Sequence record: OL631484.1 | Direction: 5' to 3' (one strand) | Length of the DNA: 64,000 nucleotides | Origin: Escherichia phage ECML-606-1 | In this document: piece after piece, positions 1-64,000 of the stretch | How the letters are laid out: every line of letters begins with the position of its first letter | Numbering within the stretch: the stretch's first letter is position 1 | The notes under the pieces: generated by a model | Database searches by the model: none | What the model saw: only the letters and a program-made list of their open reading frames with translations | What the model was told of the DNA's origin: nothing | Position numbers and translations under genes: made by a program

Positions 1-244
1 TCACATCTGGTTTCACTTCCTGCTTAATCTCCGGCACTGGCACCTTCGGAGTGTTTTCTTCCGGCTTCTTAGGCGCTTCCTCAGCGATAAAACCGGGAAT
101 GGTAAGGTAGCGTGCCACCTGCTCCTCAGTGAGGTCAGGGGACAGGTAACGGTACTCGCCTTCTGGCGCTTCCAGCTGAGTGAACGTCATCCCGTCAAGT
201 TTGCAGTCAGGGCCCATCTGGTGAATGTTAATTACTTTTGGCAT
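1..244 (-). CDS. hypothetical protein, 3' end truncated by window edge (gene downstream of capsid gene)
   Basis: ATG at 244-242 preceded by GAGGA; translation MPKVINIHQMGPDCKLDGMTF... runs off coordinate 1 without a stop; not in supplied ORF track. Confidence 0.4.
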   Translation of the reverse strand, partial: MPKVINIHQMGPDCKLDGMTFTQLEAPEGEYRYLSPDLTEEQVARYLTIPGFIAEEAPKKPEENTPKVPVPEIKQEVKPDV

Positions 245-257
245 GGTTGGAATCCTC

Positions 258-290
258 AATTTTCAGAAACAAAAGGGCCCCGTAGGGCCC
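258..290 (-). terminator. rho-independent terminator after capsid gene (GGGCCC-CGTA-GGGCCC hairpin + U-run on minus strand)
   Basis: GC hairpin 275-290 followed on minus strand by TTTTGTTT. Confidence 0.55.
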
Positions 291-307
291 TTCAAATCGC
301 CTACTGG

Positions 308-1840
308 TTATTCGCCAGTATGCGGACGCCATTTTGCCTGAGTAGGCAGAATGTTTTTGATGTAGCCATGGTGTTTCGGCTTGGTAATACGCAGATAACC
401 AAACAGGAACTGGAACCATGACATTACAGGCATCCCGCCTACACCGAATGGCAGAGGGATCTTGGTCATCGGTTGGAACTGACGCCAGCCGATTGCATCC
501 GCGCCAGCGCCAAGGTTCAGCATTGGTACACAGATGGTGCCCGGCAGAGTGCGGTTGTCGTCGTGGAACTTGGTCTTACCACCAGCGGAGCTAGAGGTAT
601 CAATTTTCACGTAACCGACCAGACGCATATCGCGCAGGGTGTCCAGATCATCAGCAGCTTTCGCCACGTCCTGACGACCACGATAGATGGCGAAGCCGCC
701 GCAATCAGTGGATGCCGGGTTGGTGATGGACAGCACGATTTCTTCGCCAGAGGCAACAGTAACCTGATCCACGATCACCGCTTCGGACAGGCCAGCGCCG
801 GAGGTGCTGATACCTGCGATAGCGTAGACGTACTTACCAGCACGTTTGCCAGTGAAGCGAGCCGCGCCGTTGGTAGCCGCTGCGCCAGTTGTCGCGCCCG
901 GTTTCAGTGCGGAGTTTTTCGCCGCCAGATCCGGGTTGGTCAGCTGGAACACATGCACCATCGGGTTGGTCTCGTCATGGATAAAGGTATCCATGTGAGT
1001 TTTCAGGATGCCAGTAGTCAGGCGGATCCCGTTAACATGACCACCGATAGTTGGTGTGTTCTGGCCTTCTGGCATCCAGCGGAATGCTGGATCTAAGCCC
1101 ATGTTCAGATCGTTCTGAACAGAGTTAGGCAGGAAGATATCGGTTGACTGGCCCCAGTTGCCGTAGGAGTTAACTTCTACGTTAATCTGAGACATCGGCT
1201 CAACGCTGTTCAGCGCGGTACCGTTCAGGTCAACGATGTGCTCCGGTGCCATTTTCCCCGCAGCCACTTCTTTGTCGATCTGGGTAAAGATACCGTCAAA
1301 CTGCGTACTAACAACGTCAGCGTTACCATGATAAAGCAGGTAGTTGGCGTCGGTCAGCAGTTGCAGTGCGCCGTTACGTTCTTCGACCGCAATCGGCTCA
1401 GCGATGTTTTTACCGATGTTCAGGACATAGCCGACCTGACGCAGAGACATCAGGAATTTGACCAGACCTACTTCACGGCTGTATTCGCCCTGTGCGGCAC
1501 GTACAACGCCCATCTGGGTGTTGGTAGAACCACCAAGGAAACCACCGACAGATGACTGGCGGCTGTATTCGTCAACGATGTTGATCGCGTTGGACTGCTG
1601 CAACATGTTGAACAGCGTAAAGTGCTTGTTCTCCTGAATCGTGGTCTTCATCGCAGTATCAAGAGACTGCACGCCTAACGCGCCGCCGCCCTGCAATTTG
1701 CTCACGTCAGTCTGATAGTCCGAAGCCTGAAGCGCTTTGGTCAGCTCCTCAAACTGGGCCATATTACCGCCCAGAGAGCCGCCAAGAGCAGCTGCGCCGC
1801 CCGGCAATGCGTTCTGGAACAGTTGGGCGATGTTTTGCAT
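308..1840 (-). CDS. major capsid protein (putative)
   Basis: 510-aa ORF, ATG at 1840 with GGAGA SD; last gene of portal-MuF-scaffold-capsid order; shares motif with upstream head protein. Confidence 0.55.
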   Translation of the reverse strand: MQNIAQLFQNALPGGAAALGGSLGGNMAQFEELTKALQASDYQTDVSKLQGGGALGVQSLDTAMKTTIQENKHFTLFNMLQQSNAINIVDEYSRQSSVGGFLGGSTNTQMGVVRAAQGEYSREVGLVKFLMSLRQVGYVLNIGKNIAEPIAVEERNGALQLLTDANYLLYHGNADVVSTQFDGIFTQIDKEVAAGKMAPEHIVDLNGTALNSVEPMSQINVEVNSYGNWGQSTDIFLPNSVQNDLNMGLDPAFRWMPEGQNTPTIGGHVNGIRLTTGILKTHMDTFIHDETNPMVHVFQLTNPDLAAKNSALKPGATTGAAATNGAARFTGKRAGKYVYAIAGISTSGAGLSEAVIVDQVTVASGEEIVLSITNPASTDCGGFAIYRGRQDVAKAADDLDTLRDMRLVGYVKIDTSSSAGGKTKFHDDNRTLPGTICVPMLNLGAGADAIGWRQFQPMTKIPLPFGVGGMPVMSWFQFLFGYLRITKPKHHGYIKNILPTQAKWRPHTGE

Positions 1841-1901
1841 CGTTTACTCTCCTGAGTAGTTAAAGTATTCCCGACCGTAGAGCGGCGGGAGTCGGGAAAA
1901 A

Positions 1902-2591
1902 TTACAGGCCAGTGCCCAGCACTTTCGCCAGAATCGCCGGATCAGGCTGATAACCGTTGCGCAGTGCGCAGTCGATCATGTTCAGCTGCACGCCAGTGAT
2001 CTTGCCTTCGTTGTATGCAACGTTGGACTTAATCATCAGGTCAGCGCCAGTGATCTGGGTATCTTCCGGCTGCTCAGTCGTTGCCTGAGTACCTGCCATG
2101 GATTTTGCCATCACGACAACCTGAGATTTACGCCCGGCACCCTGAGCGCCTGCATTAATCTGGTTCTGCTGCAATGATTTGATCAGCTCGCCCTGAGCCG
2201 CGATGGTGTTGCCCATGCGCTCCATCATCTGCATCATCAGCGGGAAACCAGTATTCAGCGCTTCGTTGGTGCTGTTTACGGATTTTTGCAGGGTTTCCAG
2301 CACTTCGGTGGCGTCGATCATCTGCTCACCATTTGCGCCTTCTACCGCAGGCAGAGATTTAGTCAGCTCGGTGTTTTCGCCCTGACCTTTGGTCTCGCCG
2401 TTCTCGTCTTTGTTTTCTTCGGTGTTTTCACCGGAACCAGCGCCAGCGCCTTCGCCGTTGTTGGCAGGGGATTCACCCGCAGCCGCCTGGATATTTTTGT
2501 CATCCTGAGCGGCTGGAATTGATTTCGCTAAAGTCTCTTTCTGCGAAGCATCGAGAGTCTGGAGCGTTTCCAGCAGATTTTTAAAGGACAT
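1902..2591 (-). CDS. scaffolding protein (putative)
   Basis: 229 aa, acidic low-complexity Glu/Gly/Asn-rich centre, located directly upstream of capsid gene. Confidence 0.45.
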   Translation of the reverse strand: MSFKNLLETLQTLDASQKETLAKSIPAAQDDKNIQAAAGESPANNGEGAGAGSGENTEENKDENGETKGQGENTELTKSLPAVEGANGEQMIDATEVLETLQKSVNSTNEALNTGFPLMMQMMERMGNTIAAQGELIKSLQQNQINAGAQGAGRKSQVVVMAKSMAGTQATTEQPEDTQITGADLMIKSNVAYNEGKITGVQLNMIDCALRNGYQPDPAILAKVLGTGL

Positions 2592-2594
2592 AAT

Positions 2595-3479
2595 TTAGCC
2601 TCTTTGTTGTAAGGAAATATCGCTCAGAAAGCGATGCACCCAAGCAGCCGCCTCGGATGGCGACATACTAAAGTTTGCGGCGCAGTATTGCGCCAGACCT
2701 TCTTCTGAGGTCAGGTAATCGGCGGTGATAGCACCGGAGATTAACGCGACGCTCAGCTGGTCACGGAACTCGTAATAGCTGATCGGCTGGTTGCCGCCCG
2801 TATCAAGCGACTGCACACCAAAGGCACCGCCACCAGTCAGCTGGCTCATATCGCTGCAATAAGACGCCTCCAGCGCCTTGCTCAGCACGATCCCGCCCAT
2901 GGATTTGGTCAGGGTGCCGATAGGAGACAGGGAGGCTGTGCGCAGATGTTGGTTAACTGGCGTCTGGGACAGGGCGATATTCGTCCAGCGGACTTTATCG
3001 ACCATTGTGACTTTTTGCTGGGTTTCCGGGTCTACCTGCACGCTTTTAGCGAGCACGGCACCACCGACAGAAGGGTACCAGCGCTGAGGCGGATTAAGCT
3101 GCGTCATTGATTCCCAGACCATGTTTGCATTCTCAGCCATCGGGCCAGTGCCCTCATACAGCTGCGCTTTTACAAACGTGGTGTTGCCATCGATCTTGAC
3201 ATCGACCGGGCGACCAATTTCGTAGCTTTTGGCTTCTTTGAGCGACATCCCCAGCTTTTGCCCGATAACGGTAAAGTGGTCAATGTCGATGTTACCGAAC
3301 TTTAAAAACAGGTCGGTACTCTCAGCGAGGGCCTTAGCCATGATCTTCTCATTCGTCTGGTCGAGCCCTTCATTGGACGCCTCCAGAAAGATAAAACGCT
3401 TCCCGCCCTCGGCTTTCGCGTGGGCTTTGAGCATCATATCCATACGGATAAGGTTGTCGGTATTCTCGGTGTCGATCAT
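2595..3479 (-). CDS. head-associated protein of unknown function
   Basis: 294 aa; C-terminal segment DMSQLTGGGAFGVQSLDTG echoes capsid residues 47-62; ATG at 3479. Confidence 0.4.
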   Translation of the reverse strand: MIDTENTDNLIRMDMMLKAHAKAEGGKRFIFLEASNEGLDQTNEKIMAKALAESTDLFLKFGNIDIDHFTVIGQKLGMSLKEAKSYEIGRPVDVKIDGNTTFVKAQLYEGTGPMAENANMVWESMTQLNPPQRWYPSVGGAVLAKSVQVDPETQQKVTMVDKVRWTNIALSQTPVNQHLRTASLSPIGTLTKSMGGIVLSKALEASYCSDMSQLTGGGAFGVQSLDTGGNQPISYYEFRDQLSVALISGAITADYLTSEEGLAQYCAANFSMSPSEAAAWVHRFLSDISLQQRG

Positions 3480-3532
3480 GGGGTTTGCCCTTTCAAAACA
3501 TGCTTAAATTCTGCCGTCACGACGCAAATACG

Positions 3533-4636
3533 TCATGCAAGGATTTTTTCGAGCAGCGCCGCAAAATCAGGATCGTCACCCGGTTGCGCTTTCGTGGTGG
3601 CCACCCAGCGCCCCCGGCAGTGTGGATGCGCCAGCCCGGCAGGAAGTTGCCAGAGCTCGTCCTCAGTCCGCTTCACCAGCTTCCCGGCGACGCGCTTATA
3701 TGGCGACGCTGAGCGCCCGATATTGTTTTTACCGGGCCAGATCATCGTCGCGGGATCTTTGTTGGGGTAATCAGCCGGAACCACCGTGGCGATCTTCCCG
3801 TGAATCTTTTTACAGAATGGGCAGGCGGTGCCGTACATTTCGACACGCTCCACTTTTGACATCGGCTCGCACGCGGCGATAAAGCCCTGTAGCTGGCACT
3901 CTCCAGCCTCTGTGACGGCGATTCGACGCCAGTCCCTGTTCAGCTGCGCGAAGTTGTCAAAAAGCTCCTGCTGGAGCGCCTGCTGCGTTCCCGGCTCCCC
4001 CAGCTGTTTGCGCTCCTCGCTGCGCATGATCACGCCCCGCATCATCTTCCGGGTGTTGTCCGCCAGATTGACCACGTTCTCAGCCGCGCGAGCGCTGGCA
4101 AAGTCCAGCGTGGTCTTTTCGATTTTGGTCAGCGGTACGCCCCCGGACTCCTCTTTGGTGTTGGGCAGAGCCATCAGCAGCTTGGCGGCGTCGTTAGCCG
4201 TCAGCTCTTTTTCCCAGTTAGCCTGGACTTTTCCCAGCAGCGTGGCTTTGGTCGCCAGCCAGTCGGCTTCTGCGATCAGGACATCCTTCGGCATGTAGGT
4301 TTGCACCGTCAGCTCGACGGCGAGAAAATGATCGTCCAGTGTCCACTGGTCGAACGGCAGCACGCGCAGGTACAGATCCACCAGCTCGCGCTCCTCCTCA
4401 GTCCAGACCTGCATCATGCCCACCTGCGGCTTTGGCTGCGGTTTTCCTGCCTTCTGGTTCTTCCCCAGCTCCCACGCCTCAATCGCCTTTCTGACGTTGC
4501 CCAGATGCAGCAGGCCGCGCTGGGTGAACAGCTCCACCAGCTTGCGGATAAGCGGGCTTTCGTGCGGACGCCAGATATCGCCATCTTCGCCACCGCGAAT
4601 GGCTTTGTGCATGGTCTCCAGCACTTCATTTGTCAC
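3533..4636 (-). CDS. head morphogenesis protein, Mu gpF / SPP1 gp7 family (putative)
   Basis: 367 aa with C-terminal AHPHCRGRW resembling the HPNCRC motif of MuF-family proteins; follows portal gene; GTG at 4636, alternative ATG at 4612. Confidence 0.6.
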   Translation of the reverse strand: MTNEVLETMHKAIRGGEDGDIWRPHESPLIRKLVELFTQRGLLHLGNVRKAIEAWELGKNQKAGKPQPKPQVGMMQVWTEEERELVDLYLRVLPFDQWTLDDHFLAVELTVQTYMPKDVLIAEADWLATKATLLGKVQANWEKELTANDAAKLLMALPNTKEESGGVPLTKIEKTTLDFASARAAENVVNLADNTRKMMRGVIMRSEERKQLGEPGTQQALQQELFDNFAQLNRDWRRIAVTEAGECQLQGFIAACEPMSKVERVEMYGTACPFCKKIHGKIATVVPADYPNKDPATMIWPGKNNIGRSASPYKRVAGKLVKRTEDELWQLPAGLAHPHCRGRWVATTKAQPGDDPDFAALLEKILA

Positions 4637-4898
4637 GTATGGCGTGAGCGATGTCAGATCGAGCGTAATGATGGCGTAGTCTCCTTAAATTAGGTGCCCC
4701 CCTTCTGGGAGGGGCGTGCAACCATTCGGCTACCCTTGCGGGCTGGTTGCTGCGTTCGCTGGCACAGTCACGCAGAGGCCCATCAGCCTCACCCTCAGTC
4801 AGCGTGAGGGAGGATTCCCCGGAGGCTCAACCTCCTCCAAGCCCCGGCGACTAGCGGGGAATGCACAGGTTTGCTTTCGCAATCGGAGCACCAAAAAC

Positions 4899-6653
4899 TT
4901 ACAGGTCGGGCAGACCAAACGATTTGTAGAGCCCTTCCTCGTCGAGGTTCTGCAATGTGTTATGCAGCTCATCGAATTTTTTCTTATTGTCGGCTTGCAG
5001 CTGCTCCTGCTCGGCCTGCTGCTGTGCAGCTGCGTCGGCGTCGTCAGGGTTGGCAGGATCAGCGCCCAGCTCCTCGCCCGGCTGCTGTAGCTCGGCCTGC
5101 TGCGCCATCTGCTCGGCCTGAATATCAGCGTTGACCTTAGCCATATAAGGCTGCATCGAAACGCTGTTAAGCGGGGAGTTGGCCCAGTCTTCTTTGATTT
5201 CTTCCCAGTTGCGAGCGCGGCGTGCTTCGTTGACGGTAAGGAGCGTTTTCTCCTCGTCCCACGCCTGCTTCGGATCCTTCTCATCCAGACCTGTCCAGCG
5301 GAACACGTACTTATCTGAGAAGTCGGAAATGATGTAATCGGTGAATAAGTCCTCAAAGTGCGACAGCAGCGGTCGCAGGCCCTTATCCTTCGAGTTGATC
5401 AGCTTCTCCTCCGTGTCACTGCCGGACAGCGAACTGGTACCAGCAGTGAAGGATTCGAAGTTGATCTCGTCCGGGGCGATGCCATAAATAGCGCAGATGA
5501 TCGCGGTTAAGAACGTCATCCATTTGGCAAACATGATCTCGTTAACGTCTACGCCAAAGTTTTCAAATTTCGCCGTGGATTCCGAAGTTTTGGAAACCAT
5601 GACGGGCAATGTCCATGCGTTATTGATGCCCTTCACCATGCTATTCCAGTACCGCTTAAAGGAGTTGAGATCCTCGGTAGAATAGTCGCCGGAGAGATGG
5701 AGCAGACCTTTCGGGATGGCGTTCGAGTCGAAATACTTCTGGTTGTACGTCATGGCGTTCAGGAAGCCCGTGACGGTGTTTACCAGCAGCTCAGTTTCGC
5801 TCATCCCGTAACCTCCGTTCAGCACATCGGTGCGGGTGTTGCGCGGAACATAGATCAGGTCGTTGTAGGTGTAAGCGGTGCGGATGTTCCCCTGCACCAC
5901 CTGTAAAGCAAAAATCTCATCATCGCCCTTGTAGCCGTCCTCAGTACAGAGGCGGATCGTGGCACCATCGACGGCATAAAGCCCGTCCATGCCTAGCGAG
6001 CGGTTTTTCTTGAATTCGGTCTCAATCGGCGCGGAGTCCATCACCAGCGAGTCGCGCACCAGCTTGCTCATGAAGCCTGAGAAGTTATCGCGCTTGAGGC
6101 GAGCACGCACGCGGGGGTTACTCTCCCAGCCGCAGTTTTGCATGAACATTTGCAGCGCGTTGATGGAGTCCTGCTCAGGCTTCGCCAGCCGCTGTGAGCC
6201 ATTCTGCTCTTTCAAGCGAATCTGGAAGCCGGGGCCCACGCCTTTCTCACTGGCGCGGCAGAAGCGTTTGATCTGGCGGATGCGGGTCATCACCACCGCC
6301 GACAGGATTGGCGTCTTGTCCACCATGTAGCGCATGGCATCAAAGCCAAAGTTTGTCGGACGCTCATACCAGTCTCCCAGAATCTGCACCTGACGGTCAT
6401 CCAGCCAGACAGACTGCATACCTTCTTTCTTGCCCTCGCGGACAGCCTGAGAAGGGTAATCGACCAGTGTATTTTTCTGGAGGGACTTGTAAAATTCCTG
6501 ATCAGCATATGACTGGGCAATATGCTGAATCAGCGGAGCCAGATCCGGCACGCTGGAAGGCATTGCAGCTTTCTGCGCTTGCGCCATCGCATCCTGCTGT
6601 TCGTCGGCAGGCGCGGCAGGGTTGTGCGCGGTTTGGATGGCGTTGTCAGACAT
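4899..6653 (-). CDS. portal protein (putative)
   Basis: about 585 aa between terminase and MuF-like gene; ATG at 6653 has AAAGG SD; longest ORF extends to TTG at 6710. Confidence 0.5.
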   Translation of the reverse strand: MSDNAIQTAHNPAAPADEQQDAMAQAQKAAMPSSVPDLAPLIQHIAQSYADQEFYKSLQKNTLVDYPSQAVREGKKEGMQSVWLDDRQVQILGDWYERPTNFGFDAMRYMVDKTPILSAVVMTRIRQIKRFCRASEKGVGPGFQIRLKEQNGSQRLAKPEQDSINALQMFMQNCGWESNPRVRARLKRDNFSGFMSKLVRDSLVMDSAPIETEFKKNRSLGMDGLYAVDGATIRLCTEDGYKGDDEIFALQVVQGNIRTAYTYNDLIYVPRNTRTDVLNGGYGMSETELLVNTVTGFLNAMTYNQKYFDSNAIPKGLLHLSGDYSTEDLNSFKRYWNSMVKGINNAWTLPVMVSKTSESTAKFENFGVDVNEIMFAKWMTFLTAIICAIYGIAPDEINFESFTAGTSSLSGSDTEEKLINSKDKGLRPLLSHFEDLFTDYIISDFSDKYVFRWTGLDEKDPKQAWDEEKTLLTVNEARRARNWEEIKEDWANSPLNSVSMQPYMAKVNADIQAEQMAQQAELQQPGEELGADPANPDDADAAAQQQAEQEQLQADNKKKFDELHNTLQNLDEEGLYKSFGLPDL

Positions 6654-6728
6654 ACGGTTAACCTTTGCAAAGTAGTTCGCAGAGAGTGACATCACGACAT
6701 CACGACGCAAAATAATTTAAATACCCTC

Positions 6729-6757
6729 TTGCTATCATCTTTTTTGCGTGCTTTAAT
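6729..6757 (+). promoter_or_regulatory. sigma70-like promoter TTGCTA-N17-TTTAAT driving the plus-strand tRNA island
   Basis: hexamers at 6729-6734 and 6752-6757 with 17-nt spacer. Confidence 0.4.
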
Positions 6758-7098
6758 CCATCCCGTAGCGCTGATTGGGATGTCTTTCGAAATTGCGTTT
6801 TCATTTTCTGTCAATGTCAGTTATGGGACGGAAGACATCAACCAATGAGCGCTTGGCTTTGACTACTCAATACGGATTTGTCGTTATTTCGCGTATACGG
6901 TTGTCAAGTGCTCAGCCATGTTCTAACCCGCGCAGTATTGCTAAAGCCCAAGTGGGGCCGTCTTCAATACTCGCGGCAGTGAACGGCGAATGGCAAGCTA
7001 CTGGCCTGACTTTCCTTCTTTCAAAGCAAAGATTGAAGTGGGCGGCGTCGGCTCATTGAAACAACGGCGCAATCGGGTGAAAATCCCGTTCAAATTCT

Positions 7099-7228
7099 AC
7101 CGATTAGTGACGATGAAAGGGGCCTTCGCGATCCCCAAGTAATTGGCAGGTTGCCTTAGGTCACAAGCCGCAGCGGAGATTGCAAGCGAAGCTGTAGGAT
7201 AGAGGTTCGACTCCTCTGATCGGTGCCA
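7099..7228 (+). ncRNA. atypically long tRNA-like element (about 130 nt)
   Basis: 7-bp acceptor pairing ACCGATT/GATCGGT, T-arm AGAGG-TTCGACT-CCTCT, discriminator and CCA at 7226-7228; about 55 nt too long for a tRNA. Confidence 0.3.
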
Positions 7229-7370
7229 TTTTTGCGGTTACACAAGTGTGCAGATAGCATGACGAGGAAAGGCGTTCCGTGCGACGCTGGAGGCGATGGT
7301 AGGGTAAGCACCCTCTCCTATGACTCACGACTCAACCTCTCCGGGTAACGACCGGAGCCGCAAAACAGAT

Positions 7371-7494
7371 TGAAGCGTAGCTCATTGGCAGAGCAGCACA
7401 CGGATGCGGATCCGCGCCAGCACAAGGCTCCTTCGGGGTGTGCCGCTGGCTCCAGAAGTGTATGTAACTGGTTCGATCCCAGTCGCTTCAACCA
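7371..7494 (+). ncRNA. atypically long tRNA-like element (about 124 nt)
   Basis: perfect acceptor stem TGAAGCG/CGCTTCA, canonical D-arm (GCTC-ATTGGCA-GAGC), T-arm ACTGG-TTCGATC-CCAGT and CCA; candidate anticodon stem halves GCACA/TGTGC separated by 38 nt. Confidence 0.35.
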
Positions 7495-7498
7495 TTTT

Positions 7499-7574
7499 GA
7501 TTCTGTAGCTACAGCGGTAGAGCGGCGCACTGTTAATGCGCGGGTCGCTGGTTCGAATCCAGCCAGAATCGCCA
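7499..7574 (+). tRNA. tRNA-Asn (anticodon GTT)
   Basis: hand-folded 76-nt cloverleaf: acceptor GATTCTG/CAGAATC, anticodon stem GCGCA/TGCGC with loop CTGTTAA, T-loop TTCGAAT, encoded CCA. Confidence 0.9.
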
Positions 7575-7740
7575 GAGTAATCATGGGTTGGTTACAAGCC
7601 TGTCAGAAGGCAATCCCGCCCCGGCTTCTCCTCAGGTCGCCGGGGCACCTTCCCAGAATTAAGGGCAGTCCCTTACTTCTGCGTCGGTAAGAGCGGAGAA
7701 TCAGGAAATTTCGACCGTAGTACCAAAACATTGCTTCCTT

Positions 7741-7766
7741 GCCGCCCCCGTGGGCGGCTTTTTTTT
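7741..7766 (+). terminator. rho-independent terminator after tRNA island
   Basis: GCCGCCCCCGTGGGCGGC hairpin followed by T8. Confidence 0.7.
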
Positions 7767-7783
7767 AGCCTGAGGAGTAACCC

Positions 7784-8299
7784 ATGAATATCTTTCGCCG
7801 CATCCTGAATAAAATCTTTGGCATCCCACCAGTGCCACCAGAGCCGAAGATCGAGCCGCCAAAGTTCGGCGGTGATTTCCCGCGCCCGGTCTCCGTCACC
7901 ATGAAGGCTACCCAGACCGTCAAGCAGGATCCGATGGCTGCGGCGGTCGCCCGTGCAAAAAGGGACGCGGAGAAAACTGCCGTAAAAGGCAACGTCAGCA
8001 GCGCGAGCAGCAGCTCAACACAGCGCCCATTTATATCCCTGTTAGATCCGACTCATCCGCTCTATCCTTTTAATGGCGTGCGGGATGATGATGCAGCCAC
8101 TCAGCACCGCGTACAGCATCAGGACGCGACGACGATCAGCGATACCACGCACCGACACGTCGCCAGCCATTCTGAGCCAGTGCGTAGCCATAGCTCGCAC
8201 AGCAGCAGCCATTCAAGCCCAAGCTATGACCATAGCCCCAGCCATGACAGCAGCCCATCCTATGACAGCTCACCGTCACACCACGACAGCAGCTGGTAA
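7784..8299 (+). CDS. hypothetical protein with Ser/His-rich repetitive C-terminus
   Basis: 171 aa, GAGGAG SD, C-terminal SPSYD/SPSHD repeats; only plus-strand gene inside the structural module. Confidence 0.5.
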   Translation: MNIFRRILNKIFGIPPVPPEPKIEPPKFGGDFPRPVSVTMKATQTVKQDPMAAAVARAKRDAEKTAVKGNVSSASSSSTQRPFISLLDPTHPLYPFNGVRDDDAATQHRVQHQDATTISDTTHRHVASHSEPVRSHSSHSSSHSSPSYDHSPSHDSSPSYDSSPSHHDSSW

Positions 8300-10915
8300 T
8301 TAATCGTCACCTTTCGAAATGAAGCCGGAGCAGCCAATATCCTCCGGCTTCACCTGCATCATGATCTCATGGCAGGATCTGGTCTCCGGGTCGTAGTTCA
8401 CACAGCGCCCGCAAACATCCCCGCGATACTTCACGTTGTTCACCTCATCCATGTAGCTCACCAGCGTCTGATCGACGCCGATATCCAGCGGGCTCAGTCG
8501 CTCGATCTTCACCTGCGGGGCATCCGGCAGAATAAACGTACTGGTGCCATGGGCGCGACTCCATGCGACATCGCACAGCAGGTTTGCGTAGGAGAAGTGG
8601 GGATCGATGCCGATTTTCTTCACGCTGCGCTTGTACTGGTTCGTTTCCTCGTCCTTCTCAGCCACCAGCGCCGTTTTGGTGAAGTGCGTGAACATTACCG
8701 GGGCCACGGCTTCCACGCGCGTGACGCCCTTCTCACGAATCTCCTGCACCAACCCCTGAGGGTCTGGGATGAGGCAGATTGGCTCGTCGGCAGTGAAGCG
8801 GGCCATTGAGACCTGCATACACTTATACTGGTCAATGCGGACGGTGTAGCGATCCTGTTCGTTCTCGTCGGTGCGCACATCGGACTTGTCCAGCTTCATG
8901 CTGTCATTCCACTGGATCATGCCATCCGCCACGGTGCCGAAGCTGTTACAGATGAATACCCGGCCTTTGTGACGGTTGGCGAAGCGCTTGGCGTCGTTGT
9001 AGTTCGGGTTGATTTCCACCACGCAGCAAGCCACGCCGTACTGGTTCATCAGCTCGCTACAGCGGGCAAACGGATCCTCGCTGTAAATCATTTCGATGTG
9101 GACAATTGCTTGGTGGCCGGAGGGCAGTCGCTCCTTGATAACCACCACGTTAAACTGGCCCATCTGGTCAATACCCATGTAGCAGTTATCCGCGCGGGAC
9201 TTCCACTGCACGCCAAAACGCAGGCCATGCTTAACGCAATTCGCCAGGTGTTCCAGCGTTACCGGAACCAGCGACGGATCGAGGAACGGCTTGCCCAGCT
9301 TACGGTTATAGAAGTTTTTCATATCCGTAGCGTTGTTGAAGGCGGAAATAATCTCGCCGGGGCTGATTGTCGGTGACAGGAACTGCGGGAAGTGCGCCGA
9401 CCGGATGCACATTTCCCCTTCCTCATTCTCCGGCGCATCCGGGATCCATTCCCCGCGCTGCGTGTCCTCAATCCATCCTCCGCAGCTGTAGCAGACATAT
9501 CGGTGGCGTCTGGTGTCCGGGTCGTACTTAATGCACTGCGGGAAATAGTCATCCAGCGGTTTCTTTTCGAGGCAGTGCGGGCATTCGGTATGGAAACGGT
9601 ACTGGGATCCCAGCTTGTACCAGTGGTGGATATCGGAGTCGGGCCAGTTGGCGGTGGAGCCCATCAGGCTGTAACGGATCGGGGATGCAGATAGACGCTC
9701 GCGCGTTTTCTCCATCTGCTCCAGTGACATTTCCTGCACCTCATCGAAGCTCAGGACATCCATCGGGATGGATTCGGTAGTCGCGCGGCCCGATGTCCAG
9801 CTGAATACAAACATCGCCTCACCGATGCGACGGGTACGCACGTTACCCTCACCTTTCTTGCGACCGCCGCCTTTCTCATCGTCCTGCACCATCAGCGCAT
9901 GTACCTCAGGTACGGTGCGCACAATCGGCATGAAGCGCTCGGAGGACTTGATCCCCGCCAGCGCGGCATCCGGCAAGAACATGCCGATAGTCATCGGCTG
10001 GAAGCGCAGGCCAAGGTAAATAACAGCGAGCATTTCCATGACGGTAAAGCCCACCTGCGCACACTTCATCAGCACCAGCGTTTTGCGGTATGCCTCCTCG
10101 ACGGTGCTGGGGATCTGGTCATAAATCCACGCCATCGCCGGGCGGTTGTCCAGCTTGAACGGGCGACCATCCACTTTGAGGCCCGTTTCGCCCAGCCGGA
10201 TGCACCACTCCAGAAAGGTCTCGTTTGGCTTGAGGATTTTCTGCGAGGCGGTCAGGACAAAGGTCGTATCGAGGAATTCAGCATCGTAGCGCTGGCGCTT
10301 CTCATCCCCGGTCGTGTTGTCCATTTTCTCCAGGAATGCCGCGTCGAGATTATGGCGGTTGGTCTCGGTCGGCACGCGGCGTCGGAACCAGTCAGGATCC
10401 AGCTCGGCCTCCATCCACAGGCGATAAAAGTCGTGATTCTTCCCGTAGGCACCGGACAGGAACCATGCACTGCCGTGGTACTCGCGCAGGCACTCAGCCA
10501 GCGTGTCACCCCAGATCTGCATGAAGTTGTAAATCTCGCGCACGTCATCAATGATCATCAGGCCATACTGCCCATTAACCTCTTTCAGGCTGTCAGCCGC
10601 GTAAAGGTCAATGTACTGGCCCGATAGCAGCGTGATGCGCCTGCTGGTTGAGCTCTTGATGAGGGGATCGATGGCCTGTACGATCCGCGTGCGAACCTCC
10701 ATAAGGTCTTTGTACGTAGCGCTCATCCACATCGCCGGGGCAGGGTTATTCATGATGCCCTGTTTCCCAGCCACCAGCGCCTCTATGCCAAGCGTTGTTT
10801 TTCCTGCCTTCTCGCCCATGGCAATAACGTTAAAACGCGCCGCACGGTCGATACAGACCTGCAACGCGTCATTGAGAATGGGCAGCTTAATTTTAACGGT
10901 CTTTTGGCGTGCCAT
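8300..10915 (-). CDS. terminase large subunit, lambda GpA-like, with N-terminal P-loop extension
   Basis: 871 aa; KCAQVGFT (res 284-291) resembles the gpA KSARVGYS P-loop; additional Walker A GEKAGKTT (34-41) and Walker B LMIIDDV (119-125); C-terminal Cys clusters; ATG at 10915 with AAGGA SD. Confidence 0.65.
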   Translation of the reverse strand: MARQKTVKIKLPILNDALQVCIDRAARFNVIAMGEKAGKTTLGIEALVAGKQGIMNNPAPAMWMSATYKDLMEVRTRIVQAIDPLIKSSTSRRITLLSGQYIDLYAADSLKEVNGQYGLMIIDDVREIYNFMQIWGDTLAECLREYHGSAWFLSGAYGKNHDFYRLWMEAELDPDWFRRRVPTETNRHNLDAAFLEKMDNTTGDEKRQRYDAEFLDTTFVLTASQKILKPNETFLEWCIRLGETGLKVDGRPFKLDNRPAMAWIYDQIPSTVEEAYRKTLVLMKCAQVGFTVMEMLAVIYLGLRFQPMTIGMFLPDAALAGIKSSERFMPIVRTVPEVHALMVQDDEKGGGRKKGEGNVRTRRIGEAMFVFSWTSGRATTESIPMDVLSFDEVQEMSLEQMEKTRERLSASPIRYSLMGSTANWPDSDIHHWYKLGSQYRFHTECPHCLEKKPLDDYFPQCIKYDPDTRRHRYVCYSCGGWIEDTQRGEWIPDAPENEEGEMCIRSAHFPQFLSPTISPGEIISAFNNATDMKNFYNRKLGKPFLDPSLVPVTLEHLANCVKHGLRFGVQWKSRADNCYMGIDQMGQFNVVVIKERLPSGHQAIVHIEMIYSEDPFARCSELMNQYGVACCVVEINPNYNDAKRFANRHKGRVFICNSFGTVADGMIQWNDSMKLDKSDVRTDENEQDRYTVRIDQYKCMQVSMARFTADEPICLIPDPQGLVQEIREKGVTRVEAVAPVMFTHFTKTALVAEKDEETNQYKRSVKKIGIDPHFSYANLLCDVAWSRAHGTSTFILPDAPQVKIERLSPLDIGVDQTLVSYMDEVNNVKYRGDVCGRCVNYDPETRSCHEIMMQVKPEDIGCSGFISKGDD

Positions 10916-10927
10916 TGTGAATCCTTT

Positions 10928-10950
10928 GGTAAAAGGGCCCCGAAGGGCCC
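10928..10950 (-). terminator. terminator between tail fibre and terminase genes (GGGCCC-CGAA-GGGCCC hairpin)
   Basis: GC hairpin 10935-10950 followed on minus strand by TTTTAC. Confidence 0.5.
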
Positions 10951-10960
10951 TGAATGGGGG

Positions 10961-13810
10961 TTATGCTTTGAGTCGGTCTACTTCATCCGCCAGCGTTTTG
11001 ACGGATTCGATCAGGTCTGCGATGAGCGCGTTTTGAGACACGTTCAGCACCCCGTTAACCTCATAGGTATAGATCGGGTCAATCTTCTGGAGCTCCTGCG
11101 CGATGTAGCCACGGTCATGGCGTCCGTCATGCTTCCAGTCGAATTCCCGCGCAACAATCTCACGGATGCGAGACAGTGCGCCCGGCTTGGCATCCTCCGC
11201 ATTATCTTTCAGCGCGATATCGGAGGCATTAAACTGAACTGTGCCCAAAGGCCCGGTAATATCACCGTTAGCTTGGAAAGCCCAGTCTTTATTTACCCCT
11301 CCTGAGTTTTGCTGGAGGGTGATTTGGTAAGCGAGAAGATCCGTACTGGCTCCTCGGACAGCGCCAGTCTGAACAAAGCCATTACACCATTGGTAGCTTG
11401 TCCATCCCGTCCAACCATTCGGGATGCTGCTCTTTCTGTTATTGAGCTCGACTCTGTTTTGCTCACCTGCTCGCACCCCACAACCACCACCCGCAGCGGT
11501 ATGCAGATCATTACAGGTGACGAGCGCGGAGATATCCAGCGCGTTTCCTGTCCATGGCTTGATGTTATTCGCCAGCAAATAACGTGGCACCGTCAAGTCA
11601 CCATTGGTATCAAAGATGAAGTTTTGGAAGGCCCCGGAAACCTCATTTTTTGCCTGAATGACAGCCATGCCCACGATAGATGATTCAGTGGTGGCATATC
11701 TTCCGCTGGCTACCAGCGAGGCCGAAAGTTTATCCGCGCCACCGATGGTATAGCGGGAATAGACCATCCCGCCCAGCACGCTCGTATTAGCACCCGGCGC
11801 GGTAGCATCACCAGAGATCACGCTGAAATTGGTGTTCGCTGACTGGAAGGCACCAGAGGCTCGGATGATCCAGATGCCCACAACCGAGTTCGGGCGCACC
11901 TCAGTACCACGTCCATACGCGGGGTTAGATCGGCTAGCATTAAATTTAAACCCGTTATAGGTTCCCGCTACAACTGGACCGGGTTGAATATTGTTAGGGA
12001 ATGAGTCCCCTTGATAAACGGCGCTTTGAGGGTCGTTAACCGCCGCGAATGCACCAGCACCTGAGTTGCCGATAAGACCCGTAATATTCGGCGCGGCGTT
12101 GTATTTAATCGCGCCTACGCCGCCGATCTCGCTAGTAAAATGACCACCACCATCACCACGCAGGAAGTTAGCCCCCGGAGTAAATCCATCAGCGTATGCG
12201 CCATTAAGATCAGGCACACGGAATTTCCCTGTACTTGATTGCTTAACATATGCGCCTCGGTTTTCACCTTTCCGCAGACCGTCAGCGCTACCGCTGTTTT
12301 GCCAAAGGGCTTCCGTTACCGTGACAACCCTGCCAGAATTCACCAAAGCATACAGATCTGCGGTTGCAGGATCTGTTTGGCTGCATTCCTGACCGTCGGC
12401 GGGGATATATCCAACGGGTAAGCTGGCACGCGATCCGTTCCACCATTCCACCGCGCCAACAAAGTTATTAAGCACGCCATTCATCGTTGGGCCAGAGCCG
12501 CCTGAGTTTGCTTTCAGCTGGCGCAGCGTAACTGCGTCATAATCTCCTGCTGCGTCGGCATTCAGCGTAAGCGGGCCTTGCAGACCTGTCAGCTGGGTGA
12601 TGTCACTATTAACACCAGACTGTGCCCCTTTTCTCCAGTCGGTGAATACGCTGCCATCATAGCTGCGCGAAGCAATACGCCCACTTTTAGCGATGTAAAC
12701 CTGAGTGACGCCACCAGATGCGCCGAACGGGAATACAGTCAGCTGACCGGGCTCATCAAACGGGAAGTTGTTGGCTGCAACAGCACCAGCAGCACTGGTC
12801 AGAGATACCACGCCATAATGCGCCGGGAGAATGCGGTCATTCAGGTTGATAACCGTTGAAATGCCATCCATCTGGGCGACGGCTTTCACTTCGGATGCCG
12901 CAGGCGGGTTATCGCTGGTATACATCCGGCGTGGTGCGCTCCAGTTGGTCGTCGTGCGCGTGATGCGATAAACCCACGTTGGCGTCGCGCCCTCAGACGC
13001 GAAGATGAAGACAGTCGATGTGCGATCCTCGTTGATGCCCTCACAGTGGATGCGCCACGCTGTAGCACCAGCGCCAGTGATGGTCGCCGGGAAGCCATTG
13101 GCAGTAATCGCATCGGCGGCCTTCACGCGCATAGTTTCACCTACGCGCCAAACGTGCGAGGTGATCGTGTCTCCGGTGGCAGCGAAGTCGAAGTAAGGCA
13201 GTTTGATGCCCATAAGTCCAGCATAACCCGCTGTGAGCACCGCCCCGTCGCGGGTGATGGTTGGACTGGCGATCTCCTGATCGGTCAGGGAGCGGGCGAT
13301 ATTCAGCGCTACGCCTCCGGTCGGCTGAGCACCGCTGCTGTGTGTCCAGTCGATTGTTGCACCGTTACCCGCGATCAGTAGGCCAGTCCATTTGCGCGGT
13401 GCAGTGCTCGGTGCGATGTTAAACCAGATCTCATAGGTGTCGGCTGCGACCTCCACCAGCTTACCGCCAAGGATGGTCGCTGAATTCGCGCCAAGATTGG
13501 TCTGAGCAGTAACGGTGATGCGTGCCGGATCACCGACAGTGGTCACAGAGCCGTCGCCTGTCTGCATGACAATGTTGGCGAAGCCAGTACCAGTCACCAC
13601 CATCAGCGTAATGGCAATTTTGCCCTGCGCGAGATTGGAGATCTTGCCCATCTTCTGCCAGCTATCTGACGTGATATCCCAGTCAGTGAGCATCACGGCA
13701 TTTTTATCCAGCATGGTCAGAGCATCGGTCAGCTTGCCCACATCAATTTTTAACGGGTTGGTCAGGTATGGGACAGGAAGCCCAAGCCGGGGAGTAGTTT
13801 TGTCCACCAT
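10961..13810 (-). CDS. tail fibre / tailspike protein with C-terminal intramolecular chaperone (peptidase S74-like) domain
   Basis: 949 aa; Gly/Thr/Ser/Asn-rich beta-type sequence; C-terminus NASDIALKDN...IAQELQKIDP matches the autoproteolytic chaperone signature of tail fibres. Confidence 0.65.
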   Translation of the reverse strand: MVDKTTPRLGLPVPYLTNPLKIDVGKLTDALTMLDKNAVMLTDWDITSDSWQKMGKISNLAQGKIAITLMVVTGTGFANIVMQTGDGSVTTVGDPARITVTAQTNLGANSATILGGKLVEVAADTYEIWFNIAPSTAPRKWTGLLIAGNGATIDWTHSSGAQPTGGVALNIARSLTDQEIASPTITRDGAVLTAGYAGLMGIKLPYFDFAATGDTITSHVWRVGETMRVKAADAITANGFPATITGAGATAWRIHCEGINEDRTSTVFIFASEGATPTWVYRITRTTTNWSAPRRMYTSDNPPAASEVKAVAQMDGISTVINLNDRILPAHYGVVSLTSAAGAVAANNFPFDEPGQLTVFPFGASGGVTQVYIAKSGRIASRSYDGSVFTDWRKGAQSGVNSDITQLTGLQGPLTLNADAAGDYDAVTLRQLKANSGGSGPTMNGVLNNFVGAVEWWNGSRASLPVGYIPADGQECSQTDPATADLYALVNSGRVVTVTEALWQNSGSADGLRKGENRGAYVKQSSTGKFRVPDLNGAYADGFTPGANFLRGDGGGHFTSEIGGVGAIKYNAAPNITGLIGNSGAGAFAAVNDPQSAVYQGDSFPNNIQPGPVVAGTYNGFKFNASRSNPAYGRGTEVRPNSVVGIWIIRASGAFQSANTNFSVISGDATAPGANTSVLGGMVYSRYTIGGADKLSASLVASGRYATTESSIVGMAVIQAKNEVSGAFQNFIFDTNGDLTVPRYLLANNIKPWTGNALDISALVTCNDLHTAAGGGCGVRAGEQNRVELNNRKSSIPNGWTGWTSYQWCNGFVQTGAVRGASTDLLAYQITLQQNSGGVNKDWAFQANGDITGPLGTVQFNASDIALKDNAEDAKPGALSRIREIVAREFDWKHDGRHDRGYIAQELQKIDPIYTYEVNGVLNVSQNALIADLIESVKTLADEVDRLKA

Positions 13811-13860
13811 TTCCGGGATCTCTCTTGTTCAGGAATAGCGGATATTCTGGAATCACTACG

Positions 13861-13890
13861 GGGAAATAAAAAGCCCGGACAGTACCGGGC
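13861..13890 (-). terminator. rho-independent terminator
   Basis: GCCCGG-ACAGTA-CCGGGC hairpin followed on minus strand by TTTTTATTT. Confidence 0.5.
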
Positions 13891-13898
13891 TGGAAGGT

Positions 13899-14153
13899 TT
13901 ACCACTTGAATTGTCGCTGATCGTCCTCGCAAAACTCGAACAGCTTATGCACGCCCCAGTAAACAGCCCCGGCGGCGACGACCACCATCACAAGGCCCAT
14001 CAGCATGGATCCGAATCCCAGAGCCGCGAGGCCAGAAGTGATGCCTGCTGCACTCAATCCTGAAACCTTCCCCAGAAGGCTGATCAGCAGGATAGGCGTT
14101 CCTGCCGCTGCTGCACCTGCTGTGACTTGTTTTGCCACTGTGTACCCGTTCAT
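13899..14153 (-). CDS. small membrane protein (two predicted TM helices; holin-like topology)
   Basis: 84 aa, two hydrophobic segments, charged C-terminus. Confidence 0.4.
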   Translation of the reverse strand: MNGYTVAKQVTAGAAAAGTPILLISLLGKVSGLSAAGITSGLAALGFGSMLMGLVMVVVAAGAVYWGVHKLFEFCEDDQRQFKW

Positions 14154-14581
14154 TACCGCCCCTTTTTATGTGTCGCTGAGCGGTGCTGTCCGCTGTAGCG
14201 ATGGTTTCCGTATGCCTGCTCGTCACGCCAGTTAATCTGCTGCTGACGCTTACCGGAATAAGCGGAGTAAGGCGGTTTTGGCTGGAGTTTAGCCATTACA
14301 TGCCAAACGTCATAGCAGGCATCATGGAAACGGCGATCCGTTGTCGAGTCCTTGAAATTGCTGTACATCATTTCCGCGACGTACTGCGCCAGCATGGATT
14401 GCAGCTCCTCGCGGTTGACGAACACTCGGAACTGGTAATCGCGGTGATCGTGCGTGACCACTTCTTTGGTCGGGAAGTATTTGTTCAGATGCTCTTTACG
14501 GCGAGCACGTACTTGGATCACTTCCGGGTCTTGTTTGTCTACGACAGCAGACAGGAAGCCATCAGATAAAATCAGCCACAT
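14153..14581 (-). CDS. hypothetical protein
   Basis: 142 aa; ATG at 14581 with GAGGA SD; promoter immediately upstream. Confidence 0.45.
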   Translation of the reverse strand: MWLILSDGFLSAVVDKQDPEVIQVRARRKEHLNKYFPTKEVVTHDHRDYQFRVFVNREELQSMLAQYVAEMMYSNFKDSTTDRRFHDACYDVWHVMAKLQPKPPYSAYSGKRQQQINWRDEQAYGNHRYSGQHRSATHKKGR

Positions 14582-14617
14582 GGCGTATTCCTCAGGTTGG
14601 ATTGGTTAACGGCTGAG

Positions 14618-14646
14618 ATAATACGTCATGCGTGCCGTATGGTCAA
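14618..14646 (-). promoter_or_regulatory. sigma70-like promoter TTGACC-N17-TATTAT with palindromic operator in spacer
   Basis: minus-strand hexamers; spacer contains ACGGCACGCATGACGT. Confidence 0.45.
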
Positions 14647-15507
14647 TCTTTTTTCTTACCTAAATACGCGTCAAGCACCATTTGGTCGGGCTTCATGTTC
14701 ATTAGCTCGCGCAGCTTGTTTTTTGGTACCAGCTGGACGGCCTGCGTTTCCCAGCCCATCGCTACCGGGGAACCACCGACGCGCTTCGCCAGATACATGC
14801 GAGAAACAGACGTGGTGCGCTCAAAGTCACCCAGCACGCCAGTGATCTCGATCTGTAGCCCGGACTCCTCCCATGTCTCTTTGATGGCGTTCTGCTGGAG
14901 CGTGAGCCCCGGCTCAGTGCCACCCTTCGGGAAAGTGTTCTGGTAGCCGCCGAAAGCGTTGGTCGGGCTGATAATCCACACGCGACCGTCAGGCTCCTCA
15001 ATGATGACGCCGGACGCTGGACGCTTCCCGGCTGGTACCATTAACGGCTGCTCGGTCATCTGTTTGGTGCCCTTCACAAAGGCCCAGCCCGCGTCGGTTT
15101 TCGGTGCGCCAGTCCACGGCGCGACCGGGACGCCATTCAGCTCCTGCGGTGCTGCACCATTAGGCGTGAAGGTGGCCACCTCGTTGCTCGCGGCCCACGT
15201 TGGCGCTTCGGTCGGTTTGCTCGGATGGTTAACCACGACGCGGTTGCCCTTCTCACCCAGTCGCGGATGGTGGACAATCTTCGTCGGTAGTCCTTTGCTG
15301 GCGGTAGTCCTGTGCGTGCCATACGGCGTCGTGGGCAGCGCTGGCTTGCGGTAATAGGCTTTCTTGGCCTGAGGCTTCGCAGGCGCTTTGGGGGCCGCAG
15401 GCGCATCAGGTTTGGCTGCTGCCTTCCCGTTGTCGTGCGGCTTCACCCATACGCCATCGCTCCGGCGATAGCCCTTCACCTGCGCTTTCAGGAAAAGTTT
15501 AGTCATT
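14643..15507 (-). CDS. Nudix hydrolase (putative)
   Basis: Nudix box GGTEPGLTLQQNAIKETWEESGL (REx2EExGU with R to K); Pro/Ala/Lys-rich N-terminal region; ATG at 15507. Confidence 0.55.
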
Positions 15508-15981
15508 GCCTTCCACTCCCAGCATCCATTGCGCCATGGATTCGACGCTGGACTGCACGCGGGCGGCGATTTCTGCATCCTTCCCGCCCTTGTCAAATGC
15601 CTGGTAAATACTGATCGCAAAGCGGGCCATCGCGTGCGCGACGATCAGCGCGGGATCCGTTTCATCCTTCGCCAGCCCCTTCACGTTCTGGATCCAGCGC
15701 GGCAGCGCGAAGTCATTCCAGCCCGGCAGCACGCTAAAGCCTGCGGTGTTACCCACAAAGATGTTAGCGGTGTTCAGCGCCTGCGCACGGTCGGCCTCCA
15801 GCGCTTCTTTCTCAGTCATCTGGTTGGCCTGCACCTTAGCGATGCGTCCCACGATGTCCTTGGCGAAGTTATTCAGGATGGTGCGTGCCACGTTGATATC
15901 GCCCAGATAAACGCTGCCATCAGCAGCGTTCAGACCTTCGATAAACCACGTTGGATCAGTATGTCGGTTCAATTCAGCCAC
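15499..15981 (-). CDS. hypothetical protein
   Basis: 160 aa; GTG at 15981 with AAGGGGGC SD; overlaps Nudix start by 9 nt. Confidence 0.4.
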   Translation of the reverse strand: MAELNRHTDPTWFIEGLNAADGSVYLGDINVARTILNNFAKDIVGRIAKVQANQMTEKEALEADRAQALNTANIFVGNTAGFSVLPGWNDFALPRWIQNVKGLAKDETDPALIVAHAMARFAISIYQAFDKGGKDAEIAARVQSSVESMAQWMLGVEGND

Positions 15982-15990
15982 AGAGCCCCC

Positions 15991-18900
15991 TTATACGCTC
16001 GGCAGGATGATACATTCCACAACGGTCATGCCGCTGCCGCCAAAGCCATCGGCGTCCTTAGTCCCCGATTCGTTCACCTTAGTGATGAGTAGGCGGGTAT
16101 TAGGTGGCAGGATAATTTCTTTTTCCCCGGTATGGTGCGAGATAGATCCACCACTCGGAAGCGAGCCAGCGCCCGCATAGATACCTTTTACGCCGGGGCC
16201 TGCTGTCATTTTGAGGTGAATATTACCACTCCACACGTCTGGACTGATAGACGTGGACATAATTGCAGGCTCCATGATGACCTTGCCGACCGACGCTTTC
16301 AGCTTGGAGAGATCACCGCTGCCCAGACTGAATTTGCGCCCGAACGTGGTACCCGGCGAAATTTCATGGCCCATACCAGACAGCGCCTGCGCTGCTGCTT
16401 TCGCTTCTGCGCTTGGGTTGCCCTTCCACAGTCCGCTGTTCATCTGCTTATAACTGCTACCAGTATACGCCTGCACGGCCTGCTTTTGTGTCATCGGCAG
16501 CTTTTCCCACACTTCCTGTGCTGCTTTGGCATAAGTGTTTGTGGTCAGCGTGCCAGCCTTGAAAGTGGTTTTAGTAATGCCAAGGTCTTCCGGCTCAACA
16601 ATCCCCGGATGGCCCAGCACCAGCAGGTTCCCGATCTTGTCTGCATCGTTACCGCTCCAGTTTTCCGGCTTGTATTCTTCGTGCATCGAATACAGCGGGT
16701 GATCGCCGCCGATACGGAACTGCTCGGCTTCATGCCCGGTAAGCTGGCTCTTAATCTCGTTAATCGCCTGCATCGCGTAGCCTTTGATGTGCTGCGATGG
16801 GTGATCGAGCACTGGCACCTGTCCGGTAACAGCTCCGGTGTCTTTGTCAAAGGTTGGCGCGGTCAGGCCGCGAATGGCTTCCGGGTCTCCGGTCAGCGCC
16901 GCAGAATAAATGGCCTGCGCCGCGTCGTGGTTCCCTTTGTTCAGGAACTCTTTGGAGGACGGGCCGGATTTGCCAACGCCAGACCAGTTGAGGAAGTCAG
17001 GCGGGGTACTGATTTTCTCCGGCTTGAATTTCTGCATTTTGATGATCTGCTCGGCTTCCGGGTACTTCTCAGCCAGATACTCTTTGCGCTTGATGAGCGT
17101 TTCCACCAGCTCTTTTTTGGCCTTCTCATCGCCCGGCCCATACTGGTTGACCATGTGCGCGATTTTGGCGTCGGAGATAGCCAGCACCTTGGAGACAGAC
17201 GCGGCGATATCGGCCTCAGTCATGCCACCGAAGACGGCGGCGCTGTTCGCGTTCATCTTCGGATCCATCAGTGACTCCAGCTCCTTAACTACCGGGCCAA
17301 ATTCTTTCTTCGCACCCTGCGCACGGAACATCAGCGAGCCGCCCGCATCGACGCGGTGAATGGTGCCGTCATCTTTCAGCTGCACGTTGTCTTTCGCCAG
17401 CCCCACGACATCCCAGTTACCCAGCCACGCATCAACGGCAAAGCCTTCCAGCATACCCTTGGCCTTCGCCAGCGCTGCATGGGTTTTGGCCTTCTTGATG
17501 TTCTCCCACTTCGAGGCAATAGCCATTTTCCCGTCCTTGGTGACGATCATGGCGTCCTGCGCGGACAGGCCAGCGGCGCTATACAGTTTCGCTGCCAGCA
17601 CCTCAGCCTTGGCGTGCTCCTCGTTATCCGGGAACTTCACATACCATTCCTGCCCATCGGCGTCCTTCATTTTCATGCCTTCATTCGAACCGCCTTGGTT
17701 GCCCCCGGTCACTGTCCACTCATCGACGCTGATCGGCTCTTTCTTCTTCCACTGGTACTTTTTGACCTCCATCGGGCCATCAGCGGCAAGGCCATTCTCT
17801 GCCGGGTTGCTGGTCGCGGCGGTAGCATTCATCAGCTGCGCGACGCCATTCATAGCATAGGTGCCATTCACCTCAGGGTTATAACCGGACTTAACCTTGA
17901 TCCCATTAGCCATCAGCATCATCGACGCATATTGCGCCAGCGCCTTTTTACCCGGCGCGGTCGGGCCATACTCCGTTGAGACCTTAATTTTCATCCCAAA
18001 CTCGCCATAAATCAGCATCGAACCATCGGCTTTCTGCATGATGACGCCTTTGGTGCCGCCGCCTTTGGTCAGCTTGGCTTTGAGGTTATCTACATATTTC
18101 ATGTAGTGATCCTGCTGCCAAGCGCTCAGGCCAAGCGCAGCGAAGTCAGGTGCTGGGATCTCGTCAGGATTGGCCCTAACCCAGCGCCCGTTTTTCAGGA
18201 TCAGCATCCCATTGGCACCCGGCTTCATGTCGCCTTCTTTCGGGCCATCGCCTTCTTTCTGGCCCTCGTCGGCTTTCTTAGCATCTTCTTCGGCTACGGT
18301 GTTTTTGATAGCCGTCAGGATCCCTTCGATAGCCACAGGAGTAAAGTCGTTGATGATAAGCACGCTCTTAATGGTGCTGACCGCATCCACTTTGTCCGGG
18401 TTGGCGTCGTAGTATTCCTTGCACGCCACCGACGCCTTGACGACCTTTTGCAGCCCGGTTTTGGTCTCCGCGATGCTCTTGATGTCGTCCAGCAGTTTCA
18501 GGTCGATATTACCCAGCTCCGGCGCGGCAGGTTCAGGCGCAGGCGCAGGCTCCTCAGCTCCGGTGATCTGATCCTGTACAAAGGTCATGGTGCTGATCGC
18601 GTAATCCGTCATGCTCATCTTGACCACATCGGTGCCCTGATTCGCCATCAGCGCATACGCGGACTCTTTGACGCTGTTCAGCACGGCCTCTTTCATTTCC
18701 GGCGAGTCGGTGTACTTCGCCAGCATCGCCATCGCTGCCAGACCATCCAGCGCATCTGCATCCGCCATGCTATCGCCCTTGTAACTGGCTTTCGGGATCC
18801 CCTGCGGGACGCCGTGCATGTTGATGCTGTCTTTCAGTATGGACTGGAGGACAGGGATATGGGCCACGTTATCGCCTGCGGCCTTCACGATGTCCTGATA

Positions 18901-21900
18901 GGTGGCAGGGTTGTCGCCTTTCTTCGCCACGTAATCCTGTACAGCCATCAGCGTTTCGAGGTTGTCTTTGGCGTTGTTGAAGACCAGCCCAAGGTCATAC
19001 ATGTTTTTCGGCTTGCCCGGCGCAGCGGTCAGCTTGTCCAGCACCTCAGCCATGTACTCCTTGTACTTGGTACCGTTGATCGTGGTGCTCGGCGTCACGT
19101 TCTGCTCATATTTCATAGCCTCAATGAGCAGCTTTTTGCTGTTCTCATCCTTCGCCAGTGTTGCAGCGATGGCGTAGCCCTGAAAATCAGTTGCCTCGGT
19201 CGAGTAGAAACCAACGTCCGGCTTAATCGGCAGGTTGAGCGGCTTGCCATGCTTTTTGAAGTAAGCCTGACCGATTTCAGACGCAGCGTAGACGTGCCCG
19301 CTGTTCATTTTCAGGATATTGTCGATAACAGTCGTGTACGCGCCCTTATCGCCATGGTTATCCTTGATGAATTCCAGACCGATGCTGGTCGCATCATCGC
19401 CGTTCGCGCCAGCGAGGGCCTGTTTGAGCGCCACAATCTCGCTGCCCGCGCTGCCATTGGCTGAGGTCTCAGGCATATCCTGCTGTAAGATCCAGTGCCC
19501 ATTATGGAAGACCAGAATACCGCCTTTACCCTGCTTGGTATCACCTTCTTTCGGGCCATCCTCTACCAGCCACTTATTGACCTCCTGCTGGTACAGTTTA
19601 ACCTGCACAGCAGCTGGCTCTGAAAGGTGAAGCTCGCTCAGCTCATTAAAGTGCTTGGCGATCACATCAGGATCTGATTCTTTGCCTTTGTGAACTTCTT
19701 CGGCAATGACGTTATAGAGGGTCTGCACTTTCGTGCCATAGGTTTTCACCGTGTCGCTGGTTGGTGATACCAGCGGTTTTTCTGGCTCAGTCCCGTAAGT
19801 CTCACTCCACCACTTACCATAGGCTTTCTTGCCAGCGATAAAGAACTCATTCGCCAGCTCGTTAAACCCATTGTCCTTCATGGCCTCAGCCAGCACCACC
19901 AGCTGCGGCGCATCATGCCCATTCGCCGTCATCCAGTCGCCAGCAATCGCGTCGGCCTGTTTTTCGTCCTTGGCATCTGTCAGCGCATCAAAGGCGCTTT
20001 CCCACATGGCGTAATCATTCAGGATCGCTTTCTTCTCCTGCTTACGCTCATGTTTGGTGGCAATCTGCTCGGATTTCGCCGCAGCCTGAGACTTCTCGGC
20101 CCATGAATCGTACAGCTTCCCGACGCTGGACTCGGAGAAGGCCAGATCGCTACCGTAATAGGTAGACGCCTGCTCAATGAATGCCTCGCCTTTTGTCTTC
20201 GCCCACTCGTTGAACTCAGCCACATCGGCAAAATCCGGCAGCTGCGGCTCAGGGGTTGGCGCACGCTCCTGCTTGATCTGCGGTGGCGTCGGCAGGGATT
20301 TCACGGAGATATCGCCCAGCTCTTTCTTGGCGGCGGTCACGGCTTCGATGATCCACGCGGACAGATCAACCTTCTGGAAGGCATCAATCAGGTTCTGGTC
20401 ATCACGGATCACTGTCACCATGTCGTTGATGTTGTCCACAGCCAGCGCCCAGTTACCCGCGTTGAGGTCATTCTGGATGTCCTCACAGATGCCGTCGATA
20501 AACGCATCACCAGTCTGCGGAGGATTGGAGAAAGTCTTCACTCCCTCAGGCTTAGGCGCAGCAGCAAGGCCCAGAGACTCCGCCAGATTGACCGCAGGCT
20601 CTTTGCCAGCCATTACCTGCTGGTAAACCTCATTCTGCGTGTTGGAGAAGCCGGAGATATGGCCCCAGTCGCCCTTCTCGTTAACCCACATACCAGATCC
20701 CGGATTCTTCGGATCCGCGACGATGACTGCGCTGGTATTGGTCGGGTAAACGCCTGCGTCTGGAGTCGTGGACAGCACGCCATTCCACATGTTCTTGATG
20801 ACGTTTTGCTGCTTCTGGGTCAGGTGATTCGGCTTGCCCAGCTCCACCAGCTCGGTCGGGTACTCGCTATGGTGATAGTCGGAAATGTAGCCCAGATTGT
20901 CCGGGGTTTTGGTGTTGCCACCAAAGCCGATCAGTTTCAGGTACTGTCCCGCTTGGAACGGCTTAGCCAGCGGCTCACCCTTCTTGCTTATAGGCCATGC
21001 GGTCGCGTGCCCCATCAGCACTTTCAGGTACGGCTTACCGTCCTTGTCGTAGGTCTGGATGATTGAGCCTGCGGGCAGGTTCGGCATATCGGAGATCGAC
21101 AGCTTCTGGCCCTTTTTGAACTCACCAGCGACAGGCTGATCCTTGAGCGGCTCGCCAGTCTCCTGATTGTGCCAGCGACCGTCTTTGAAAACCTGCATCC
21201 CGTTTTTGCCCATGCGGGTATCACCTTCCTGCGGGCCTTCCTCAGCCCGGACGGTTTTCTGCTGCTCAACCTCTGCGCTGGCCTTCTGATCCTTTTCTGC
21301 CTGGCTAAACTGGCCCAGCATTGGATGCACGGCGTCTTTGCCGATAACCACTTTGATATCCGGGTAGCCCAGCGCTGCCAGCGCGTTATTCGCAGCCTTG
21401 GCGACTTTGAGCCCGTAGGTGTTTTTTCCGTATGTCATCGCCAGAATGCCGTTGATGTTGCCTACTTCGCCAGCGGCCTTGATAGCGGCGATCTGCGCGT
21501 TGTAGCTCTTGGCATTCTTAATGTTCTCCGCGACGGCGAACTGGCTCCAGTCGATAGCGTCCATGGCCTTCTTCGACACGGATGCTTTCGGGGCTGGCTT
21601 GCCTTCGGCGGTGTCCGGCTGCGCCGGGGAGGTAGCGATGATTTCAACCGCGCTCAATGGGCTCGGCTCCTCGGACTGCACCAGCGGCTTATTCGGATTC
21701 TCACCCGTCAGCAGCGCCAGCTTTTGCCCGTAGAGGTTCAGCAGCTTTTTGCTGTTCGGGGTGATGCCCTTCCAGCTTTTCGCCTTGCTCTTGATAGCTT
21801 CCAGCTCCGCCAGACTGGTGGCGTCGATGACCTTCTGAGCCTGCGCCTCATACGCGGTGCGCACGCCAGTGGAGTTTTTGCCGGATTCAAATTTAGGCAT

Positions 21901-22764
21901 GACGATTTCGCCTGGCTTCGGTGCTTCGGCAGCAGGTGTTGAGGCTTTCTGGACTTCTTCTTTAGCTGCGTTTTTTTTCTCAGGTGAAGGAGACGGCCCA
22001 TCTTTTGGCATAATAAGGCTTAGTTTTTTTGCTCCACCCGGTTCAGTTTTAAAGTATCCAAACTGCGTACCGTAATTCTCAATCGCGTGCAGCTGGTGCT
22101 GTTTTAAATCACCAATCTCAATAGTGATGACGTTATTTTTTACTTTGTATGCTTCAATCGGTGGCAGACCTAGGTAACTCTCAATTCCAGAAACAATGGC
22201 TTGTTGTTTGGCTGTCAAATTACCTGTAGCTGGTTTTGTTGCTGCCTTTGCCTCTTGCGCTACGGCTTCAATGGCCTGCTCAGCCATCTGATCGACGGTC
22301 TCAGGCTCTCTCTCGTATGTGGCGATGGCAGGGTGCTCACCCGCTTTCTGGCCCGCGCTGACCTTCTCCTGCGAGCCCATTTGCTCCAGCAGATAGTTGG
22401 CAATCGCCACCAGCTTTTTACCGTGGGTGTTCACGCCATAGGATGATCCCAGAATCGCCGCGATATCGCCGTTGGCAGCGTGCTGCAACAGGTTCGGGAC
22501 GTGTTTCTGGTTGAAATGCTTAATGTCTTTGTTGGTCGCCTCTTTCTCAGCAGGATAGAGCAGCTGGCTCGACTCCTCCTTAGGCATGGCGTAAGGCTTA
22601 TGGCCTTTGCCACCAGCTTTAGGGTGCGCGGCTTTCGGGGCGTTCTTGACGCCCTTCATGTCCGGCGTGGTTTTCTTCCAGCGCCCATTGATCAGAGCAT
22701 AGCCCGCTTGGTGGGCGAATTTTTGATTAAGTGCTTTTGCGAGGACAAGCATGGTGGCCACCAT
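15991..22764 (-). CDS. giant virion-associated protein with C-terminal ADP-ribosyltransferase-like domain
   Basis: 2257 aa; C-terminus has TFGRKF, IMSTSIS (STS) and GEKEIILPP (ExE); recurring internal motifs EGDTKxGxxGxxVFxNGRW and ILGSSYGVNTHG / ILAMTYGKNTYG. Confidence 0.65.
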   Translation of the reverse strand: MVATMLVLAKALNQKFAHQAGYALINGRWKKTTPDMKGVKNAPKAAHPKAGGKGHKPYAMPKEESSQLLYPAEKEATNKDIKHFNQKHVPNLLQHAANGDIAAILGSSYGVNTHGKKLVAIANYLLEQMGSQEKVSAGQKAGEHPAIATYEREPETVDQMAEQAIEAVAQEAKAATKPATGNLTAKQQAIVSGIESYLGLPPIEAYKVKNNVITIEIGDLKQHQLHAIENYGTQFGYFKTEPGGAKKLSLIMPKDGPSPSPEKKNAAKEEVQKASTPAAEAPKPGEIVMPKFESGKNSTGVRTAYEAQAQKVIDATSLAELEAIKSKAKSWKGITPNSKKLLNLYGQKLALLTGENPNKPLVQSEEPSPLSAVEIIATSPAQPDTAEGKPAPKASVSKKAMDAIDWSQFAVAENIKNAKSYNAQIAAIKAAGEVGNINGILAMTYGKNTYGLKVAKAANNALAALGYPDIKVVIGKDAVHPMLGQFSQAEKDQKASAEVEQQKTVRAEEGPQEGDTRMGKNGMQVFKDGRWHNQETGEPLKDQPVAGEFKKGQKLSISDMPNLPAGSIIQTYDKDGKPYLKVLMGHATAWPISKKGEPLAKPFQAGQYLKLIGFGGNTKTPDNLGYISDYHHSEYPTELVELGKPNHLTQKQQNVIKNMWNGVLSTTPDAGVYPTNTSAVIVADPKNPGSGMWVNEKGDWGHISGFSNTQNEVYQQVMAGKEPAVNLAESLGLAAAPKPEGVKTFSNPPQTGDAFIDGICEDIQNDLNAGNWALAVDNINDMVTVIRDDQNLIDAFQKVDLSAWIIEAVTAAKKELGDISVKSLPTPPQIKQERAPTPEPQLPDFADVAEFNEWAKTKGEAFIEQASTYYGSDLAFSESSVGKLYDSWAEKSQAAAKSEQIATKHERKQEKKAILNDYAMWESAFDALTDAKDEKQADAIAGDWMTANGHDAPQLVVLAEAMKDNGFNELANEFFIAGKKAYGKWWSETYGTEPEKPLVSPTSDTVKTYGTKVQTLYNVIAEEVHKGKESDPDVIAKHFNELSELHLSEPAAVQVKLYQQEVNKWLVEDGPKEGDTKQGKGGILVFHNGHWILQQDMPETSANGSAGSEIVALKQALAGANGDDATSIGLEFIKDNHGDKGAYTTVIDNILKMNSGHVYAASEIGQAYFKKHGKPLNLPIKPDVGFYSTEATDFQGYAIAATLAKDENSKKLLIEAMKYEQNVTPSTTINGTKYKEYMAEVLDKLTAAPGKPKNMYDLGLVFNNAKDNLETLMAVQDYVAKKGDNPATYQDIVKAAGDNVAHIPVLQSILKDSINMHGVPQGIPKASYKGDSMADADALDGLAAMAMLAKYTDSPEMKEAVLNSVKESAYALMANQGTDVVKMSMTDYAISTMTFVQDQITGAEEPAPAPEPAAPELGNIDLKLLDDIKSIAETKTGLQKVVKASVACKEYYDANPDKVDAVSTIKSVLIINDFTPVAIEGILTAIKNTVAEEDAKKADEGQKEGDGPKEGDMKPGANGMLILKNGRWVRANPDEIPAPDFAALGLSAWQQDHYMKYVDNLKAKLTKGGGTKGVIMQKADGSMLIYGEFGMKIKVSTEYGPTAPGKKALAQYASMMLMANGIKVKSGYNPEVNGTYAMNGVAQLMNATAATSNPAENGLAADGPMEVKKYQWKKKEPISVDEWTVTGGNQGGSNEGMKMKDADGQEWYVKFPDNEEHAKAEVLAAKLYSAAGLSAQDAMIVTKDGKMAIASKWENIKKAKTHAALAKAKGMLEGFAVDAWLGNWDVVGLAKDNVQLKDDGTIHRVDAGGSLMFRAQGAKKEFGPVVKELESLMDPKMNANSAAVFGGMTEADIAASVSKVLAISDAKIAHMVNQYGPGDEKAKKELVETLIKRKEYLAEKYPEAEQIIKMQKFKPEKISTPPDFLNWSGVGKSGPSSKEFLNKGNHDAAQAIYSAALTGDPEAIRGLTAPTFDKDTGAVTGQVPVLDHPSQHIKGYAMQAINEIKSQLTGHEAEQFRIGGDHPLYSMHEEYKPENWSGNDADKIGNLLVLGHPGIVEPEDLGITKTTFKAGTLTTNTYAKAAQEVWEKLPMTQKQAVQAYTGSSYKQMNSGLWKGNPSAEAKAAAQALSGMGHEISPGTTFGRKFSLGSGDLSKLKASVGKVIMEPAIMSTSISPDVWSGNIHLKMTAGPGVKGIYAGAGSLPSGGSISHHTGEKEIILPPNTRLLITKVNESGTKDADGFGGSGMTVVECIILPSV

Positions 22765-22796
22765 TCAACGAATAATGGCCCAGTGTGGCATCACGA

Positions 22797-23042
22797 CTAA
22801 TTAACGTCTTTCACCTTCCTACCGAAGCGCTCCACGCACGCGAGAAACGCCTCCTGTTTCGTGTGGCAATACTCCGACAGCATCGTGGAGTGTTTGCCGT
22901 CATGAAACTGGATCTCCCACTTCGCGGATCCGGTCTTTGGCGGGCCGGGCCAGTCAGCGGCGGCGTCGTATACCGCCTGCTGCTCCGGTGTCATCTGGAA
23001 ACTCAACGGCCTGCTGCCTTCTTGAGCTCCATGACGATGCAA
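22797..23042 (-). CDS. hypothetical protein
   Basis: small ORF in minus-strand gene chain; start uncertain. Confidence 0.3.
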   Translation of the reverse strand: MHRHGAQEGSRPLSFQMTPEQQAVYDAAADWPGPPKTGSAKWEIQFHDGKHSTMLSEYCHTKQEAFLACVERFGRKVKDVN

Positions 23043-23443
23043 TGAAGCGTGTCCAGCTGTTCATCGGTCGCATGACTCAGCAGCTGGCTCAGGCCAAATC
23101 CACCGCTCATTTCATTCTGGATAACGCTGCGCATCGCTGCCTTGCGCTGCTCGTAGGCAAAGTCAGCCTCGTCACGGTAAACGTCAAGCGCCGGATATCC
23201 ACTGGTCTGCGGGACGTGGTTACGATTCCCCCAGTCCTTAATGGCAATGCGCTCCTGCCAGCATTCCGGCACGCTATTGCTCTCTTTGGCGCGGTCAATG
23301 TCTGATTGCCGGGCGACGTAAAGCCATTTGGTTCCTTTGCGGACAACAATCATGATCCCGCGTGGAGGGCTGCGCCTATCGCGCGGGCCAATAAACAGGG
23401 TGTCGCCAGATTTCAGGGCTTTCAGGTCGGTTTCTTTCAGCAT
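23003..23443 (-). CDS. hypothetical protein
   Basis: 146 aa; ATG at 23443 with AAGGA SD. Confidence 0.45.
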   Translation of the reverse strand: MLKETDLKALKSGDTLFIGPRDRRSPPRGIMIVVRKGTKWLYVARQSDIDRAKESNSVPECWQERIAIKDWGNRNHVPQTSGYPALDVYRDEADFAYEQRKAAMRSVIQNEMSGGFGLSQLLSHATDEQLDTLHCIVMELKKAAGR

Positions 23444-23453
23444 GGGGGAATCC

Positions 23454-23786
23454 TTAAATTTTGATTAAATGGGCTTTGTGAATACGCACGGTGCCGTAAC
23501 TGTAGCGGCCTTTCTTGCGGATATTCAGCTCGTAATACTGCCGGAAGTCGATCCCCGGCTCATTCCAGTTAAGAGTCACGAAAATGCCATGGACGTGCAG
23601 GACATCCAGCGGGCGATCATTGCCACGGATAAATACGCGGTCGCCTGGCTTGAGCTCCTGCTTGGTGGATTGCATCACCTCCAGCGCAAGATCAGCGTCT
23701 ACCTCAGTCGCATGGTAGCCAGCCTGCCACGTATACCAGCCATTCGCGCCAGCTGCGCGGATATGGTTTTTAATTGAGTTGATCAT
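23454..23786 (-). CDS. hypothetical protein
   Basis: ATG at 23786 with AAGGA SD (track ORF extends to 23882). Confidence 0.4.
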   Translation of the reverse strand: MINSIKNHIRAAGANGWYTWQAGYHATEVDADLALEVMQSTKQELKPGDRVFIRGNDRPLDVLHVHGIFVTLNWNEPGIDFRQYYELNIRKKGRYSYGTVRIHKAHLIKI

Positions 23787-23826
23787 GGGTTGGTTCCTTA
23801 AATGCCGCATCCCTGCGGTGTGGTTA

Positions 23827-24432
23827 TTATGCTGCGATACCGCGCTGCCCGGTGCCGATTGCCAGACGAGCCTTGCGGTCATAGTGCCCGATCAGGCCCA
23901 TGGTGATCAGGATGCCAGCCGCCAGCGAAATAACGACGAGCAGAATGACCAGCTGCGCCTGCTTACTGTCTTTGCTGTCTCCGCCCTTGAATAGCTTGCT
24001 CACGCTATCCCACGCGCCGGACACTCCACCATTAGCCGCGTTGTAGATGTTGTGGGCGCTGGCGAATGTGTTCCATGCTGCTGCCCCCATGTTGGCCCAG
24101 TTGCGTTCCCGGTATGCCACGATCCAGCTATGTACAGTGATCAGCAGCCCTGTACCGATAGCCGGGATAATGATGCCCAGATACCAGAGGCTGATTGCCG
24201 CCTGCGCATATTTCTCGTCGAGGTGCCCGGTAAGGTACGCCGCGTATACTTCAATGAAGATAATCACGCTGGAAAAGCCGATTGCGGCCTGAATAGCTCC
24301 GCACCAGACCAGCACCCGGATCCAGCCGCCAAGGCGTTTGGACTCGGCCCACATCGTCCCGCAGGTCTTGCAGTTGAACCAGCTGATCAGCAGGTTGAGG
24401 GCCAGAATTCCCCACAGCATTAACATTCCCAT
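23827..24432 (-). CDS. multi-pass inner membrane protein
   Basis: about 200 aa with at least 5 hydrophobic helices; ATG at 24432 with AAGGA SD. Confidence 0.45.
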   Translation of the reverse strand: MGMLMLWGILALNLLISWFNCKTCGTMWAESKRLGGWIRVLVWCGAIQAAIGFSSVIIFIEVYAAYLTGHLDEKYAQAAISLWYLGIIIPAIGTGLLITVHSWIVAYRERNWANMGAAAWNTFASAHNIYNAANGGVSGAWDSVSKLFKGGDSKDSKQAQLVILLVVISLAAGILITMGLIGHYDRKARLAIGTGQRGIAA

Positions 24433-24475
24433 TTTGTTTCCTTTGAAAAGTGCCGGGAGCCGCCCGGCGCGGTTG

Positions 24476-24694
24476 TTATTTATCTTTCTCGCGGTTGTAG
24501 CGCTCATGGGTTAGCAGATCCCATGTATCGCCATTATCCCGGCTCAGCAAACGCCAGCGGATGCCGACCTTTAACGAGATACCACCGCTGCGCTTGAGGT
24601 GGGTTATTGCTGCCTCTCCGCGCTGCCACATTTCCAGAATCTGCCCGGCTTTTATCAGCGCCTGAGCGGGAATTCCTTTCATTGCCTTGAACAT
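24476..24694 (-). CDS. hypothetical protein
   Basis: 72 aa; ATG directly after hairpin/U-run carrying GGUGAGG SD. Confidence 0.4.
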   Translation of the reverse strand: MFKAMKGIPAQALIKAGQILEMWQRGEAAITHLKRSGGISLKVGIRWRLLSRDNGDTWDLLTHERYNREKDK

Positions 24695-24723
24695 AAAAAA
24701 GCCTCACCTTGGGTTGGTGAGGC
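24695..24723 (-). terminator. hairpin plus U-run whose 3' arm carries the SD of the next gene
   Basis: GCCUCACC-loop-GGUGAGGC then U6 then ATG at 24694. Confidence 0.45.
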
Positions 24724-24724
24724 T

Positions 24725-24753
24725 ATATTATTACGTCATGGGTGACGTGTCAA
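24725..24753 (-). promoter_or_regulatory. sigma70-like promoter TTGACA-N17-TAATAT with perfect palindrome ACGTCATGGGTGACGT in spacer
   Basis: minus-strand hexamers; palindrome at 24733-24748. Confidence 0.5.
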
Positions 24754-25115
24754 CGGGTCGGCACCACTTCTACACCACCGTTGTAGTAGTCGCAGCGCAC
24801 CCACATCTGAACATCCGGCCTGAACCGCGTCGGGCGCTGGGTTCGCCATCCCTGCCACGCCCCTGACTCACCTTTTGCGTAAATTTCCAGCTGCCCTACT
24901 TCAACCGTTGGCAGGTCACAGGCACGCATCCAGCGATAGTGTGGTTTGGTGCGACGAAGTGCCGGGCCGACCGCAGTATGCCAGTGGCGCAGCTGTGCCT
25001 CTGTCAGATGCTCAGGCCAGCGTGGCAAATCGGAATTCAGATGCTGAGGGTCAATCTGGAACAGGTACGCGTTATACGCTGCCTCGCCCAGAGTCATCGC
25101 TTTAGCTCGGCTCAT
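24750..25115 (-). CDS. hypothetical protein
   Basis: ATG at 25115 (MSRAKAMTLGE...); track ORF extends to 25160. Confidence 0.4.
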   Translation of the reverse strand: MSRAKAMTLGEAAYNAYLFQIDPQHLNSDLPRWPEHLTEAQLRHWHTAVGPALRRTKPHYRWMRACDLPTVEVGQLEIYAKGESGAWQGWRTQRPTRFRPDVQMWVRCDYYNGGVEVVPTR

Positions 25116-25116
25116 A

Positions 25117-25425
25117 TCAGTACGTCCTGAATCCGTTGCAGTTGCGCAGGAAGTCCACAAAGTCGGCCTTAAACTCTTTGGCCCGGTCGGCTTCGGAACT
25201 AAACCAGCCCGGCGTCGGCTCCCACGCTTCGATGATGTCAGCCATCTTGCCAGCAGTGCGCGGAGAGACCACCCACGGGTCAGTCGTTTTACGCTGCTCT
25301 ACCTGCGGCAGCTTCGCCATGCCCGGCAGAAATACCAGCGTCCACCATGTCCCGTTTGCGATTCCATAGCCCGGCAGACGGTTCGGGTCGCCTTTACGGC
25401 GGCGATCTTCAATCTCGATACTCAT
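25117..25425 (-). CDS. hypothetical protein
   Basis: 102 aa; ATG at 25425. Confidence 0.4.
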   Translation of the reverse strand: MSIEIEDRRRKGDPNRLPGYGIANGTWWTLVFLPGMAKLPQVEQRKTTDPWVVSPRTAGKMADIIEAWEPTPGWFSSEADRAKEFKADFVDFLRNCNGFRTY

Positions 25426-25688
25426 ACAGATTTATCCCCCGTGTAATCAGCCACTACCTTCCCGTTGTTGTCGAAATACTTGATCTGATACATCGGGTGG
25501 CAATTGTGTTTGTGCTTCCCATATTTCAGCTGGTTGGCAAATACCACATCCAGATTCGCGCTGCCGTTCACCCCGGCGATGGTACCGATATCGCCCTGCA
25601 CCTCAACCATCATCCCCAGCTTGGCAAACGTGATCCCACGAGTGCGGGCCATGCCTTCTTCGAACTGCTTCGCCTTATTCACCATCAT
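25422..25688 (-). CDS. hypothetical protein
   Basis: ATG at 25688; overlaps neighbours by a few nt. Confidence 0.35.
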   Translation of the reverse strand: MMVNKAKQFEEGMARTRGITFAKLGMMVEVQGDIGTIAGVNGSANLDVVFANQLKYGKHKHNCHPMYQIKYFDNNGKVVADYTGDKSV

Positions 25689-26127
25689 CCTGCTCCTTTG
25701 CTGGTTCGCGCAGGGCACGGGCGTAATGCTCCGCGCGGGCGCAGATGTTGTTCATGCTGCTGCGCTCTTTGTCGAGCCAGTCAGCCTTGAATGCCGCCTT
25801 TTCTCCATCAGGCAGGACGCTCAGGGCTTTCTCATATGCCCGGCGCTCAGCCATGCTACCGATCAGGAATGACTCGAATACCTCAGCCAGCGCCTCTTTG
25901 TCGCACTGTTCAAAGGATTCTCCGACCGTTTTACCGAAGGTATTCTGGAAAAACTCCTCGGTGCCGCCAAACAGGAACAGCGGGACTTTGCGCGGCTCAG
26001 TCTCGGCATCGAGCTCAGTCGCGCCATATTGACCGCCCATGATGCCCACGGCGATAGCCGCAAGCTCATGCGTCGGCGCTTTAAAGGTGATTTTGTCTGA
26101 CGGGTTGATCAGCTCCCAGAGGATCAT
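25675..26127 (-). CDS. hypothetical protein
   Basis: ATG at 26127 with GAGGAG SD, ATGA overlap with upstream gene. Confidence 0.4.
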   Translation of the reverse strand: MILWELINPSDKITFKAPTHELAAIAVGIMGGQYGATELDAETEPRKVPLFLFGGTEEFFQNTFGKTVGESFEQCDKEALAEVFESFLIGSMAERRAYEKALSVLPDGEKAAFKADWLDKERSSMNNICARAEHYARALREPAKEQDDGE

Positions 26128-26420
26128 GATGCTGACTCCTCTTTTGGTTTGCCTTCGAATTTCTTGCCGCAGAATGGGCAATAATTCATCGTCATAAACG
26201 AACTGCCATCAGTGCAGCGCTGGGCCAGCGAGCCATCTTTCTTGCGCTTGAGAAAGCGGAAGGTGTAAGGCACGGTGACGCTGGAGTGGTCGCCCTCAGC
26301 CAGGACAAACACGCTGTTTGTCCAGTTGGCTTCTTCGATCTCTCCAATTTGATCGCCAAAGCGCTTGGTCAGGTGCTCTTTGAACTGAGCTCCCAGCTTT
26401 TTGAAACAATCACAGGCCAT
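26124..26420 (-). CDS. small zinc-ribbon protein
   Basis: 98 aa with CDCF...CPFCGKKF Cys pairs; ATG at 26420. Confidence 0.4.
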   Translation of the reverse strand: MACDCFKKLGAQFKEHLTKRFGDQIGEIEEANWTNSVFVLAEGDHSSVTVPYTFRFLKRKKDGSLAQRCTDGSSFMTMNYCPFCGKKFEGKPKEESAS

Positions 26421-26496
26421 CAGGAATCCTTTTAGGGTTGGTTAAATAACCCGTAACGCACCGCGCTACGGGGCTTTATTGCTTGATGCGTGGTTG

Positions 26497-26524
26497 ATGA
26501 TACGTTATGCGTGACGTAATGCAA
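26497..26524 (-). promoter_or_regulatory. sigma70-like promoter TTGCAT-N16-TATCAT with operator-like palindrome ACGTTATGCGTGACGT
   Basis: minus-strand hexamers; palindrome at 26502-26517. Confidence 0.45.
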
Positions 26525-26556
26525 GTATTATTTACGCCACTGCTGACGCATGGAGT

Positions 26557-26577
26557 AAAAAAGGCCCCGTAGGGCCT
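26557..26577 (-). terminator. rho-independent terminator (GGCCC-CGTA-GGGCC hairpin + U-run)
   Basis: hairpin 26561-26577 followed on minus strand by U6. Confidence 0.55.
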
Positions 26578-26664
26578 TCGCTTATTTACTGTAAACGGGG
26601 CTCAGACCATGATCTGAGTGCCCGTGTCCTGCTCCCCCGGTCGGGGCATTCCATACCGGGGCTT

Positions 26665-28080
26665 TCACTTTGGGGCAGTGGTAGGCTTCGGCTCGACCGA
26701 CGCTGGTTTGCCTGGCTGATTGCGGATCGTGGTAGCCAGCGCTCCCGGTCGCGTCGCAAAGTAGGTGTAACGCCATTTCCCGGTCTGGGTCTCCCAGTAT
26801 TTCACGCGCCAGCCTGAATCCTGATCTTCCCACGCCTCAGAGTAATACGCGGGCTTAGAATCGTTATCAGCATTGCGCTGCGCGATAGCTGCGGCCTCTC
26901 CGGTCGGCTTCCAGCCGTGCAGGTTGATCTCCTCACCTCCACGGTTCTGGATATGGCGCTGGTATTCAGCGCGAAGGGTGTCCTCAATTCTCGCCAGCTC
27001 AGCGGTTGCCTTACGGCCTGCTGCCGTACAGTAGAAGTGTGTCAGCTGCTCGAAGCGGTCAAAGCCGTTGGTCATGTTCAGGAACACTTTGGCCTTGCGG
27101 TCATACATCAGCTGGAGGTGTGGCTCCATCCATCCCTGCGTCGGGCGCTCTTTCATGTGAATGTGATACTCAGCCGTTTCTGTCCGGTCGTGCGGGATCA
27201 CATCCAGACGGTACAGATAGCCATGACGCCAGCAGCGCTTGTCTGTACGCAGGGTGCCATCGCTCAGCTCCTCCTCCGCGAGCTCCAGACGTTTCTCGCT
27301 GCCCGGCTTCACATCGGACAGGCCCAGCGAAACACGGCGGTGGACTTCCGCGATCATGCGCTGCGTCGTGTAATGGGGTTGCAGGGTGATGACCAGACCG
27401 CTGATTTTGGCACGCAGCGGGGCCAGCGGGTGCAAGCGCTTCACCACGTCCTCAATGGTTTCATCGCGCTGCTGCAAATGCAGCTGCCCGGACTCCAGCG
27501 GCTCGTAATCATCAGGGGCGGCGTGATCCAGTGTCAGCGCATCGACGGTCTTACCCTGCACCATACGCATACCACGGCCCAGCTGCGGGGCATGTACTAC
27601 CTGACTAACAGCCTCTTTCTGCTGCTCGGTCAGCTCAGGCTCCTCTACCGCGCGGGCCATCAGCTTTTGCAGGTCTGGGGTTGGGTTGGCTGGCGCTTCC
27701 AGCACTTCCTGAGGCACGACTGGACGCGTGCCACGGCCTGCTAATTGTACCCAAGGCTCACCGCCAGAAGGGAATCGGTCATTCAGATTGAGCACGTACT
27801 CAGCGTGGGCGAAGGCATCAGCCAGAGTCATCACCGGATCGATGTGAATGGTCTTGCCGTCATAAATCAGGTCAATGGGTTGGTTTGCAGCGACGGCACG
27901 GCCTACGGCGTTCAGGAGCGCTTCACCTTCTGCGGCGTGGAGTTGAGGCACTTCTTGCTGCTGGGCTTTTACCATTTCCAGACAGGACATAAACGACTCA
28001 GCTTTTGCCTCAGTAAACTTCTCATTGTGCAGGGCGTTAAATACAGCAACAGCGCGGGCAATAACGGATAATTTCGACAT
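26665..28080 (-). CDS. hypothetical protein (471 aa)
   Basis: long ORF, ATG at 28080; no motif recognised. Confidence 0.5.
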   Translation of the reverse strand: MSKLSVIARAVAVFNALHNEKFTEAKAESFMSCLEMVKAQQQEVPQLHAAEGEALLNAVGRAVAANQPIDLIYDGKTIHIDPVMTLADAFAHAEYVLNLNDRFPSGGEPWVQLAGRGTRPVVPQEVLEAPANPTPDLQKLMARAVEEPELTEQQKEAVSQVVHAPQLGRGMRMVQGKTVDALTLDHAAPDDYEPLESGQLHLQQRDETIEDVVKRLHPLAPLRAKISGLVITLQPHYTTQRMIAEVHRRVSLGLSDVKPGSEKRLELAEEELSDGTLRTDKRCWRHGYLYRLDVIPHDRTETAEYHIHMKERPTQGWMEPHLQLMYDRKAKVFLNMTNGFDRFEQLTHFYCTAAGRKATAELARIEDTLRAEYQRHIQNRGGEEINLHGWKPTGEAAAIAQRNADNDSKPAYYSEAWEDQDSGWRVKYWETQTGKWRYTYFATRPGALATTIRNQPGKPASVEPKPTTAPK

Positions 28081-28099
28081 TAAAGCATCCTTTGTTCAA

Positions 28100-28501
28100 T
28101 TAATTTTCTTGAAACAGCTTGTTGATTTCCAGCATTGCGGTACGGATAAAATCGCAATGCGCTTTATTTCTTACCAGACTGACGTTATTTTGACGCTCTA
28201 ACTTTTTGGCTACCTCCATCACTAATTTCAGGCTTTCAACGTTTGCGTTAATCTCGCATTCACGTTCTGCGGTGATCTCTGCCCACTTCTGGCCTACCGG
28301 GCGAACATGACGGCGCTCATAACGGTTTCCGCCCTCATACTCCCCGTTATGTTTGTAAAACTTCACGCCAGCCACGACGAACGTGTTTTTATAGACACGA
28401 TCAACGTTTATTTTGCGGTACACGTTGAATGTGTGTGAGCCGGGAACATCCACGCGCTCAGTAATTAAAACAACATCACCTTTCTTAACATTCTCGAACA
28501 T
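28100..28501 (-). CDS. hypothetical protein
   Basis: 133 aa; ATG at 28501 immediately after hairpin/U-run carrying GGAGGA. Confidence 0.45.
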   Translation of the reverse strand: MFENVKKGDVVLITERVDVPGSHTFNVYRKINVDRVYKNTFVVAGVKFYKHNGEYEGGNRYERRHVRPVGQKWAEITAERECEINANVESLKLVMEVAKKLERQNNVSLVRNKAHCDFIRTAMLEINKLFQEN

Positions 28502-28531
28502 AAAAAAAGTCCTCCGCTTGTGGGGAGGACT
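28502..28531 (-). terminator. hairpin plus U-run carrying SD of downstream gene
   Basis: AGUCCUCC-loop-GGAGGACU then U7 then ATG. Confidence 0.45.
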
Positions 28532-28558
28532 TTAGCGCGTTATCTTTTTTGACGCAAG

Positions 28559-28587
28559 AATTATTTACGGCATACGTGACGCATCAA
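28559..28587 (-). promoter_or_regulatory. sigma70-like promoter TTGATG-N17-ATAATT with CGTCACGTATGCCG element in spacer
   Basis: minus-strand hexamers; overlaps stop codon of methyltransferase gene. Confidence 0.35.
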
Positions 28588-30095
28588 AAGGCATCGTCAT
28601 CTTCATCAGGATCCGGCAGGTGCCGATCCTCGGTCTCCTCCGGGAATTCCTCTCCGGTGTAGAAGTGGACGGCCTTACGCCCGGTCAGGTTCTGCCAGCG
28701 ACGAATCGCCACATCAGCAAAGCCCAGATCGAGCTCCATCACGCGTGCGCATACGCCCATTCGCTCGGCGGCCACCAGTGAAGTACCAGAGCCGGAGAAG
28801 GGATCCACCATGATGTCATTCAGGCGCACGGTGTTCTTCATCATGCGCTCCCACAGCTCCACGGGCTTCTGCGTCGGGTGCAGGTCGCTGCGGTCAGGAC
28901 GCGGCACGCTGACCACGCTGCCCAGCATTGACTCCACCTTGGCGTCGCCTTCCACCCGCATGATGAGATCGCCGTACTGGAAATACCAGTTACCCTCGGC
29001 ATCCTGTTTGAATGGGCTTGAGTCGCCAAACTCCGCGACGGTCGTTTGCTTCCTGCCACCGTGCCAGCGGTGCTTGGCACCCTTGCGCCAGCCGTACAGG
29101 ATTGGTTCATGGATGCTTTGGAAGTCAGCCATGCCCAGTGTCATGCTGTTCTTCTTCCAGATGACATTCTGGGAGAAGTGGAAACCGACCTTTTCAAACG
29201 CCCAGCGCAGGCCATGGGCCATCTTGTCGGAGTGGCTGATATAGGTCACGCCGCCCGGCTGCATCGCGTCATAGGCGCAGCTCAGGACATTGACGAGGAA
29301 CTGATTAAAGTCCTCCTCGTTTTTCCAGTCGTTAGCGATCCCGCCAGTGCGCGAGCGCTCGCCTCCGATGGCCTTATCCATGCGCTTATTCTTCTTGCCC
29401 ACATCGACGTTATACGGGGGATCGGTCAGCATCATGTTGGCCTTCTCGCCCTGCATCAGCGCCAGCCAGCTTTCCGGCTGCTCAGCATCGCCAACATACA
29501 GGCGATGAGCGCCCAGCACCCACAAGTCGCCCGGACGGCTCTTTGGCTCGTCAGGAAGCGGTGGCGCATCATCGGGATCGCTGTCACCTCCTCCTCCCTC
29601 CATCGGCGGCAGCTTCATGATCTCGTCCAGCTGCTCAGGGTCGAAGCCGATAACATCCAGATCGTAGTCCAGATCAGCCAGGGCATTCATTTCGATGCGC
29701 AGCATGTCCATGTTCCACTCGGACGCCCGGCCCAGCTGGTTATCCGCGATGATGTACGCGCGGCGCTTAGCCTCATCCCAGCCAGTGCAGTCCAGCGTCG
29801 GCACCATGCCAATAGGGATCGGTGTGCCATCCGGGAAAGCAATTTGCTTGCCCTCGCTGTACAGCTTCATCGCTGCCAGCTGGCGTCCATGGCCTGCCAC
29901 AATCCCTTGCTCATCGACGAGGATGGCGTTAGTCCACCCGAATTCAAGCATTGACGCGGCGACCTTCTGGACGTGCGCCGGGCTATGGTCGTTTGAGTTG
30001 TTCACGTAGGGGATGAGGCTATCAACCGGGCGCAGCCGGATCATCGGGGGGATCACGTCCAGCCCCAACATCTTGTTAAAATCTTTATCAGCCAC
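28584..30095 (-). CDS. DNA methyltransferase with N-terminal ParB-like nuclease domain
   Basis: ParB/Srx-like VAGHGRQLAA; methyltransferase motif IV LTDPPYNV before motif I VDPFSGSGTS (beta-class N6A/N4C order). Confidence 0.7.
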   Translation of the reverse strand: MADKDFNKMLGLDVIPPMIRLRPVDSLIPYVNNSNDHSPAHVQKVAASMLEFGWTNAILVDEQGIVAGHGRQLAAMKLYSEGKQIAFPDGTPIPIGMVPTLDCTGWDEAKRRAYIIADNQLGRASEWNMDMLRIEMNALADLDYDLDVIGFDPEQLDEIMKLPPMEGGGGDSDPDDAPPLPDEPKSRPGDLWVLGAHRLYVGDAEQPESWLALMQGEKANMMLTDPPYNVDVGKKNKRMDKAIGGERSRTGGIANDWKNEEDFNQFLVNVLSCAYDAMQPGGVTYISHSDKMAHGLRWAFEKVGFHFSQNVIWKKNSMTLGMADFQSIHEPILYGWRKGAKHRWHGGRKQTTVAEFGDSSPFKQDAEGNWYFQYGDLIMRVEGDAKVESMLGSVVSVPRPDRSDLHPTQKPVELWERMMKNTVRLNDIMVDPFSGSGTSLVAAERMGVCARVMELDLGFADVAIRRWQNLTGRKAVHFYTGEEFPEETEDRHLPDPDEDDDAF

Positions 30096-30630
30096 GTTCG
30101 ATCACCACTCTAATGTTGGTTTCATTGCCATTGCCCTTATCCAGCCCCCACGCCTTACGCTCCCCGTTCTGGGTATTGGTCAGCGTTTCGGAGGTGATTT
30201 TGGCGAGTTTAGCCAGATCAAAGTTTTTGTCTTTGATGGCCTGATAGGCGAGGGTGCGCGGGTAGTCCCATTCCTTCTGGTGCTTCTCCAGCAGGTTGGC
30301 GCGAGCCAGCGCAGCGAACTCGGCGGTAATCTCATCCGCCAGCGCGTTGAGCTCGTCCTCAGTGACTACGCCCAGTTTGGCCCGGCGCTTCTTGAACTCC
30401 TCCAGCGCCTCTTTGCTCATCCCGCTCAGGTTGGGATCCTGCTTGCACCAGCCCTCCACGCGGACTTTGCCAGAAATGGTGTCAGGCGCTACGTTAAATT
30501 CCTTGGCGAGAAGCGACGGCGTGGCTTCCGGGTCACTCTCGTAACGGATCCGCAGTGCCGTCCATGCCTCTGCCGACAGCTTGACGCGAGGCTTACGCCC
30601 CGTGGCTTTTGTCTTGCGTGGCGTCACCAT
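30088..30630 (-). CDS. putative DNA-binding protein (HTH-like)
   Basis: 180 aa, basic N-terminus, LAKEFNVAPDTIS helix-turn-helix-like segment. Confidence 0.35.
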   Translation of the reverse strand: MVTPRKTKATGRKPRVKLSAEAWTALRIRYESDPEATPSLLAKEFNVAPDTISGKVRVEGWCKQDPNLSGMSKEALEEFKKRRAKLGVVTEDELNALADEITAEFAALARANLLEKHQKEWDYPRTLAYQAIKDKNFDLAKLAKITSETLTNTQNGERKAWGLDKGNGNETNIRVVIERG

Positions 30631-30789
30631 GATTTCCTCCTTTAGCGCCGTCCTTGGCGCGGGTGTTAATGACTGGTTTCCTGACGTTTCTTTTCCTCTG
30701 CGGTGCAGAGGTCAAGCAGCGTCTGCGAGTGGGCAGCGAAAGACTGCGCCAGCGTTGAGAGGCTGTTTCTCAGGTTGTGCATGTTGCGA

Positions 30790-31194
30790 TCATCGGCCTG
30801 CACGGCTACATGCGTCAGATGAGCAGCGGTGTTTGCACTGTCCTTTGCCAGCTCCAGCAGGCTTGGGATCGGTGTGAACATCGAACAATTCAGCATCGAG
30901 GTTTCGGACATTTGGGGTCTCCTTGCGGACGAATAACTGGTGGAATCGTGCGGGCTGCAACAGGAGTGTGCCGCCTCGCGGTGCGGTAACGAGGTATTGC
31001 CCGGCCTGCGGGCGCATCAGGGTGGCCCACTCAGGATTCACTACCAGCGGCGCGATATCCTCATGGAACACGATGACCATGCCTGCGGTCGGGTGCAATT
31101 TCATATCCCGGATGCGGTGCGCTGTCACCATGGGCAGCTGGTACGGCACGCGGGGGCGATAATGGCTCAGGCCAAACGGGCTATTCTTCTGCAT
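30790..31194 (-). CDS. hypothetical protein
   Basis: 134 aa, ATG at 31194; overlaps a second small ORF (30666-30911), only one may be real. Confidence 0.3.
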   Translation of the reverse strand: MQKNSPFGLSHYRPRVPYQLPMVTAHRIRDMKLHPTAGMVIVFHEDIAPLVVNPEWATLMRPQAGQYLVTAPRGGTLLLQPARFHQLFVRKETPNVRNLDAELFDVHTDPKPAGAGKGQCKHRCSSDACSRAGR

Positions 31195-31582
31195 GACTTC
31201 CTACCCATCCAAACGGGGTTTTCACATAGCCAGCCGCAATCATGGAGGCGTCTGACAGCTCTTTGAGGCGGGCGTACAGCTCCGGCGCTTTCCCATCCGC
31301 GTTTCGCTTTCCGCGCTCGTACAGCAGGCAGAGATCTTCCCACTCATCCAGATAAGGCGCGATGCGCGGGCAGTTGGCTTTCATCTGCGGGAAGTAACCG
31401 CGCAGCTCAGGCACGGCTTTGATGAGGCGATAGCAGCGACCGAAGTCACTGGCATCATGCGGGATGTCGCCACCTTTCAGCGGGCGCAGGGCGGCTTTCA
31501 GCATGGTTTTCGATGATGCCCCGGTGTCGCTGCTCAGCGACCACTCCAGCATTTTAAACATCATATCGACGGGCATGGTCAT
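31181..31582 (-). CDS. hypothetical protein
   Basis: 133 aa ORF in gene chain. Confidence 0.4.
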   Translation of the reverse strand: MTMPVDMMFKMLEWSLSSDTGASSKTMLKAALRPLKGGDIPHDASDFGRCYRLIKAVPELRGYFPQMKANCPRIAPYLDEWEDLCLLYERGKRNADGKAPELYARLKELSDASMIAAGYVKTPFGWVGSHAEE

Positions 31583-31878
31583 GCGCCGGGCCCTCCAGCA
31601 ACGTGACGCGCCGGGCCATCCTCAGGCCATCCGCCATCAACGGGCGCTGGAATGGCTTTCGGGTATTGTACGGTGTCATTGTCATCGCGCAGGCAGGAGA
31701 TCGCCCGGTTGTTCGCTGTCCAGCAGGTTACGCCCAGCTCGCTGTCATGGATTCTGGTAATGACACTGGAGAGCACCTTTACGTTTGCGCGGGTACTATC
31801 CTCGGCAGGGTTCTGATCGTAGCAGGAGGCGACCAGAAACGGCACCAGCGCGGCGATCAGCAGTTTGGCCTTCATCAT
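31579..31878 (-). CDS. putative lipoprotein
   Basis: signal peptide MMKAKLLIAALVPFLVASC with lipobox-like LVASC. Confidence 0.5.
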   Translation of the reverse strand: MMKAKLLIAALVPFLVASCYDQNPAEDSTRANVKVLSSVITRIHDSELGVTCWTANNRAISCLRDDNDTVQYPKAIPAPVDGGWPEDGPARHVAGGPGA

Positions 31879-31950
31879 TGGGTTGTCCTTGTTAAAAAGC
31901 GCTCAGAGAGCGTCTGAGCGCGTTATGGTTGATTCTATTCTTTTTTGCGA

Positions 31951-32823
31951 CTACTCGCCAGAGCTAGGGCAGACGTGAACCGAATCACTGGCGTAGCACA
32001 GCAGGCATTTCGGGCAGTGCATCACATGGGATGTCTTATGGCTAACCAATGGCACCGCGCAGGTGTGAGGTGTCCCTGCTTGGTAAACAGCTCCACAGTG
32101 CTTGCAGCTTTCTGTGTGAACTGATCCCTGCCAGTGTTGCAGGTTGTTGTTTGGGTTCCACGGGCTCTTTGGATCCTTCCAGTCGAATGGCGTAACGAAC
32201 TCGCCGGGGCGCAGCTCAACAGCGTTTTTCGGTGCCTGATTTCCCCAGCTATCCCATCCCGGATAAGCGTCGCGCGCGAACAGCTCAATGCGCGGCACAT
32301 CGCCGTATAGCTCCTCGATGCGGTGGAAAATCTCTTTCGGCTTCTGGGAGTGCTCGCCCAGACAGGAGAAGATGATCTGGCGCACGCCGTTACTGACGCG
32401 CTCCAGACCTTTCCCGCGCACGGCGATCAGGCAGTCCTCGGAGTTGGCCCGGCTGTAGTTGCCACCGTTGATTTTTACCTCGGAATTCAGGAAGTCCAGC
32501 ATGTCCTCCCAGTCGAAGAATTCCGACTTGTCCAGCTTGCGGTTGAAGCGCTCCCCAGCGTTCTTGTTGAACTTCACCCACGTAAAGCCCTTCATGGTGC
32601 GCACATCGAAGCCCCACGCCTCAGCCAGCGCGATAGCCTCCTGCGCGTGGGTGGAGGTGTACCACATAATCAGCACAGCATCGTCATCAGCCAGCGACCA
32701 GACCGGGAGGCGCTTGATGTCCTCTTTCTTCATGGTCAGGTAGTGGTTTTCAGCGGCACCGTTGCTGATTGTGTTGTCGTAGTGCCATGGCGGATCAGCC
32801 AGGATAACTTTGTACTTAGCCAT
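31951..32823 (-). CDS. MT-A70-like adenine methyltransferase
   Basis: N-terminal ILADPPWHY (DPPW) motif; Cys-rich C-terminus. Confidence 0.6.
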   Translation of the reverse strand: MAKYKVILADPPWHYDNTISNGAAENHYLTMKKEDIKRLPVWSLADDDAVLIMWYTSTHAQEAIALAEAWGFDVRTMKGFTWVKFNKNAGERFNRKLDKSEFFDWEDMLDFLNSEVKINGGNYSRANSEDCLIAVRGKGLERVSNGVRQIIFSCLGEHSQKPKEIFHRIEELYGDVPRIELFARDAYPGWDSWGNQAPKNAVELRPGEFVTPFDWKDPKSPWNPNNNLQHWQGSVHTESCKHCGAVYQAGTPHTCAVPLVSHKTSHVMHCPKCLLCYASDSVHVCPSSGE

Positions 32824-33379
32824 GAGGCTTCTCCTGATTGGTGGCGTCCAGCGCGATTTCCAGCGCTGCCATTGTTTCTTGCTTGGTCATATCCCCACGC
32901 TTCCCGGTGAAGACGGCAAGCACGTTATGCGCAGCCTCGCGCAGGTTATCGACGTATGTCACCAGCGAGCCCCCCTCAGGGATGCCGCACTCCTCGACCA
33001 GCTGATAATAAATATCACCAGCGGCGCGGTAAGCTGTTTGCCCGGTGCCCGGATTAATCAGCAGCTCCTCACGCAGAGCATCGCGCTCGCGGTTGGTTCT
33101 GCCCAGCACGGCGATCAGGCGGGCCAGCTCTTTATCCTTCTCGGACAGCTTCACTTCCTGCTGTTCCAGCAGCGTGGTCAGCTCAGCGTTGGCGTCGCGC
33201 TGGCTGTCCACTTCGCCGGGGCTCATTCTGCCCAGCTGGGAGAGCAGGCCAGCGACCTCGCCACGGGTGAGCACCAAACAGTTAACATTGGCGTTATGCA
33301 GTCGCACCAGTGATTTGAACTGCTGGAGCAGGGTTTTGTAATCGCCTGCTGGTTCAGGGTTAAATTCGACGATAGCCAT
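32816..33379 (-). CDS. hypothetical protein
   Basis: 187 aa, coiled-coil-like middle. Confidence 0.4.
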   Translation of the reverse strand: MAIVEFNPEPAGDYKTLLQQFKSLVRLHNANVNCLVLTRGEVAGLLSQLGRMSPGEVDSQRDANAELTTLLEQQEVKLSEKDKELARLIAVLGRTNRERDALREELLINPGTGQTAYRAAGDIYYQLVEECGIPEGGSLVTYVDNLREAAHNVLAVFTGKRGDMTKQETMAALEIALDATNQEKPHG

Positions 33380-33381
33380 GG

Positions 33382-33858
33382 TTAATCCTTGAAAAAAGTT
33401 ACCCAGTGGGTGTTGGCCCGGATGCCGGACGGATGACCAAAGGCGGGCTTCATTTCCGCCAGTTTAAGCAGCTCGCGGGTTGGCACATGCAGCTCATTCC
33501 ACTTGAAGATCAGCGTGCCGTGTGGCTTGAGCACGCGCCATGCCTCAGCGAATCCGGCGCGGATGTCCTCGCGCCATGTCTTTTTGTTCAGGATGCCGTA
33601 CTTCTTGCCCTGCCAGCCATTAGGGCCGCACTTGAGCAGATGAGGCGGGTCGAACACGATGAGGCTAAACGTGGCGTCGGCAAACGGCAGCGCCCGGAAG
33701 TCAGCCACGATGTCGGGATGGATTTTCAGCTCCCGGTCATCGCATAAGATATGCTCCTCGTCCCTGATATCCATGAAGACGACGCGAGGATCCTCCCGGT
33801 CGAACCAAAACATGCGCGAACCGCAGCACATGTCGAGAATGGGTTTGTTAGTGGTCAT
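33382..33858 (-). CDS. putative SAM-dependent DNA methyltransferase
   Basis: ILDMCCGSRMF (motif I-like) and LIVFDPPHLL (DPPH). Confidence 0.5.
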   Translation of the reverse strand: MTTNKPILDMCCGSRMFWFDREDPRVVFMDIRDEEHILCDDRELKIHPDIVADFRALPFADATFSLIVFDPPHLLKCGPNGWQGKKYGILNKKTWREDIRAGFAEAWRVLKPHGTLIFKWNELHVPTRELLKLAEMKPAFGHPSGIRANTHWVTFFKD

Positions 33859-34091
33859 GCGGCCTTCTTTTTGGTTTTGTGGTACACGGCCCAGCTCAGG
33901 GCGTTCAGCTTATCCATCCCTTTGCGGTCATACATGAAGATGGTCGGTACGCCGCGCTCAGTCAGGCGTCCATCCTCGTTGCGCGGGTTGGCGTGCTCCT
34001 CTTTGACCTGCCGCTCCAGCTCGGCAAGGTCATCGAAAGAGTGCTGGGCCAGCAAGTGCGCTTTCCAGCCGTAATTACGAATTTTCGCCAT
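33855..34091 (-). CDS. hypothetical protein
   Basis: 78 aa ORF, ATGA-type coupling. Confidence 0.35.
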   Translation of the reverse strand: MAKIRNYGWKAHLLAQHSFDDLAELERQVKEEHANPRNEDGRLTERGVPTIFMYDRKGMDKLNALSWAVYHKTKKKAA

Positions 34092-34509
34092 CTTCCGGCT
34101 CCACGTACTTGAATACGCGATAGCGAAGCATATTCACGCCATCAGCTTGGAAGCGGCTGGACTGAGAGCCCAGATATGGATCCACGTACCAGCCCGGTTC
34201 CTGACAGTTGTCCAGCAGCCATTGCTCCAGCTGCTCACGGTTCAGATAGCCATCCGGCTCAGCAACGCGACGATCCTCGCATACGCGATGCTTCCCAACG
34301 TGGGCCAGCCCGCGAACGGTAAAGGTGCAGTCGATACGGGCCTGCCCGCTAATCGCGCGGGTGAAGTCTTCCAGCGACAGCTCCACTTCTAAAAACTGCC
34401 CTTTGCTCGCATCATCAATCATCGTGATGGTCATGCACTCTTTGCCGTCGCCGCGCGAAGGGCGTCCCATGGTAATTTTGCCTTTATGCTTCACGTTCTC
34501 TCTCCTCAT
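34075..34509 (-). CDS. hypothetical protein
   Basis: 144 aa ORF in gene chain. Confidence 0.4.
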   Translation of the reverse strand: MRRENVKHKGKITMGRPSRGDGKECMTITMIDDASKGQFLEVELSLEDFTRAISGQARIDCTFTVRGLAHVGKHRVCEDRRVAEPDGYLNREQLEQWLLDNCQEPGWYVDPYLGSQSSRFQADGVNMLRYRVFKYVEPEDGENS

Positions 34510-34975
34510 GCGCTACGCCGGAATCGCGCAGCAGCTCGGTCGCATCATCGACAGTGGTCACGATCACCCATGAATCGGGGTTCATCATGTCTTCCATCGT
34601 GCGCCCGTTGGTTGCCAGCTTGCGGGCCAGCTTCTTCTCCATCTGGTGATTCTCGTCCTCGATCACCTTGATGAAAGACTCAGGGAAAAAGCTGGTCGCC
34701 ATCTGCTCCAGCGTCTTGCGCAGGCGCGGGGATTCAACAGAGCGCAGGCGGTAGCGGGCGCAGCCATTCAGCGCTTGGCGCACGCTGCGCTTGTCATACT
34801 TGGCGGCGGCACGGCACAGGTTGAGGATGTCCAGCGTGTCCGGGAACTCAGCATACTGGCTGAGGCGGATCATCTGCTGGACGGGGCTCAGTTTCATGGG
34901 TCGGTTATCCTTGCGTTGGTTATTCTTCGAGTACAGCAGCCAGCTTCTTCCTGGCATCTTTGAGTTGTTGCGCAT
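34484..34975 (-). CDS. hypothetical protein
   Basis: 163 aa ORF; start may be internal. Confidence 0.35.
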   Translation of the reverse strand: MRNNSKMPGRSWLLYSKNNQRKDNRPMKLSPVQQMIRLSQYAEFPDTLDILNLCRAAAKYDKRSVRQALNGCARYRLRSVESPRLRKTLEQMATSFFPESFIKVIEDENHQMEKKLARKLATNGRTMEDMMNPDSWVIVTTVDDATELLRDSGVAHEEREREA

Positions 34976-35144
34976 ACATCCAGTCAGTGCCCCCGTACTC
35001 GCGGCGAATGGTGATATCTACAGTCCGCCCATCGTCGAGGCGGCGGCGCAGGTAATACCCGCCATACGGGAAATGCTCATCGGCTGGAATGGGCATATTG
35101 GTGATTTTCTTAGCCATAGCGGGCCTCTCTCTCTTTGGTGGCAA
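34920..35144 (-). CDS. hypothetical protein
   Basis: 74 aa ORF. Confidence 0.3.
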   Translation of the reverse strand: MPPKRERPAMAKKITNMPIPADEHFPYGGYYLRRRLDDGRTVDITIRREYGGTDWMYAQQLKDARKKLAAVLEE

Positions 35145-35367
35145 AGTGCAGTTTCATTACACGTTCGTGTAACTCCATTCTGGCATCACGGCCTCGCTTT
35201 TTCTCGATGGCATCAAGCAGCGCGTAACGGTCTGCCTTGCTAGGCAGGTTCAGCACGTACCGGGCTTCACATTCCAGTAACCACTCGCGGGAATCGCTTG
35301 GCACCTGCCGACCGTCCACCAGCTCCACCAGTGGGGCCTTCCAGCTGCACGCGTTTCTCGTTTCCAT
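35110..35367 (-). CDS. hypothetical protein
   Basis: 85 aa; AAGGAG SD before ATG 35367; promoter upstream. Confidence 0.45.
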   Translation of the reverse strand: METRNACSWKAPLVELVDGRQVPSDSREWLLECEARYVLNLPSKADRYALLDAIEKKRGRDARMELHERVMKLHFATKEREARYG

Positions 35368-35397
35368 GGCTCGCTCCTTACGTCATTGACGCCGTTG

Positions 35398-35425
35398 ATA
35401 ATACATCATTTATGATGCGACGCAA
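35398..35425 (-). promoter_or_regulatory. sigma70-like promoter TTGCGT-N16-TATTAT with CATCAT-AA-ATGATG palindrome in spacer
   Basis: minus-strand hexamers; ACGTCA-TTGACG element in 5' UTR. Confidence 0.45.
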
Positions 35426-35468
35426 ACAAAAAAGGCCCGCGTTAGCGAGCCTTATCAAGATCTGGAAG

Positions 35469-35939
35469 TTATCGGATGGTGTGGAATGTTGCGCCAGATT
35501 CATTCATCACAAAAACTTCATCACCCGGATAGAGCAGCTGATACATCGTGCCGGACAGCCACTTATTGTCAGCGTGATGCGGGCGGTCAGGGCTTTCGGT
35601 GTTAGAAAGCAAGATCCCGATACAATTGGCGAGGCACTGGAACGGACGGCGTGCGGTGTAATGCTCCTCAGGGCAATCAGGCTGTGTACACTCGGCGTCT
35701 TTCCAAGTCTGGCAGAAATATTCCAGGTAATCGTAAGCCGGGCAATCAGTCCATTTTTCAGCTGGTGGCATGAATCTTGTGCCTGTCACGGCTTCCTCGT
35801 TTTTGTCTGCGGCTTCGCGGTTGTAGCATTCAAGAAGCATTTCCATGCACTGCTCGAACTGCGCAGAGTCTGGCAAGGCAATGCCGATGATATCAGTAGG
35901 GAAGCTGATAAAGTTTTGGATCTTGGTCTTGTAAATCAT
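35469..35939 (-). CDS. hypothetical protein (Cys-rich)
   Basis: 156 aa. Confidence 0.4.
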   Translation of the reverse strand: MIYKTKIQNFISFPTDIIGIALPDSAQFEQCMEMLLECYNREAADKNEEAVTGTRFMPPAEKWTDCPAYDYLEYFCQTWKDAECTQPDCPEEHYTARRPFQCLANCIGILLSNTESPDRPHHADNKWLSGTMYQLLYPGDEVFVMNESGATFHTIR

Positions 35940-36005
35940 GGTAAGTCTCCTGAGTCGTATCGAAGTCGATTAAAGCCGCATCGCTGCGGCATCAGGAGAA
36001 TACTG

Positions 36006-36251
36006 TCACGACGCGGACTTAATCAGCCCCACTTTGGAATCAGCGCCGATCATCAGATCGTGACTACCGCAGAGAATGCGGTCGTGGTTCACAATCCCGA
36101 TAGCCCGGCAAAGCAGCTGGCGTCTACGGGCCCGATTGATGCGCTTAGGGAAGTTCAGGGGAATGACGCTTATTTGCCCATCGTAGAATGCTGCTTCGGC
36201 CTCCTCGTCCAGCAGTGCGATATGAGCGGTAATTACTCTCAGCAGGTTCAT
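36006..36251 (-). CDS. hypothetical protein
   Basis: 81 aa ORF. Confidence 0.3.
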   Translation of the reverse strand: MNLLRVITAHIALLDEEAEAAFYDGQISVIPLNFPKRINRARRRQLLCRAIGIVNHDRILCGSHDLMIGADSKVGLIKSAS

Positions 36252-36556
36252 TTCGGTCTCCTTGCTAACCAGAGAAGCTCAGCCGCCAGACACAGAATGT
36301 CAGCCGTAGACTCAGGCATCTTGAGGCAGGGCTGCATTGGCACCTTGCGCGTCCAGATGTCATGGGGCTGCGTAGCCCAGCGCTGAATGGAGTTAAACGG
36401 GACGCCAGTCATTTCGCTGATAGCCTCAACGTCATGCCCGGCCTGAAACAGCTTGCGGCAGATAGCGATGACCGCAGACGGGTACTGGTCATGCCGGACG
36501 GCACGCCCTCCGGTCAGCTCCGCGATCCGCTTGTAGAGTGGGGTGCGGCGTTTCAT
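36248..36556 (-). CDS. hypothetical protein, possible HTH
   Basis: 102 aa; EAISEMTGVPFNSIQRW helix-turn-helix-like. Confidence 0.35.
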   Translation of the reverse strand: MKRRTPLYKRIAELTGGRAVRHDQYPSAVIAICRKLFQAGHDVEAISEMTGVPFNSIQRWATQPHDIWTRKVPMQPCLKMPESTADILCLAAELLWLARRPK

Positions 36557-36837
36557 TCGCCTGCACCTTTGACAACCTCGCGCAACAGCGGGACAAGCGT
36601 CTTGAGACCGCCCTGCTCGACAATCTTTTTCAGATGGTCGTTATCGAGCCCCTCGCAGATTTTAAGGGCCAGATACTGCCGCTCAGCGATGAATGTCACC
36701 ACTTCTTCGGTAACAGGTTGGTCTGGGCCACCTTTAAGCACCATGGGTTGATTCCTTGCGTAATAGCCGGACGTAATAGACCAGCCATGATTTCGGGGTG
36801 ATGGTGCCGGGCAACATAGCCGGAAGTTGGGCCACAT
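36553..36837 (-). CDS. hypothetical protein
   Basis: 94 aa ORF. Confidence 0.35.
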   Translation of the reverse strand: MWPNFRLCCPAPSPRNHGWSITSGYYARNQPMVLKGGPDQPVTEEVVTFIAERQYLALKICEGLDNDHLKKIVEQGGLKTLVPLLREVVKGAGE

Positions 36838-36970
36838 GCTTATCCAGCACCTCAGTGATTATGGCGTCCCGCGAAGCGGCGGGATCAGCCTCAATGCGTT
36901 GCAGCATTTCAGCCCGGCATAACCGGGCGCGTTGCCGCAGCGCATTTTTCAGCTCCTGCGGCAGTGCCAT
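36734..36970 (-). CDS. hypothetical protein
   Basis: 78 aa ORF overlapping neighbour. Confidence 0.25.
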   Translation of the reverse strand: MALPQELKNALRQRARLCRAEMLQRIEADPAASRDAIITEVLDKHVAQLPAMLPGTITPKSWLVYYVRLLRKESTHGA

Positions 36971-37518
36971 TAGCCAGCCGCGGCCTGCTCGTCACCATTA
37001 AGCGGGTGCCCAGCATCAGGCTCAGCGGTCGCGCCAGCTCCTACCAGCTCGTTTTCCGGCCCAGCCACTTCCGGCTTTGGGGTGGCAACATCTGCCGGGT
37101 TAGCCTGCCAGCGACGATAGAGATCCATCGCTTTGGCCTGCTCCTCAGCACGGCGCTGGAAATTCTCACCAAACTCACGCGGATAGAACCAGACATCATC
37201 GATCAGGTTGCCGATGCCCAGAATCTGATTGCCCTGAATGGCGATACGGCACGCCTGACCATTCAGGGCTTCCCACGTAGCCACTCCAACGGTGCTCAGC
37301 ACGCGACCGATGTACGCGATACCGAAAGCGGTCTGCTGGTCTTCCTGCTCCATTGACTGAGGATCGACGTGCAGGATGTAGCCGCCAAAGTTAACGCCCA
37401 GATGCTGCGCTTTCAGCTGGATTGAGGAATTGATGGTTGCGCCATCCCATCCCAGCTGGGTGTTAGCAATACGCGCATTGAGCACCTCAACCGGGCGCTG
37501 TTCAGTGGTTTGTTCCAT
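36970..37518 (-). CDS. hypothetical protein
   Basis: 182 aa ORF. Confidence 0.4.
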   Translation of the reverse strand: MEQTTEQRPVEVLNARIANTQLGWDGATINSSIQLKAQHLGVNFGGYILHVDPQSMEQEDQQTAFGIAYIGRVLSTVGVATWEALNGQACRIAIQGNQILGIGNLIDDVWFYPREFGENFQRRAEEQAKAMDLYRRWQANPADVATPKPEVAGPENELVGAGATAEPDAGHPLNGDEQAAAG

Positions 37519-37527
37519 GGTGAATCC

Positions 37528-37893
37528 TTATCGGGTTTGTTTTGAATGGTCGAGCTCGGCGAGTGCCTGCTCCATGTTGTTTACGACTGTCACGAAACGC
37601 GGGTTAGCGCTTGGATCGCGAGCAAGGTCTGCGGTGTGTTTCAGCAGAGCGCGGGCAGCATTCACCGTCTTGGTGATAGCTGGCAGCGTGCCGATAGACA
37701 GCATCTGCATGAAGTAGAACTCCCCCGGCATGATGGTTGACAGCATTTCGCCGCTACCTGCCGGATCCCTGCGGCCTTCCTCCTTGCGCTGGTAATTGCG
37801 AAGGGTATGGCCCAGCAGGTCAGCCATTGCCTGCTGCGTCATGCCTGCGGCAATGCGGGCCTCACGTACTTCTGCCCCGGTGATTTTAATCAT
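37528..37893 (-). CDS. XRE-family HTH transcriptional regulator
   Basis: AEVREARIAAGMTQQAMADLLGHTLRNYQRKEEG helix-turn-helix; perfect palindrome just upstream. Confidence 0.6.
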   Translation of the reverse strand: MIKITGAEVREARIAAGMTQQAMADLLGHTLRNYQRKEEGRRDPAGSGEMLSTIMPGEFYFMQMLSIGTLPAITKTVNAARALLKHTADLARDPSANPRFVTVVNNMEQALAELDHSKQTR

Positions 37894-37933
37894 TGGTGTT
37901 TCCTGCTTAGTTCAAAGGTACGGCAAGTGTAAC

Positions 37934-37949
37934 ACGTCATTATTGACGT
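37934..37949. promoter_or_regulatory. perfect palindromic operator candidate ACGTCATTATTGACGT
   Basis: 16-bp inverted repeat 45 nt upstream of the XRE regulator start codon. Confidence 0.5.
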
Positions 37950-38410
37950 AAGCCAGCATTCTGATAACTGGCATATCTGGCGTCGGTCGCCATTTCATCC
38001 AGCATCGCCCTCAGGCCGCTGACGCCGTGGCGCATGATCCCGAAGTGCAGGGCGGCGTGCAGAAACGCATCGGCGTTGTTGTCCCCCTGCTTGTTGATGC
38101 GCGGGATGATGGTTTTGCTGGTGGCTAATCCGGTATCAACCGGGATGATGACCTGACCTGCCAGCTGAGGGGCACGCTCGCCGGGAAGCATATCGCGCAG
38201 CCAGCGCTTACACATGATGGACTGCTCCAGTGCTTTCTCAGCCGTGCGGTGCTCGCTGACGGTGGCGGCGTGGCACAGTGCCCCGTTAACCATGCCGGAC
38301 AGGATGACGCGACGGCCTTTGGTCGCCACAATCAGATCCGCGTAGCCTTCGGCCTTGGCCTGCTTCACGCACGCGGCGAGGTGATGTTTGCTTGGTGCGC
38401 TCTTAGCCAT
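37940..38410 (-). CDS. hypothetical protein
   Basis: 156 aa ORF. Confidence 0.4.
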   Translation of the reverse strand: MAKSAPSKHHLAACVKQAKAEGYADLIVATKGRRVILSGMVNGALCHAATVSEHRTAEKALEQSIMCKRWLRDMLPGERAPQLAGQVIIPVDTGLATSKTIIPRINKQGDNNADAFLHAALHFGIMRHGVSGLRAMLDEMATDARYASYQNAGLRQ

Positions 38411-38696
38411 TTGCTTTCTTCCCTTTCATCAGGATGGTAGCGGCCTGAAAAGCAGAGGTGCAGTCTTTGACTGGCTCCAGATATGCGTCGGCTTTAGCCT
38501 GGTCATATTCATCAAACACCTTATCGCGCAGCGCGGTGCCTTCATCGGTATCAGGGAAGCAGATGCCCAGATCCATTTCGGCCTCCTCAAACTGGAGGAT
38601 AAGCGACAGCTTAGGCTGGTCTGACTGGTCATCAACGGACTTCTTAACGAGCAGCTGGCGACCGTGCGCCTCGAATACTTTTGCAAAACGTTCCAT
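38403..38696 (-). CDS. hypothetical protein (acidic)
   Basis: 97 aa ORF. Confidence 0.4.
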   Translation of the reverse strand: MERFAKVFEAHGRQLLVKKSVDDQSDQPKLSLILQFEEAEMDLGICFPDTDEGTALRDKVFDEYDQAKADAYLEPVKDCTSAFQAATILMKGKKANG

Positions 38697-38720
38697 GGGA
38701 TGATCCTTGCGTTAGATGGA

Positions 38721-38748
38721 ATAAAGGCCCCGATAGTGGGGCCTTTTG
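38721..38748. terminator. bidirectional hairpin terminator downstream of YadA-like gene
   Basis: AGGCCCC-GATAGT-GGGGCCT flanked by A/T runs. Confidence 0.5.
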
Positions 38749-38771
38749 ATTGTAGCGCGATTCTTTACGTC

Positions 38772-40067
38772 TTACCAGCCGTAAGACACGCCAGCGCCGA
38801 TCACAAAGTTATGCTGGGTGTCGTTGGACACGGACGCCTTCACAACGGTGTTCTGAGAGGCGCGGGCAGAGAAGCCCACAGCCAGCGCAGACTCACCATC
38901 AGTGTTACCAGCACCAGCGCCGATAGCAAAGGTCTGGTGCTCCAGTACCTGCGGGATGTTAGCCATGGCGGCGACGCCTGCGATACCAGCCGACGCACGT
39001 TTGCGGTTGTCATCGATCTGTTTGTTCAGGTCGGCAAACTTGCTATTGGTCTGCGATTCCAGCCCCTGAATGCGCTGCTCATGGTTGGCAATATCGGCGG
39101 TGTTCTGGGCTACGCGCTTATTGGTCGCATCCAGAGCCTGACGGTTCGCCTCAGAGTGGGCATATGCCGAATCAGCGCGAGACTGCGCATACGCGCCAGT
39201 GTCCTGCGCCTGCTTCACGCCAGCGCTCAGCGTGGTGAACTGGCTTGAGCGGGTGGAGGTCTCAGCCGCCAGAGCAGCATCCTGACGCTTCTGATCATCG
39301 CTAAACACGCTGGTGGTCACACGGTCGTTAACCTGAGCCTGCAAATCAGCATCAGCGGCTTTGCGGTCGTTGGTTTCGTTGGTGATAGCCACGCCGTTAT
39401 TCACCACGCCAGCCAGTGCCGCATCGGATTTGGTGTTGCTTTCGGTGATCGCGGTGTCTTGACGGGCCTGATCCGCTACAAAGTCAGTCGCATTGACTTT
39501 GGTCGCCAGACCAGCATCCAGCTCCGGCTTGGTGGCAAAGGTTCCAGCCTTAGTTTGCAGGTCGATGATGGCAGAGCCATTGGTGGCTACGCCTGCCAGT
39601 GCGGCATCCGCTTTATCACTATTCGTGGAGATCAGCGCATCCTGATCGTTGTCGCGGACTGCCTGCGCAGCCTTATCGGCATCATACGCGGTCTGGTCAA
39701 CCTTATCAGCCAGGCCATTCAGTGCCGCCTGCGCATCGGTCTTGGCAGAGCCAGCCATATCCAGCGCGGAGCTCGCTTCCTGCTGCGCGGCATCCGCTTT
39801 CTGGTCAACGGCGATCACACCCAGCTTGGTGCTTTGCAGGTCGGCATCCACACTGGTGATGCGGTCGCCCAGTTGAGTATCGCGGGTCTCAGAGTCCAGT
39901 TTGTTCTGGGTGATTTGGTTCTGGTGATCGTTGATCAGGTCGCTGGTTACATTTGCGCGGGCGTCCTGAATGCGGTCGTATGCAGACGGGGACGGCGCAG
40001 CGATTGCAACAGAAGCGGTGGAGGTCAGTGCCAGTGCCAGTGCGATTTTGGTCAGTTTCATCATCAT
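38772..40067 (-). CDS. YadA/Eib-like trimeric autotransporter adhesin
   Basis: signal peptide MKLTKIALALALTSTASVAIA, coiled-coil stalk, C-terminal anchor ...GIAGVAAMANIPQ...FVIGAGVSYGW; start among ATGs 40061-40067. Confidence 0.65.
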   Translation of the reverse strand: MMMKLTKIALALALTSTASVAIAAPSPSAYDRIQDARANVTSDLINDHQNQITQNKLDSETRDTQLGDRITSVDADLQSTKLGVIAVDQKADAAQQEASSALDMAGSAKTDAQAALNGLADKVDQTAYDADKAAQAVRDNDQDALISTNSDKADAALAGVATNGSAIIDLQTKAGTFATKPELDAGLATKVNATDFVADQARQDTAITESNTKSDAALAGVVNNGVAITNETNDRKAADADLQAQVNDRVTTSVFSDDQKRQDAALAAETSTRSSQFTTLSAGVKQAQDTGAYAQSRADSAYAHSEANRQALDATNKRVAQNTADIANHEQRIQGLESQTNSKFADLNKQIDDNRKRASAGIAGVAAMANIPQVLEHQTFAIGAGAGNTDGESALAVGFSARASQNTVVKASVSNDTQHNFVIGAGVSYGW

Positions 40068-40115
40068 TATCTCGTTAAGTACCATTTAAAGGGGTTTTGT
40101 GTTGGAACGAGGCTA

Positions 40116-40144
40116 ACTATACGGCACAGGTGACGCGTCCGCAA
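40116..40144 (-). promoter_or_regulatory. sigma70-like promoter TTGCGG-N17-TATAGT with operator-like palindrome in spacer
   Basis: minus-strand hexamers; spacer contains ACGGCACAGGTGACGC. Confidence 0.45.
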
Positions 40145-40244
40145 TAGCGCAATAATAAATATTTCGTATTATTTGGCTGGAATGATTCAGGGGACTGATT
40201 GGAAAGGATATTTATTTTAGCCCCCGTGGGCTGGGGGCTAAATA

Positions 40245-40505
40245 TTAGCGCGGGATGAATGGCTTCTGGGTAAAGACCTCAGCCTGCGGGAAGTCAAAAG
40301 AGACATCCGGTGCCATTGCCTGAGAAGGCAGTGACTTGATGTGCTGGGATCCATCAGGCAGGAATACGCCAGCAAGGTAACGCGGCACCTGAATGACGTT
40401 TGCAGCCAGTGCATAGCCCGGTGGTGCTGCGGGATTAACGGTATCGTCGATTGTAGCCATGGGTAAAAGCCCTCGTTGTGTCTGAGGGCTCCAGTATGCC
40501 GTCAC
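40245..40505 (-). CDS. hypothetical protein
   Basis: 86 aa ORF. Confidence 0.3.
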   Translation of the reverse strand: MTAYWSPQTQRGLLPMATIDDTVNPAAPPGYALAANVIQVPRYLAGVFLPDGSQHIKSLPSQAMAPDVSFDFPQAEVFTQKPFIPR

Positions 40506-40720
40506 TACCTCCGGCGATTAATCTCATGGTACAGCGCAGCCATGAAAATACCGATGGCGACGGGCCAGCACAGCATGACCATAACCAGCGTCTGGGGCGG
40601 CATGTTCTTGCCACCGATCCCCATCCTGCCTGAGATAAAGTCAATCAGGATGACTGCCGCACCGATCAGCAGTGCGACAGCGCCGTAAAATTGCAGCTTC
40701 TCCAGCCAGAAGTCACTCAT
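40505..40720 (-). CDS. small membrane protein
   Basis: 71 aa with two hydrophobic helices. Confidence 0.4.
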   Translation of the reverse strand: MSDFWLEKLQFYGAVALLIGAAVILIDFISGRMGIGGKNMPPQTLVMVMLCWPVAIGIFMAALYHEINRRR

Positions 40721-40914
40721 TGGCCCGGCTCCTCATACCAGCAAGATAGCGCGATGTATGCAGTGACAGGCCAGAGCGCAGCCTGCACCAGCAGATAGCC
40801 CAGCGCCTTACGCTTGGGGTGCATACGCGGCACCCATTTGCGCAGGCCCAGCAGCAGCACCACTAAAAAGCCAGCCCAGTACAGGGCCAGCGATAAGATG
40901 ATTTCAGTCTGCAT
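40717..40914 (-). CDS. small membrane protein
   Basis: 65 aa with two hydrophobic helices; ATGA overlap. Confidence 0.4.
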   Translation of the reverse strand: MQTEIILSLALYWAGFLVVLLLGLRKWVPRMHPKRKALGYLLVQAALWPVTAYIALSCWYEEPGQ

Positions 40915-41191
40915 TGTGCAATGCCTTCCCGATCCGCTCGATGCCTTTCAGCGCCTGCTCCAGATTGTCAAAGCCTGCGGACTTCACCATCTGGTCGATG
41001 CGCTCAACGGCGTCTGTCATCTGGTTGCCCATGTCCAGCAGCAGGATAACCAGCTCAGGCCGGACGATATCGACAAATTGCCGCACCGCAGCACGCCCGG
41101 CTAACGTGTCCTGCCAGTCGCCGTGGATGGATGACAGCACGGTGGCCGCCACGCGCATCTTCACCTCATGCTCCGGCGTGATGTCGGTCAT
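40904..41191 (-). CDS. hypothetical protein
   Basis: start at internal ATG 41191 (MTDITPEHEV...) overlapping upstream stop. Confidence 0.35.
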   Translation of the reverse strand: MTDITPEHEVKMRVAATVLSSIHGDWQDTLAGRAAVRQFVDIVRPELVILLLDMGNQMTDAVERIDQMVKSAGFDNLEQALKGIERIGKALHNAD

Positions 41192-41709
41192 CGGCGCACG
41201 GGGTTCAGCTTTGTGAATCGGTCGCGCGGCTTCGCGTTGTCCACGATGTCCAAAACCTTTTGCGCGGCCCGCTTGACTGGATCCCCGCCCTCTCCCCGTT
41301 CTCTGAATTGTTCGCAAAGCAGCTCCTCCATGTGTTTCATAAGCAGATCACGCTGGGCTTCCAGCAGGTCGATTTTGTCTTGTTGTTTTTGGTGGCGCTG
41401 GTACGAGTGCCAGTTACCGCCTTGGCGCATACTCAGCTGGATATCGCGCACCTCATCCGGCGTCAGCACAGTCAGCGGCTGAGCCGGGGTGAGGATCATG
41501 CAGTTGTTTTCCCAGTCATTGCCGCGCATCAGGGCCTGCGCGGTGACGTGAGGAATGACGCCAGCAGTGCTATCGCGCGGGATGACAGGGATGATCAGGC
41601 GCTCAGCCGGGTTAGGGCTGCGGGCATTGTCCGCCAGTGCTTCGAGGGCTTTGGCGGCGGTAATCGGTTCAAGCGGTCGGGCCATACCAGTGCTCCATGT
41701 GTTGCTCAT
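41188..41709 (-). CDS. hypothetical protein
   Basis: ATG at 41709 with GAGGA SD. Confidence 0.4.
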   Translation of the reverse strand: MSNTWSTGMARPLEPITAAKALEALADNARSPNPAERLIIPVIPRDSTAGVIPHVTAQALMRGNDWENNCMILTPAQPLTVLTPDEVRDIQLSMRQGGNWHSYQRHQKQQDKIDLLEAQRDLLMKHMEELLCEQFRERGEGGDPVKRAAQKVLDIVDNAKPRDRFTKLNPVRR

Positions 41710-42061
41710 ATGTTTTCTCATCCTCATCCCAGATCGGGGTGATGGTGAGGCCATTATCTTTTGCGTAGGCCAGCGCCTCATCCTTGGCGTCTCGGCTGAA
41801 TACCCGATCCCCAACAGCAAGGCGGGAAGCCACGCGCGAAACAAAAGCGTGCTGCTTCCATTCGCAGGCGAGCTCAGTGACATTTTTCAGCTCATCCAGC
41901 AGGGACTTGATGCGCTCGGCGTTCCATTCCTCATCGGTCTGGTCGTACAGCTTGCACGCGCCCATGTAGTCGCCGGGGCTGTTTTTCTTGTGCTCGATGA
42001 TCTCCACGGCGAGGTCATACATGCGCTGCTTGTCAGCCTGGCTGATTCTGCTCATCGGCAT
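41669..42061 (-). CDS. hypothetical protein
   Basis: 130 aa ORF. Confidence 0.4.
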   Translation of the reverse strand: MPMSRISQADKQRMYDLAVEIIEHKKNSPGDYMGACKLYDQTDEEWNAERIKSLLDELKNVTELACEWKQHAFVSRVASRLAVGDRVFSRDAKDEALAYAKDNGLTITPIWDEDEKTYEQHMEHWYGPTA

Positions 42062-42533
42062 AGCTCCAGTAAGTTACGGTATTCGAGTCGATGCTGCGAT
42101 CCTCCAGCTGGATGCCGACGCCAGAAAGCGCGGTCTCTACTGATTTACCAACGCCCAGATATTTATCGGTCTCGTCCCATACGTGAACCTGACGATTCTC
42201 TACCGGGCGCGTTACCGGGAACTTGGCGCGGTGCAGCTGGTGCCGGGTGTATTTCGGATTGCCTTTGTCGATGGTGACAAGGTTGCCATGCTGGTTTGTG
42301 ACATACAGGCCCATAGGCAGGAAAACGCGTTTAAACAGGTCGTGCCATTTACCTTCGGTAATGGTCGGACGCCCGCCTTTGAGGTGCGTCGGGCCGCAGG
42401 CGCTGCACAGCTTCATGCCTTCGCGCTCCGGCGCATAGCTCCAGTCAAACGAGCTCGGCGCGTGGTAGAACATGCCGACGCCATAGGCGGTATTATCAAC
42501 GCAGCCGCAGCGCTCACATTGGAAGATGCTCAC
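42033..42533 (-). CDS. hypothetical protein with N-terminal zinc ribbon
   Basis: CERCGC...CSACG Cys pairs. Confidence 0.4.
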   Translation of the reverse strand: MSIFQCERCGCVDNTAYGVGMFYHAPSSFDWSYAPEREGMKLCSACGPTHLKGGRPTITEGKWHDLFKRVFLPMGLYVTNQHGNLVTIDKGNPKYTRHQLHRAKFPVTRPVENRQVHVWDETDKYLGVGKSVETALSGVGIQLEDRSIDSNTVTYWSYADEQNQPG

Positions 42534-42814
42534 AGTGATTTCTCCAGCTTAGCCCCCTGACGGCGCTCCCACTTCCCGCGTTTCAGTTTGGAAATAGCGG
42601 AACAGGCTTCCAGCGTGCCGCTGCGAAACGGACAGTCTTTGCTATCACGGAACTTGTTAAACTCGCGCTCCATGATGCGACGGCAGGCTTTTCCGCGTGG
42701 CTCGAAGTCCTTCGCGGTGTAACGCTGATCGGCGTCGATAGGGCATTTGTTGGAACAAACAGCCTGGATAAAGTAGCTCATCACCAGCTGCTTGAGATTT
42801 GATGCTTTACTCAT
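42530..42814 (-). CDS. hypothetical Cys-containing protein
   Basis: 94 aa ORF. Confidence 0.35.
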   Translation of the reverse strand: MSKASNLKQLVMSYFIQAVCSNKCPIDADQRYTAKDFEPRGKACRRIMEREFNKFRDSKDCPFRSGTLEACSAISKLKRGKWERRQGAKLEKSL

Positions 42815-43053
42815 CAGTAAGCTCCCAGAATCAAAATCGGTCGCAGCTTCGCCAGCACGGCAAAGCCGATAATAAAATAAGCCAGCAGCCAGCGGACATC
42901 AGCCCAGCTGATTGTATGCCGCCCGGCGACGTGCCAGCGGTGAGCCTGCCAGACAGGCAGCGCCACAAAGCAGATGATCAGCGCCAGCATGACGCTTTGG
43001 CCTGTCATTCCGGCATCTGCACAGTGACGAGGTGAGTCACCTCTTTCATGCAC
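42814..43053 (-). CDS. small membrane protein
   Basis: 79 aa, two hydrophobic helices. Confidence 0.4.
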   Translation of the reverse strand: MHERGDSPRHCADAGMTGQSVMLALIICFVALPVWQAHRWHVAGRHTISWADVRWLLAYFIIGFAVLAKLRPILILGAY

Positions 43054-43238
43054 TGCGAGCAGTAGACGGCCTTGCCACCAGACACTCGATCCCCGGTCTC
43101 ACCGCTGTCATAGGTGCCATCCCAGTCGAAAATATGGGTGTACTTGATAACGGACTTAACCACTACGCCAAACTTGCCTCCGCAGTGCGGGCAGCGATCA
43201 GGATTTGCCACGGCGTTCCTCCTCCAGAATTTCCTCAA
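43005..43238 (-). CDS. small zinc-ribbon protein
   Basis: CPHCGG...CSQC motif. Confidence 0.4.
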   Translation of the reverse strand: MRKFWRRNAVANPDRCPHCGGKFGVVVKSVIKYTHIFDWDGTYDSGETGDRVSGGKAVYCSQCMKEVTHLVTVQMPE

Positions 43239-43569
43239 TGATGCGCCCGGCTACCCAGTTGCTCAGGGTGCTGCGCGACGGCAGGCGCTTATAGCGGCCT
43301 TTGCGCCCATTGCGTTGCCCGCGCTGAGCATTCCAGCGGCGCAGGGTTGGCGCGTTGATTTTGGGCGGCAGCTTGGGCTGCTCGTCCTGCTTCATGAAGG
43401 CGTGCAGGTACAGGGCACAGCTGGCTTCGATGAAGTCAGTGGGCAGCACGTTGAGCCCGGTTTCGTTGTTCAGCACCTTGCGCACCAGCTCCGGTGGCAT
43501 GTTGGCGATGCGTGCCGCCAGCTCCGGGCGGTGCTCATTGAGCCACGCGGTCAGGATTGCGCGGCTCAT
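43198..43569 (-). CDS. hypothetical basic protein
   Basis: 123 aa, Arg/Lys-rich C-terminus. Confidence 0.4.
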   Translation of the reverse strand: MSRAILTAWLNEHRPELAARIANMPPELVRKVLNNETGLNVLPTDFIEASCALYLHAFMKQDEQPKLPPKINAPTLRRWNAQRGQRNGRKGRYKRLPSRSTLSNWVAGRIIEEILEEERRGKS

Positions 43570-44036
43570 GCTGGTCTGTCCAGTGTGTCGATGACTTTGC
43601 TCATGGCCTGCTCCAGCGAACGGAACGGAGGAACATCACCGATCCGGTGCTCCGGCAGGCTGATAAACCAGCCATCGCAGGCGTTATAAATCAGGCCGAT
43701 CAGCAGCTCACCGCGATAGACCTCAACGCGCAGCTCATCCACGCGCCGGAACGTGCAGCGCGGGAAACTCACCAGCGCAGGATTGTGCTGCGGCTCGACG
43801 AACAGCGGAATGTTGCGGCCTTGGTCAGCAGTCGGGAAACCGCGCAGATAAAGCCCGGTCGCCTGCATGTTAGTGATCTCGCAGGTCTCGGTGAAGGCGA
43901 TAGGCTGCGATGCCTCAGACAGCTTTTTGCAGCGGTCGAACAGCTCAGCCCATGCGTCGGACATTGGCACGCCGTCCTCTTGCATCAGTGCGGCAAGCCG
44001 CTCATGAATGGCGATGCCTTTCTCTAAATCGGTCAT
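43566..44036 (-). CDS. hypothetical protein
   Basis: ATG at 44036 (MTDLEKGIAIHERL...) with AAGGA SD; track ORF extends upstream. Confidence 0.4.
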   Translation of the reverse strand: MTDLEKGIAIHERLAALMQEDGVPMSDAWAELFDRCKKLSEASQPIAFTETCEITNMQATGLYLRGFPTADQGRNIPLFVEPQHNPALVSFPRCTFRRVDELRVEVYRGELLIGLIYNACDGWFISLPEHRIGDVPPFRSLEQAMSKVIDTLDRPA

Positions 44037-44121
44037 CGTGGGAATCCTTGGGTAACGTGCCGGGCGGTGTGCCAGGCCTTGATGAGACAATAGCTGATTG
44101 TTTACGTCATGTAAAGCGTAA

Positions 44122-44565
44122 TTATGCGCGGTACAAAACAGCCTGGTATTTCGTGAATTCTTTGTGACCGGGCTCGCAACAATCGCAGCTGGTGATCTGG
44201 TCGGTGTACAGGTGTCCGCAGCCGTGGCACTCCCAGAGCTCGGCAGTCTTGGCATTGGTGCCACCCTCGCGCAGCCACAGTGGCACCGCGCAGATCCGGC
44301 TGTGAAGCTCGACAGCCTCCTCACAGCACACGTTGTGCGCCATCGCCTCATTGCGCATGTCTTCCTCGGAACCAACGCAGCTCTCGGAGTAGTAAACCTT
44401 TCCGGTGTCCACGAACATCAGGCCCCACGTAAACGGCTCAGGCTTGTCAGCAGCAGTGCAGCGAGCCGCAAGCGCCTCGGCTTCCTCGGCAATGCGCTCG
44501 GCGTTGAGCAGGTGCTCGGACTTCTCGCGGGGTTTCAGCAGCTCCTCAGCGGCGGTATTTTTCAT
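44122..44565 (-). CDS. hypothetical Cys-rich protein
   Basis: ATG at 44565 in ATGA overlap with upstream gene; many Cys/His. Confidence 0.4.
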   Translation of the reverse strand: MKNTAAEELLKPREKSEHLLNAERIAEEAEALAARCTAADKPEPFTWGLMFVDTGKVYYSESCVGSEEDMRNEAMAHNVCCEEAVELHSRICAVPLWLREGGTNAKTAELWECHGCGHLYTDQITSCDCCEPGHKEFTKYQAVLYRA

Positions 44566-45845
44566 TTGGCAGTCCTCAGTTGGTTGATGACCTCCAGCAC
44601 ATCCTCCAGCGCGATGTGGGAAGTGGTGTACTTCTGCGGCAGCGCCTTGAGGTTGGAGATCAGGCGGTTCACTTCCACCACGTCCGACTCCGGCGCGAGG
44701 CGGCACATCACCTCAGGCAGCTTGCAGTTGATCGGCTCGCCTGCGAACAGCGGCAGGACGTACAGCCCGCCAGTCTCGTTGCAGTGCTTCACCGCGTCTT
44801 CTTCGCTCCACAGGAGATAGGTCTGATATCCGTGAACATCCACCCAGAAGCGCGGGCGCGGGCGCAGGGCTTCGGCAATGGCGCGGATCAGGCAAATGGC
44901 GTTGTCCTCGGTCGTGTCGCCCATCAGGTTCTGGATGGCTTCGTGAACATCGGCGCGGTCGCTGATCCCCTTGTAGTCCTGCCAGCTCAGGCCAGTGTTG
45001 ATGGGTGGCTGCTGAGTCCGGCGCTCGATTCCATCCAGCGCGATACGCATCGCTTGGATTGCCGCTTGCCCGTCTGGCAGCGTGCCATAGCGCTCGAAAC
45101 AGTCCAGGTGATTTCGCATGAATTGCGGCGTCAGGGTTTTGTAGGCGTACTCCAGCGGGCCAGTGATACCAGCGGGAAGTGGCTCAGGTGCCTTCTTGGG
45201 CTGATTGTAGGCGTAGTGCTTGAGCAGCCCGATGGTTGTGGTGGCAGCGTGAGCAGGGTGATTAATCGCCCCCAGAGCAGCGCCCAGCAATCCACGCGGG
45301 ATAACAATCGGGTCGTTGTCATCCTCCAGAGACTGCACAGCAGAGGCGATCACCTTCTCGTCAGCCGCAGACTCAGGGCGCGATGTCTTCCAGCCGTGAT
45401 AGTGCATAAACGCGGCATAGGCCATCACATCGCGCGGGTCGCCTTTGTCGATGTGGTGCATCAGCCCGGCGCGGCAATCGTCCTCCCAGTCGTGGCGCAT
45501 CCAGCCTACCGGGTCGGCCTTGCGCTTGTTCTGCGCGGAGAGCAGCTTATTGCCCAGCGCCTGCGCAGTATCGACGATCAGATACTGCGTCGAGCGGGCC
45601 AGCCCATCCGGCAGTTTGACGGTGAAGTGCTCCATGCCATCCGGCCCCATAGCGGGCTCGGCTTTGCGGTTGGCATCGCGCAGCTGGTCAATCAGCACGC
45701 GGATAAGTCCGCCGTAGTTCGGGGCCAGCTTGAGCATTTCCTCGTCCAGCTCAAATCCCGGCCCGCTCAGGCTGTCCCCTTCGGCTTCAGCGCTAATTGC
45801 TTTCTCGTACAGGTCAGCCAGTTGTTGTTCGGTGTAGGTGCTCAT
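44562..45845 (-). CDS. hypothetical protein (427 aa)
   Basis: long ORF, no motif recognised. Confidence 0.5.
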   Translation of the reverse strand: MSTYTEQQLADLYEKAISAEAEGDSLSGPGFELDEEMLKLAPNYGGLIRVLIDQLRDANRKAEPAMGPDGMEHFTVKLPDGLARSTQYLIVDTAQALGNKLLSAQNKRKADPVGWMRHDWEDDCRAGLMHHIDKGDPRDVMAYAAFMHYHGWKTSRPESAADEKVIASAVQSLEDDNDPIVIPRGLLGAALGAINHPAHAATTTIGLLKHYAYNQPKKAPEPLPAGITGPLEYAYKTLTPQFMRNHLDCFERYGTLPDGQAAIQAMRIALDGIERRTQQPPINTGLSWQDYKGISDRADVHEAIQNLMGDTTEDNAICLIRAIAEALRPRPRFWVDVHGYQTYLLWSEEDAVKHCNETGGLYVLPLFAGEPINCKLPEVMCRLAPESDVVEVNRLISNLKALPQKYTTSHIALEDVLEVINQLRTAK

Positions 45846-46147
45846 TCGGTTCGATCCTTTGTCAGTTTGAGGATAATCAGCCCGGTGTCAGTCAGCTTGA
45901 TGCGGTAGAACTTCGTTGCCTCCTGCCCCCGGTCGATGTTGAAAGCAATCAGGCCCAGACGGAACAGCACCGGGATGCTTGGCGCGTTGAATGGCGTCGT
46001 GGTGCGGAACCATTGCCCACGGCGCACGCCGATATCAGGGCGATTCTCGATCCCCTTCTTGCCATCACCGCGCAGGCTGTAGCTGGTACCGGACGCGATA
46101 CGGCGCAGGGTGTAAACCTGCGCCATGGTCAGCTTAGGGGCTTTCAT
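45842..46147 (-). CDS. hypothetical protein
   Basis: 101 aa, ATGA overlap. Confidence 0.4.
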   Translation of the reverse strand: MKAPKLTMAQVYTLRRIASGTSYSLRGDGKKGIENRPDIGVRRGQWFRTTTPFNAPSIPVLFRLGLIAFNIDRGQEATKFYRIKLTDTGLIILKLTKDRTE

Positions 46148-47760
46148 CAGCTGCGCTCGGTAGCGATGAGGTGAGAGCGCACCAGCGCACGGACAGCCGC
46201 CAGTACAGGAACAGGCGGGCGGTTCAGCTTATCGCTGCAAAGGTCATCAATCGCGCCGATGATAGCCCGGTCGGCGTTGCGCTCGGTCAGCAGGGTTTGC
46301 AGCTGCTTATCATGCTGGAATTGCGCGACGCTCAGGCCCTTGATGTAGTGGTAAATGGCTGCGACCGCATCAGAGTAATGCTCGCTATCACGCTCCAGCT
46401 CAAAGTTATCAGCCATTGCGATGATGGCATTGCGCGGGCCATTGAATTCAGCTTTCAGGTGCTCAGCCAGCACATCCCACGGCACATTGGCATAAGGCTC
46501 GGCGTCTGTAGCCGGGATCTCGCGACCTACCAGCTGGCAGGCGAGGTCATGCAGGATCATCGCACCGCCGCGATAGCGGGTGATGGTGTTCACGTAGTCC
46601 CGGACGCCGATCAGCAGCTCAGGGAATGACGGCAGCATGTCAGGTGTTGACGGCGTAATCATGCAGAGCGCCATCACTTCGCGTTTGAATGGGTCAAGTG
46701 TGGTCTGCGATGACCGGACGCTGGTCAGGTCATTAGCCAGCTTGGTGACGAGGGCCGGAAGCTCTTTCGGCTCAGCGGTCACGCCCAGCACGCGCTGAAT
46801 GTCTTTGAGGTAGCGGTACGCCTCGTCACGGTCGCCGCGAGTGGTAGCCAGCGCCTGATCAGCCTTAGCAAGCTGGCCTGCGGTCTCTTTGTTGGCTTCG
46901 CGGGACTGTTTCAGGTTCTCGAACAGCTCCGCCGCGATGGCAGGCAGGTCGCCGTATTCGTAGTCCGGGTCAACCTCCAGAGCGGTGCGGATGTCGTGGA
47001 GGATGGTTTTATAGTCAGCCAGATCGACGGTCGCATTTGCCAGCGCGTTGGTGCGCTCGGTCAGCAGGTCGGCATTCTCTTTGAAGTTGCGGACGTATAC
47101 CAGCAGGCCGCTTGGTGCAGCATGAGGAGCGCCAGTAATACTGCGCAGCTCGTTGATGATTTTGGCGTGCTCGCTGGCAATCTTGGCGCTTTCGTCAGCC
47201 TTGACCTTAACCGCCATAGCGACAGCCACCGGGCCGCTGCTGGTCGGGATCATGAATTGCTCGCGCAGCTGGCTGATTGCTTCGCTGTGCTCATTCAGGC
47301 TGCGATCCGCCTGGCTGAATTTGTCCCACATCTGGTCATACTCACCCATAACCTTTTCCGCGATCAGCTCAGGGTCGGAAGACTTGACGCCGAACTTGAG
47401 CCCGATGGTTTTGAGTGCGCGGCGCAGCGAATCGCAGGTATCGCGGAGGTCTTTCTCGCGGTCGGTCATTTCAGCAGGCGCTACGGCTTCGCTGAATGTT
47501 TGCAGCTTGAGCGTTGCCCCCTTGATAAACAGGTCTTCGGTGTCGATGTGGGCGCTCATGTTGAGCAGGGCGCAGACGCGGCGTGCAATGGTCTCCTCAG
47601 CGGGAGCAGCACCACCGTTCTCGGTGATGAGGAGGATCTGCTCAATGGTGTCGCCACCGTAGGCTTTGTGAGGGATGCGCATTGTAATATCCCAAGTACC
47701 GCCAATGTCACGGGCTTCGAACGTTGGCAGCGCCGGGTTAGGCTTGCTGACTGTAGTCAT
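46147..47760 (-). CDS. hypothetical protein (537 aa, coiled-coil-rich)
   Basis: long ORF; AAGGAG SD before ATG 47760. Confidence 0.5.
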   Translation of the reverse strand: MTTVSKPNPALPTFEARDIGGTWDITMRIPHKAYGGDTIEQILLITENGGAAPAEETIARRVCALLNMSAHIDTEDLFIKGATLKLQTFSEAVAPAEMTDREKDLRDTCDSLRRALKTIGLKFGVKSSDPELIAEKVMGEYDQMWDKFSQADRSLNEHSEAISQLREQFMIPTSSGPVAVAMAVKVKADESAKIASEHAKIINELRSITGAPHAAPSGLLVYVRNFKENADLLTERTNALANATVDLADYKTILHDIRTALEVDPDYEYGDLPAIAAELFENLKQSREANKETAGQLAKADQALATTRGDRDEAYRYLKDIQRVLGVTAEPKELPALVTKLANDLTSVRSSQTTLDPFKREVMALCMITPSTPDMLPSFPELLIGVRDYVNTITRYRGGAMILHDLACQLVGREIPATDAEPYANVPWDVLAEHLKAEFNGPRNAIIAMADNFELERDSEHYSDAVAAIYHYIKGLSVAQFQHDKQLQTLLTERNADRAIIGAIDDLCSDKLNRPPVPVLAAVRALVRSHLIATERS

Positions 47761-47786
47761 GATGGGCTCCTTTTGAATGAGCCCCC

Positions 47787-47815
47787 ACGATACAGCGTCT
47801 TATGGTCATTCGCAA
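47787..47815 (-). promoter_or_regulatory. sigma70-like promoter candidate TTGCGA-N17-TATCGT
   Basis: minus-strand hexamers; ACGTCATTATTG half-site upstream. Confidence 0.3.
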
Positions 47816-47843
47816 CGCATTTTTGCGGCAATAATGACGTAAA

Positions 47844-48185
47844 TCACTTCGGTAGCTCGGTGGCCACAATCTCAGCCGGGAAGTCAGGGGAGGGGTGCGG
47901 ATTCACCACGCAGCGGATCCCCATATTGACCGGGGCTGCTGATTTGGCACGGTTTCGGGGCTTGCCCATGATACCGCAGCAGCAGAGCACGCTGGCGTCG
48001 CGTCCATATGCCACAGCGCCGCAGTGGGTGCAGCGGTAGTTCCGGTCTTTGCCCTCTCCCTCAGAGCTCACGATACGCCCAAAACACTTCTTGCAGATGT
48101 GGGGCTCAAGCGCCCACAGGTCTGAGGTCTTTTTTTTATGTTGCGAGTCTGTCATTGGCTCGCTGTTTTTGGGTGATGCGCACAT
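47844..48185 (-). CDS. zinc-finger protein
   Basis: CKKCFG...CTHCG plus CCCG motifs. Confidence 0.4.
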   Translation of the reverse strand: MCASPKNSEPMTDSQHKKKTSDLWALEPHICKKCFGRIVSSEGEGKDRNYRCTHCGAVAYGRDASVLCCCGIMGKPRNRAKSAAPVNMGIRCVVNPHPSPDFPAEIVATELPK

Positions 48186-48730
48186 TAAAACAATTCTCCT
48201 TGCACTGGAACGACTCCGTAGCCATCTGGTCTGACCACTCGAAGCCCAAAATATACCTGCCGCGTGTTGTCCCGTAGTGCCCCGATAATCAGCTCATCGA
48301 CTGACACAGCGCGTTGCTTACGAACCGTCACCACGTTCCCCCCGGTCATGACCGTAACGGCATGAGGCACCAGAGGTGGATGGTTGAGGGGCTTGCGACC
48401 ACGGGCATTCTTGCCGATGACGCATTCCCTCTCACGGTTCCAGCAGCTAACGCAGATGTCGTGCCCGATGAGCCTGAGGCCAGTACGTTGACAGCGTGAA
48501 CAGATGGGGATTCCGCACAGTGAAGACTGAGCAATATCACCCTCTCCGGCGTGATGGGCACCGATGGGGCATGATTTGCACAGCTGGGAGCATTCAGGAG
48601 ACTTGTTGTTATTGGTTTGAGACCAAAGGGCGGCACAGGACGAGACCTGCAAGGAGGCGCTGCGTCTGGTGCAATGAAACATCGGTTTACCGGGTAGTTC
48701 CGGCACTGTGAAGTATTCGATTGGCTCCAT
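48185..48730 (-). CDS. Cys-rich hypothetical protein
   Basis: 181 aa with multiple CxxC pairs. Confidence 0.4.
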   Translation of the reverse strand: MEPIEYFTVPELPGKPMFHCTRRSASLQVSSCAALWSQTNNNKSPECSQLCKSCPIGAHHAGEGDIAQSSLCGIPICSRCQRTGLRLIGHDICVSCWNRERECVIGKNARGRKPLNHPPLVPHAVTVMTGGNVVTVRKQRAVSVDELIIGALRDNTRQVYFGLRVVRPDGYGVVPVQGELF

Positions 48731-48805
48731 GAGAAAAATCTCACCCGTTCGGCTTAGTCGAGCAGAGTATAACGCTTTTTTGCGGCGACTCCAGTAAATC
48801 GCTAA

Positions 48806-49173
48806 CCGTTCCAGCGTTCCGGGGCTGCGGAACGGTCTGCGGAACGGTTTTTACCCCCTAAAATGGCACCACAAATAATAAATAATAATAATAATATCAA
48901 TAGATTAGTAAGTAGTAGTAGTAAGTAGTATATGTCACCGTTCCACCGTTCCGCACTTTGCGGTGTCATATACATAGCGCAAGGAAATTTCGATTATTAT
49001 GTAATGTATCTATTACTATCATATTCATTACACTGTATGTCTGTTTCTTTATTCCTATATATCTCTCGCGCCAAAATAGCGGAACGGTGGAACGGTGGCG
49101 CTTTTCTTATGTTTATCAAACAGATAACCGTTCCGCTACCCGTTCCGCAGTGTTCCACCGTTCCACGGAACGG
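48806..49173. repeat. array of at least 11 GGAACGG/CCGTTCC heptamer iterons in both orientations
   Basis: copies at 48806, 48829, 48841, 48938, 48946, 49081, 49089, 49128, 49140, 49158, 49167. Confidence 0.8.
48875..48930. repeat. trinucleotide microsatellites (AAT)n and (AGT)n
   Basis: AATAATAAATAATAATAATAAT and AGTAAGTAGTAGTAGTAAGTAGTA. Confidence 0.8.
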
Positions 49174-49236
49174 CTGAGAATGGACAAAAAAAAGCCAGCT
49201 ATGCGCTGGCTTATTTATTACGGTGTAATTAATTCA

Positions 49237-49662
49237 TTAGAAATATCCATCAGCATCAGGGCGGACGGCAAGGCGGATTTTTTCGAGGGCGTCGGTAGCG
49301 ATGTGTAACTGATTAATTACGTCATCACGAATCTCTTTCACCTTACCCGGCTGCACATCATCCATCATGCTGAACATGGCGAAAGCGCCGCGCACAAATT
49401 TATCGGTGTAGCCCTTCTCGTCTTTATCCAGCGGAATGGATTTATTGAGCGCCGTCACGGTGCGCTCGAAGTCCTCATAAATATCAGCGCGTGGCGTTTC
49501 AGGTGCCGGAATGGGGCGGGAGCTCGTCACCAGTTTGCCGCCAATGATCTCGGCGTCGCCATTAATCCACTGGTGAACCTGCGGGGCGTGGACGCCCATA
49601 GCGGTGGCGAAAGCGGTTTTATTGCCCGCGTAATACAGCTCAATATAGGTGACTAATTTCAT
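49237..49662 (-). CDS. HTH DNA-binding protein (Cro/CI-type)
   Basis: TAFATAMGVHAPQVHQWINGD helix-turn-helix; ATG 49662 with GAGGA SD (track ORF starts at TTG 49701); iteron array lies directly downstream. Confidence 0.55.
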   Translation of the reverse strand: MKLVTYIELYYAGNKTAFATAMGVHAPQVHQWINGDAEIIGGKLVTSSRPIPAPETPRADIYEDFERTVTALNKSIPLDKDEKGYTDKFVRGAFAMFSMMDDVQPGKVKEIRDDVINQLHIATDALEKIRLAVRPDADGYF

Positions 49663-49664
49663 CA

Positions 49665-49865
49665 CTATTTCCTCAGAATAAACGCCCGGAACACGGGCCA
49701 AAACAGAATGTCGTACATCAGCCAGAACACCAGCAGAGCGCAGGCCAGATACCAGAGATCGCGGTTGCCAGCCGCGTCATAAATCATGTAGCCGGGGAAG
49801 GCGAGCAGGCAGAAACAAATCAGCACGCTCAGCAGCTCACAGGCGCGGTTGATTGCCTTAATCAC
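49665..49865 (-). CDS. small membrane protein
   Basis: 66 aa, two hydrophobic helices. Confidence 0.4.
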   Translation of the reverse strand: MIKAINRACELLSVLICFCLLAFPGYMIYDAAGNRDLWYLACALLVFWLMYDILFWPVFRAFILRK

Positions 49866-50262
49866 CGTATCGCCCCCCGTTATACGTTGCGCCTTTCGGC
49901 AGGACGGTGCAGGGCTCGGTCTTGTAACTCTGCGTGCTGCGGTCGTAATGCGGAATGCTGGCGGTCAGCTTGGCGCACTCGCGCTCGGCGTCGGCGGGAT
50001 CCGTGAACACTGCCAGCAGGGTATCGCAGGCATCATCGTTGCCGTAGTCCGTGTGGAAATACAGCGCGGTGGCCGGAATGACTTCTGCCATGATTGCCGG
50101 GCGTGCAGCCGCCAGAAGGCGCAGGCAATCGGGGCAGGTCACTTCACCTTCTTCCACCTCATGCTTGGCGCGGAATGACTTCCAGCCGCACAGGGTCACA
50201 GTGGTGCCCATTCCCTCGGTGTAGAGGTGATTGAGGTCGTTGGTCATCTGGATGACTTTCAT
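49858..50262 (-). CDS. hypothetical protein
   Basis: 134 aa. Confidence 0.4.
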   Translation of the reverse strand: MKVIQMTNDLNHLYTEGMGTTVTLCGWKSFRAKHEVEEGEVTCPDCLRLLAAARPAIMAEVIPATALYFHTDYGNDDACDTLLAVFTDPADAERECAKLTASIPHYDRSTQSYKTEPCTVLPKGATYNGGRYGD

Positions 50263-50266
50263 GATT

Positions 50267-50545
50267 TCATTCCCACGATTTTGACTTGCGCTCTACTTCA
50301 TCAAACAGGGCGTTAGCCTCTGCTTCCTTACGGGCTTTCGCCATTTTAAGCTGGTCATTCAGCCCGGCAGACGCGCCATAACACCAGCCGGAGATAATGG
50401 CGCACACCACGCCAGCGAACGGGGCCAGCGGATAATCTTCGCCACCCAGACCACGCGCAGAGAGCCACATTGAGGCCAGCATAAGCACGGCAAACAGAGC
50501 AGTCACAAAGCGCAGGCAGTTACGAACTTCACGAATTCTTTCCAC
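50267..50545 (-). CDS. small membrane protein
   Basis: 92 aa with hydrophobic helices. Confidence 0.4.
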   Translation of the reverse strand: MERIREVRNCLRFVTALFAVLMLASMWLSARGLGGEDYPLAPFAGVVCAIISGWCYGASAGLNDQLKMAKARKEAEANALFDEVERKSKSWE

Positions 50546-50546
50546 G

Positions 50547-51167
50547 TTATTCTCCTTTATAAAACTCGTTAATCACATCAATTTTGCAGTGCTGCTCTAC
50601 CTCGCGCAGCTGCTGCTTGTAGCGTGCAGGCATCCCGTCTTTCATGCGGTGCCATTTCAGATCGGTGAGGAGGCTATACCACTGCCCGCCACACTCGACG
50701 AATTGCCCGGCATCGCACGCATAGCGGGTGCCTTCGATCAGGTAATACTGCGGCGTTTTCTCGCCTTTCGCCGGGTCGCCCAGCTTGGTGGCCCGTGCAG
50801 GCGATTTGCCGTAGCCTACCGCCGCAATGCAGCGTCGGGTCAGGTGCTCAGCGGCAGGATACCAGTACCCGTCATCGTGCAGTTTCAGCGGGTGCGCCTG
50901 CGGGTCATCCGGGATCAGGAAGGCATCACCGTGATAGTTGTACATCGTGCCGAAAACGGCAGGCTTGGTCGGCTCACGGTCGGCAATGAAGCGCTTAACC
51001 TTGAAGCCTTCCATCACGTCAGGCGTAACACCGTGGCGTGCGCAGATGTCAGCCAGTGCGGCCTCAGCCTCAGCGCGGAATGATTCAAACGCGGCATCCG
51101 GCAGGCGTACCATTGTCCAGTCGATAGCCTCAGCAGCCGGGCCAGTGAGCATGGTGTATTTGGACAT
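50547..51167 (-). CDS. hypothetical protein
   Basis: 206 aa. Confidence 0.45.
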   Translation of the reverse strand: MSKYTMLTGPAAEAIDWTMVRLPDAAFESFRAEAEAALADICARHGVTPDVMEGFKVKRFIADREPTKPAVFGTMYNYHGDAFLIPDDPQAHPLKLHDDGYWYPAAEHLTRRCIAAVGYGKSPARATKLGDPAKGEKTPQYYLIEGTRYACDAGQFVECGGQWYSLLTDLKWHRMKDGMPARYKQQLREVEQHCKIDVINEFYKGE

Positions 51168-51169
51168 AA

Positions 51170-51448
51170 TTAAAATCCTCCTGGTGCATTAGCAACGCGT
51201 TTCAGATGGTCGCGGTATTGCGCTTTGGTTTCGGTCATCAGCTCAGCCGGAACCTTACGGATCAGGGTGAATTGCTCGCCTGCGAGGTTGTAGCAGATGA
51301 AGCCGATCCCGTGGGAGCCGTCGCCAAACTGGCGACCGGACACGCGAACATTGATAGTCCCAGAGCCTTTCCCATTGGTGGCTTGCGCCACCGCTTTTTT
51401 GAGGATATCAGCGAAGGCTTTCGCCTCCGCACCTGATAAAGTTTTCAT
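51170..51448 (-). CDS. hypothetical protein
   Basis: 92 aa. Confidence 0.4.
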   Translation of the reverse strand: MKTLSGAEAKAFADILKKAVAQATNGKGSGTINVRVSGRQFGDGSHGIGFICYNLAGEQFTLIRKVPAELMTETKAQYRDHLKRVANAPGGF

Positions 51449-51909
51449 TAGCGATCCCCTTCGTGGGTTGCATCTTCAATTTCACGGAGGCTTTTGCCTT
51501 CCGCCATCGCTTTGGCCTGCCAGTAGTCGAGGCACCCCATACGCGCTTCCATTTCGTCCTGGTGCGCCTGATCCATCCAGCCTGCATTCTCCAGATGACG
51601 CTCATATGCCGCGTCCGGGTCGCCGTGGTCAGCGAACTGCTCATACAGGTGGTCTTCGGTCTCTTTCTTCCACTCGGTAAAAGAGGCCAGCGCGGCGTTG
51701 AGCATTACCGGAGAGTTGGAGAAGAACAGCGCCTTTTTCTCGGTGCGCTCAGCGCTGCCAGTCAGGGCCCAGCGAAGTACAACCACTTTGCCTTCACCGC
51801 CGATTTCGACGCTCAGGTTATGAGCCGGGGAAACCATGATCAGCTCGGTTAACAGCAGCTCAAATTCGGCCTTGGTCATGCGCGGTGCAGTGCGTTTTAT
51901 GTTGGTCAT
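51448..51909 (-). CDS. hypothetical protein
   Basis: 153 aa; promoter/operator just upstream. Confidence 0.45.
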   Translation of the reverse strand: MTNIKRTAPRMTKAEFELLLTELIMVSPAHNLSVEIGGEGKVVVLRWALTGSAERTEKKALFFSNSPVMLNAALASFTEWKKETEDHLYEQFADHGDPDAAYERHLENAGWMDQAHQDEMEARMGCLDYWQAKAMAEGKSLREIEDATHEGDR

Positions 51910-51943
51910 TTCGTTTATCTCGTTACCTTGGGTTGGTGAGATA

Positions 51944-51972
51944 AATATACGTCATGGGTGACGGGTGCGCAA
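51944..51972 (-). promoter_or_regulatory. sigma70-like promoter TTGCGC-N17-TATATT with palindrome ACGTCATGGGTGACGG in spacer
   Basis: minus-strand hexamers; palindrome 51949-51964. Confidence 0.45.
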
Positions 51973-52038
51973 GGAGAAAATTACACAATAACGAAAATAT
52001 TATTGTTTGTTTGGCCCCATGGTTAGGGGCCGGAGAGA

Positions 52039-52377
52039 TTAGTTACAGCGGACGGTGCCAAACGAATCGCGTCGGCAGGTGCTGCCATCGCTTCCCCGCG
52101 TCGTGCCGAAGCTGTCAGTGCGCCAGCTGTTTCCGTGGTTGTCACGGGTGGTGCCGAAGCTGTCCGTGCGGTACACGGAGCCATCGCTGCCGCGCGTGGT
52201 GCCAAACGAATCGGTGCGCCAGCTATTGCCATGGTTATCGCGCGTTGTCCCAAAGGAATCCGTGCGGTAGGTGGTGCCGTCATCACAGCGCGTGGTGCCG
52301 AAGGAGTCAGAGCGGCAGGTCAGCGCGGAGGCGTTAAAGCTGGCGGCGAGCGCCAGCAGGAGGATCAGTTTTTTCAT
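52039..52377 (-). CDS. secreted tandem-repeat protein
   Basis: signal peptide MKKLILLLALAASFNASA, then six 16-aa repeats of RTDSFGTTR(D/G)NHGNSW type with Cys at both ends. Confidence 0.6.
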   Translation of the reverse strand: MKKLILLLALAASFNASALTCRSDSFGTTRCDDGTTYRTDSFGTTRDNHGNSWRTDSFGTTRGSDGSVYRTDSFGTTRDNHGNSWRTDSFGTTRGSDGSTCRRDSFGTVRCN

Positions 52378-52784
52378 GCTTCGTTTACCTTTGCTACGTA
52401 AATTTCGTACCGTTCCGGGTCAAGCCCGTTAACGACCTTCATGGCGAGATCATGGCGACTGCTCCAGCCGATAGCGTTCCAGCTGTTACGCTTCTGCACC
52501 GTTTCCAGATGTGTCGCGTATTCATCCTGGTATTGCTCAGCTGTCATGGCGCAGATGCGCTCTATTTCGGCGTTGCCCAAGCTGTTTTGCTGCTCAGGAT
52601 GCGCCTTGCAGTGCTTAGCCCACGCGTAATTCGATTTAGCGGCCTTCACGTACTGGTCGCGGACGATCTCCCAGTGCTTAGCCTTGCCGCGAACCACGAC
52701 AACAAATTTATAGTCGCGGTGAGTGGTGCGGGTAACAAGCAGACCATCAGGTGTGGTCGCGGTCAGTTTGCGTTTAGCTGGCAT
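52374..52784 (-). CDS. hypothetical protein
   Basis: 136 aa; ATG at 52784. Confidence 0.45.
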   Translation of the reverse strand: MPAKRKLTATTPDGLLVTRTTHRDYKFVVVVRGKAKHWEIVRDQYVKAAKSNYAWAKHCKAHPEQQNSLGNAEIERICAMTAEQYQDEYATHLETVQKRNSWNAIGWSSRHDLAMKVVNGLDPERYEIYVAKVNEA

Positions 52785-52857
52785 AATTAAGCCCCCATAG
52801 CTCTTTCGGAAACAGCCTAGCGGTTAAGCTGGGCCATAATATCGGGTTGATGAAATG

Positions 52858-52885
52858 ATTGTACGTCACTAGTGACGTAATGCAA
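52858..52885 (-). promoter_or_regulatory. sigma70-like promoter TTGCAT-N16-TACAAT with perfect palindrome ACGTCACTAGTGACGT in spacer
   Basis: minus-strand hexamers; palindrome 52863-52878. Confidence 0.5.
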
Positions 52886-52896
52886 TACCCGGACAT

Positions 52897-52926
52897 AAAA
52901 AAAGCCCCGATTAGTGGGGCTTTTTA
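52897..52926. terminator. bidirectional rho-independent terminator
   Basis: AGCCCCGATTAGTGGGGCT hairpin flanked by A7 and T5. Confidence 0.6.
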
Positions 52927-53445
52927 CTATTCTGCTTTCAGATGTTCAATCTGCCGTTTCAACGCGGCGATCTCCCAGTCCTTTTCCTCAATCGCCCGGT
53001 TTTTATCGGTCAGGGCCTGACGACACATATCATTCAGTTTCAGGACATCCTGCCGGACGCCTTCGATTCTGGCGTCGCGCTCGGCTACCTTGCAGCGTTC
53101 GAGGTGCAAAGCCTCGCAAGTTTTGCTGTGAGCATCAATCTCAGCTTTATAGGCCAGCTTAGTGGTCTGGTGATCTTCCTCAGATTTGGTCAGAGCCAGC
53201 CGCAGACGCATCAATTCCAGCGCGTCATTACCGCCGAAACTAAACGGATCCTGATAGGTGCGCTGCGTGCGGCGATACTCGCGCTGCTCAGGCTGAGCCT
53301 TTGCGCCGGGCACGTTGATAGTGCGCAGGTCGATCCCGGCCTGATTGGCATAAGCCACGGCACGACCGAAAGCCGTTGCGGCTTCCTCTTTGTTCGTGGT
53401 GCCGTAGGCCAGTGCCAGCAGCTTTTCAATTTTCGCCCTACTCAT
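52927..53445 (-). CDS. hypothetical coiled-coil protein
   Basis: 172 aa; GAGGAAG SD. Confidence 0.45.
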   Translation of the reverse strand: MSRAKIEKLLALAYGTTNKEEAATAFGRAVAYANQAGIDLRTINVPGAKAQPEQREYRRTQRTYQDPFSFGGNDALELMRLRLALTKSEEDHQTTKLAYKAEIDAHSKTCEALHLERCKVAERDARIEGVRQDVLKLNDMCRQALTDKNRAIEEKDWEIAALKRQIEHLKAE

Positions 53446-53484
53446 AAAAACTTCCTCAGGTTGTATCTTGGGTTGTTGCGCCGG

Positions 53485-53503
53485 ATTATAATCAAAAAAG
53501 AGG
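53485..53503 (+). promoter_or_regulatory. promoter-like element TTATAATCAAAAAAGAGG (first copy)
   Basis: TATAAT -10-like hexamer plus A-tract and SD; near-identical copy at 53738-53756. Confidence 0.35.
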
Positions 53504-53516
53504 AGATTGGAAGCAT

Positions 53517-53744
53517 ATGAAAAAACATTATTCCGAAATAAACCCCCATGAGGAGGACTTTCTTTATCGTCGCCTCGCTGCTGTCTGCCCGGTCACACAG
53601 AACGGCAGAAACATGGATATCGCTCTCCAGTGTGACGGCGACACGCAGAGCGTTACCAGCGTCGCCTATGGTTATGGCCCGGTGATTGGAAAATGGGACA
53701 CGCCAGAACTCAGCGACGGACGGGTGAAGATTCCGCGCTCATAA
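53517..53744 (+). CDS. hypothetical protein
   Basis: 75 aa; GAGGAG SD. Confidence 0.45.
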   Translation: MKKHYSEINPHEEDFLYRRLAAVCPVTQNGRNMDIALQCDGDTQSVTSVAYGYGPVIGKWDTPELSDGRVKIPRS

Positions 53745-53812
53745 TCAAAAAAGAGGTTGCGCCACGTATGCCGTAAGGCTATTATTCAGCCATCTACTAA
53801 GAGGGACGGAAT

Positions 53813-54154
53813 ATGAAAAAGGTACTCATCGCGGCGCTGCTGGTTTCAGCCAGCGCGGCAGCAACAGAAACACCCGCAATGTCGTTTATCTGCCCGATGA
53901 GCGACGGCTCTCAGATGGTGATGCGCGTCTATGGCAATGACACCATTGACCTCTTTGAGGAGGGCACCGAACCGGGCGACCGTAAGATGCTGGTTAAGGT
54001 CAGCGAAACGCCTCAGGATGTGATGCTGCAAGTGTTTGACCGCAGCTCTCACCAGCTGGTTGGTACCGTCGCGGTTATCAATGGCAAAACCTCCCTGCTG
54101 GCTAACGACGCGGACGGCGATTGCAACATTACTCAGCGCCGGGGCTCACAATGA
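53813..54154 (+). CDS. secreted/periplasmic small protein
   Basis: signal peptide MKKVLIAALLVSASAAA; two Cys. Confidence 0.5.
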   Translation: MKKVLIAALLVSASAAATETPAMSFICPMSDGSQMVMRVYGNDTIDLFEEGTEPGDRKMLVKVSETPQDVMLQVFDRSSHQLVGTVAVINGKTSLLANDADGDCNITQRRGSQ

Positions 54155-54522
54155 AAACTGTAGCAGCCATTGCGCTGATCATGCTCTCCGGCGCTGTGCA
54201 GGCCAAAAGCACCGCAGGCGAGCAGCATTACCCGAAGGGGATCTACCATTGCGTTGATGAAAAAGCGGGTAACTACCTGCTGCAAATCGGCCCCGGCAAC
54301 GTGGCGGCGATGGTTGACGCTGAGGATATTGGCGAGCTCAGGCTGGCGTACATTACCGCCCGCGACAAGATCAATAACTTCACGGCTACAATGAACGTTG
54401 AAGGCGATTACATTGGCAAAGTCACCGTAACACCGACGACCGCGCTGATTTCTTTCCCTGATAACACCGTGGCGAAGTGCGATAATAAGCGCCCGGTAAA
54501 CGCTGAGGAGTACCCGGAATGA
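54151..54522 (+). CDS. secreted/periplasmic small protein
   Basis: ATG 54151 in ATGA overlap; signal peptide MKTVAAIALIMLSGAVQA; two Cys. Confidence 0.5.
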   Translation: MKTVAAIALIMLSGAVQAKSTAGEQHYPKGIYHCVDEKAGNYLLQIGPGNVAAMVDAEDIGELRLAYITARDKINNFTATMNVEGDYIGKVTVTPTTALISFPDNTVAKCDNKRPVNAEEYPE

Positions 54523-54701
54523 GAGTATTGGTAACGCACGATCACCCTAACCCGGCATCAGCTGCGTCGCATTGCTGGACGCTGGTAAACGGTGGATGGC
54601 AGGCTCGCACCGTGCAGCGCGACGGTAAACATTTCGTTGAAGTGGGAGCATGGGTTGGCTATGCAAAAAACGCCCCGGCAGCAGGCCGTGGAAATAGCTG
54701 A
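54519..54701 (+). CDS. hypothetical protein
   Basis: 60 aa, ATGA overlap; conflicts in part with next ORF. Confidence 0.3.
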   Translation: MRVLVTHDHPNPASAASHCWTLVNGGWQARTVQRDGKHFVEVGAWVGYAKNAPAAGRGNS

Positions 54702-54933
54702 GCAGGCATATGAGGCGCTGTTAGCCTCCCGGCGCGGTGAAACTCATCCACGGTTAATAAATTACATGGAGCGCAGCATTAGCGAGCGCCTGCAACGTGC
54801 GCAGGCATACGCTGAGGCGAAAGCTCTCGAACCGCAGCGCGAAGCTGTTAAACCTACCGCCAGCAGTGAGCCGCTTGGCCCGGTCGATGAAACGATCCAC
54901 CATGGCCCCGGCTGGTCTCGCAGGAGTGACTAA
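54661..54933 (+). CDS. hypothetical protein
   Basis: internal ATG of track ORF 54592-54933. Confidence 0.3.
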   Translation: MQKTPRQQAVEIAEQAYEALLASRRGETHPRLINYMERSISERLQRAQAYAEAKALEPQREAVKPTASSEPLGPVDETIHHGPGWSRRSD

Positions 54934-55142
54934 TGACTGAAAAAGTAGCTGGAATGACCGCTGAGGAGATCGTGCGTTTCCTCAAAGAGTCCATCGAGAA
55001 ACGTTGCGGCGAACTGCCGTCATGTTCGGAAGTGGTCTGGGACTGCGATAACTTCCTGATCAATTCGCATCAGGTTGTTGGCGATATCTGCGAGAAGTTT
55101 GGCCTGTACTCCAAGCCAGACGAGGACTGGAAAGACGAATAA
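54933..55142 (+). CDS. hypothetical acidic protein
   Basis: 69 aa, ATGA overlap. Confidence 0.4.
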   Translation: MTEKVAGMTAEEIVRFLKESIEKRCGELPSCSEVVWDCDNFLINSHQVVGDICEKFGLYSKPDEDWKDE

Positions 55143-55498
55143 TGGCAATGCGCGTCACTGAACCAAACACCAACGGGCGCGGAGGTAAACGCGCTCAGTA
55201 TAACAAGCTGGAATCGCGGCAGCGTGCCATTGAGAATGGCGATAACACTTACTGGTCGCCGTACCCGTGCAAGCGGGCTGGTCATATTGGCCTGCGTCGC
55301 ACCAGCAGCGGAAAATGTATCGAATGTGAGCGGATGCGCAGCACTGAGCGCAAGAAGAAGCGCCACGATGATTTCAGAGCCAGCATCACCCCAGCACCGC
55401 GCAGCCTTGGCGCTTATGCCCTTATGCGCGGTACCGACTTAACCCCGAACACCAAAAAAATGGAGCCGCAATGTCAGCCAAAGACGAAAAACAAGTGA
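55142..55498 (+). CDS. hypothetical basic protein
   Basis: 118 aa; CKRAG...CIEC Cys pairs. Confidence 0.4.
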   Translation: MAMRVTEPNTNGRGGKRAQYNKLESRQRAIENGDNTYWSPYPCKRAGHIGLRRTSSGKCIECERMRSTERKKKRHDDFRASITPAPRSLGAYALMRGTDLTPNTKKMEPQCQPKTKNK

Positions 55499-55758
55499 TT
55501 ACCCAAGGGGCCGAAGGCCAGATCAATCCGGTCTCCGGTCAGCGGGTTAAATTATTCGTTGATGGTCAGGAGGTGCAGCCGATTGACGCCGACAGCCTGA
55601 GCGTCGAGGTGCCTGCCAAAGAGACCAAACCGACCGATCCGCAGCCGGGCGAGACCAAAAGTAAGCACTTTATCCGCCTGTTCCGTGGCGCGTTCTTCGG
55701 GCCAAACGCCATGCGTAACCACTCCGGCCTTAAATTGAAGAAAGGGAAGCGCAAATGA
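55471..55758 (+). CDS. hypothetical protein
   Basis: 95 aa. Confidence 0.35.
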   Translation: MSAKDEKQVITQGAEGQINPVSGQRVKLFVDGQEVQPIDADSLSVEVPAKETKPTDPQPGETKSKHFIRLFRGAFFGPNAMRNHSGLKLKKGKRK

Positions 55759-56033
55759 GCGACAAATGCAAAGTCATCGGCAATAAACTGACGCCGTGTA
55801 AGCACCTGCAATCTGCTATCCAGCCCGGAAACCCCAGCTCGATTTCTCGCGGTATTTATATTCCTTCACGGGTGAATCTTACTACCGGGGAGCCGGGAAC
55901 TGACATTGTGCAAATCCATTCCGGCGATCATTCCGTGCGCGGTGTAGCCGCTAATTTTTGCCCATTCTGCGGCACGGCGATCAATACATGGGATGCGCCT
56001 GAAAGCGCTGTAAAGGTCAACCATGAAAATTGA
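55755..56033 (+). CDS. small zinc-ribbon protein
   Basis: CK...CKH and CPFCG motifs. Confidence 0.4.
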   Translation: MSDKCKVIGNKLTPCKHLQSAIQPGNPSSISRGIYIPSRVNLTTGEPGTDIVQIHSGDHSVRGVAANFCPFCGTAINTWDAPESAVKVNHEN

Positions 56034-56580
56034 AGACACCCAGACGCGCACCATCAAGATCTGGGATCTGCCGGAATACTTCGACATCATCCTGGTGAAT
56101 ATCAGCAACACTTATCCCGGTGCCGGGCGTCTGACGCTTACCGCCGACAGCGACAGCTGGAGCCACTACTGGAGTGCTATGGGTGAGGATCGCCCGCTGG
56201 AGCAATTCCTGCTGGACACCAACGTGGATTACATCGTCATGAAGCTGGGGAACGGCATCAGCAGCACGCTGGATGAGCGCGACGATGAGCAGTGCGCCAA
56301 AGCCATCCAGCGCGCGATCCTCAAAGCTCGTCGGCGTGGAGACATCACGGCGGCAGAAGCGCATCAGGCTTACTTCGACATCGAAGGTTGCGAGAATATT
56401 TATAACCGCTGGGTGTATACCGATGATTTTTATGCCTGCGGTCGCGTTGACGATGACGATATCAAATGGCCTGAGCCACCATCTAACCCGGCATATGAGC
56501 GTCTGGAGTATGCCGTCACCAAAATGCGCGAAGCGCTTACCCAGTTGAAGGAGAAAACCGATGCCACTGCCACCGTTTAA
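56023..56580 (+). CDS. hypothetical acidic protein
   Basis: 185 aa. Confidence 0.45.
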   Translation: MKIEDTQTRTIKIWDLPEYFDIILVNISNTYPGAGRLTLTADSDSWSHYWSAMGEDRPLEQFLLDTNVDYIVMKLGNGISSTLDERDDEQCAKAIQRAILKARRRGDITAAEAHQAYFDIEGCENIYNRWVYTDDFYACGRVDDDDIKWPEPPSNPAYERLEYAVTKMREALTQLKEKTDATATV

Positions 56581-56980
56581 TGACACATTCCCTCGCGTAT
56601 CAGTTGAGGTCAGAGAACTGAATCAGCTGCGGGCCATCAGGGACGCCGCCATGCAGCTGCTGCGCTGCAAAGGTCGCTACCACTCCGAACTCAATTACAA
56701 AGCGCTGGCTGAGGCGCTGGGCGTTACCTCAATCCCTGACGTTAGCCCGTGGCATGACCGAAATAAAATTCAGCCGCTCCTCCCGGAATCGCAGGTGGCC
56801 GGAGATAATATTTTTGAGCACGTTGCGGTACTGACTCGCTGGGAAGGTGATCAGCATCCTTGCGTCGGCTACTACATCGGCAATAACCAATTCCAGCACG
56901 CTGACGGCACAATGGAAGGTCGGATCGGTTGGGGCGGTAAAAAGTATCGCTGCATCGAATGGATGGAGTTGCCAGTATGA
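56561..56980 (+). CDS. hypothetical protein
   Basis: 139 aa. Confidence 0.45.
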   Translation: MPLPPFNDTFPRVSVEVRELNQLRAIRDAAMQLLRCKGRYHSELNYKALAEALGVTSIPDVSPWHDRNKIQPLLPESQVAGDNIFEHVAVLTRWEGDQHPCVGYYIGNNQFQHADGTMEGRIGWGGKKYRCIEWMELPV

Positions 56981-57216
56981 CCGCGCGTGCGTACATGGGG
57001 CCAAAGCGCCGGGATCAGTTTATCGATCCGCTGCCGGGCGCAATCATGAAGGCACGCCAGATGAACATGGACGATCCGAACCACGCGCATTTCTGCGTCG
57101 TGCAGTGTCATGGGGAGGTGCAGGTGCTCCGGCATATCGACAGCAGCTGGCGAGTGCTTTACAGCACGCGGCATGACGAGGAAAAGAAGACGTTTCTCCG
57201 GCAAAAGTACCATTAA
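56977..57216 (+). CDS. hypothetical protein
   Basis: ATG 56977 in ATGA overlap (track ORF from 56959). Confidence 0.35.
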   Translation: MTARAYMGPKRRDQFIDPLPGAIMKARQMNMDDPNHAHFCVVQCHGEVQVLRHIDSSWRVLYSTRHDEEKKTFLRQKYH

Positions 57217-57246
57217 AAATAAAGCCCCTTACGGGGCTTTTTTTAT
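57217..57246. terminator. bidirectional terminator at convergence of plus-strand operon and primase gene
   Basis: AAAGCCCC-TTAC-GGGGCTTT hairpin flanked by A-run and T8. Confidence 0.65.
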
Positions 57247-60128
57247 AGCGGTAAATCTTCCTGAATCGCGCCTACATCGAGGCATTCATGGATTGGAATG
57301 GCTACGCACGCCTTGGCACCGTCGCCGCGCACTACGCGCCGTTTAGTGCGCTCAGCGCCGGGGATTCGCATCAGCTGGCCCGGCAAGTTGGTAGAGAATG
57401 ACTGCTCAGCGATCATCTTTTTAAGCTGACCGGGCATACTGACAAGCACCAGCACGCGCCCGTCAAACTCATCGTATTTCATGCCCAGATAGCTCAGCGC
57501 CGTGATGGCGTCATTCATCTGGATGCTGCCCGGAATATCCAGCTTGGCGTTATGCTTCCCGGCATAGACGCGAGCCAGCAGGTCACGCACGGAATACTCA
57601 ATCGTGTTGTATTTAACGAGACTTGAGAGCAGGAAGGATAGCGCCTGCTGGGCATCATCATCTTCTTTCTCCGGCAGGGAATCCGACCAGTCGAATTGTT
57701 CCAGGTATGCCAGAGCCACTTCCTCAGACGGCGCGACATCATGATCCAGCATGTAGTCACCCGCCATAAGAGTACCCAGCTGGTCAGTGTTACGCTGCGA
57801 GCCAAAGGCTTTCAGGCCGATGCGCCGGAACACGTTCACAGCTTTCAGGATCTCAGGCATCAGCATGACGCTGCGTGATACCCAGCGATCAGAGAATGAT
57901 TCATCCTCAAGCTGGAGGCGCATTTCGTACTCGGTATCAAGCCAGACTTGCTTTGCTGCTGCGTCGGTTGGGTCGGAGGCGTTGAGCTCCAGCAGGGTAA
58001 AGCGGTCGCTATCGGCTTTCTTGTCGATTTGCGGGTTGATGGAGCCGAACATAAACATGCTGCTGATTAGATAGCTTTGCTCGTCACCTGAGGCTGAGCC
58101 TTTCGCAGTTTTAGCGCGGGACAGGCTGGACGCCTGCCGGGCCATCGTCATGACCGCAGCCATGCTTTCCTTGCTCTTACGGTCGTTACTTTCCGCCTCA
58201 TCCATCCCTACTGGCTGCGACTTATTACGCAGCGTCTGACGGATCCCCGCCTCTGACGAGTTACCCTGGAAATACAGCATCGAATCGCCAAGAATCCCGG
58301 CGTAATGGTTGAGCACGGTGGATTTACCGGAGCCTGCTGGCCCTGTGATCCAGATGTGCGGACGCCACGGGAGGATCCCGCAGATAGGCGCGAGGAATGT
58401 CCAGCCACAAAGCAGGTTGGCGAACTGCGGACGCCGCCAGCGCAGGCGGTTGGCAATATTCCGCACTTCCCGCGCCTGCACATCCGTTAAGGCCGTCATA
58501 ATCTTCACCAGTGGCTTGGTGATGGTGTAGACGTAATTGCCGGGGATGAAGCGCAGCGGGTGATCTTTTCCGTTGTAAATCGCCCCGGTGCCATAATGGA
58601 AAATCAGCGCGTCACCATCACGCCACGCGCCCGGCGCTCGCACCTTGGCCTCGTCGAACGGGCCAACGATGTGGGAGATTTTGATCAGGTCGTTTTGCGC
58701 GGTGGCAATCTCGAACTGATCTTTAGAATTGAGGTAATGATCATCCCACCACTCCTTTGGAGCCAGCATATAGAGGTTGCTGGCCTGCATCTGGTTGGTT
58801 TTCAGGTTCACGACTTCTTTCATCGCGTTGACGTAGAAGAAGTAATGGAGGCTGCGGTGCCCCAGAAAACGGAAATGCGGGTTATTGGAGTAAATAGCCC
58901 GGTCAATGCTGGCATTCTGGTTCATTTTCTCAGTGTCGAGAGCCTTGGCCCATGGGGCTGGCTCCTCTCCTGAGGCGTCGGCTGGCTCCTCGTCTTCATC
59001 GTCATCCAGAGGGCTTGGCAGCACTGGCGGAGGAGGATTAAGCACGATATCAAACTGAGCAGCTACCACGTCCAGACCTTCACGGCAGTGCAGATCGTTG
59101 AAGTCGGTAGGCTCGCCTTCCAGTGACGCGAACTGCGGGAAGATAGCCTGACCGCCCAGAATCTCAGCAGCCTCTTTCCCCTTTTTACGCCCGGCGTTGT
59201 TAGGAACGGATTTAACAAAGGTGAACTGGTCATTGTCGCCGCCGATCAGGAAGCGGGGATTTTTCCCAGACTTTTTCAGCTTCTCTTTGAGGGCCTTGGC
59301 GACGTTGACAAGGTTCCCGGCATCCAGACAGACGATAACGGCGTGCCCGGTCGCTTCATGGATAGAGGCCCCGGTGGCGTAGCCCTCGCACAGGATGAAA
59401 ACCATGCGGTCATTGATGGTCTTCGGCTTGCCGATCATGTGATAGCGGCCCATCTTCGCGCCGCCCGGTAAAAATAGCTTGTTGGTCGCGTCCTCAGGCA
59501 CCGATGAAGGCGGTACGATGGCTTGCAGTGACCAGATTTTTTTCGGGTTGAACACATCCACCAGCGGCATCAGCAGCGCGGTATCTGTCAGCTTTTTCCA
59601 ATATCCTCGGTCTTCTTTCTCTACCGGAGGCACCCAGACCGACCACGGGCCAACGCGGAGCCCGTAGGCTTTAACCTGCTTGGCTTTCAGATAGTCATGG
59701 TCTGCTGGCACATCTTCACTGGCAGCATCCCAGATATTCGTTGCGATGACGGATTTCTTTTCTTCCTTCTCGGCACGCTCTTTCTGGCGCAACGCATCAC
59801 GCGCAGCGCACTCAGCTTTAAACTTAGCCTTTTCCTCAGCCGACAGCGGGGCAAAGTTGCCTTCCATCTGCCATTTAATGCCTTCGGGAGAAGTTTTGCG
59901 GTGATCGCCAAAGACACCAGCCGGGCGATCATCGTAATAGAATTTGAACCATCCGGGCTCGCCATGGTTGGCATCCTCAGGACGGAAGCGATCAGGCGGT
60001 GAGCCTGCGAGAGAAGGTAAAATTTCGCCGTGGTATTCAATACCAGCATCGAACATAGCAGCGCGAAAGGCTTCGGTAGCGTCTGCTAGTGTTGGTCTTT
60101 CTGAATAGTTATTAGATTCGTTAGCCAC
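57243..60128 (-). CDS. DNA primase-helicase (TOPRIM + P-loop NTPase)
   Basis: 961 aa; TOPRIM-like ILCEGYATG and FLIGGDNDQ; Walker A ITGPAGSGKST; GTG start at 60128 with AAGGA SD. Confidence 0.6.
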   Translation of the reverse strand: MANESNNYSERPTLADATEAFRAAMFDAGIEYHGEILPSLAGSPPDRFRPEDANHGEPGWFKFYYDDRPAGVFGDHRKTSPEGIKWQMEGNFAPLSAEEKAKFKAECAARDALRQKERAEKEEKKSVIATNIWDAASEDVPADHDYLKAKQVKAYGLRVGPWSVWVPPVEKEDRGYWKKLTDTALLMPLVDVFNPKKIWSLQAIVPPSSVPEDATNKLFLPGGAKMGRYHMIGKPKTINDRMVFILCEGYATGASIHEATGHAVIVCLDAGNLVNVAKALKEKLKKSGKNPRFLIGGDNDQFTFVKSVPNNAGRKKGKEAAEILGGQAIFPQFASLEGEPTDFNDLHCREGLDVVAAQFDIVLNPPPPVLPSPLDDDEDEEPADASGEEPAPWAKALDTEKMNQNASIDRAIYSNNPHFRFLGHRSLHYFFYVNAMKEVVNLKTNQMQASNLYMLAPKEWWDDHYLNSKDQFEIATAQNDLIKISHIVGPFDEAKVRAPGAWRDGDALIFHYGTGAIYNGKDHPLRFIPGNYVYTITKPLVKIMTALTDVQAREVRNIANRLRWRRPQFANLLCGWTFLAPICGILPWRPHIWITGPAGSGKSTVLNHYAGILGDSMLYFQGNSSEAGIRQTLRNKSQPVGMDEAESNDRKSKESMAAVMTMARQASSLSRAKTAKGSASGDEQSYLISSMFMFGSINPQIDKKADSDRFTLLELNASDPTDAAAKQVWLDTEYEMRLQLEDESFSDRWVSRSVMLMPEILKAVNVFRRIGLKAFGSQRNTDQLGTLMAGDYMLDHDVAPSEEVALAYLEQFDWSDSLPEKEDDDAQQALSFLLSSLVKYNTIEYSVRDLLARVYAGKHNAKLDIPGSIQMNDAITALSYLGMKYDEFDGRVLVLVSMPGQLKKMIAEQSFSTNLPGQLMRIPGAERTKRRVVRGDGAKACVAIPIHECLDVGAIQEDLPL

Positions 60129-60296
60129 GTCTGTTCCTTAACAAATATCTAACATGAGCCCGCTCCGTTGTTTTAAGGATGCCGGGAGAAGGGTAAAGGA
60201 ACGGAAACCCCGCTACCCGGTAGCTAATCGGGCAGTCTCCCGGCATTTGTCATGACGACGCGTGCTAATTTAAGCCGCTTCGCTCAGACTGTCTAA

Positions 60297-60746
60297 TCAT
60301 TTTTGCACTTTTTTCTTATTGACGAACCACTCTTTAACGACTAACTCAGCCTCCTCCGGGCTGTTAGCGAAGCCTGCGATTCCCCCGGCTGCATTCACTC
60401 GGTCAATGGTTTCCTGCTGCTCCTGAGTGCGCTTGCCGCCCTCTGATCGCTTGGCATCAAAGACGCTGTAAACCGCGATTTTGCTCCCCACCATTTCCGG
60501 CGTGATTTCTACAGTGATATACCCGTTGAGGTCAAGCGTGCCCGTAACGGATTCGCCTGAGGTTGTGGAGAAGCCCAGCGCGATGCTGCGAGGCTGTTTG
60601 ATTAGCATCCCCTGCGGCGTCTTCGTGCAGCCGCGAGGGCCCAGCGAGGAGAGCCATGCACGCCCGGTGTTGATGCGGAAGAAGCGCCCGCCAAGTTTCG
60701 ACAGCTTGGCCCAGATCTGTTTTTGCGTTTCGTTTTCTAATGCCAT
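60297..60746 (-). CDS. VRR-NUC domain nuclease (putative)
   Basis: GTLDLNGYI ... VFDAKRSEGGKRTQEQQETIDRVNAAGGIAGF fits the PD-(D/E)XK VRR-NUC pattern. Confidence 0.5.
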   Translation of the reverse strand: MALENETQKQIWAKLSKLGGRFFRINTGRAWLSSLGPRGCTKTPQGMLIKQPRSIALGFSTTSGESVTGTLDLNGYITVEITPEMVGSKIAVYSVFDAKRSEGGKRTQEQQETIDRVNAAGGIAGFANSPEEAELVVKEWFVNKKKVQK

Positions 60747-60812
60747 TGGATTGTCCTCTTGTAAAAAAGCGCCGGGGTCGGCGCTTTGGAGTTTTATGCT
60801 GTGAAGGTCAGA

Positions 60813-61334
60813 TTAGAACGGGATATCATCATCGAAGTCCATCGGTGGCTCAGAGCCTTGTCCGCCTTGTTGCTGGTTTTGTGGTGGACGCTGCTGCTGG
60901 CGTGGCTGCTGATTGCCCTTAGGCTGCTGAGGCTGGCCCCAGCCCCCTTGTTGCTGGCCTCCGCCTTGGCCTTGTCCGCCCTGCTGGCCTTTGCTGTTCG
61001 GGCCCTTCTCACCAAACTGGAAGGTATTAGCAAGGATCTCGGTCGTGTATTTCTTCACGCCGTCCTGCTCCCACTCGCGCGTCTGGAGTTTTCCATGCAC
61101 TAAGATCTCATCGCCTTTGCGCATGTACTCGCCAACTACCTCAGCGGCTTTGTTCCATAATACAACGCGGTGCCACTCAGTTTTTTCTTTCTGTTCGCCC
61201 GTGTTCTTGTCGCGCCAGCGCTCGGAAGTCGCCACGCTCAGGGTACAGGTGGCAGCGCCGCCTGCGGTGTAACGTACCTCAGGATCCGCACCTAAGCGGC
61301 CCTGAACAATAACCATGTTAATTGATGCGCCCAT
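60813..61334 (-). CDS. ssb: single-stranded DNA-binding protein
   Basis: OB-fold N-terminus ([17 protein letters not shown]), Gly/Gln-rich linker, acidic tail DFDDDIPF. Confidence 0.85.
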
Positions 61335-61347
61335 TTATCGTTCCTCG

Positions 61348-63078
61348 TTAGAAATATTGCGGCTCGTCGCCGTTTTGTTGCGGTTTGAAATAATCCAGCA
61401 CGCTGGCACCATTTTTGATAGCTGAATAGACAACGCGCATGGCGCTGATATCGTCCATAGTGAAGTTGCCGACCGGGATCCCCATGTGGGCTTCCAGCTG
61501 CTCCTCGTTGACGCCAAAGGCTGCAAACGCGGTAATAAGGCGCTCGCAGCGGTCTTTGAGCATCTGCTGCTCCTGCTCGATCTGGAGATAAACTTTCTTC
61601 ATGCGGGCTTCCAGCATACGGTGAGCCCACTGCGGCTTATAGCCACGCTCAGCAGCCAGCGCCAGCAGCTCGTCAAGTGTTTCAGCTCGCGCGGTCTCTT
61701 TGCGCTTCTGCGCGGACACGCGACGGGCTTCCTCCTTGGCGGCTTCCTTCTGGCGCTTCTTCATCATTTCCGGCGTCAGCTCCAGCATGTTCTCGTCGGA
61801 GTGATCCAGCTTGAGGGCGACCGCACGCTCAATCTCCGCGCCGCAGTCCGGGCAGACCATATCGACGCCGGACGCCGGGTTATTGAGGCGGTGGATGCGC
61901 CCGGCTTCTTTGCCCTCGCCGCGATAGAAGACATAGAAGCATTTACCGCACTGCACCAGCGCACTGCTCGCGGTGCTTTTCTTCTCGGTAAAGTCCATAT
62001 CGCTGTCCAGCGACCATTCCCTTTCCATTTCTGCCGGGCCGTGCTCGAAGATCATCCCGGCATGGTCGAGGACGTAGCAGCATTCTTTGCCCGGTGCCGG
62101 GCGCAGGCCGCGTCCGATAACCTGCAAATAGCTGGAGAGGGACATGGAGAGGCGCAGGAGGATAATCACCTCGATCTCCGGCACATCCACGCCCTCGATC
62201 AGGATGCCGACGAAAGCGACCATCAGCAGCTCGCGCCGGGCCAGTCTGCCTAGCACGTCAGCGCGGCGCTCGTCGTCATCCTCACCGCAGAGCACTTCTG
62301 CCGGAATGCCTGCCCGGCTGAATTCATCCGCTACGTGAGTGGCGTGCGCGATGGTGACGCACCATGCGATCCCCGGCTTGCCATAGCACTTCGCCCGGTA
62401 CTGCTTAACGGCGTCGCCGTTGAGCGCTGGCGTGTCCATGGCCTCCTCAACCTGCTGCTGGTTGTAGTCGCCCATCTTCGTGGTGAACTGCGAGGTATTG
62501 ACGCGGGTCTCACCGACGAAATAGCGCGGACGTACCAGGAATCCGCGACGAATCAGCTCACCAATAGAGATAACCTGAATCAGGCGATCAAAGTGCCCGC
62601 CATACTCGCGGCCCAGCGGCTTGTTATCCAGACGGCAAGGGGAGCCAGTAACGCCCAGCACTTTGGCGTTAGGCCAGTGGGACAGAATTTTATGGTAGGT
62701 CGCTGCCGCCGACAGATGCGATTCGTCGATAACGATGATGTCAGGCGTGAAGGGGCATTTTTTGAGGCGGCGAGCCAGCGACTGAATAGACGCCACCTGC
62801 ACCAGATGATGATACTGCTCACGGTTCCCAGCCATGATAATGCCGTGGGGAATACCGAAAGCGGACATTTTAGCCGACGCCTGCTTAATCAACAGATCGC
62901 GGTGCGCCAGCACCAGCACGCGTCGGCCTTTTAATGCCGCGTTTTTGGCTATCTCGCAGAAAACTACAGTCTTACCTGCACCTGTAGCCATGACCAAAAG
63001 CACACCGCGAACCTCGCGGAAGGCGACGCGTGTCGCGCTGACAGCATCGCCCTGATAATCACGCAGCTCAAACGCCAT
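61348..63078 (-). CDS. DEAH-box (SF2) helicase
   Basis: Walker A LVMATGAGKT, motif II VIDESH, C-terminal zinc-ribbon CGKC...CPDCG. Confidence 0.7.
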   Translation of the reverse strand: MAFELRDYQGDAVSATRVAFREVRGVLLVMATGAGKTVVFCEIAKNAALKGRRVLVLAHRDLLIKQASAKMSAFGIPHGIIMAGNREQYHHLVQVASIQSLARRLKKCPFTPDIIVIDESHLSAAATYHKILSHWPNAKVLGVTGSPCRLDNKPLGREYGGHFDRLIQVISIGELIRRGFLVRPRYFVGETRVNTSQFTTKMGDYNQQQVEEAMDTPALNGDAVKQYRAKCYGKPGIAWCVTIAHATHVADEFSRAGIPAEVLCGEDDDERRADVLGRLARRELLMVAFVGILIEGVDVPEIEVIILLRLSMSLSSYLQVIGRGLRPAPGKECCYVLDHAGMIFEHGPAEMEREWSLDSDMDFTEKKSTASSALVQCGKCFYVFYRGEGKEAGRIHRLNNPASGVDMVCPDCGAEIERAVALKLDHSDENMLELTPEMMKKRQKEAAKEEARRVSAQKRKETARAETLDELLALAAERGYKPQWAHRMLEARMKKVYLQIEQEQQMLKDRCERLITAFAAFGVNEEQLEAHMGIPVGNFTMDDISAMRVVYSAIKNGASVLDYFKPQQNGDEPQYF

Positions 63079-63132
63079 TTCTCTCTCCGTGAACGTGTGC
63101 GGAATAAAGGTTGAAGGGGCCGCACCCGTAAA

Positions 63133-63486
63133 TTATTTGGCTTTCTTTTCTTCTCGCTCTTGGCGCAGGAATTCCCCGCGCTGTTCGTCGGTCATGCTTT
63201 CCAGCATATCCCGGCGCTCCTGCTGAGCGGCTTCTACTTTTACCAGCTCGTCGATAAAGAGATCAACGACCATGATGGATTTGGGGATGCGCTCGAACCA
63301 GCGATCCGGTGTTGAGCGGCTAACGCCAGCTCGACGGCAGAGCTCAGCAATAGAGATACCGCAGGCATCAGCACGTTTGCGGATGTCTTTAATCCTCAGG
63401 TCGAAGTCCTCAGAAAACGAGCGTTCGAACTCAGGCGCTTTAACTGGGGGCTTAATGCCTTTTCGTGGTGCCATTTTACACTCCAT
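63133..63486 (-). CDS. HTH DNA-binding protein
   Basis: ISIAELCRRAGVSRSTPDRWF helix-turn-helix. Confidence 0.5.
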   Translation of the reverse strand: MECKMAPRKGIKPPVKAPEFERSFSEDFDLRIKDIRKRADACGISIAELCRRAGVSRSTPDRWFERIPKSIMVVDLFIDELVKVEAAQQERRDMLESMTDEQRGEFLRQEREEKKAK

Positions 63487-63602
63487 TTATAAATCGCCTC
63501 GATGTTATCTAATTTGCAGCGATTACGCCACAGGATTATCACTTGCAGCGTCCAAAATTTGCGTATAGAATCGCCGTCACACCCCAAACGATGGACGCTA
63601 AC

Positions 63603-64000
63603 ATGAAAACTATCGGATATTCAGAGCACCCGTTAGGCTTCGTTGATATTGATAACGACGCCTATCACGCAGGGCCGGGGGTCAGTAAATCACACCTTGA
63701 CCTGATTCGTCGTAAGTCACCGAAACATTACTGGCACCGTTACCTTAACCCAGAGCGCGAGCCTGAGGAGAAGACCGTACCCATGATCGTTGGGCAGGCA
63801 ACGCACTTTGCGATCCTCCAGCCTGAGCTCTTTGAGTCTCGCGTGGTCAAAGGGCTGGAACATGCCCGCCGTTCAAACGCAGAGAAGCAGGCATGGTCTG
63901 AGTTTGAGGCCGCTAACAAAGGCAATTACATCGTAAGCGCCGACATGTACGACCGGATCCGCTATATCCGCGACGCCGTTTGGTCAGAGCCTGAGTGCGC
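63603..64000 (+). CDS. PD-(D/E)XK-type exonuclease, RecE/exonuclease VIII-like (partial, runs off window end)
   Basis: ATG 63603; N-terminus ...DNDAYHAGPGVSKSHLDLIRRKSPKHYWHRY resembles PDDEXK exonuclease-8-like proteins; no stop before 64000. Confidence 0.45.
   Translation, partial: MKTIGYSEHPLGFVDIDNDAYHAGPGVSKSHLDLIRRKSPKHYWHRYLNPEREPEEKTVPMIVGQATHFAILQPELFESRVVKGLEHARRSNAEKQAWSEFEAANKGNYIVSADMYDRIRYIRDAVWSEPEC

Follow-up and report, generated by a model that had tools for sequence, protein, structure and literature searches.

A heptamer rigidly coupled to a -10-like element as the probable late promoter of a clade of large myoviruses

Late genes of the window and the motif upstream of them

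Nearly all genes of the window, i.e., the whole 64-kb stretch of phage DNA that was analyzed, lie on the - strand. Based on Pfam matches and annotated orthologues, the 871-aa open reading frame (ORF) encodes the large terminase, the 949-aa ORF the tail fibre, the 2257-aa ORF a giant protein with a C-terminal ADP-ribosyltransferase domain, and the 294-aa ORF the prohead protease; the last of these had been called a head gene in a preliminary description of this DNA, and its annotated orthologues identify it as the protease rather than the major head protein. The portal gene begins at 6653, rather than at the TTG at 6710. Over a tested 5.5 kb, the window and Enterobacter phage phiT5282EW (PQ352032, 95.5 kb) share 97.6% identity, with window position 1 corresponding to approximately position 27,509 of that record. 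Most genes of the two phages are 97-100% identical, while the primase-helicase (60% amino-acid identity), the tail fibre (64%), and several small genes are diverged or replaced (e.g., at window 57243-60128, 10961-13810, and 35469-35939), which points to mosaic exchange. Matches to the structural module were found in a small group of ~86-95-kb myoviruses, namely Yersinia phage fHe-Yen8-01, Pseudomonas phages Dolphis, Jeremy, and Touem01, Aeromonas phage ST4, and Bordetella phage PHB04, with Morganella phage Mecenats66 as a more distant relative.

The large terminase gene spans 8300-10915 (-), and in its 871-aa product the GpA ATPase domain does not begin until residue 274. The annotation lacks a small terminase; a weak PHROG small-terminase match was obtained for a 180-aa protein (30088-30630), whose Dolphis orthologue lies behind a predicted late promoter. 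The giant 2257-aa protein (15991-22764, -) has a C-terminal ADP-ribosyltransferase exoenzyme domain as its sole Pfam match and is virion-associated in fHe-Yen8-01 according to the record annotation, which together make it a candidate for an injected host-modifying toxin. A 437-aa protein (38772-40085, -) carries a YadA-like outer-membrane anchor domain at its end; the annotation of its fHe-Yen8-01 homologue is that of a particle-associated receptor-binding protein, and the window gene has a predicted early-type promoter of its own at ~40100-40135. Beside the tRNA-Asn gene (7499-7574), the regions ~7140-7235 and ~7380-7495 (+) carry tRNA-like acceptor/T-arm ends. Neither ARAGORN nor Rfam calls a tRNA in these two regions, which may be decayed or interrupted tRNA genes, and ST4 has three tRNAs at the equivalent place.

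The preliminary description had reported recurrent strings upstream of late structural genes, and these are indeed present, i.e., catcacgacatcacgacgcaa at 6690-6710, TCACGACGCAA at 3517-3527, and CATCACGAC at 22789-22797. The first, located before the portal gene, is a tandem of the 8-bp ATCACGAC followed by GCAA. The core common to the reported strings reads GTCGTGA on the coding strand. A listing of all GTCGTGA copies and their surroundings, drawn from the window and the complete phiT5282EW genome, showed an A and a T, five and nine bases past the heptamer, in 10/10 gene-proximal copies. The real unit on the coding (-) strand is GT(C)GTGA-N4-A-N3-T, which is 16 bases long and rigid. The repeated core of the unit proposed earlier is retained, and its TTGC (GCAA) part, which is not conserved among the relatives, is not; conservation runs downstream instead (N4-A-N3-T).

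Measured against shuffled sequence, the claimed recurrence holds for the extended motif: GTNGTGA-N4-A-N3-T has 7 matches in the window versus 1.12 expected, all 7 on the - strand, and 0/100 shuffles reach 7. The reported strings by themselves are only marginally non-random. The 11-mer with at most one mismatch has 3 window matches, a number equaled by 17/100 shuffles, and in this literal form it was rejected as a signal for lack of enrichment; the 9-mer has 4 matches versus 0.49 expected, and 0/100 shuffles reach 4. A weight matrix trained on fHe-Yen8-01, Dolphis, and ST4 only, i.e., with the window phage left out, recovered the window sites, giving 10 window matches of at least 10 bits, 9 of which are on the - strand (null mean 2.8, null maximum 7). 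The motif is always on the coding strand and at most ~60 nt from a start codon.

Five of the 7 window sites precede the genes for the portal, the prohead protease, the tail fibre/terminase, and the giant ADP-ribosyltransferase protein, and one small gene (Table 1). The copies listed in the preliminary description are among the sites found, and the sites at 13859 (tail fibre) and 40508 had been overlooked. The remaining two sites (36012 and 2117) are doubtful: the former is not conserved in fHe-Yen8-01, and the latter was not found there. The site at 2117 could represent an internal promoter or have arisen by chance.

Table 1. Positions of the motif-bearing sites and adjoining features in the window. 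+1 positions are predicted.
Feature	Position	Strand	Sequence and remarks
Putative late promoter core, portal	6683..6698	-	GTCGTGATGTCACTCT; orthologous sites in four relatives
Upstream copy of the 8-bp tandem duplication	6699..6706	-	GTCGTGAT; G where the invariant A(-11) belongs
Putative late promoter, operon of prohead protease, scaffold-like gene, and major capsid	3508..3523	-	GTCGTGACGGCAGAAT; predicted +1 at 3501
ATG-TTT-TGA mini-ORF	3493..3501	-	begins at the predicted +1, upstream of the real protease ATG 3479
Putative late promoter variant, tail fibre and large terminase	13844..13859	-	GTAGTGATTCCAGAAT; predicted +1 at ~13837
Intrinsic-terminator-like hairpin and T-run	13872..13891	-	directly upstream of the 13859 site
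Putative late promoter, giant 2257-aa virion protein gene	22782..22797	-	GTCGTGATGCCACACT; predicted +1 at ~22776-22775
Putative promoter variant, 71-aa gene	40493..40508	-	GTAGTGACGGCATACT; predicted +1 at ~40486; gene ATG 40460
Possible site	35997..36012	-	GTCGTGACAGTATTCT; overlaps the stop codon of an 81-aa gene
Perfect-consensus match	2102..2117	-	GTCGTGATGGCAAAAT; inside a 229-aa gene (1902-2591); absent from fHe-Yen8-01

Conservation of the sites among related phages

For counting across genomes, the strict pattern GTCGTGA-N4-A-N3-T was used, for which the null mean is ~0.5 and the null maximum 5. It occurs 10 times in phiT5282EW, 7 times in fHe-Yen8-01, 13 times in Dolphis, 10 times in ST4, and 12 times in PHB04, so that the recurrence reported from a single phage extends to its relatives with 7-13 sites per genome versus ~0.5 expected. 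All strict sites but one are on the majority gene strand, and the one exception precedes a + strand gene. Orthologous sites precede the genes for portal, protease, head-tail adaptor, and baseplate, the holin/endolysin cluster, the tail fibre gene, and the giant gene, and in some of the genomes the terminase gene as well. The motif-bearing genomes span 47-66% GC, and the terminases of the relatives are 44-81% identical to that of the window at the protein level. At orthologous positions the motif is retained down to ~35-65% protein identity, with diverged flanks. PHB04 carries CTCGTGAC motif variants, and in Mecenats66 there is only a degenerate form, xGTGAT plus a -10.

Searching IMG/VR for one exact variant of the motif gave 56 stretches, among which those with a single site are indistinguishable from chance matches. 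Twenty stretches have at least two sites, and in 19 of these 20 the sites are all on one strand; 16/16 of those with any match carry genes of the clade (26-100% amino-acid identity).

The portal site has orthologues at fHe-Yen8-01 529, Dolphis 4528, ST4 70172, and PHB04 39198. In the window, its predicted +1 is near 6676 (A), which would give a leader of ~24 nt with an AAAGG Shine-Dalgarno (SD) sequence before the ATG at 6653. The tandem noted earlier at this site is real as a sequence, but probably not as a functional unit: its upstream copy has a G in place of the invariant A and is therefore probably not a second promoter, and the tandem is absent from fHe-Yen8-01, which identifies it as a lineage-specific 8-bp duplication. 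In a five-phage alignment of the protease upstream region, the block GTCGTGAC.GCA..AT and a CATG are kept, while the flanks are diverged and unalignable; the mini-ORF at this site is probably what remains of a leaderless protease start such as is found in Dolphis, ST4, and PHB04. The site at 13859 lies upstream of both the 949-aa tail fibre gene (10961-13810) and the large terminase gene (8300-10915), and its orthologue GTTGTGACTCTATCCT precedes the tail fibre gene of fHe-Yen8-01; the hairpin next to it would mark a transcription-unit boundary. Orthologues of the giant-gene site are found at fHe-Yen8-01 77765, Dolphis 84103, and ST4 87002. At 40508, a hairpin followed by a T-run (~40491-40461) reaches as far as the ATG, with the predicted +1 in its left arm, and at the orthologous place fHe-Yen8-01 has kept TTCGTGACGATATCCT, followed by a hairpin.

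Anatomy of the element and predicted transcription start

In 50 aligned sites, the information content is <0.2 bit at each position from -67 to -23, i.e., there is no -35 element. A canonical sigma-70 -35 hexamer (TTGACA-like, 16-18 bp upstream of the -10) is not conserved in these 50 sites, and a consensus scan of the late region found no sigma-70 consensus promoter before the late genes. In the -10 hexamer recognized by factors of the sigma-70 family, the most important bases are A(-11) and T(-7), which have three bases between them. The A and T of the motif, whose invariance is built into the search pattern, fit these positions, with the start predicted ~7 nt downstream. Numbering from A(-11) and T(-7) places the heptamer at -22 to -16 and a Y-G at -15/-14, the position of the TG of extended -10 promoters. 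The coupling of the two halves is rigid: among the 84 GTCGTGA heptamers of five genomes, 52 carry A-N3-T at a spacer of 4, compared with 0-7 at each other spacer.

Further base preferences in the 50 sites are a C as the third base of the heptamer, Y(-15), G(-14), C(-12), M(-8), and, six bases past the invariant T, C(-1)-A(+1). Position -15 is a pyrimidine in 46/50 and position -14 a G in 32/50, and the exact TG of an extended -10 is found in 18 of the 52 strict sites. By sigma-70 standards the -10 half is weak, having C instead of T at -12, and at three window sites the predicted +1 is a pyrimidine.

In 24 sites, most of which belong to Dolphis, ST4, and PHB04, an ATG is located 6-7 nt past the T, and nearly all of these ATGs open a long ORF (e.g., portal, protease, adaptor, baseplate, terminase, or the giant gene). 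An SD-like sequence precedes 0/24 of these motif-adjacent ATGs versus 89/130 of the annotated phiT5282EW genes. Since ATGs that lack an SD sequence would be translated efficiently only from leaderless mRNAs, the RNA 5' end is expected at the ATG; this is also where a -10 element ending at -7 would place +1, which fixes the predicted start site. Most sites in the window phage and in fHe-Yen8-01 have leaders of 12-35 nt with SD sequences.

Terminator-like hairpins are located directly upstream of several sites, including the one at 13891-13872 in the window and others in Dolphis, ST4, and PHB04. The site may even be nested in the terminator, as is seen at two conserved positions, i.e., for a holin-cluster gene in four genomes and for window 40508: the predicted +1 is in the left arm of the hairpin, and the hairpin plus T-run ends at the next start codon. 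As +1 lies inside the left arm, such a hairpin would stop incoming transcripts, yet could not form in RNA that begins at the site.

Very probably, then, the element is the late promoter of this clade, i.e., a rigid 16-bp unit with the consensus G(-22)TCGTGA(-16)-Y-G-N-C-A(-11)-N-A-M-T(-7). A late-gene promoter or activator site had been suggested in the preliminary description, and the sequence and comparative evidence supports it: the sites are strand-specific, stand before morphogenesis, packaging, and lysis genes at orthologous positions that have been kept, and show a -10-like geometry, and the SD-less start codons follow the motif at a fixed 6-7 nt. Initiation by RNA polymerase at these sites would occur late in infection. 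The downstream half would act as a -10-type element, often with TG at -15/-14, where the host RNA polymerase would open the DNA by means of region 2 of a sigma-70-family factor, acting via A(-11) and T(-7), and the asymmetric heptamer GTCGTGA (-22 to -16) would stand in for the -35 element. Its reader would most likely be a phage-encoded specificity factor, since a heptamer that is foreign to sigma-70 is conserved across phages that infect Enterobacter, Yersinia, Pseudomonas, Aeromonas, and Bordetella, including hosts as distant as Bordetella and Yersinia. Transcription is predicted to begin 7 nt past the T, usually with an A that follows a C. In the high-GC relatives the +1 A would be the A of the start codon, giving leaderless late mRNAs, and the layout suggests late units separated by terminators that lie just upstream of, or overlap, the start.

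The window also holds a second class of promoters in its early/middle region, with a TTGnnn -35 and a palindrome, TACGTCAC-NN-ATGACGTA, that overlaps the -10. This class has 16 matches at up to 3 mismatches versus 0.2 expected, with 18-nt sites at 14622, 24732, 26501, 28566, 37933, 47824, 51948, 52862, and 53758, and the class is probably an operator-controlled set of early/middle promoters. The copy at 14622 is predicted to drive a 142-aa gene embedded in the late region. Like the late element, this class is a repeated, highly non-random, promoter-associated motif of the same genome; unlike it, it combines a -35 hexamer with a symmetric operator, it precedes small early/middle genes, and no site belongs to both classes. 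The distinction from the early-gene operator that had been drawn earlier is thus upheld, the early sites having sigma-70-like -35/-10 hexamers together with the palindrome.

Alternative readings, candidate readers, and implications

The host sigma-70 holoenzyme alone might use the sites as -35-less extended -10 promoters, in which case no phage factor would be involved, the sites would not be specifically late, and DNA shape or contacts with the core enzyme would account for the conserved heptamer. Sigma-70 is compatible with both the A(-11)/T(-7) geometry and the Y-G often found at -15/-14, and no phage transcription factor was found in the ~50 proteins scanned. However, to our knowledge none of the known sigma-70 promoter elements corresponds to the seven invariant or nearly invariant bases from -22 to -16, which are kept across beta- and gamma-proteobacterial hosts at 47-66% GC. 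Moreover, TG is present in just 18/52 sites, and the sigma-70-type promoters of the phage itself are quite unlike these sites and have -35 hexamers. Use by the host holoenzyme alone is hence considered unlikely.

A function of the motif in RNA 5' leaders rather than as a promoter, be it in translational control as an operator, in RNase processing, or in antitermination, would agree with the finding that it always lies on the coding strand and no more than ~60 nt from a start codon, but is judged quite improbable. The 24 SD-less ATGs that follow 6-7 nt on would be hard to translate unless the RNA starts at the ATG, and since several sites directly follow terminators, few transcripts coming from upstream would include the motif. 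In addition, an Rfam search around the portal site matched no family, and an invariant A-N3-T at a rigid distance fits the geometry of DNA melting. GTCGTGA might also be the operator of a dimeric activator or repressor beside an unrelated promoter, or a methylation or packaging site, with A-N3-T incidental; although the gene set of the phage includes several DNA methyltransferases and HTH proteins, there is hardly any likelihood of this, as an asymmetric heptamer without a dyad, strict strand specificity, rigid coupling to A-N3-T, and a position set relative to start codons are not expected of such sites.

Two known promoter types were rejected by inspection of the sites and proteins. Sigma-54 promoters have GG at -24 and GC at -12, spaced by 10 (TGGCAC-N5-TTGC). 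Such a promoter was suggested by a YGGCAC in several sites, but GG-N10-GC is in register in just 4/52, and no sigma-54 activator domain was found in the proteins scanned. In T7/SP6-type systems, a phage single-subunit RNA polymerase reads a ~20-bp promoter that ends at +1. A CACTAT-like resemblance is limited to a few sites, and this type was ruled out because there is no RNA polymerase among the large ORFs, for which Pfam gave terminase, tail fibre, the ADP-ribosyltransferase giant protein, primase-helicase, helicase, and methylase.

The predicted late promoter resembles known -35-independent late and middle promoters of phages, while differing from each in sequence, in geometry, and in the absence of the corresponding protein. 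Late promoters of phage T4 consist of TATAAATA at -10 and are read by the truncated sigma factor gp55 with the co-activator gp33. The likeness lies in a single compact -35-less element with a phage-specific recognition sequence, present in many copies before morphogenesis genes, and in the use of the host core RNA polymerase throughout, as is proposed here. The sequence is unrelated, however, and the present element has an extra 7-bp block at -22 to -16 beside its -10-like A-N3-T; neither a late sigma factor nor any other gp55- or gp33-like protein was found by Pfam or PHROGs among the proteins scanned, and the T4 late type was rejected. The middle/late promoters of Thermus phage P23-45 are of the extended -10 type and -35-independent, the host sigma-A holoenzyme being redirected by gp39 and gp76. 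They share the lack of a -35 element and the reliance on the -10 region and the bases just upstream, as well as, in the present proposal, a host RNA polymerase that is reprogrammed rather than replaced. In contrast, the present sites have a conserved heptamer at -22 to -16 and not merely TGn, with TG in about one third of them, and no gp39 or gp76 homologue was identified here.

In T4 middle promoters, a MotA box at -30 is combined with a sigma-70 -10, and sigma is appropriated by AsiA/MotA. Here too a phage-specific upstream box would take the place of the -35 next to a sigma-70-type -10, but the box lies at -22 to -16 instead of -30, has another sequence, and is rigidly coupled to the -10 over 4 nt; no MotA or AsiA homologue was found here. 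Late promoters of P2, P4, and 186 are activated by the zinc-finger proteins Ogr, Delta, and B through a dyad, TGT-N12-ACA, near -55. Both systems have multiple late operon promoters with a poor -35, and the universal small proteins of the clade include two zinc-binding ones. The Ogr/Delta type was nevertheless rejected, as nothing is conserved upstream of -22 and the Cys-rich proteins have no match to Pfam Ogr_Delta.

Scans of ~50 proteins with Pfam, PHROGs, and NCBIfam turned up only generic HTH proteins, and neither a sigma factor nor an RNA polymerase nor a recognised late activator was among them. Phyletic profiling of six phages yielded three universal small proteins without assigned function outside the structural and replication-recombination modules. 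The first (gene at 48185-48730, -) has 181 aa with eight invariant cysteines, and its AF2 model (pLDDT 79) gave no fold match; the second (47844-48185, -) is a 113-aa TFIIS/Elf1-like zinc-ribbon protein; and the third (35110-35367) is an 85-aa DUF7696 protein with uninformative homologues. The two zinc proteins are weak candidates for the reader of the motif. Directly upstream of the 181-aa Cys-rich gene and its zinc-ribbon neighbour lies a region (48800-49175) that holds nine of the ten GGAACGGT octamers of the window, in both orientations, flanking an AT-rich core (~48870-49030). This arrangement of iterons and an AT-rich unwinding region looks like a replication origin, and the 181-aa and zinc-ribbon proteins may be replication initiators. 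Because their genes are directly downstream of the origin-like iterons and they may act in replication, they were left unassigned as the factor.

Searches of the literature found neither a description of the element nor transcript 5' ends, expression timing, or binding data for any clade member. A tentative combined reading is that the ~90-95-kb myoviruses of beta- and gamma-proteobacteria possess an undescribed late-transcription system, in which a phage protein unlike known activators and recognisable sigma factors docks on the host RNA polymerase, reads the -10-coupled heptamer, replaces the -35, and launches largely leaderless late mRNAs; the 181-aa Cys-rich protein or the 113-aa TFIIS/Elf1-like zinc-ribbon protein is one possibility for this reader. 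Reporter or engineered phages could possibly use the 16-bp element as a promoter that depends tightly on infection. For poorly annotated phages such as phiT5282EW, in which nearly all genes are labeled 'hypothetical', the motif provides an operon map and predicted starts, and it also corrects start codons, e.g., that of the fHe-Yen8-01 portal gene. The annotated start of this gene (653) probably lies 66 nt too far downstream; its place would be taken by the ATG at 587, which aligns with the N-terminus of the window portal protein (MSDN/MPDN) and lies 42 nt after the predicted late promoter. A strongly conserved promoter without an identifiable reader points to a missing transcription factor, i.e., a protein that redirects RNA polymerase, and in the high-GC members, translation of the main structural genes is anticipated to proceed from leaderless mRNAs.

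Follow-up and report, generated by a model that had tools for sequence, protein, structure and literature searches.

Oversized tRNA-like elements upstream of a phage tRNA-Asn gene as candidate tRNA-framed RNAs with structured inserts

We describe three oversized tRNA-like elements (E1, Emid and E2) that lie next to each other, upstream of a canonical tRNA-Asn gene, in the genome of a tailed phage. Judging from their sequences, and with moderate confidence, we read them as RNAs in which a tRNA-derived frame carries a structured effector insert, rather than as intron-containing tRNA genes or dead tRNAs. By analogy with known systems their function is probably protein binding. In the literature we found no description of elements of this type, of short phage tRNA introns, or of a tmRNA in Ackermannviridae.

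The window (the whole 64-kb stretch of DNA analysed here) is a tailed-phage segment encoding a portal protein (4899-6710, minus strand), a gpA-type large terminase (8300-10915, minus strand), and tail-fibre-like and NUDIX proteins. Its sole long noncoding stretch near portal and terminase runs from 7060 to 7783 on the plus strand and holds the three elements together with tRNA-Asn (Table 1). A scan of 6700-7900 yielded a single promoter candidate (one such site is expected by chance too), from which transcripts would begin about 8-14 nt before E1; the region likewise contains a single terminator-like site. The spacers between E1, Emid, E2 and tRNA-Asn measure 1-5 nt, and all four genes have a T at position -1. 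This layout resembles a polycistronic tRNA operon, whose transcription and processing we infer from the sequence. The 3' noncoding stretch behind tRNA-Asn differs by one substitution from Enterobacter phage phiT5282EW and is identical in the window and in two related viral loci (L007 and L009, discussed below); all of its Rfam matches are sub-threshold. Near the block no integrase was found. A search for a partner protein beside it gave orf171 and a 94-aa ORF, both without a Pfam or PHROG match, and other neighbours without informative domains.

Table 1. Features of the noncoding block and its predicted transcription signals (window coordinates).
Feature	Position	Strand	Description
Sigma-70-like promoter	7056-7084	+	TTGAAA, 17-nt spacer, GAAAAT
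E1, tRNA-like RNA (130 nt)	7099-7228	+	Acceptor ACCGATT (7099-7105) / GATCGGT (7218-7224), one T.G wobble
Emid, third oversized tRNA-like RNA	7231-7365	+	Acceptor TTTGCGG (7231-7237) / CCGCAAA (7358-7364)
E2, cloverleaf (124 nt)	7371-7494	+	Acceptor TGAAGCG (7371-7377) / CGCTTCA (7484-7490); 38-58-nt insert replaces the anticodon loop
tRNA-Asn(GTT)	7499-7574	+	Canonical, CCA encoded; starts 4 nt past E2; called by ARAGORN; Rfam tRNA model 61.5 bits
3' noncoding stretch (~166 nt)	7575-7740	+	Several GC-rich hairpins; between tRNA-Asn and terminator
Intrinsic terminator	7741-7766	+	GCCGCCC-CCGT-GGGCGGC, then T8; 7-bp all-GC stem

The original prediction, made from the sequence alone, described two tRNA-like elements of about 130 and 124 nt. 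Direct reading and a script bear out both spans, as well as the 7-bp acceptors (with the one wobble in E1), the T arms, the discriminators and the encoded CCA. The T arm of E1 reads AGAGG-TTCGACT-CCTCT (7201-7217), with discriminator G and CCA at 7225-7228; that of E2 reads ACTGG-TTCGATC-CCAGT (7467-7483), with discriminator A and CCA at 7491-7494. A strict signature of such ends (5-bp stem, TTCRA T loop, 7-bp acceptor with halves 60-200 nt apart, and NCCA) matches three times in the window (E1, E2 and tRNA-Asn), against one match in 200 dinucleotide-preserving shuffles (mean 0.005 per shuffle). The tRNA-end signature of E1 and E2 is far beyond chance. Both predicted elements are thus real, but a third, Emid, had been missed because of its T-like loop GTAACGA; of the canonical tRNA ends it has the acceptor only, and it terminates in ACA instead of CCA.

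A canonical tRNA body (D arm, 5-bp anticodon stem with a 7-nt loop carrying U33 and a purine at 37, and a length of 70-95 nt) is found in none of the three elements, which measure 124-135 nt and have no clean anticodon stem-loop. The neighbouring tRNA-Asn folds normally, just as had been claimed. Over the region, ARAGORN and Rfam (the latter a check proposed at the outset, here at permissive thresholds with E up to 10) call tRNA-Asn and no other family, leaving E1, Emid and E2 uncalled. As the fold energy of E1 is no better than that of shuffled sequences (z 0.22) and that of E2 only weakly better (z -1.4), the case for these two elements rests on their tRNA signature and conservation and not on thermodynamics.

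Emid belongs to a wider family. Its centre matches unannotated DNA in about 38 phage records, comprising a subset of Kuttervirus, Taipeivirus and Agtrevirus (Ackermannviridae) and the 42-kb Pectobacterium phage Amona, so that together with the 95-kb window phage the family spans unrelated phages. In every case the homologue adjoins tRNA genes. The copies in Ackermannviridae and Amona have a canonical T arm (GTCGG-TTCGAWT-CCGAC), an 8-bp acceptor and a D-like hairpin, and the alignment of the family reveals a near-invariant core (GACGAGGAWAGG-hairpin...GATGGT...CACC.TCTCC...GACTC...CTCAA) within a tRNA-like frame. A covariance model (R1) built from five of the Ackermannviridae and Amona homologues detects Emid in the window with 76 bits (E 5e-20). 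The same model picks up two more family members in metagenome contigs, and the core pattern gives one chance match, in a coding region, among 100,044 reference genomes. In the window the core consists of helix Sa (CATGA 7258-7262 / TCACG 7325-7329), the motif TGACGAGGAAAGG (7260-7272), hairpin H1 (7272-7287) and helix P2 (GGAGGCGA 7289-7296 / TCAACCTCT 7332-7340), where Sa and P2 cross each other as in a pseudoknot.

Base pairing in this family is supported by compensatory changes in the acceptor, the D-like hairpin, H1, the T arm and both crossing core helices. Over eight sequences 97.2% of the cells are paired and both sides have changed in 15 of the 42 pairs; none of 500 shuffles is as good, and slid controls reach at most 49% paired. 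Helix Sa changes from GCAGA/TCTGC in the homologues to CGTGA/TCACG in the clade of the window phage, covarying even though it lies outside the R1 model. Helix P2 changes from GCUGRUGA/UCAAYCAGC to GGAGGCGA/UCAACCUCU in the window and to GUUGAUGA/UCAAUCAAC in L191. Of the two substitutions that set the block apart from phiT5282EW, one is at position 7259, where the window has A but phiT5282EW and L007 have G; it converts an A x C mismatch in an Emid helix into a G-C pair. Given that both crossing helices covary, the core would form a pseudoknot at the positions of the anticodon arm and variable region of a tRNA; the covariation indicates that Emid is a tRNA-like frame around a pseudoknotted core. 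In the window copy the T loop is non-canonical (T-like arm CCGG-GTAACGA-CCGG, 7341-7355) and the D-like hairpin is degenerate to the point of being vestigial, whereas the core is nearly invariant. That the frame has decayed while the core was kept argues for the insert, not the frame, as the selected part. A small ORF or tag in the Emid core or the 3' RNA was also considered by eye, without a conserved frame being found.

E1 and E2 have a much narrower distribution. Blastn against phages, plasmids and E. coli genomes finds them in phiT5282EW only, the plasmid and E. coli matches being to tRNA-Asn of SSU5-like phage-plasmids. In IMG/VR a pattern of the E1 motif and T arm gives chance matches only (upstream of ordinary tRNAs), and a pattern of the E2 frame gives no further homologues. 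Because homologues are confined to three near-identical phages (the window phage, phiT5282EW and L007), the internal folds described below are single-sequence predictions.

E1 has no D arm, which leaves E2 as the only full cloverleaf. A predicted stem in E1, GTGAC (7107-7111) / GTCAC (7160-7164), encloses TGACGATGAAAGG (7108-7120) and hairpins at 7119-7136 and 7145-7155, and the cloverleaf-constrained fold of E1 lies at most 1.8 kcal/mol from the minimum-energy fold. The hairpin loop CTTCGC (7124-7129) is complementary to GCGAAG (7186-7191), downstream of the stem, making a pseudoknot possible. TGACGATGAAAGG agrees in 12 of 13 bases with the invariant TGACGAGGAAAGG of Emid (p ~0.02 by shuffling), and its placement is alike in both elements: at the start of a 5-bp stem, then followed by a hairpin. 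Apart from this shared 13-mer, R1 does not detect E1. A kink-turn in E1 (GAUGA/AG) was rejected by eye on account of its wrong strand polarity.

The textbook D arm ascribed to E2 is indeed there (GCTC-ATTGGCA-GAGC, 7380-7394). Also exact is the description of GCACA and TGTGC as separated by 38 nt that contain a palindrome, GCGGATCCGC, and a UUCG-type hairpin (CTCC-TTCG-GGGG). Their role as halves of an anticodon stem holds in so far as the pairing is possible, but it is one of two options, since GCACA (7396-7400) pairs either with TGTGC (7439-7443) or with GTGT (7458-7461). The unconstrained minimum-energy fold is a complete cloverleaf at -45.5 kcal/mol that uses the latter: four base pairs (GCAC/GUGU) close a 58-nt insert with two hairpins, leaving a 5-nt variable loop before the T arm. 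With GCACA/UGUGC forced to pair in nested form, the energy is -39.3 kcal/mol. Other elements are a hairpin at 7401-7414, a stem GCCAGC (7416-7421) / GCTGGC (7445-7450) and the UUCG hairpin at 7428-7438. From these, E2 is predicted, as a single sequence, to be able to form a pseudoknot of the Emid topology: stem 1 (GCACA/UGUGC) directly after the D arm, an internal hairpin, and stem 2 (GCCAGC/GCUGGC) with its 3' strand one base past stem 1. What E2 shares in sequence with Emid is the tRNA frame only (22.6 bits on R1, from the frame alone), and on tRNA-framed covariance models it scores like ordinary tRNAs (22.6 bits with R1, 38.9 bits with R2, the class-b model introduced below). Its 5' half resembles the adjoining tRNA-Asn, which suggests that E2 arose from a duplicated tRNA.

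Comparison with related phages shows that the block is well conserved and that part of it is accessory. Core genes of the window are ~98% identical to those of phiT5282EW (95.5 kb). Between 7069 and 7783 there are just 2 substitutions in 715 nt (99.7% identity), against 82-84% identity in the immediate flanks (intergenic DNA and orf171). This pattern points to strong constraint on the block, though part of its very high identity could stem from recent recombination, as the flanks are a mosaic hot spot. Among 39 related viral loci retrieved by portal, the same cassette is found in one, the IMG/VR contig L007. In L009 (portal 99% identical) exactly the promoter, E1, Emid and E2 are missing, whereas tRNA-Asn, the 3' RNA and the terminator are kept; in place of the cassette stand ~95 nt that are unrelated in sequence and include an inverted repeat. 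The three elements thus appear to be an accessory cassette that is conserved where present, and hence a role in host interaction (host range) or counter-defence fits better than a core function.

Expanded tRNA-derived regulatory RNAs were among the original interpretations, and it is the tRNA-derived RNA part of that proposal that is favoured, by the constraint on the block, by an insert that is more conserved than the frame in the Emid family, and by covariation. We propose the following scheme. Transcription would run from the 7056 promoter to the 7741 terminator and include tRNA-Asn. RNase P would then cut at each 5' end and the 3' ends would be trimmed to the encoded CCA, as suggested by established tRNA-processing rules together with the short spacers and the T at -1. 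In such a scheme the frame (acceptor, T arm and an encoded or addable CCA, in E2 also the D arm) would provide excision from the polycistronic tRNA-type transcript as well as stability. Where a tRNA has its anticodon arm and variable region, the elements would carry their working part, a structured domain of 40-70 nt that is pseudoknotted in Emid according to covariation, predicted to have the same topology in E2, and possibly present as a looser version in E1. Without an anticodon loop the mature RNAs of ~125-135 nt cannot decode; their effect would come from the insert, which, like Y RNAs, would most likely serve as decoy, sponge or adaptor for a protein of host or phage.

A tRNA frame gives tRNA-enzyme processing and stability to a foreign structured RNA in engineered tRNA scaffolds and in the tRNA-miRNA chimeras of gammaherpesvirus MHV68. 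These are, however, artificial and eukaryotic viral systems, and the likeness to the phage elements is one of analogy. The closest precedents would be the YrlA Y RNAs and RNAC and RNAD of phage T4. The latter are made from the T4 tRNA cluster and their role is still unknown (PMC3014915). Like E1, Emid and E2, RNAC (species 1, 139 nt) and RNAD (species 2, 119 nt) are RNAs of 120-140 nt inside a phage tRNA cluster and co-transcribed with tRNAs, and in RNAC the 3' terminal stem is directly preceded by a canonical T arm (CCGGG-TTCGAAT-CCCGG). In contrast to the elements described here, the terminal stem of RNAC is imperfect and an encoded CCA is absent. Furthermore, there is no sequence similarity, R1 matches nothing in the T4 locus, and a pseudoknotted core like that of Emid is not known from the T4 RNAs.

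YrlA RNAs are tRNA mimics encoded beside rsr, and they combine a tRNA-like domain with the motif GNCGAAN0-1G; the M. smegmatis YrlA is an RNase P substrate and has CCA added to it (PMC4201824). An alternative, which we regard as rather unlikely, is that the three elements work with a Ro60/Rsr-type protein as Y RNAs do, tethering or gating an RNA-surveillance ring by means of a tRNA-like module and a Ro-binding motif. Both would be noncoding RNAs in which a mimic of tRNA (T arm, D arm, acceptor-like stem) is joined to a protein-binding module, and GACGAUG of E1 and GACGAGG of Emid (invariant in its family) are each one position away from GNCGAAN0-1G. Yet this motif is inexact, and relative to the tRNA frame its side is opposite to that in YrlA, whose own ends lie at the anticodon-stem position (a permuted topology). 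Rfam yields no Y RNA match. In addition, rsr lies within a few kb of YrlA, whereas a Ro-like or TROVE gene is absent here: tblastn with a phage Ro-like protein found none in the window or in phiT5282EW (~96% of the genome), nor did Pfam on the neighbours.

Other oversized tRNAs bear on the same question. A generic pattern of a D arm and a T arm 55-85 nt apart occurs in at least 120 viral loci, and the flanks form a 7-bp acceptor in 81 matches, indicating that oversized tRNA-framed genes are common. One group of ~31 unique sequences (class b) has a hairpin, 1-3 nt and ACAGCAA inserted in the 5' strand of the anticodon stem; many members keep true anticodon loops, and Rfam scores them as tRNAs with a loop insertion. 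In 16 of 28 class-b loci the RNA lies upstream of a gene for a 480-aa DUF2828/DUF7788-VWA protein; in 16 of 18 RNA-gene pairs the two share a strand, 140-960 nt apart. Of 38 loci that have other long tRNAs, none contains this gene. Its product is annotated in GenBank as "Ro-like RNA-binding protein" and is present in 709 phage records. E1, Emid and E2 share with class b the standard tRNA frame, a 40-60-nt insert in the anticodon arm and the setting in phage tRNA arrays; moreover, the insert of E2 opens with a hairpin, with CGC and then CAGCA three bases on, a similar layout. They differ in that a true anticodon loop, the invariant hairpin-ACAGCAA and the linkage to a Ro-like gene are all absent. 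CAGCA occurs twice in E2, making it weak evidence, and the class-b covariance model (R2) scores E2 no higher than ordinary tRNAs. The parallel with Y RNAs is therefore functional at most, and not one of membership.

Another original suggestion was that of unusual short introns, which we consider unlikely. Removal of the inserts would have to leave functional tRNAs of ~75 nt, in E2 with a loop that can be read by eye as UUCGGGG (CGG, Pro-like) or CUCCAGA (CCA, Trp-like). Such a reading draws on the perfect cloverleaf frame of E2, on its tRNA-Asn-like 5' half, and on the fact that long tRNA genes with genuine anticodon loops and inserts of 30-60 nt are common in viral contigs. ARAGORN in intron mode, as had been advised, does call the identical E2 copy of L007 as tRNA-Arg(tcg) with a 29-nt intron at position 32. 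This call is forced, however, and the same mode also returns absurd "introns" of 400-1800 nt at other loci. The exons of a tRNA gene with a group I or bulge-helix-bulge intron should join to one unambiguous anticodon loop, but E2 offers at least three incompatible and mutually exclusive anticodon assignments, none of them in a clean stem-loop, and in E1 and Emid no loop qualifies for this role. The inserts are far below group I size, in line with the original statement that they are too short, and no Rfam ribozyme family is matched. Finally, the insert is the most conserved part of the Emid family, the opposite of what an intron would predict. Enterobacteria are not known to have a tRNA-splicing endonuclease or any other splicing system for such inserts.

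A relationship to tmRNA, with the elements as pieces of a split trans-translation RNA (tRNA-like domain and pseudoknot) or as its mimics, seems very unlikely to us. The acceptor and T arm without an anticodon arm, joined to an adjoining pseudoknot, do recall the tRNA-like domain and PK1 of tmRNA; this arrangement is supported in Emid by covariation in two crossing helices and is predicted only in E1 and E2. A true permuted tmRNA exists in L031, a relative of the window phage. In Ackermannviridae the Emid homologue lies directly upstream of a promoter followed by an RNA with a tmRNA-like tag frame (ANDNTFLAVA*, ANDDVVLMAA*), and the Rfam model tmRNA_permuted matches weakly (26 bits) across homologue and tag RNA. 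Against this, none of the acceptors has the alanine identity pair G3:U70 (pair 3/70 is C-G in E1, A-T in E2 and T-A in Emid), the elements measure ~130 versus ~360 nt, and ARAGORN finds no tmRNA. A tag-like frame with resume codon, or any matching element, is absent from the window and from phiT5282EW. Since the tag-like element occurs in 734 phage records versus 38 for the Emid family, and is missing from the window phage, the two are not coupled. A homologue of the tag element (ANDNQYLAVA*) was also seen upstream of tRNA-Asn in an SSU5-like phage-plasmid.

That the elements are decayed tRNA pseudogenes or attachment-site remnants without function, as had also been proposed, is highly improbable. 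The locus is a recombination hot spot (flanks at 82-84% against 98% genome-wide, cassette present or absent between near-identical phages), and standard tRNA finders reject the elements. But acceptor and T stems are perfect, CCA ends are intact, and the block has its own putative promoter and just 2 substitutions in 715 nt, where the adjoining flanks diverge by 16-18%. Moreover, unrelated phages share the Emid family, with compensatory changes among its conserved members, and there is no nearby integrase.

Returning to tRNA-framed RNAs with effector inserts, we tentatively suggest a broader idea, which we think possible but doubtful as it stands. The three elements may belong to a wide, unannotated class of phage RNAs in which a tRNA frame, serving as a chassis for processing and stability, carries pseudoknotted effectors with host proteins as their targets. 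They could, for instance, be decoys aimed at defence or surveillance factors with a specificity for the ends or elbows of tRNAs, or counterparts of Y RNAs that work independently of Ro. In that case the Emid core would represent a new RNA motif for protein binding, which unrelated phages pass to one another within tRNA-cluster cassettes.

Phage tRNA clusters are usually annotated for the calls of tRNA finders only, and conserved structured tRNA-framed RNAs lie hidden there. One is a covariation-supported pseudoknot family, found in Ackermannviridae that phage therapy employs as well as in a Pectobacterium phage and the Enterobacter-type window phage. More generally, oversized tRNA-like genes are common in viral contigs, with one class tightly linked to Ro-like genes. 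The near-identical phages with and without the cassette make its role directly testable. If the elements do act as decoys or adaptors, they would represent a new layer of phage-host conflict and offer a handle on the 50-year-old question of T4 RNAC and RNAD.

L009, a viral contig whose portal is 99% identical to that of ECML-606-1, has about 95 nt in place of the promoter and the three oversized tRNA-like elements (E1, Emid and E2) that together form the cassette. This replacement contains a long inverted repeat (ATATATCAATCTGCTGG...CCAGCAGATTGATAT), and L009 is a cassette-minus variant that occurs naturally. Both flanks of the ncRNA block, which runs from the promoter to the terminator, are 82-84% identical to the closely related Enterobacter phage phiT5282EW, against about 98% elsewhere, which marks a hot spot of local recombination or diversification. 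For orf171, which lies in these flanks, neither Pfam nor PHROG gives a match.

The noncoding stretch after tRNA-Asn shows no differences across the window, L007 (a contig with the cassette) and the cassette-less L009, and one substitution relative to phiT5282EW. No Rfam family matched it; possibly it is a small RNA in its own right, belonging with tRNA-Asn. Coordinates of all features are collected in the table.

Coordinates of the features in the window and in the viral loci retrieved for comparison
Feature	Location	Description
3' noncoding stretch	window 7575-7740	166 nt; between tRNA-Asn and terminator; several GC-rich hairpins
Flanks of ncRNA block	window 6711-7068, 7784-8299	
orf171		171 aa
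Cassette replacement	L009 5577-5680 (minus strand)	set against window 7040-7498
Hairpin-ACAGCAA tRNAs	L082 9783-9904; L088 11130-11246; L139 1561-2071; L153 710-1370; L154 78-529	about 20 more loci
Stratton "tRNA-Ile(aat)"	L003 2800-2919	120 nt
Tag-frame element	L004 2763-2894; L002 about 3300-3345; L052 about 842-875	
Permuted tmRNA	L031 6696-7096	two-piece
pSal-SNUABM-02 element and HNH endonuclease gene	L006 2640-2712 and 2911-3387	element about 72 nt
vB_SenM-2 Emid homologue	L053 296-330	5' end swapped
Candidate upstream of Vi01 Emid homologue	L004 2225-2320	by eye

Oversized tRNA genes of 110-130 nt were also observed whose anticodon stem has a hairpin plus ACAGCAA inserted on its 5' strand; many retain a real anticodon loop. 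A DUF2828/DUF7788-VWA ("Ro-like") gene lies 140-960 nt downstream on the same strand at 16 of 28 such loci, and the association is found at 0 of 38 loci with other long tRNAs. The hairpin-ACAGCAA tRNAs may be tRNA-shaped Y RNAs.

Other tRNA genes carry a 30-50-nt insert directly 3' of the anticodon, at position 37/38 (L056, L133, L149, L172, L144 and L065; Tyr GTA, Ile GAT, Asn GTT and His GTG). They come from viral contigs, either phage or eukaryotic/archaeal virus. In the gene annotated "tRNA-Ile(aat)" of Erwinia phage Stratton, acceptor, D arm and T arm are normal and a 66-nt region replaces the anticodon arm: it is a further oversized tRNA-like gene, within a jumbo-phage tRNA array.

An unannotated element with a tmRNA-like tag reading frame (ANDNTFLAVA*, ANDDVVLMAA*, ANDNQYLAVA*) is conserved across 734 phage records, among them Ackermannviridae, Felixounavirus and N4-like phages; SSU5-like phage-plasmids have it too. 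ARAGORN called no tmRNA at this element, Rfam tmRNA_permuted scored only 26 bits, and our literature searches turned up no description of it. A true permuted tmRNA (tag ANDSSFLMAANA*, G3:U70 in the acceptor) was observed in L031, a distant relative of ECML-606-1 (portal identity 64%, GC 62%), within a 1.9-kb noncoding island and adjoining an initiator-like tRNA-Met.

The noncoding island of the Ackermannviridae, the family in which homologues of Emid mainly occur, is a mosaic. An additional tRNA-like element in pSal-SNUABM-02 lacks an anticodon arm; this phage also has an HNH endonuclease gene inserted downstream. In vB_SenM-2 the 5' end of the Emid homologue is swapped for that of this additional element, which breaks the acceptor pairing. 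The candidate long tRNA-like element upstream of the Vi01 homologue has, by eye, the ends GCGTGAT / ATCACGC; its D arm (GCTC/GAGC) is canonical, and a further arm, CCCC...GGGG, is extended.

What the first reader, a model, noticed from the sequence alone, without database searches (positions are those of the whole stretch)
14153..15981. Nudix hydrolase and two unknown proteins encoded immediately downstream of the ART-bearing giant gene
A Nudix-box protein (GGTEPGLTLQQNAIKETWEESGL) with a Pro/Ala/Lys-rich N-terminus is encoded in the same transcriptional direction directly after the giant gene, flanked by 160-aa and 142-aa unknowns. Nudix enzymes act on ADP-ribose, NAD and NAD-capped RNA, so the pairing suggests a two-component NAD/ADP-ribose module: writer plus eraser or by-product scavenger. 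The coupling is inferred only from adjacency.
Basis: inference. Interest (0 to 1): 0.5.

Follow-up and report, generated by a model that had tools for sequence, protein, structure and literature searches.

The report
Virion-delivered Nudix partner of phage ART
The Nudix gene is real and is almost always encoded beside, or fused to, a giant ADP-ribosyltransferase that these phages probably package and inject, but what it cleaves is unknown and it does not look like a classical ADP-ribose enzyme.

Summary
Minus-strand genes for a 160-aa protein (p160), a 287-aa Nudix protein and a 142-aa protein (p142) directly follow a 2257-aa gene with a C-terminal R-S-E ART domain. The window is 98% identical to Enterobacter phage phiT5282EW.

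The ART–Nudix link is much stronger than adjacency. In 76 of 77 assessable related loci an ART lies in the adjacent gene or in the same ORF. Sixteen loci fuse Nudix and ART in one polypeptide. Other relatives fuse p160 to Nudix, or Nudix to the kinase-like domain that sits in the window's giant.

GenBank annotates the ART, p160 and Nudix homologues of Yersinia phage fHe-Yen8-01 as particle-associated. I read the Nudix as a detachable module of a virion-packaged polyvalent effector set.

The "ADP-ribose eraser or scavenger" idea is untested. The nearest solved relatives are ApnA hydrolases and RppH, not ADPRases or NudC.

p160 is the near-constant partner of the ART gene. p142 has no known fold and probably starts its own transcription unit.

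Head-packaged ART plus Nudix was already proposed (Iyer et al. 2022). This is a new variant of that idea, and interest is moderate.

The parts
15991..22764 (-). Giant 2257-aa polyvalent-type protein, the anchor of the module
   Evidence: ORF. Pfam ADPrib_exo_Tox E=4.8e-9 and PHROG Alt-like ART E=3.8e-7. The homologue in fHe-Yen8-01 is annotated 'ADP-ribosyltransferase toxin, phage particle associated protein'.
15994..16893 (-). C-terminal ART domain region of the giant (aa 1958-2257; R2143, S2170-T-S, E2214-x-E2216)
   Evidence: Alignment of six phages and a 15-sequence profile; the R, S and ExE columns are invariant or nearly so.
17071..17730 (-). Kinase-like domain of the giant (aa 1679-1898)
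   Evidence: It is 44-46% identical to the C-terminal extension of Nudix proteins in other phages (L014, L021, L034, L039, L041, P0106). Those extensions give weak Pfam HipA_C hits.
15499..15981 (-). p160: 160-aa partner protein that follows the ART-bearing ORF
   Evidence: Found directly after the ART ORF in 54 of 56 split and 13 of 16 fused loci. Fused to the N-terminus of Nudix in P0018, P0024, P0027, P0030 and P0040, and in context in L088. The fHe-Yen8-01 homologue is 'particle associated'. No Pfam, PHROG, NCBIfam or meaningful PDB hit.
14643..15506 (-). Nudix protein, 287 aa (start ATG at 15506)
   Evidence: AF2 model has mean pLDDT 88.
15435..15494 (-). Hairpin 'leader' motif FLKAQVKGYRRSDGVWVKPH (aa 5-24)
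   Evidence: Present in almost all family members. A motif HMM hits the window Nudix at E=4e-15 and no other window ORF. In related loci it also hits 14 other neighbouring proteins and several ART giants. AF2 predicts a helix plus short beta hairpins at pLDDT about 75-83.
15282..15434 (-). Pro/Ala/Lys-rich linker (aa 25-75)
   Evidence: Composition. Length varies or the segment is absent in homologues. pLDDT is 62-75.
15027..15281 (-). Conserved middle domain (aa 76-160) specific to this Nudix clade
   Evidence: Invariant H80, G87, P95, W131 and W141. pLDDT is above 90 but no fold match was found. It occurs in 263 representative clusters, and a Nudix domain lies downstream of it in all 9 unusual architectures checked, immediately downstream in 8.
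14667..15026 (-). Nudix catalytic domain (aa 161-280), with the Nudix box at 14856-14924
14618..14646 (-). Sigma-70-like promoter TTGACC-17-TATTAT in the Nudix-p142 spacer
   Evidence: It is the only TTGAC-N16-20-TATWAT match in the 64-kb window; 0.06 are expected by chance. fHe-Yen8-01 has TAGACA-18-TATAAT at the same place.
14584..14625 (-). RNA hairpin covering the Shine-Dalgarno sequence of p142
   Evidence: RNAfold gives -10.9 kcal/mol, z=-2.3. An equivalent hairpin occurs in most of 55 distinct related spacers, with mean z=-2.4.
14153..14581 (-). p142: 142-aa protein of unknown fold, probably the first gene of a separate unit
13872..13891 (-). Intrinsic terminator that closes the unit after the 84-aa gene
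   Evidence: 7-bp stem with 6 GC pairs followed by TTTTATTT.

Best explanation
The Nudix gene is one detachable module of an ART-centred 'polyvalent' effector set in a myovirus of about 95 kb. The set consists of the giant protein (kinase-like domain plus a C-terminal Alt/C3-type ART), its near-constant partner p160, and the Nudix protein. The Nudix protein is built from a short hairpin motif, a flexible Pro/Ala/Lys linker, a clade-specific middle domain and a Nudix domain with intact metal ligands. These proteins are made late, next to the tail-fibre, terminase, portal and capsid genes. They are probably incorporated into the virion and enter the host with the DNA, so that the ART and the Nudix pyrophosphohydrolase act together in the first minutes of infection. 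What is shown: the genes, the domains, the co-conservation, the fusions, and the annotation of a homologue as particle-associated. What is inferred: packaging in this particular phage, ejection, a role for the hairpin motif in incorporation, and catalytic activity. On substrate, I commit to an adenine-nucleotide pyrophosphate compound. I give about even odds to an ADP-ribose/NAD-derived molecule or adduct tied to the ART reaction, and about one in three to an Ap(n)A or RNA 5'-end substrate. p160 is most likely an adaptor or chaperone of the ART protein. p142 is a separately transcribed gene that is not part of the cargo.
For: Co-occurrence: of 87 loci carrying a Nudix relative, 77 are assessable. 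In 76 of these an ART is in the adjacent gene (56 upstream, 2 downstream) or in the same ORF (16, plus L081/L082 seen by Pfam). In the reverse test, 24 of 26 assessable loci found through the ART domain carry the Nudix. In cultured phages this ART clade occurs only in Nudix-bearing phages. Fusions: Nudix...ART in single ORFs of 1240-1700 aa; p160-Nudix; Nudix fused to the kinase-like domain that in the window sits in the giant; Acb1-Nudix-ART in L078; Nudix-WGR-ART in L081; Nudix with ART-PolyVal in P0393. Virion link: the fHe-Yen8-01 homologues of all three proteins are annotated as particle-associated. In a Pseudomonas juntendi phage-plasmid the fused gene lies between the portal/MuF genes and the protease/capsid genes. 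In L112 the ART clade has a weak, sub-threshold portal-family match at its N-terminus. The window module lies just upstream of the tail fibre, terminase, portal and major head genes. Shared motif: the Nudix leader HMM also hits 14 other neighbouring proteins (E from 8e-11 to 3e-5) and several ART giants among 15,668 ORFs. In the fused lineage a different motif, RWPAGSxKGGQF, takes its place, and in L061 it is carried by both the separate Nudix and the separate ART protein. Activity: E210, E213 and E214 are invariant in the 37-sequence family alignment, and the fold is confidently Nudix. The general idea has been published: head-packaged ARTs and Nudix proteins in myoviruses (PMC9503650; PMC5512222).
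Against: There is no proteomic or biochemical data for this phage. The 'particle associated' label in fHe-Yen8-01 is a database annotation with no paper available. It is also applied to the large terminase, which suggests a sensitive or impure preparation. The motif is internal, not N-terminal, in the p160-Nudix fusions, and it is duplicated in P0025, so it is not a simple N-terminal signal. Its resemblance to the window giant's N-terminus is only at the pattern level and is not significant by HMM. Many loci are related or near-identical, so the counts are not independent events. The Nudix box has Lys for the canonical Arg and Leu for a canonical Glu. The nearest solved relatives are not ADP-ribose or NAD enzymes. 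Two ART giants with p160 lack any Nudix (L112, L115), so the Nudix is not obligatory.
Confidence: 0.6

Rival explanations
1. Independent host-takeover enzyme. The Nudix is an RppH/ApnA-type pyrophosphohydrolase that removes 5' pyrophosphate or Np(n)N caps from host RNA, or degrades dinucleoside-polyphosphate alarmones. It shares only the delivery route with the ART and has no chemical link to ADP-ribosylation.
Against: Identity to those enzymes is only 20-27%, and Nudix specificity is poorly predicted at that distance. The pairing with ART domains is far tighter than with any other domain, and it recurs with a second ART family.
Confidence: 0.3
2. The Nudix is an ADP-ribose/NAD pyrophosphatase that erases, or scavenges the by-products of, the ART reaction.
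For: ART-Nudix coupling and fusions. Co-fusion with other NAD/ADPr-themed domains: WGR, a weak PARP-like match and ART-PolyVal. T4 NudE hydrolyses ADP-ribose, and published inference holds that phage Nudix proteins target ADPr derivatives (PMC9503650).
Confidence: 0.3
3. Ordinary intracellular housekeeping or nucleotide-sanitising enzyme (MutT-like). It is not packaged, and its adjacency to the ART is incidental.
For: Some structural neighbours are MutT1/8-oxo-(d)GTP phosphatases.
Against: Fusion to ART, p160 and the kinase-like domain. Its position in head or late modules. The particle-associated annotation. The dedicated leader motif shared with other neighbouring proteins.
Confidence: 0.05
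4. Catalytically dead Nudix fold that serves as a ligand sensor or as a structural part of the ejected complex.
For: The box deviates from the consensus (R15K, E7L).
Against: The three Glu metal ligands and many residues around them are invariant in a 37-sequence alignment with about 49% mean column identity. Aeromonas phage ST4 has a canonical box with E7 and R15.
Confidence: 0.05

Closest known systems
Polyvalent proteins and head-packaged NAD/ADPr effectors of phages (Iyer et al. 2017, PMC5512222; Iyer et al. 2022, PMC9503650)
   Same: A giant multidomain protein with a C-terminal ART, encoded beside packaging and head genes. Nudix and ART are predicted to be packaged into myovirus heads and injected. 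Domains are shuffled between neighbouring genes.
   Different: In the passages I read (keyword searches of both papers, not a full reading), those papers describe phage Nudix proteins as mostly T4 NudE-like or NadM-like, usually standalone or fused to MuF or portal. I did not find there a described ART-p160-Nudix triad, Nudix-ART fusions, the clade-specific middle domain or the hairpin motif. This clade's nearest solved relatives are ApnA hydrolases and RppH.
Phage T4 Alt (packaged ART) and T4 NudE (e.1)
   Same: An R-S-E ART delivered with the DNA, and a phage Nudix that acts on ADP-X compounds, both in a myovirus.
   Different: As I recall it, in T4 the two genes are unlinked, NudE is not known to be packaged, and Alt is about 680 aa and uses a cleaved capsid-targeting route. 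Here the two are adjacent or fused. The PHROG matches to phage Nudix families are weak (E about 1e-5 to 1e-6).
Ap4A/Ap6A hydrolases and RppH (Aquifex aq_158 3i7u, T. thermophilus Ndx1 1vc8, M. tuberculosis Rv2985 9cxx, E. coli RppH)
   Same: A minimal Nudix fold of about 125 aa. These are the best sequence and structure matches.
   Different: Identity is 20-27%. The phage protein adds an N-terminal motif, a linker and an 85-aa middle domain with no fold match, and it has K in place of R in the box.
Legionella SidE-family effectors (mART plus phosphodiesterase in one protein)
   Same: An ADP-ribosyltransferase is physically coupled to an enzyme that could cleave the ADP-ribose pyrophosphate. 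Both are delivered into a target cell.
   Different: The SidE phosphodiesterase is not a Nudix, and there is no evidence here for sequential chemistry. The resemblance is recalled from memory and is only a lead.

Membership tests
Nudix hydrolase superfamily (PF00293) | Nudix alpha/beta/alpha fold | tested here: met
Nudix hydrolase superfamily (PF00293) | Nudix box GX5EX7REUXEEXGU with Glu metal ligands | tested here: inconclusive
   G1, E16, E19, E20 and G22 are present and invariant. Position 15 is K, not R, and position 7 is L, not E, across most of the family. Phage ST4 has the canonical E7 and R15.
Nudix hydrolase superfamily (PF00293) | Mg2+-dependent hydrolysis of a nucleoside diphosphate-X | not testable with these tools
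   Needs an enzyme assay.
ADP-ribose pyrophosphatase (NudF/ADPRase type) | Closest similarity to ADPRases, plus the downstream signature (Pro about 16 residues after the box; recalled from memory) | tested here: not met
NudC NADH pyrophosphatase / NAD-RNA decapping enzyme | SQPWPFPxS motif and a zinc-binding N-terminal domain (recalled from memory) | tested here: not met
ApnA hydrolase / RppH group of Nudix enzymes | Best reciprocal similarity and shared substrate-binding residues | tested here: inconclusive
Phage polyvalent-protein effector systems | The domain occurs within large multidomain proteins alongside other effector domains | tested here: met
   Nudix is fused with ART, Acb1, WGR, the kinase-like domain and ART-PolyVal in relatives.
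Phage polyvalent-protein effector systems | Encoded with head/packaging genes and present in the virion | tested here: inconclusive
   Position next to the tail fibre, terminase, portal and capsid genes is met. Virion presence rests only on the GenBank annotation of a 67%-identical homologue.
Alt/C3-like R-S-E ADP-ribosyltransferases (the neighbouring giant) | R, S-T-S and E-x-E catalytic motifs | tested here: met
   R2143, S2170-T-S and E2214-x-E2216 are conserved in the alignments. Pfam ADPrib_exo_Tox E=4.8e-9.

The most novel reading that the evidence does not exclude
ART and Nudix act in sequence on the same host target, as in Legionella SidE effectors. The injected ART ADP-ribosylates a host protein or nucleic acid. 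The co-delivered Nudix then cleaves the ADP-ribose pyrophosphate, releases AMP and leaves a phosphoribosyl mark that host macrodomain or ARH erasers cannot remove. p160 would hold the two enzymes together, and the short hairpin motif would be a general tag that loads diverse cargo proteins into the capsid.
Probability: 0.1. Interest if true: 0.8.

Novelty: new variant of a known kind. Interest (0 to 1): 0.5.

Why it matters
Injected phage proteins act before any phage gene is expressed, so they set the terms of the encounter with host immunity. This analysis defines a large environmental family, with hundreds of clusters in phages of about 85-100 kb and in phage-plasmids of Proteobacteria. In it, an ADP-ribosyltransferase and a distinctive Nudix enzyme are kept together by synteny and by repeated fusion.

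That makes a clear, testable case that the two activities cooperate at the start of infection. Substrate profiling of one small soluble protein could show what the cooperation is. The candidates are degrading NAD-derived immune signals, editing ADP-ribose marks, or attacking host RNA 5' ends.

The shared hairpin motif is found on otherwise unrelated neighbouring proteins. It is a candidate capsid-loading tag that could be used to deliver engineered cargo.

The general concept is already in the literature, so the gain is a concrete and well-delimited system rather than a new principle.

Tried and rejected
- Pfam, PHROGs and NCBIfam on p160, p142 and the 84-aa gene gave no hits. Scans of 42 p160 homologues and 31 p142 homologues gave only scattered single-member noise.
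- Profile searches of p160 and p142 against PDB sequences found nothing useful. p160 hit only designed helical repeat proteins, which I take as compositional. p142 hit trigger factor at E=0.3.
- Fold search for the middle domain of the Nudix protein aligned only the Nudix domain.
- I tested whether the window giant's N-terminus matches the Nudix leader HMM. It does not match significantly, so for this window I kept it as pattern-level similarity only. Significant matches exist in other lineages.
- Rfam on 13700-16100 gave only an MS2-operator match at E=0.5, rejected as chance.
- Literature searches for fHe-Yen8-01, Dolphis, Touem01, phiT5282EW and virion proteomics of ART/Nudix phages found no experimental data on this module. 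The Mecenats66 paper does not discuss these genes. The NARP3 paper was irrelevant.
- Pfam on ten other leader-bearing proteins found only DUF6900, in one of them.
- I considered p142 as a Nudix-specific partner, because it is in 56 of 56 split loci and in none of the fused loci. I downgraded this. The pattern follows lineage, p142 also occurs in L112 without a Nudix, its homologue is not marked as particle-associated, and it has its own promoter-like site.
Full report
**What is there.**
All genes of the region lie on the minus strand.
- A 2257-aa gene (15991-22764) ends with an Alt/C3-type ART. Pfam ADPrib_exo_Tox scores E=4.8e-9 and PHROG 'Alt-like' scores E=3.8e-7. R2143, S2170-T-S and E2214-x-E2216 are conserved.
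- Nine bases after its stop, p160 begins (15499-15981).
- The Nudix gene starts at the ATG at 15506, overlapping the end of p160 by 8 nt (ATGACTAA), and ends at 14643 (287 aa).
- After a 61-nt spacer comes p142 (14153-14581).
- An 84-aa Gly/Ala-rich hydrophobic ORF follows, overlapping by one base (13899-14153).
- A strong intrinsic terminator closes the unit (13891-13872).
- Downstream on the same strand are the tail fibre (with an S74-type C-terminus), an 871-aa large terminase, the portal and the major head protein.

The window is 98.2% identical to Enterobacter phage phiT5282EW (95.5 kb), where every gene here is annotated 'hypothetical'. A relative, Morganella phage Mecenats66, is a myovirus (PMC9503643).

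**The Nudix protein has four parts**.
- aa 5-24 form a short motif, FLKAQVKGYRRSDGVWVKPH. AF2 models it as a helix plus small beta hairpins at pLDDT about 75-83.
- aa 25-75 are a Pro/Ala/Lys-rich linker of variable length.
- aa 76-160 are a conserved middle domain. Its pLDDT is above 90, but it has no fold match.
- aa 161-280 are the Nudix domain (Pfam E=2.6e-12).

The box reads GGTEPGLTLQQNAIKETWEESGL. Compared with GX5EX7REUXEEXGU it has Leu at position 7 and Lys at position 15. The K15 substitution holds in nearly all listed members and L7 in most. E210, E213 and E214 are invariant, and Aeromonas phage ST4 has the canonical E7 and R15. I therefore expect an active enzyme.

The middle domain occurs in 263 representative clusters. 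In all nine unusual architectures I checked, a Nudix domain lies downstream of it, and immediately downstream in eight. One 1905-aa protein has five matches to the middle domain and five Nudix stretches. The middle domain and the Nudix domain therefore form one unit.

**Is the link to the ART more than adjacency? Yes.**
The Nudix family has 791 database relatives, many of them on contigs of 85-102 kb. It has 8 relatives among cultured phages and 228 in IMG/VR.

I built HMMs for the ART domain, p160, Nudix and p142 from six phages. I scanned the six-frame ORFs of 87 loci with them.
- 56 loci have the window's order: ART giant, p160, Nudix, p142. A few instead have ART, p160, p142, Nudix.
- 16 loci have Nudix and ART in one ORF of 1240-1700 aa, followed by p160.
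- 2 loci have Nudix followed by the ART giant.
- L081/L082 are fused, with an ART seen by Pfam only.
- 10 loci are cut by contig ends.
- Only one locus (MT835507) showed no ART.

In the reverse test, 24 of 26 assessable loci found through the ART domain carry the Nudix. L112 and L115 have an ART giant plus p160 but no Nudix. tblastn of the ART region against cultured phages finds only Nudix-bearing phages. Many loci are related to each other, so these are not independent counts. Even so, ART identity falls to about 25% across the set.

**Fusions point the same way.**
- p160 is fused to Nudix in P0018, P0024, P0027, P0030 and P0040. In context (L088) the order is giant, then the 406-aa fusion, then a p142 homologue.
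- The window giant's kinase-like domain (aa 1679-1898) is 44-46% identical to the C-terminal extension of Nudix proteins in other phages.
- L078 has Acb1-Nudix-ART, and L081 has Nudix-(kinase-like)-WGR-ART.
- P0393 has Nudix plus ART-PolyVal, which is a different ART family.

**Evidence for virion association.**
- GenBank annotates the fHe-Yen8-01 homologues of the giant, p160 and Nudix (67% identical) as particle-associated. The p142 homologue is not so marked.
- In a Pseudomonas juntendi phage-plasmid the fused Nudix-ART gene and its p160 lie between the portal/MuF genes and the protease/capsid genes.
- In L112 the ART clade has a weak portal-family match (Phage_portal_2, E=2e-6, below Pfam's cut-off) at its N-terminus.
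- Caveats: I found no paper behind the annotation, and the same label is given to the large terminase.

**A shared motif.**
An HMM of the Nudix N-terminal motif matches no other ORF in the window. Among 15,668 ORFs of the related loci it matches 14 other neighbouring proteins near their N-termini (E from 8e-11 to 3e-5). One of these is the gene just upstream of the ART giant in Pseudomonas phage Jeremy.

The HMM also matches several ART giants, for example ...IPGYTKHDGTTVEGH. Other giants, including the window's, start with a looser variant, LLKA..FAHQAGYxLxNGRWH. The window giant repeats G..G.....NG(R/H)W three more times internally.

The fused lineage uses a different motif, RWPAGSxKGGQF. 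In L061 both the separate Nudix and the separate ART protein carry it.

I infer that this is a common tag for incorporation into, or anchoring within, the particle. It is not strictly N-terminal, since it is internal in the p160-Nudix fusions.

**What does the enzyme cleave?**
- Aquifex Ap4A hydrolase (E=5.8e-11)
- DR1025
- Ndx1 Ap6A hydrolase
- RppH
- oomycete decapping effectors

NCBIfam gives only weak RppH and MutT1 hits. ADPRases and NudC rank lower, and the NudC and CoA-ase motifs are absent.

At 20-27% identity this does not fix the substrate, but it gives no support to a classical ADP-ribose pyrophosphatase. On the other side, the persistent pairing with ART domains of two families, and with WGR and PARP-like domains, argues for a role in NAD/ADPr chemistry. 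I leave the two options at roughly even and one-in-three odds.

**The two 'unknowns' differ.**
p160 follows the ART-bearing ORF in both architectures. It is weakly conserved, with one invariant Gly, and it has no detectable relatives of known function. I take it to be an adaptor or chaperone of the ART protein, by inference only.

p142 is well conserved, with invariant M1, W2, R25, R27, D48, Y49, R52, N75, F76, K77, W93, Q100 and Y105. It gives a confident AF2 core with no significant fold match.

The Nudix-p142 spacer holds the only TTGAC-N16-20-TATWAT site in the whole 64 kb (0.06 expected by chance). It also holds a hairpin covering p142's ribosome-binding site. An equivalent hairpin recurs in most of 55 distinct related spacers, with mean z=-2.4. 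p142 therefore probably starts its own, differently regulated, unit.

**Comparison with what is known.**
Iyer et al. described polyvalent proteins (PMC5512222). They later proposed that ARTs and Nudix, Macro and NADAR proteins are packaged into myovirus heads and injected (PMC9503650). The present module is a concrete case of that idea.

I did not find the following features described in the passages of those papers that I read:
- a distinct Nudix clade with its own middle domain and hairpin motif
- a conserved ART-p160-Nudix triad
- repeated fusion and fission among the three

**Verdict.** The coupling is supported. The eraser/scavenger mechanism is untested and not favoured by similarity. 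This is a new variant of a known kind, of moderate interest.

Noticed in passing
window 14584-14646 (minus strand); related loci L001-L112 spacers: The Nudix-p142 spacer holds the only consensus-like sigma-70 promoter in the 64-kb window. It also holds a hairpin that sequesters p142's Shine-Dalgarno sequence. A hairpin at the same place, with unrelated sequence, occurs in most of 55 distinct relatives (mean z=-2.4). In some it is followed by a U-tract and looks like a terminator (L002, L004, L027, L060, L063).
   Followed up: partly
L006, L012, L016, L017, L025, L027, L030, L036, L047: spacers upstream of the p142 homologues: A palindrome TCAAAT(A/T)TGA sits between the -35-like and -10-like elements upstream of the p142 homologues in Pseudomonas-type loci. 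It could be an operator for a phage regulator.
   Followed up: no
window 17071-17730 (minus strand; giant aa 1679-1898): A kinase-like domain (motifs GGSNEG, DAWLGNWD, VDAGGSL). Its homologues in other phages give weak HipA_C hits and are attached to the Nudix protein rather than to the giant.
   Followed up: partly
window 21172-21201, 19492-19524, 18181-18210, and the giant's N-terminus near 22680-22750: There are four copies of a G..G.....NG(R/H)W motif, each preceded by (P)KEGD(T/M) in the three internal copies. They are spaced about 450-550 aa apart in the giant protein and may mark module boundaries or processing sites.
   Followed up: no
window 13899-14153 (minus strand): An 84-aa Gly/Ala-rich hydrophobic (likely membrane) protein overlaps the p142 stop by one base. 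A different gene (a 112-aa ORF with no evident resemblance by eye; not compared formally) occupies this position in fHe-Yen8-01.
   Followed up: no
L078 9293-14329; L081 7767-12296; P0393; P0251: Relatives show striking architectures: Acb1 (anti-CBASS)-Nudix-ART; Nudix-kinase-like-WGR-ART; Nudix plus ART-PolyVal; and a 1905-aa protein with five matches to the middle domain and five Nudix stretches.
   Followed up: partly
L112 5672-10465: A 1598-aa ART giant has a weak N-terminal match to the lambda-family portal (Phage_portal_2, E=2e-6, below Pfam's cut-off). It is followed by p160, has no Nudix within 10 kb, and has a p142-like gene upstream.
   Followed up: partly
L123 (P. juntendi plasmid p2463-1); about 100-kb Salmonella enterica contigs carrying P0006, P0010, P0019 and P0054: Relatives occur as circular plasmid records and as contigs of about 100 kb in bacterial assemblies. 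Partition and toxin-antitoxin genes are seen in some related phages (Touem01 ParA, Jeremy TA, L088 YafQ/ParE). This suggests a phage-plasmid lifestyle for part of the group.
   Followed up: no
window 28584-30095 (minus strand): A fusion of a ParB-like N-terminal domain to a DNA methyltransferase (PHROG 498, E=1e-129), as also annotated in Mecenats66.
   Followed up: no
L003 7373-7756, L021 12043-12636, L060 11096-12847, L049 11135-12043 and ten others: Otherwise unrelated proteins near the module start with the same LxKAHVxxYTRKDGxxVxAHDDKRxAAA leader as the Nudix. Only one has a Pfam domain (DUF6900).
   Followed up: partly
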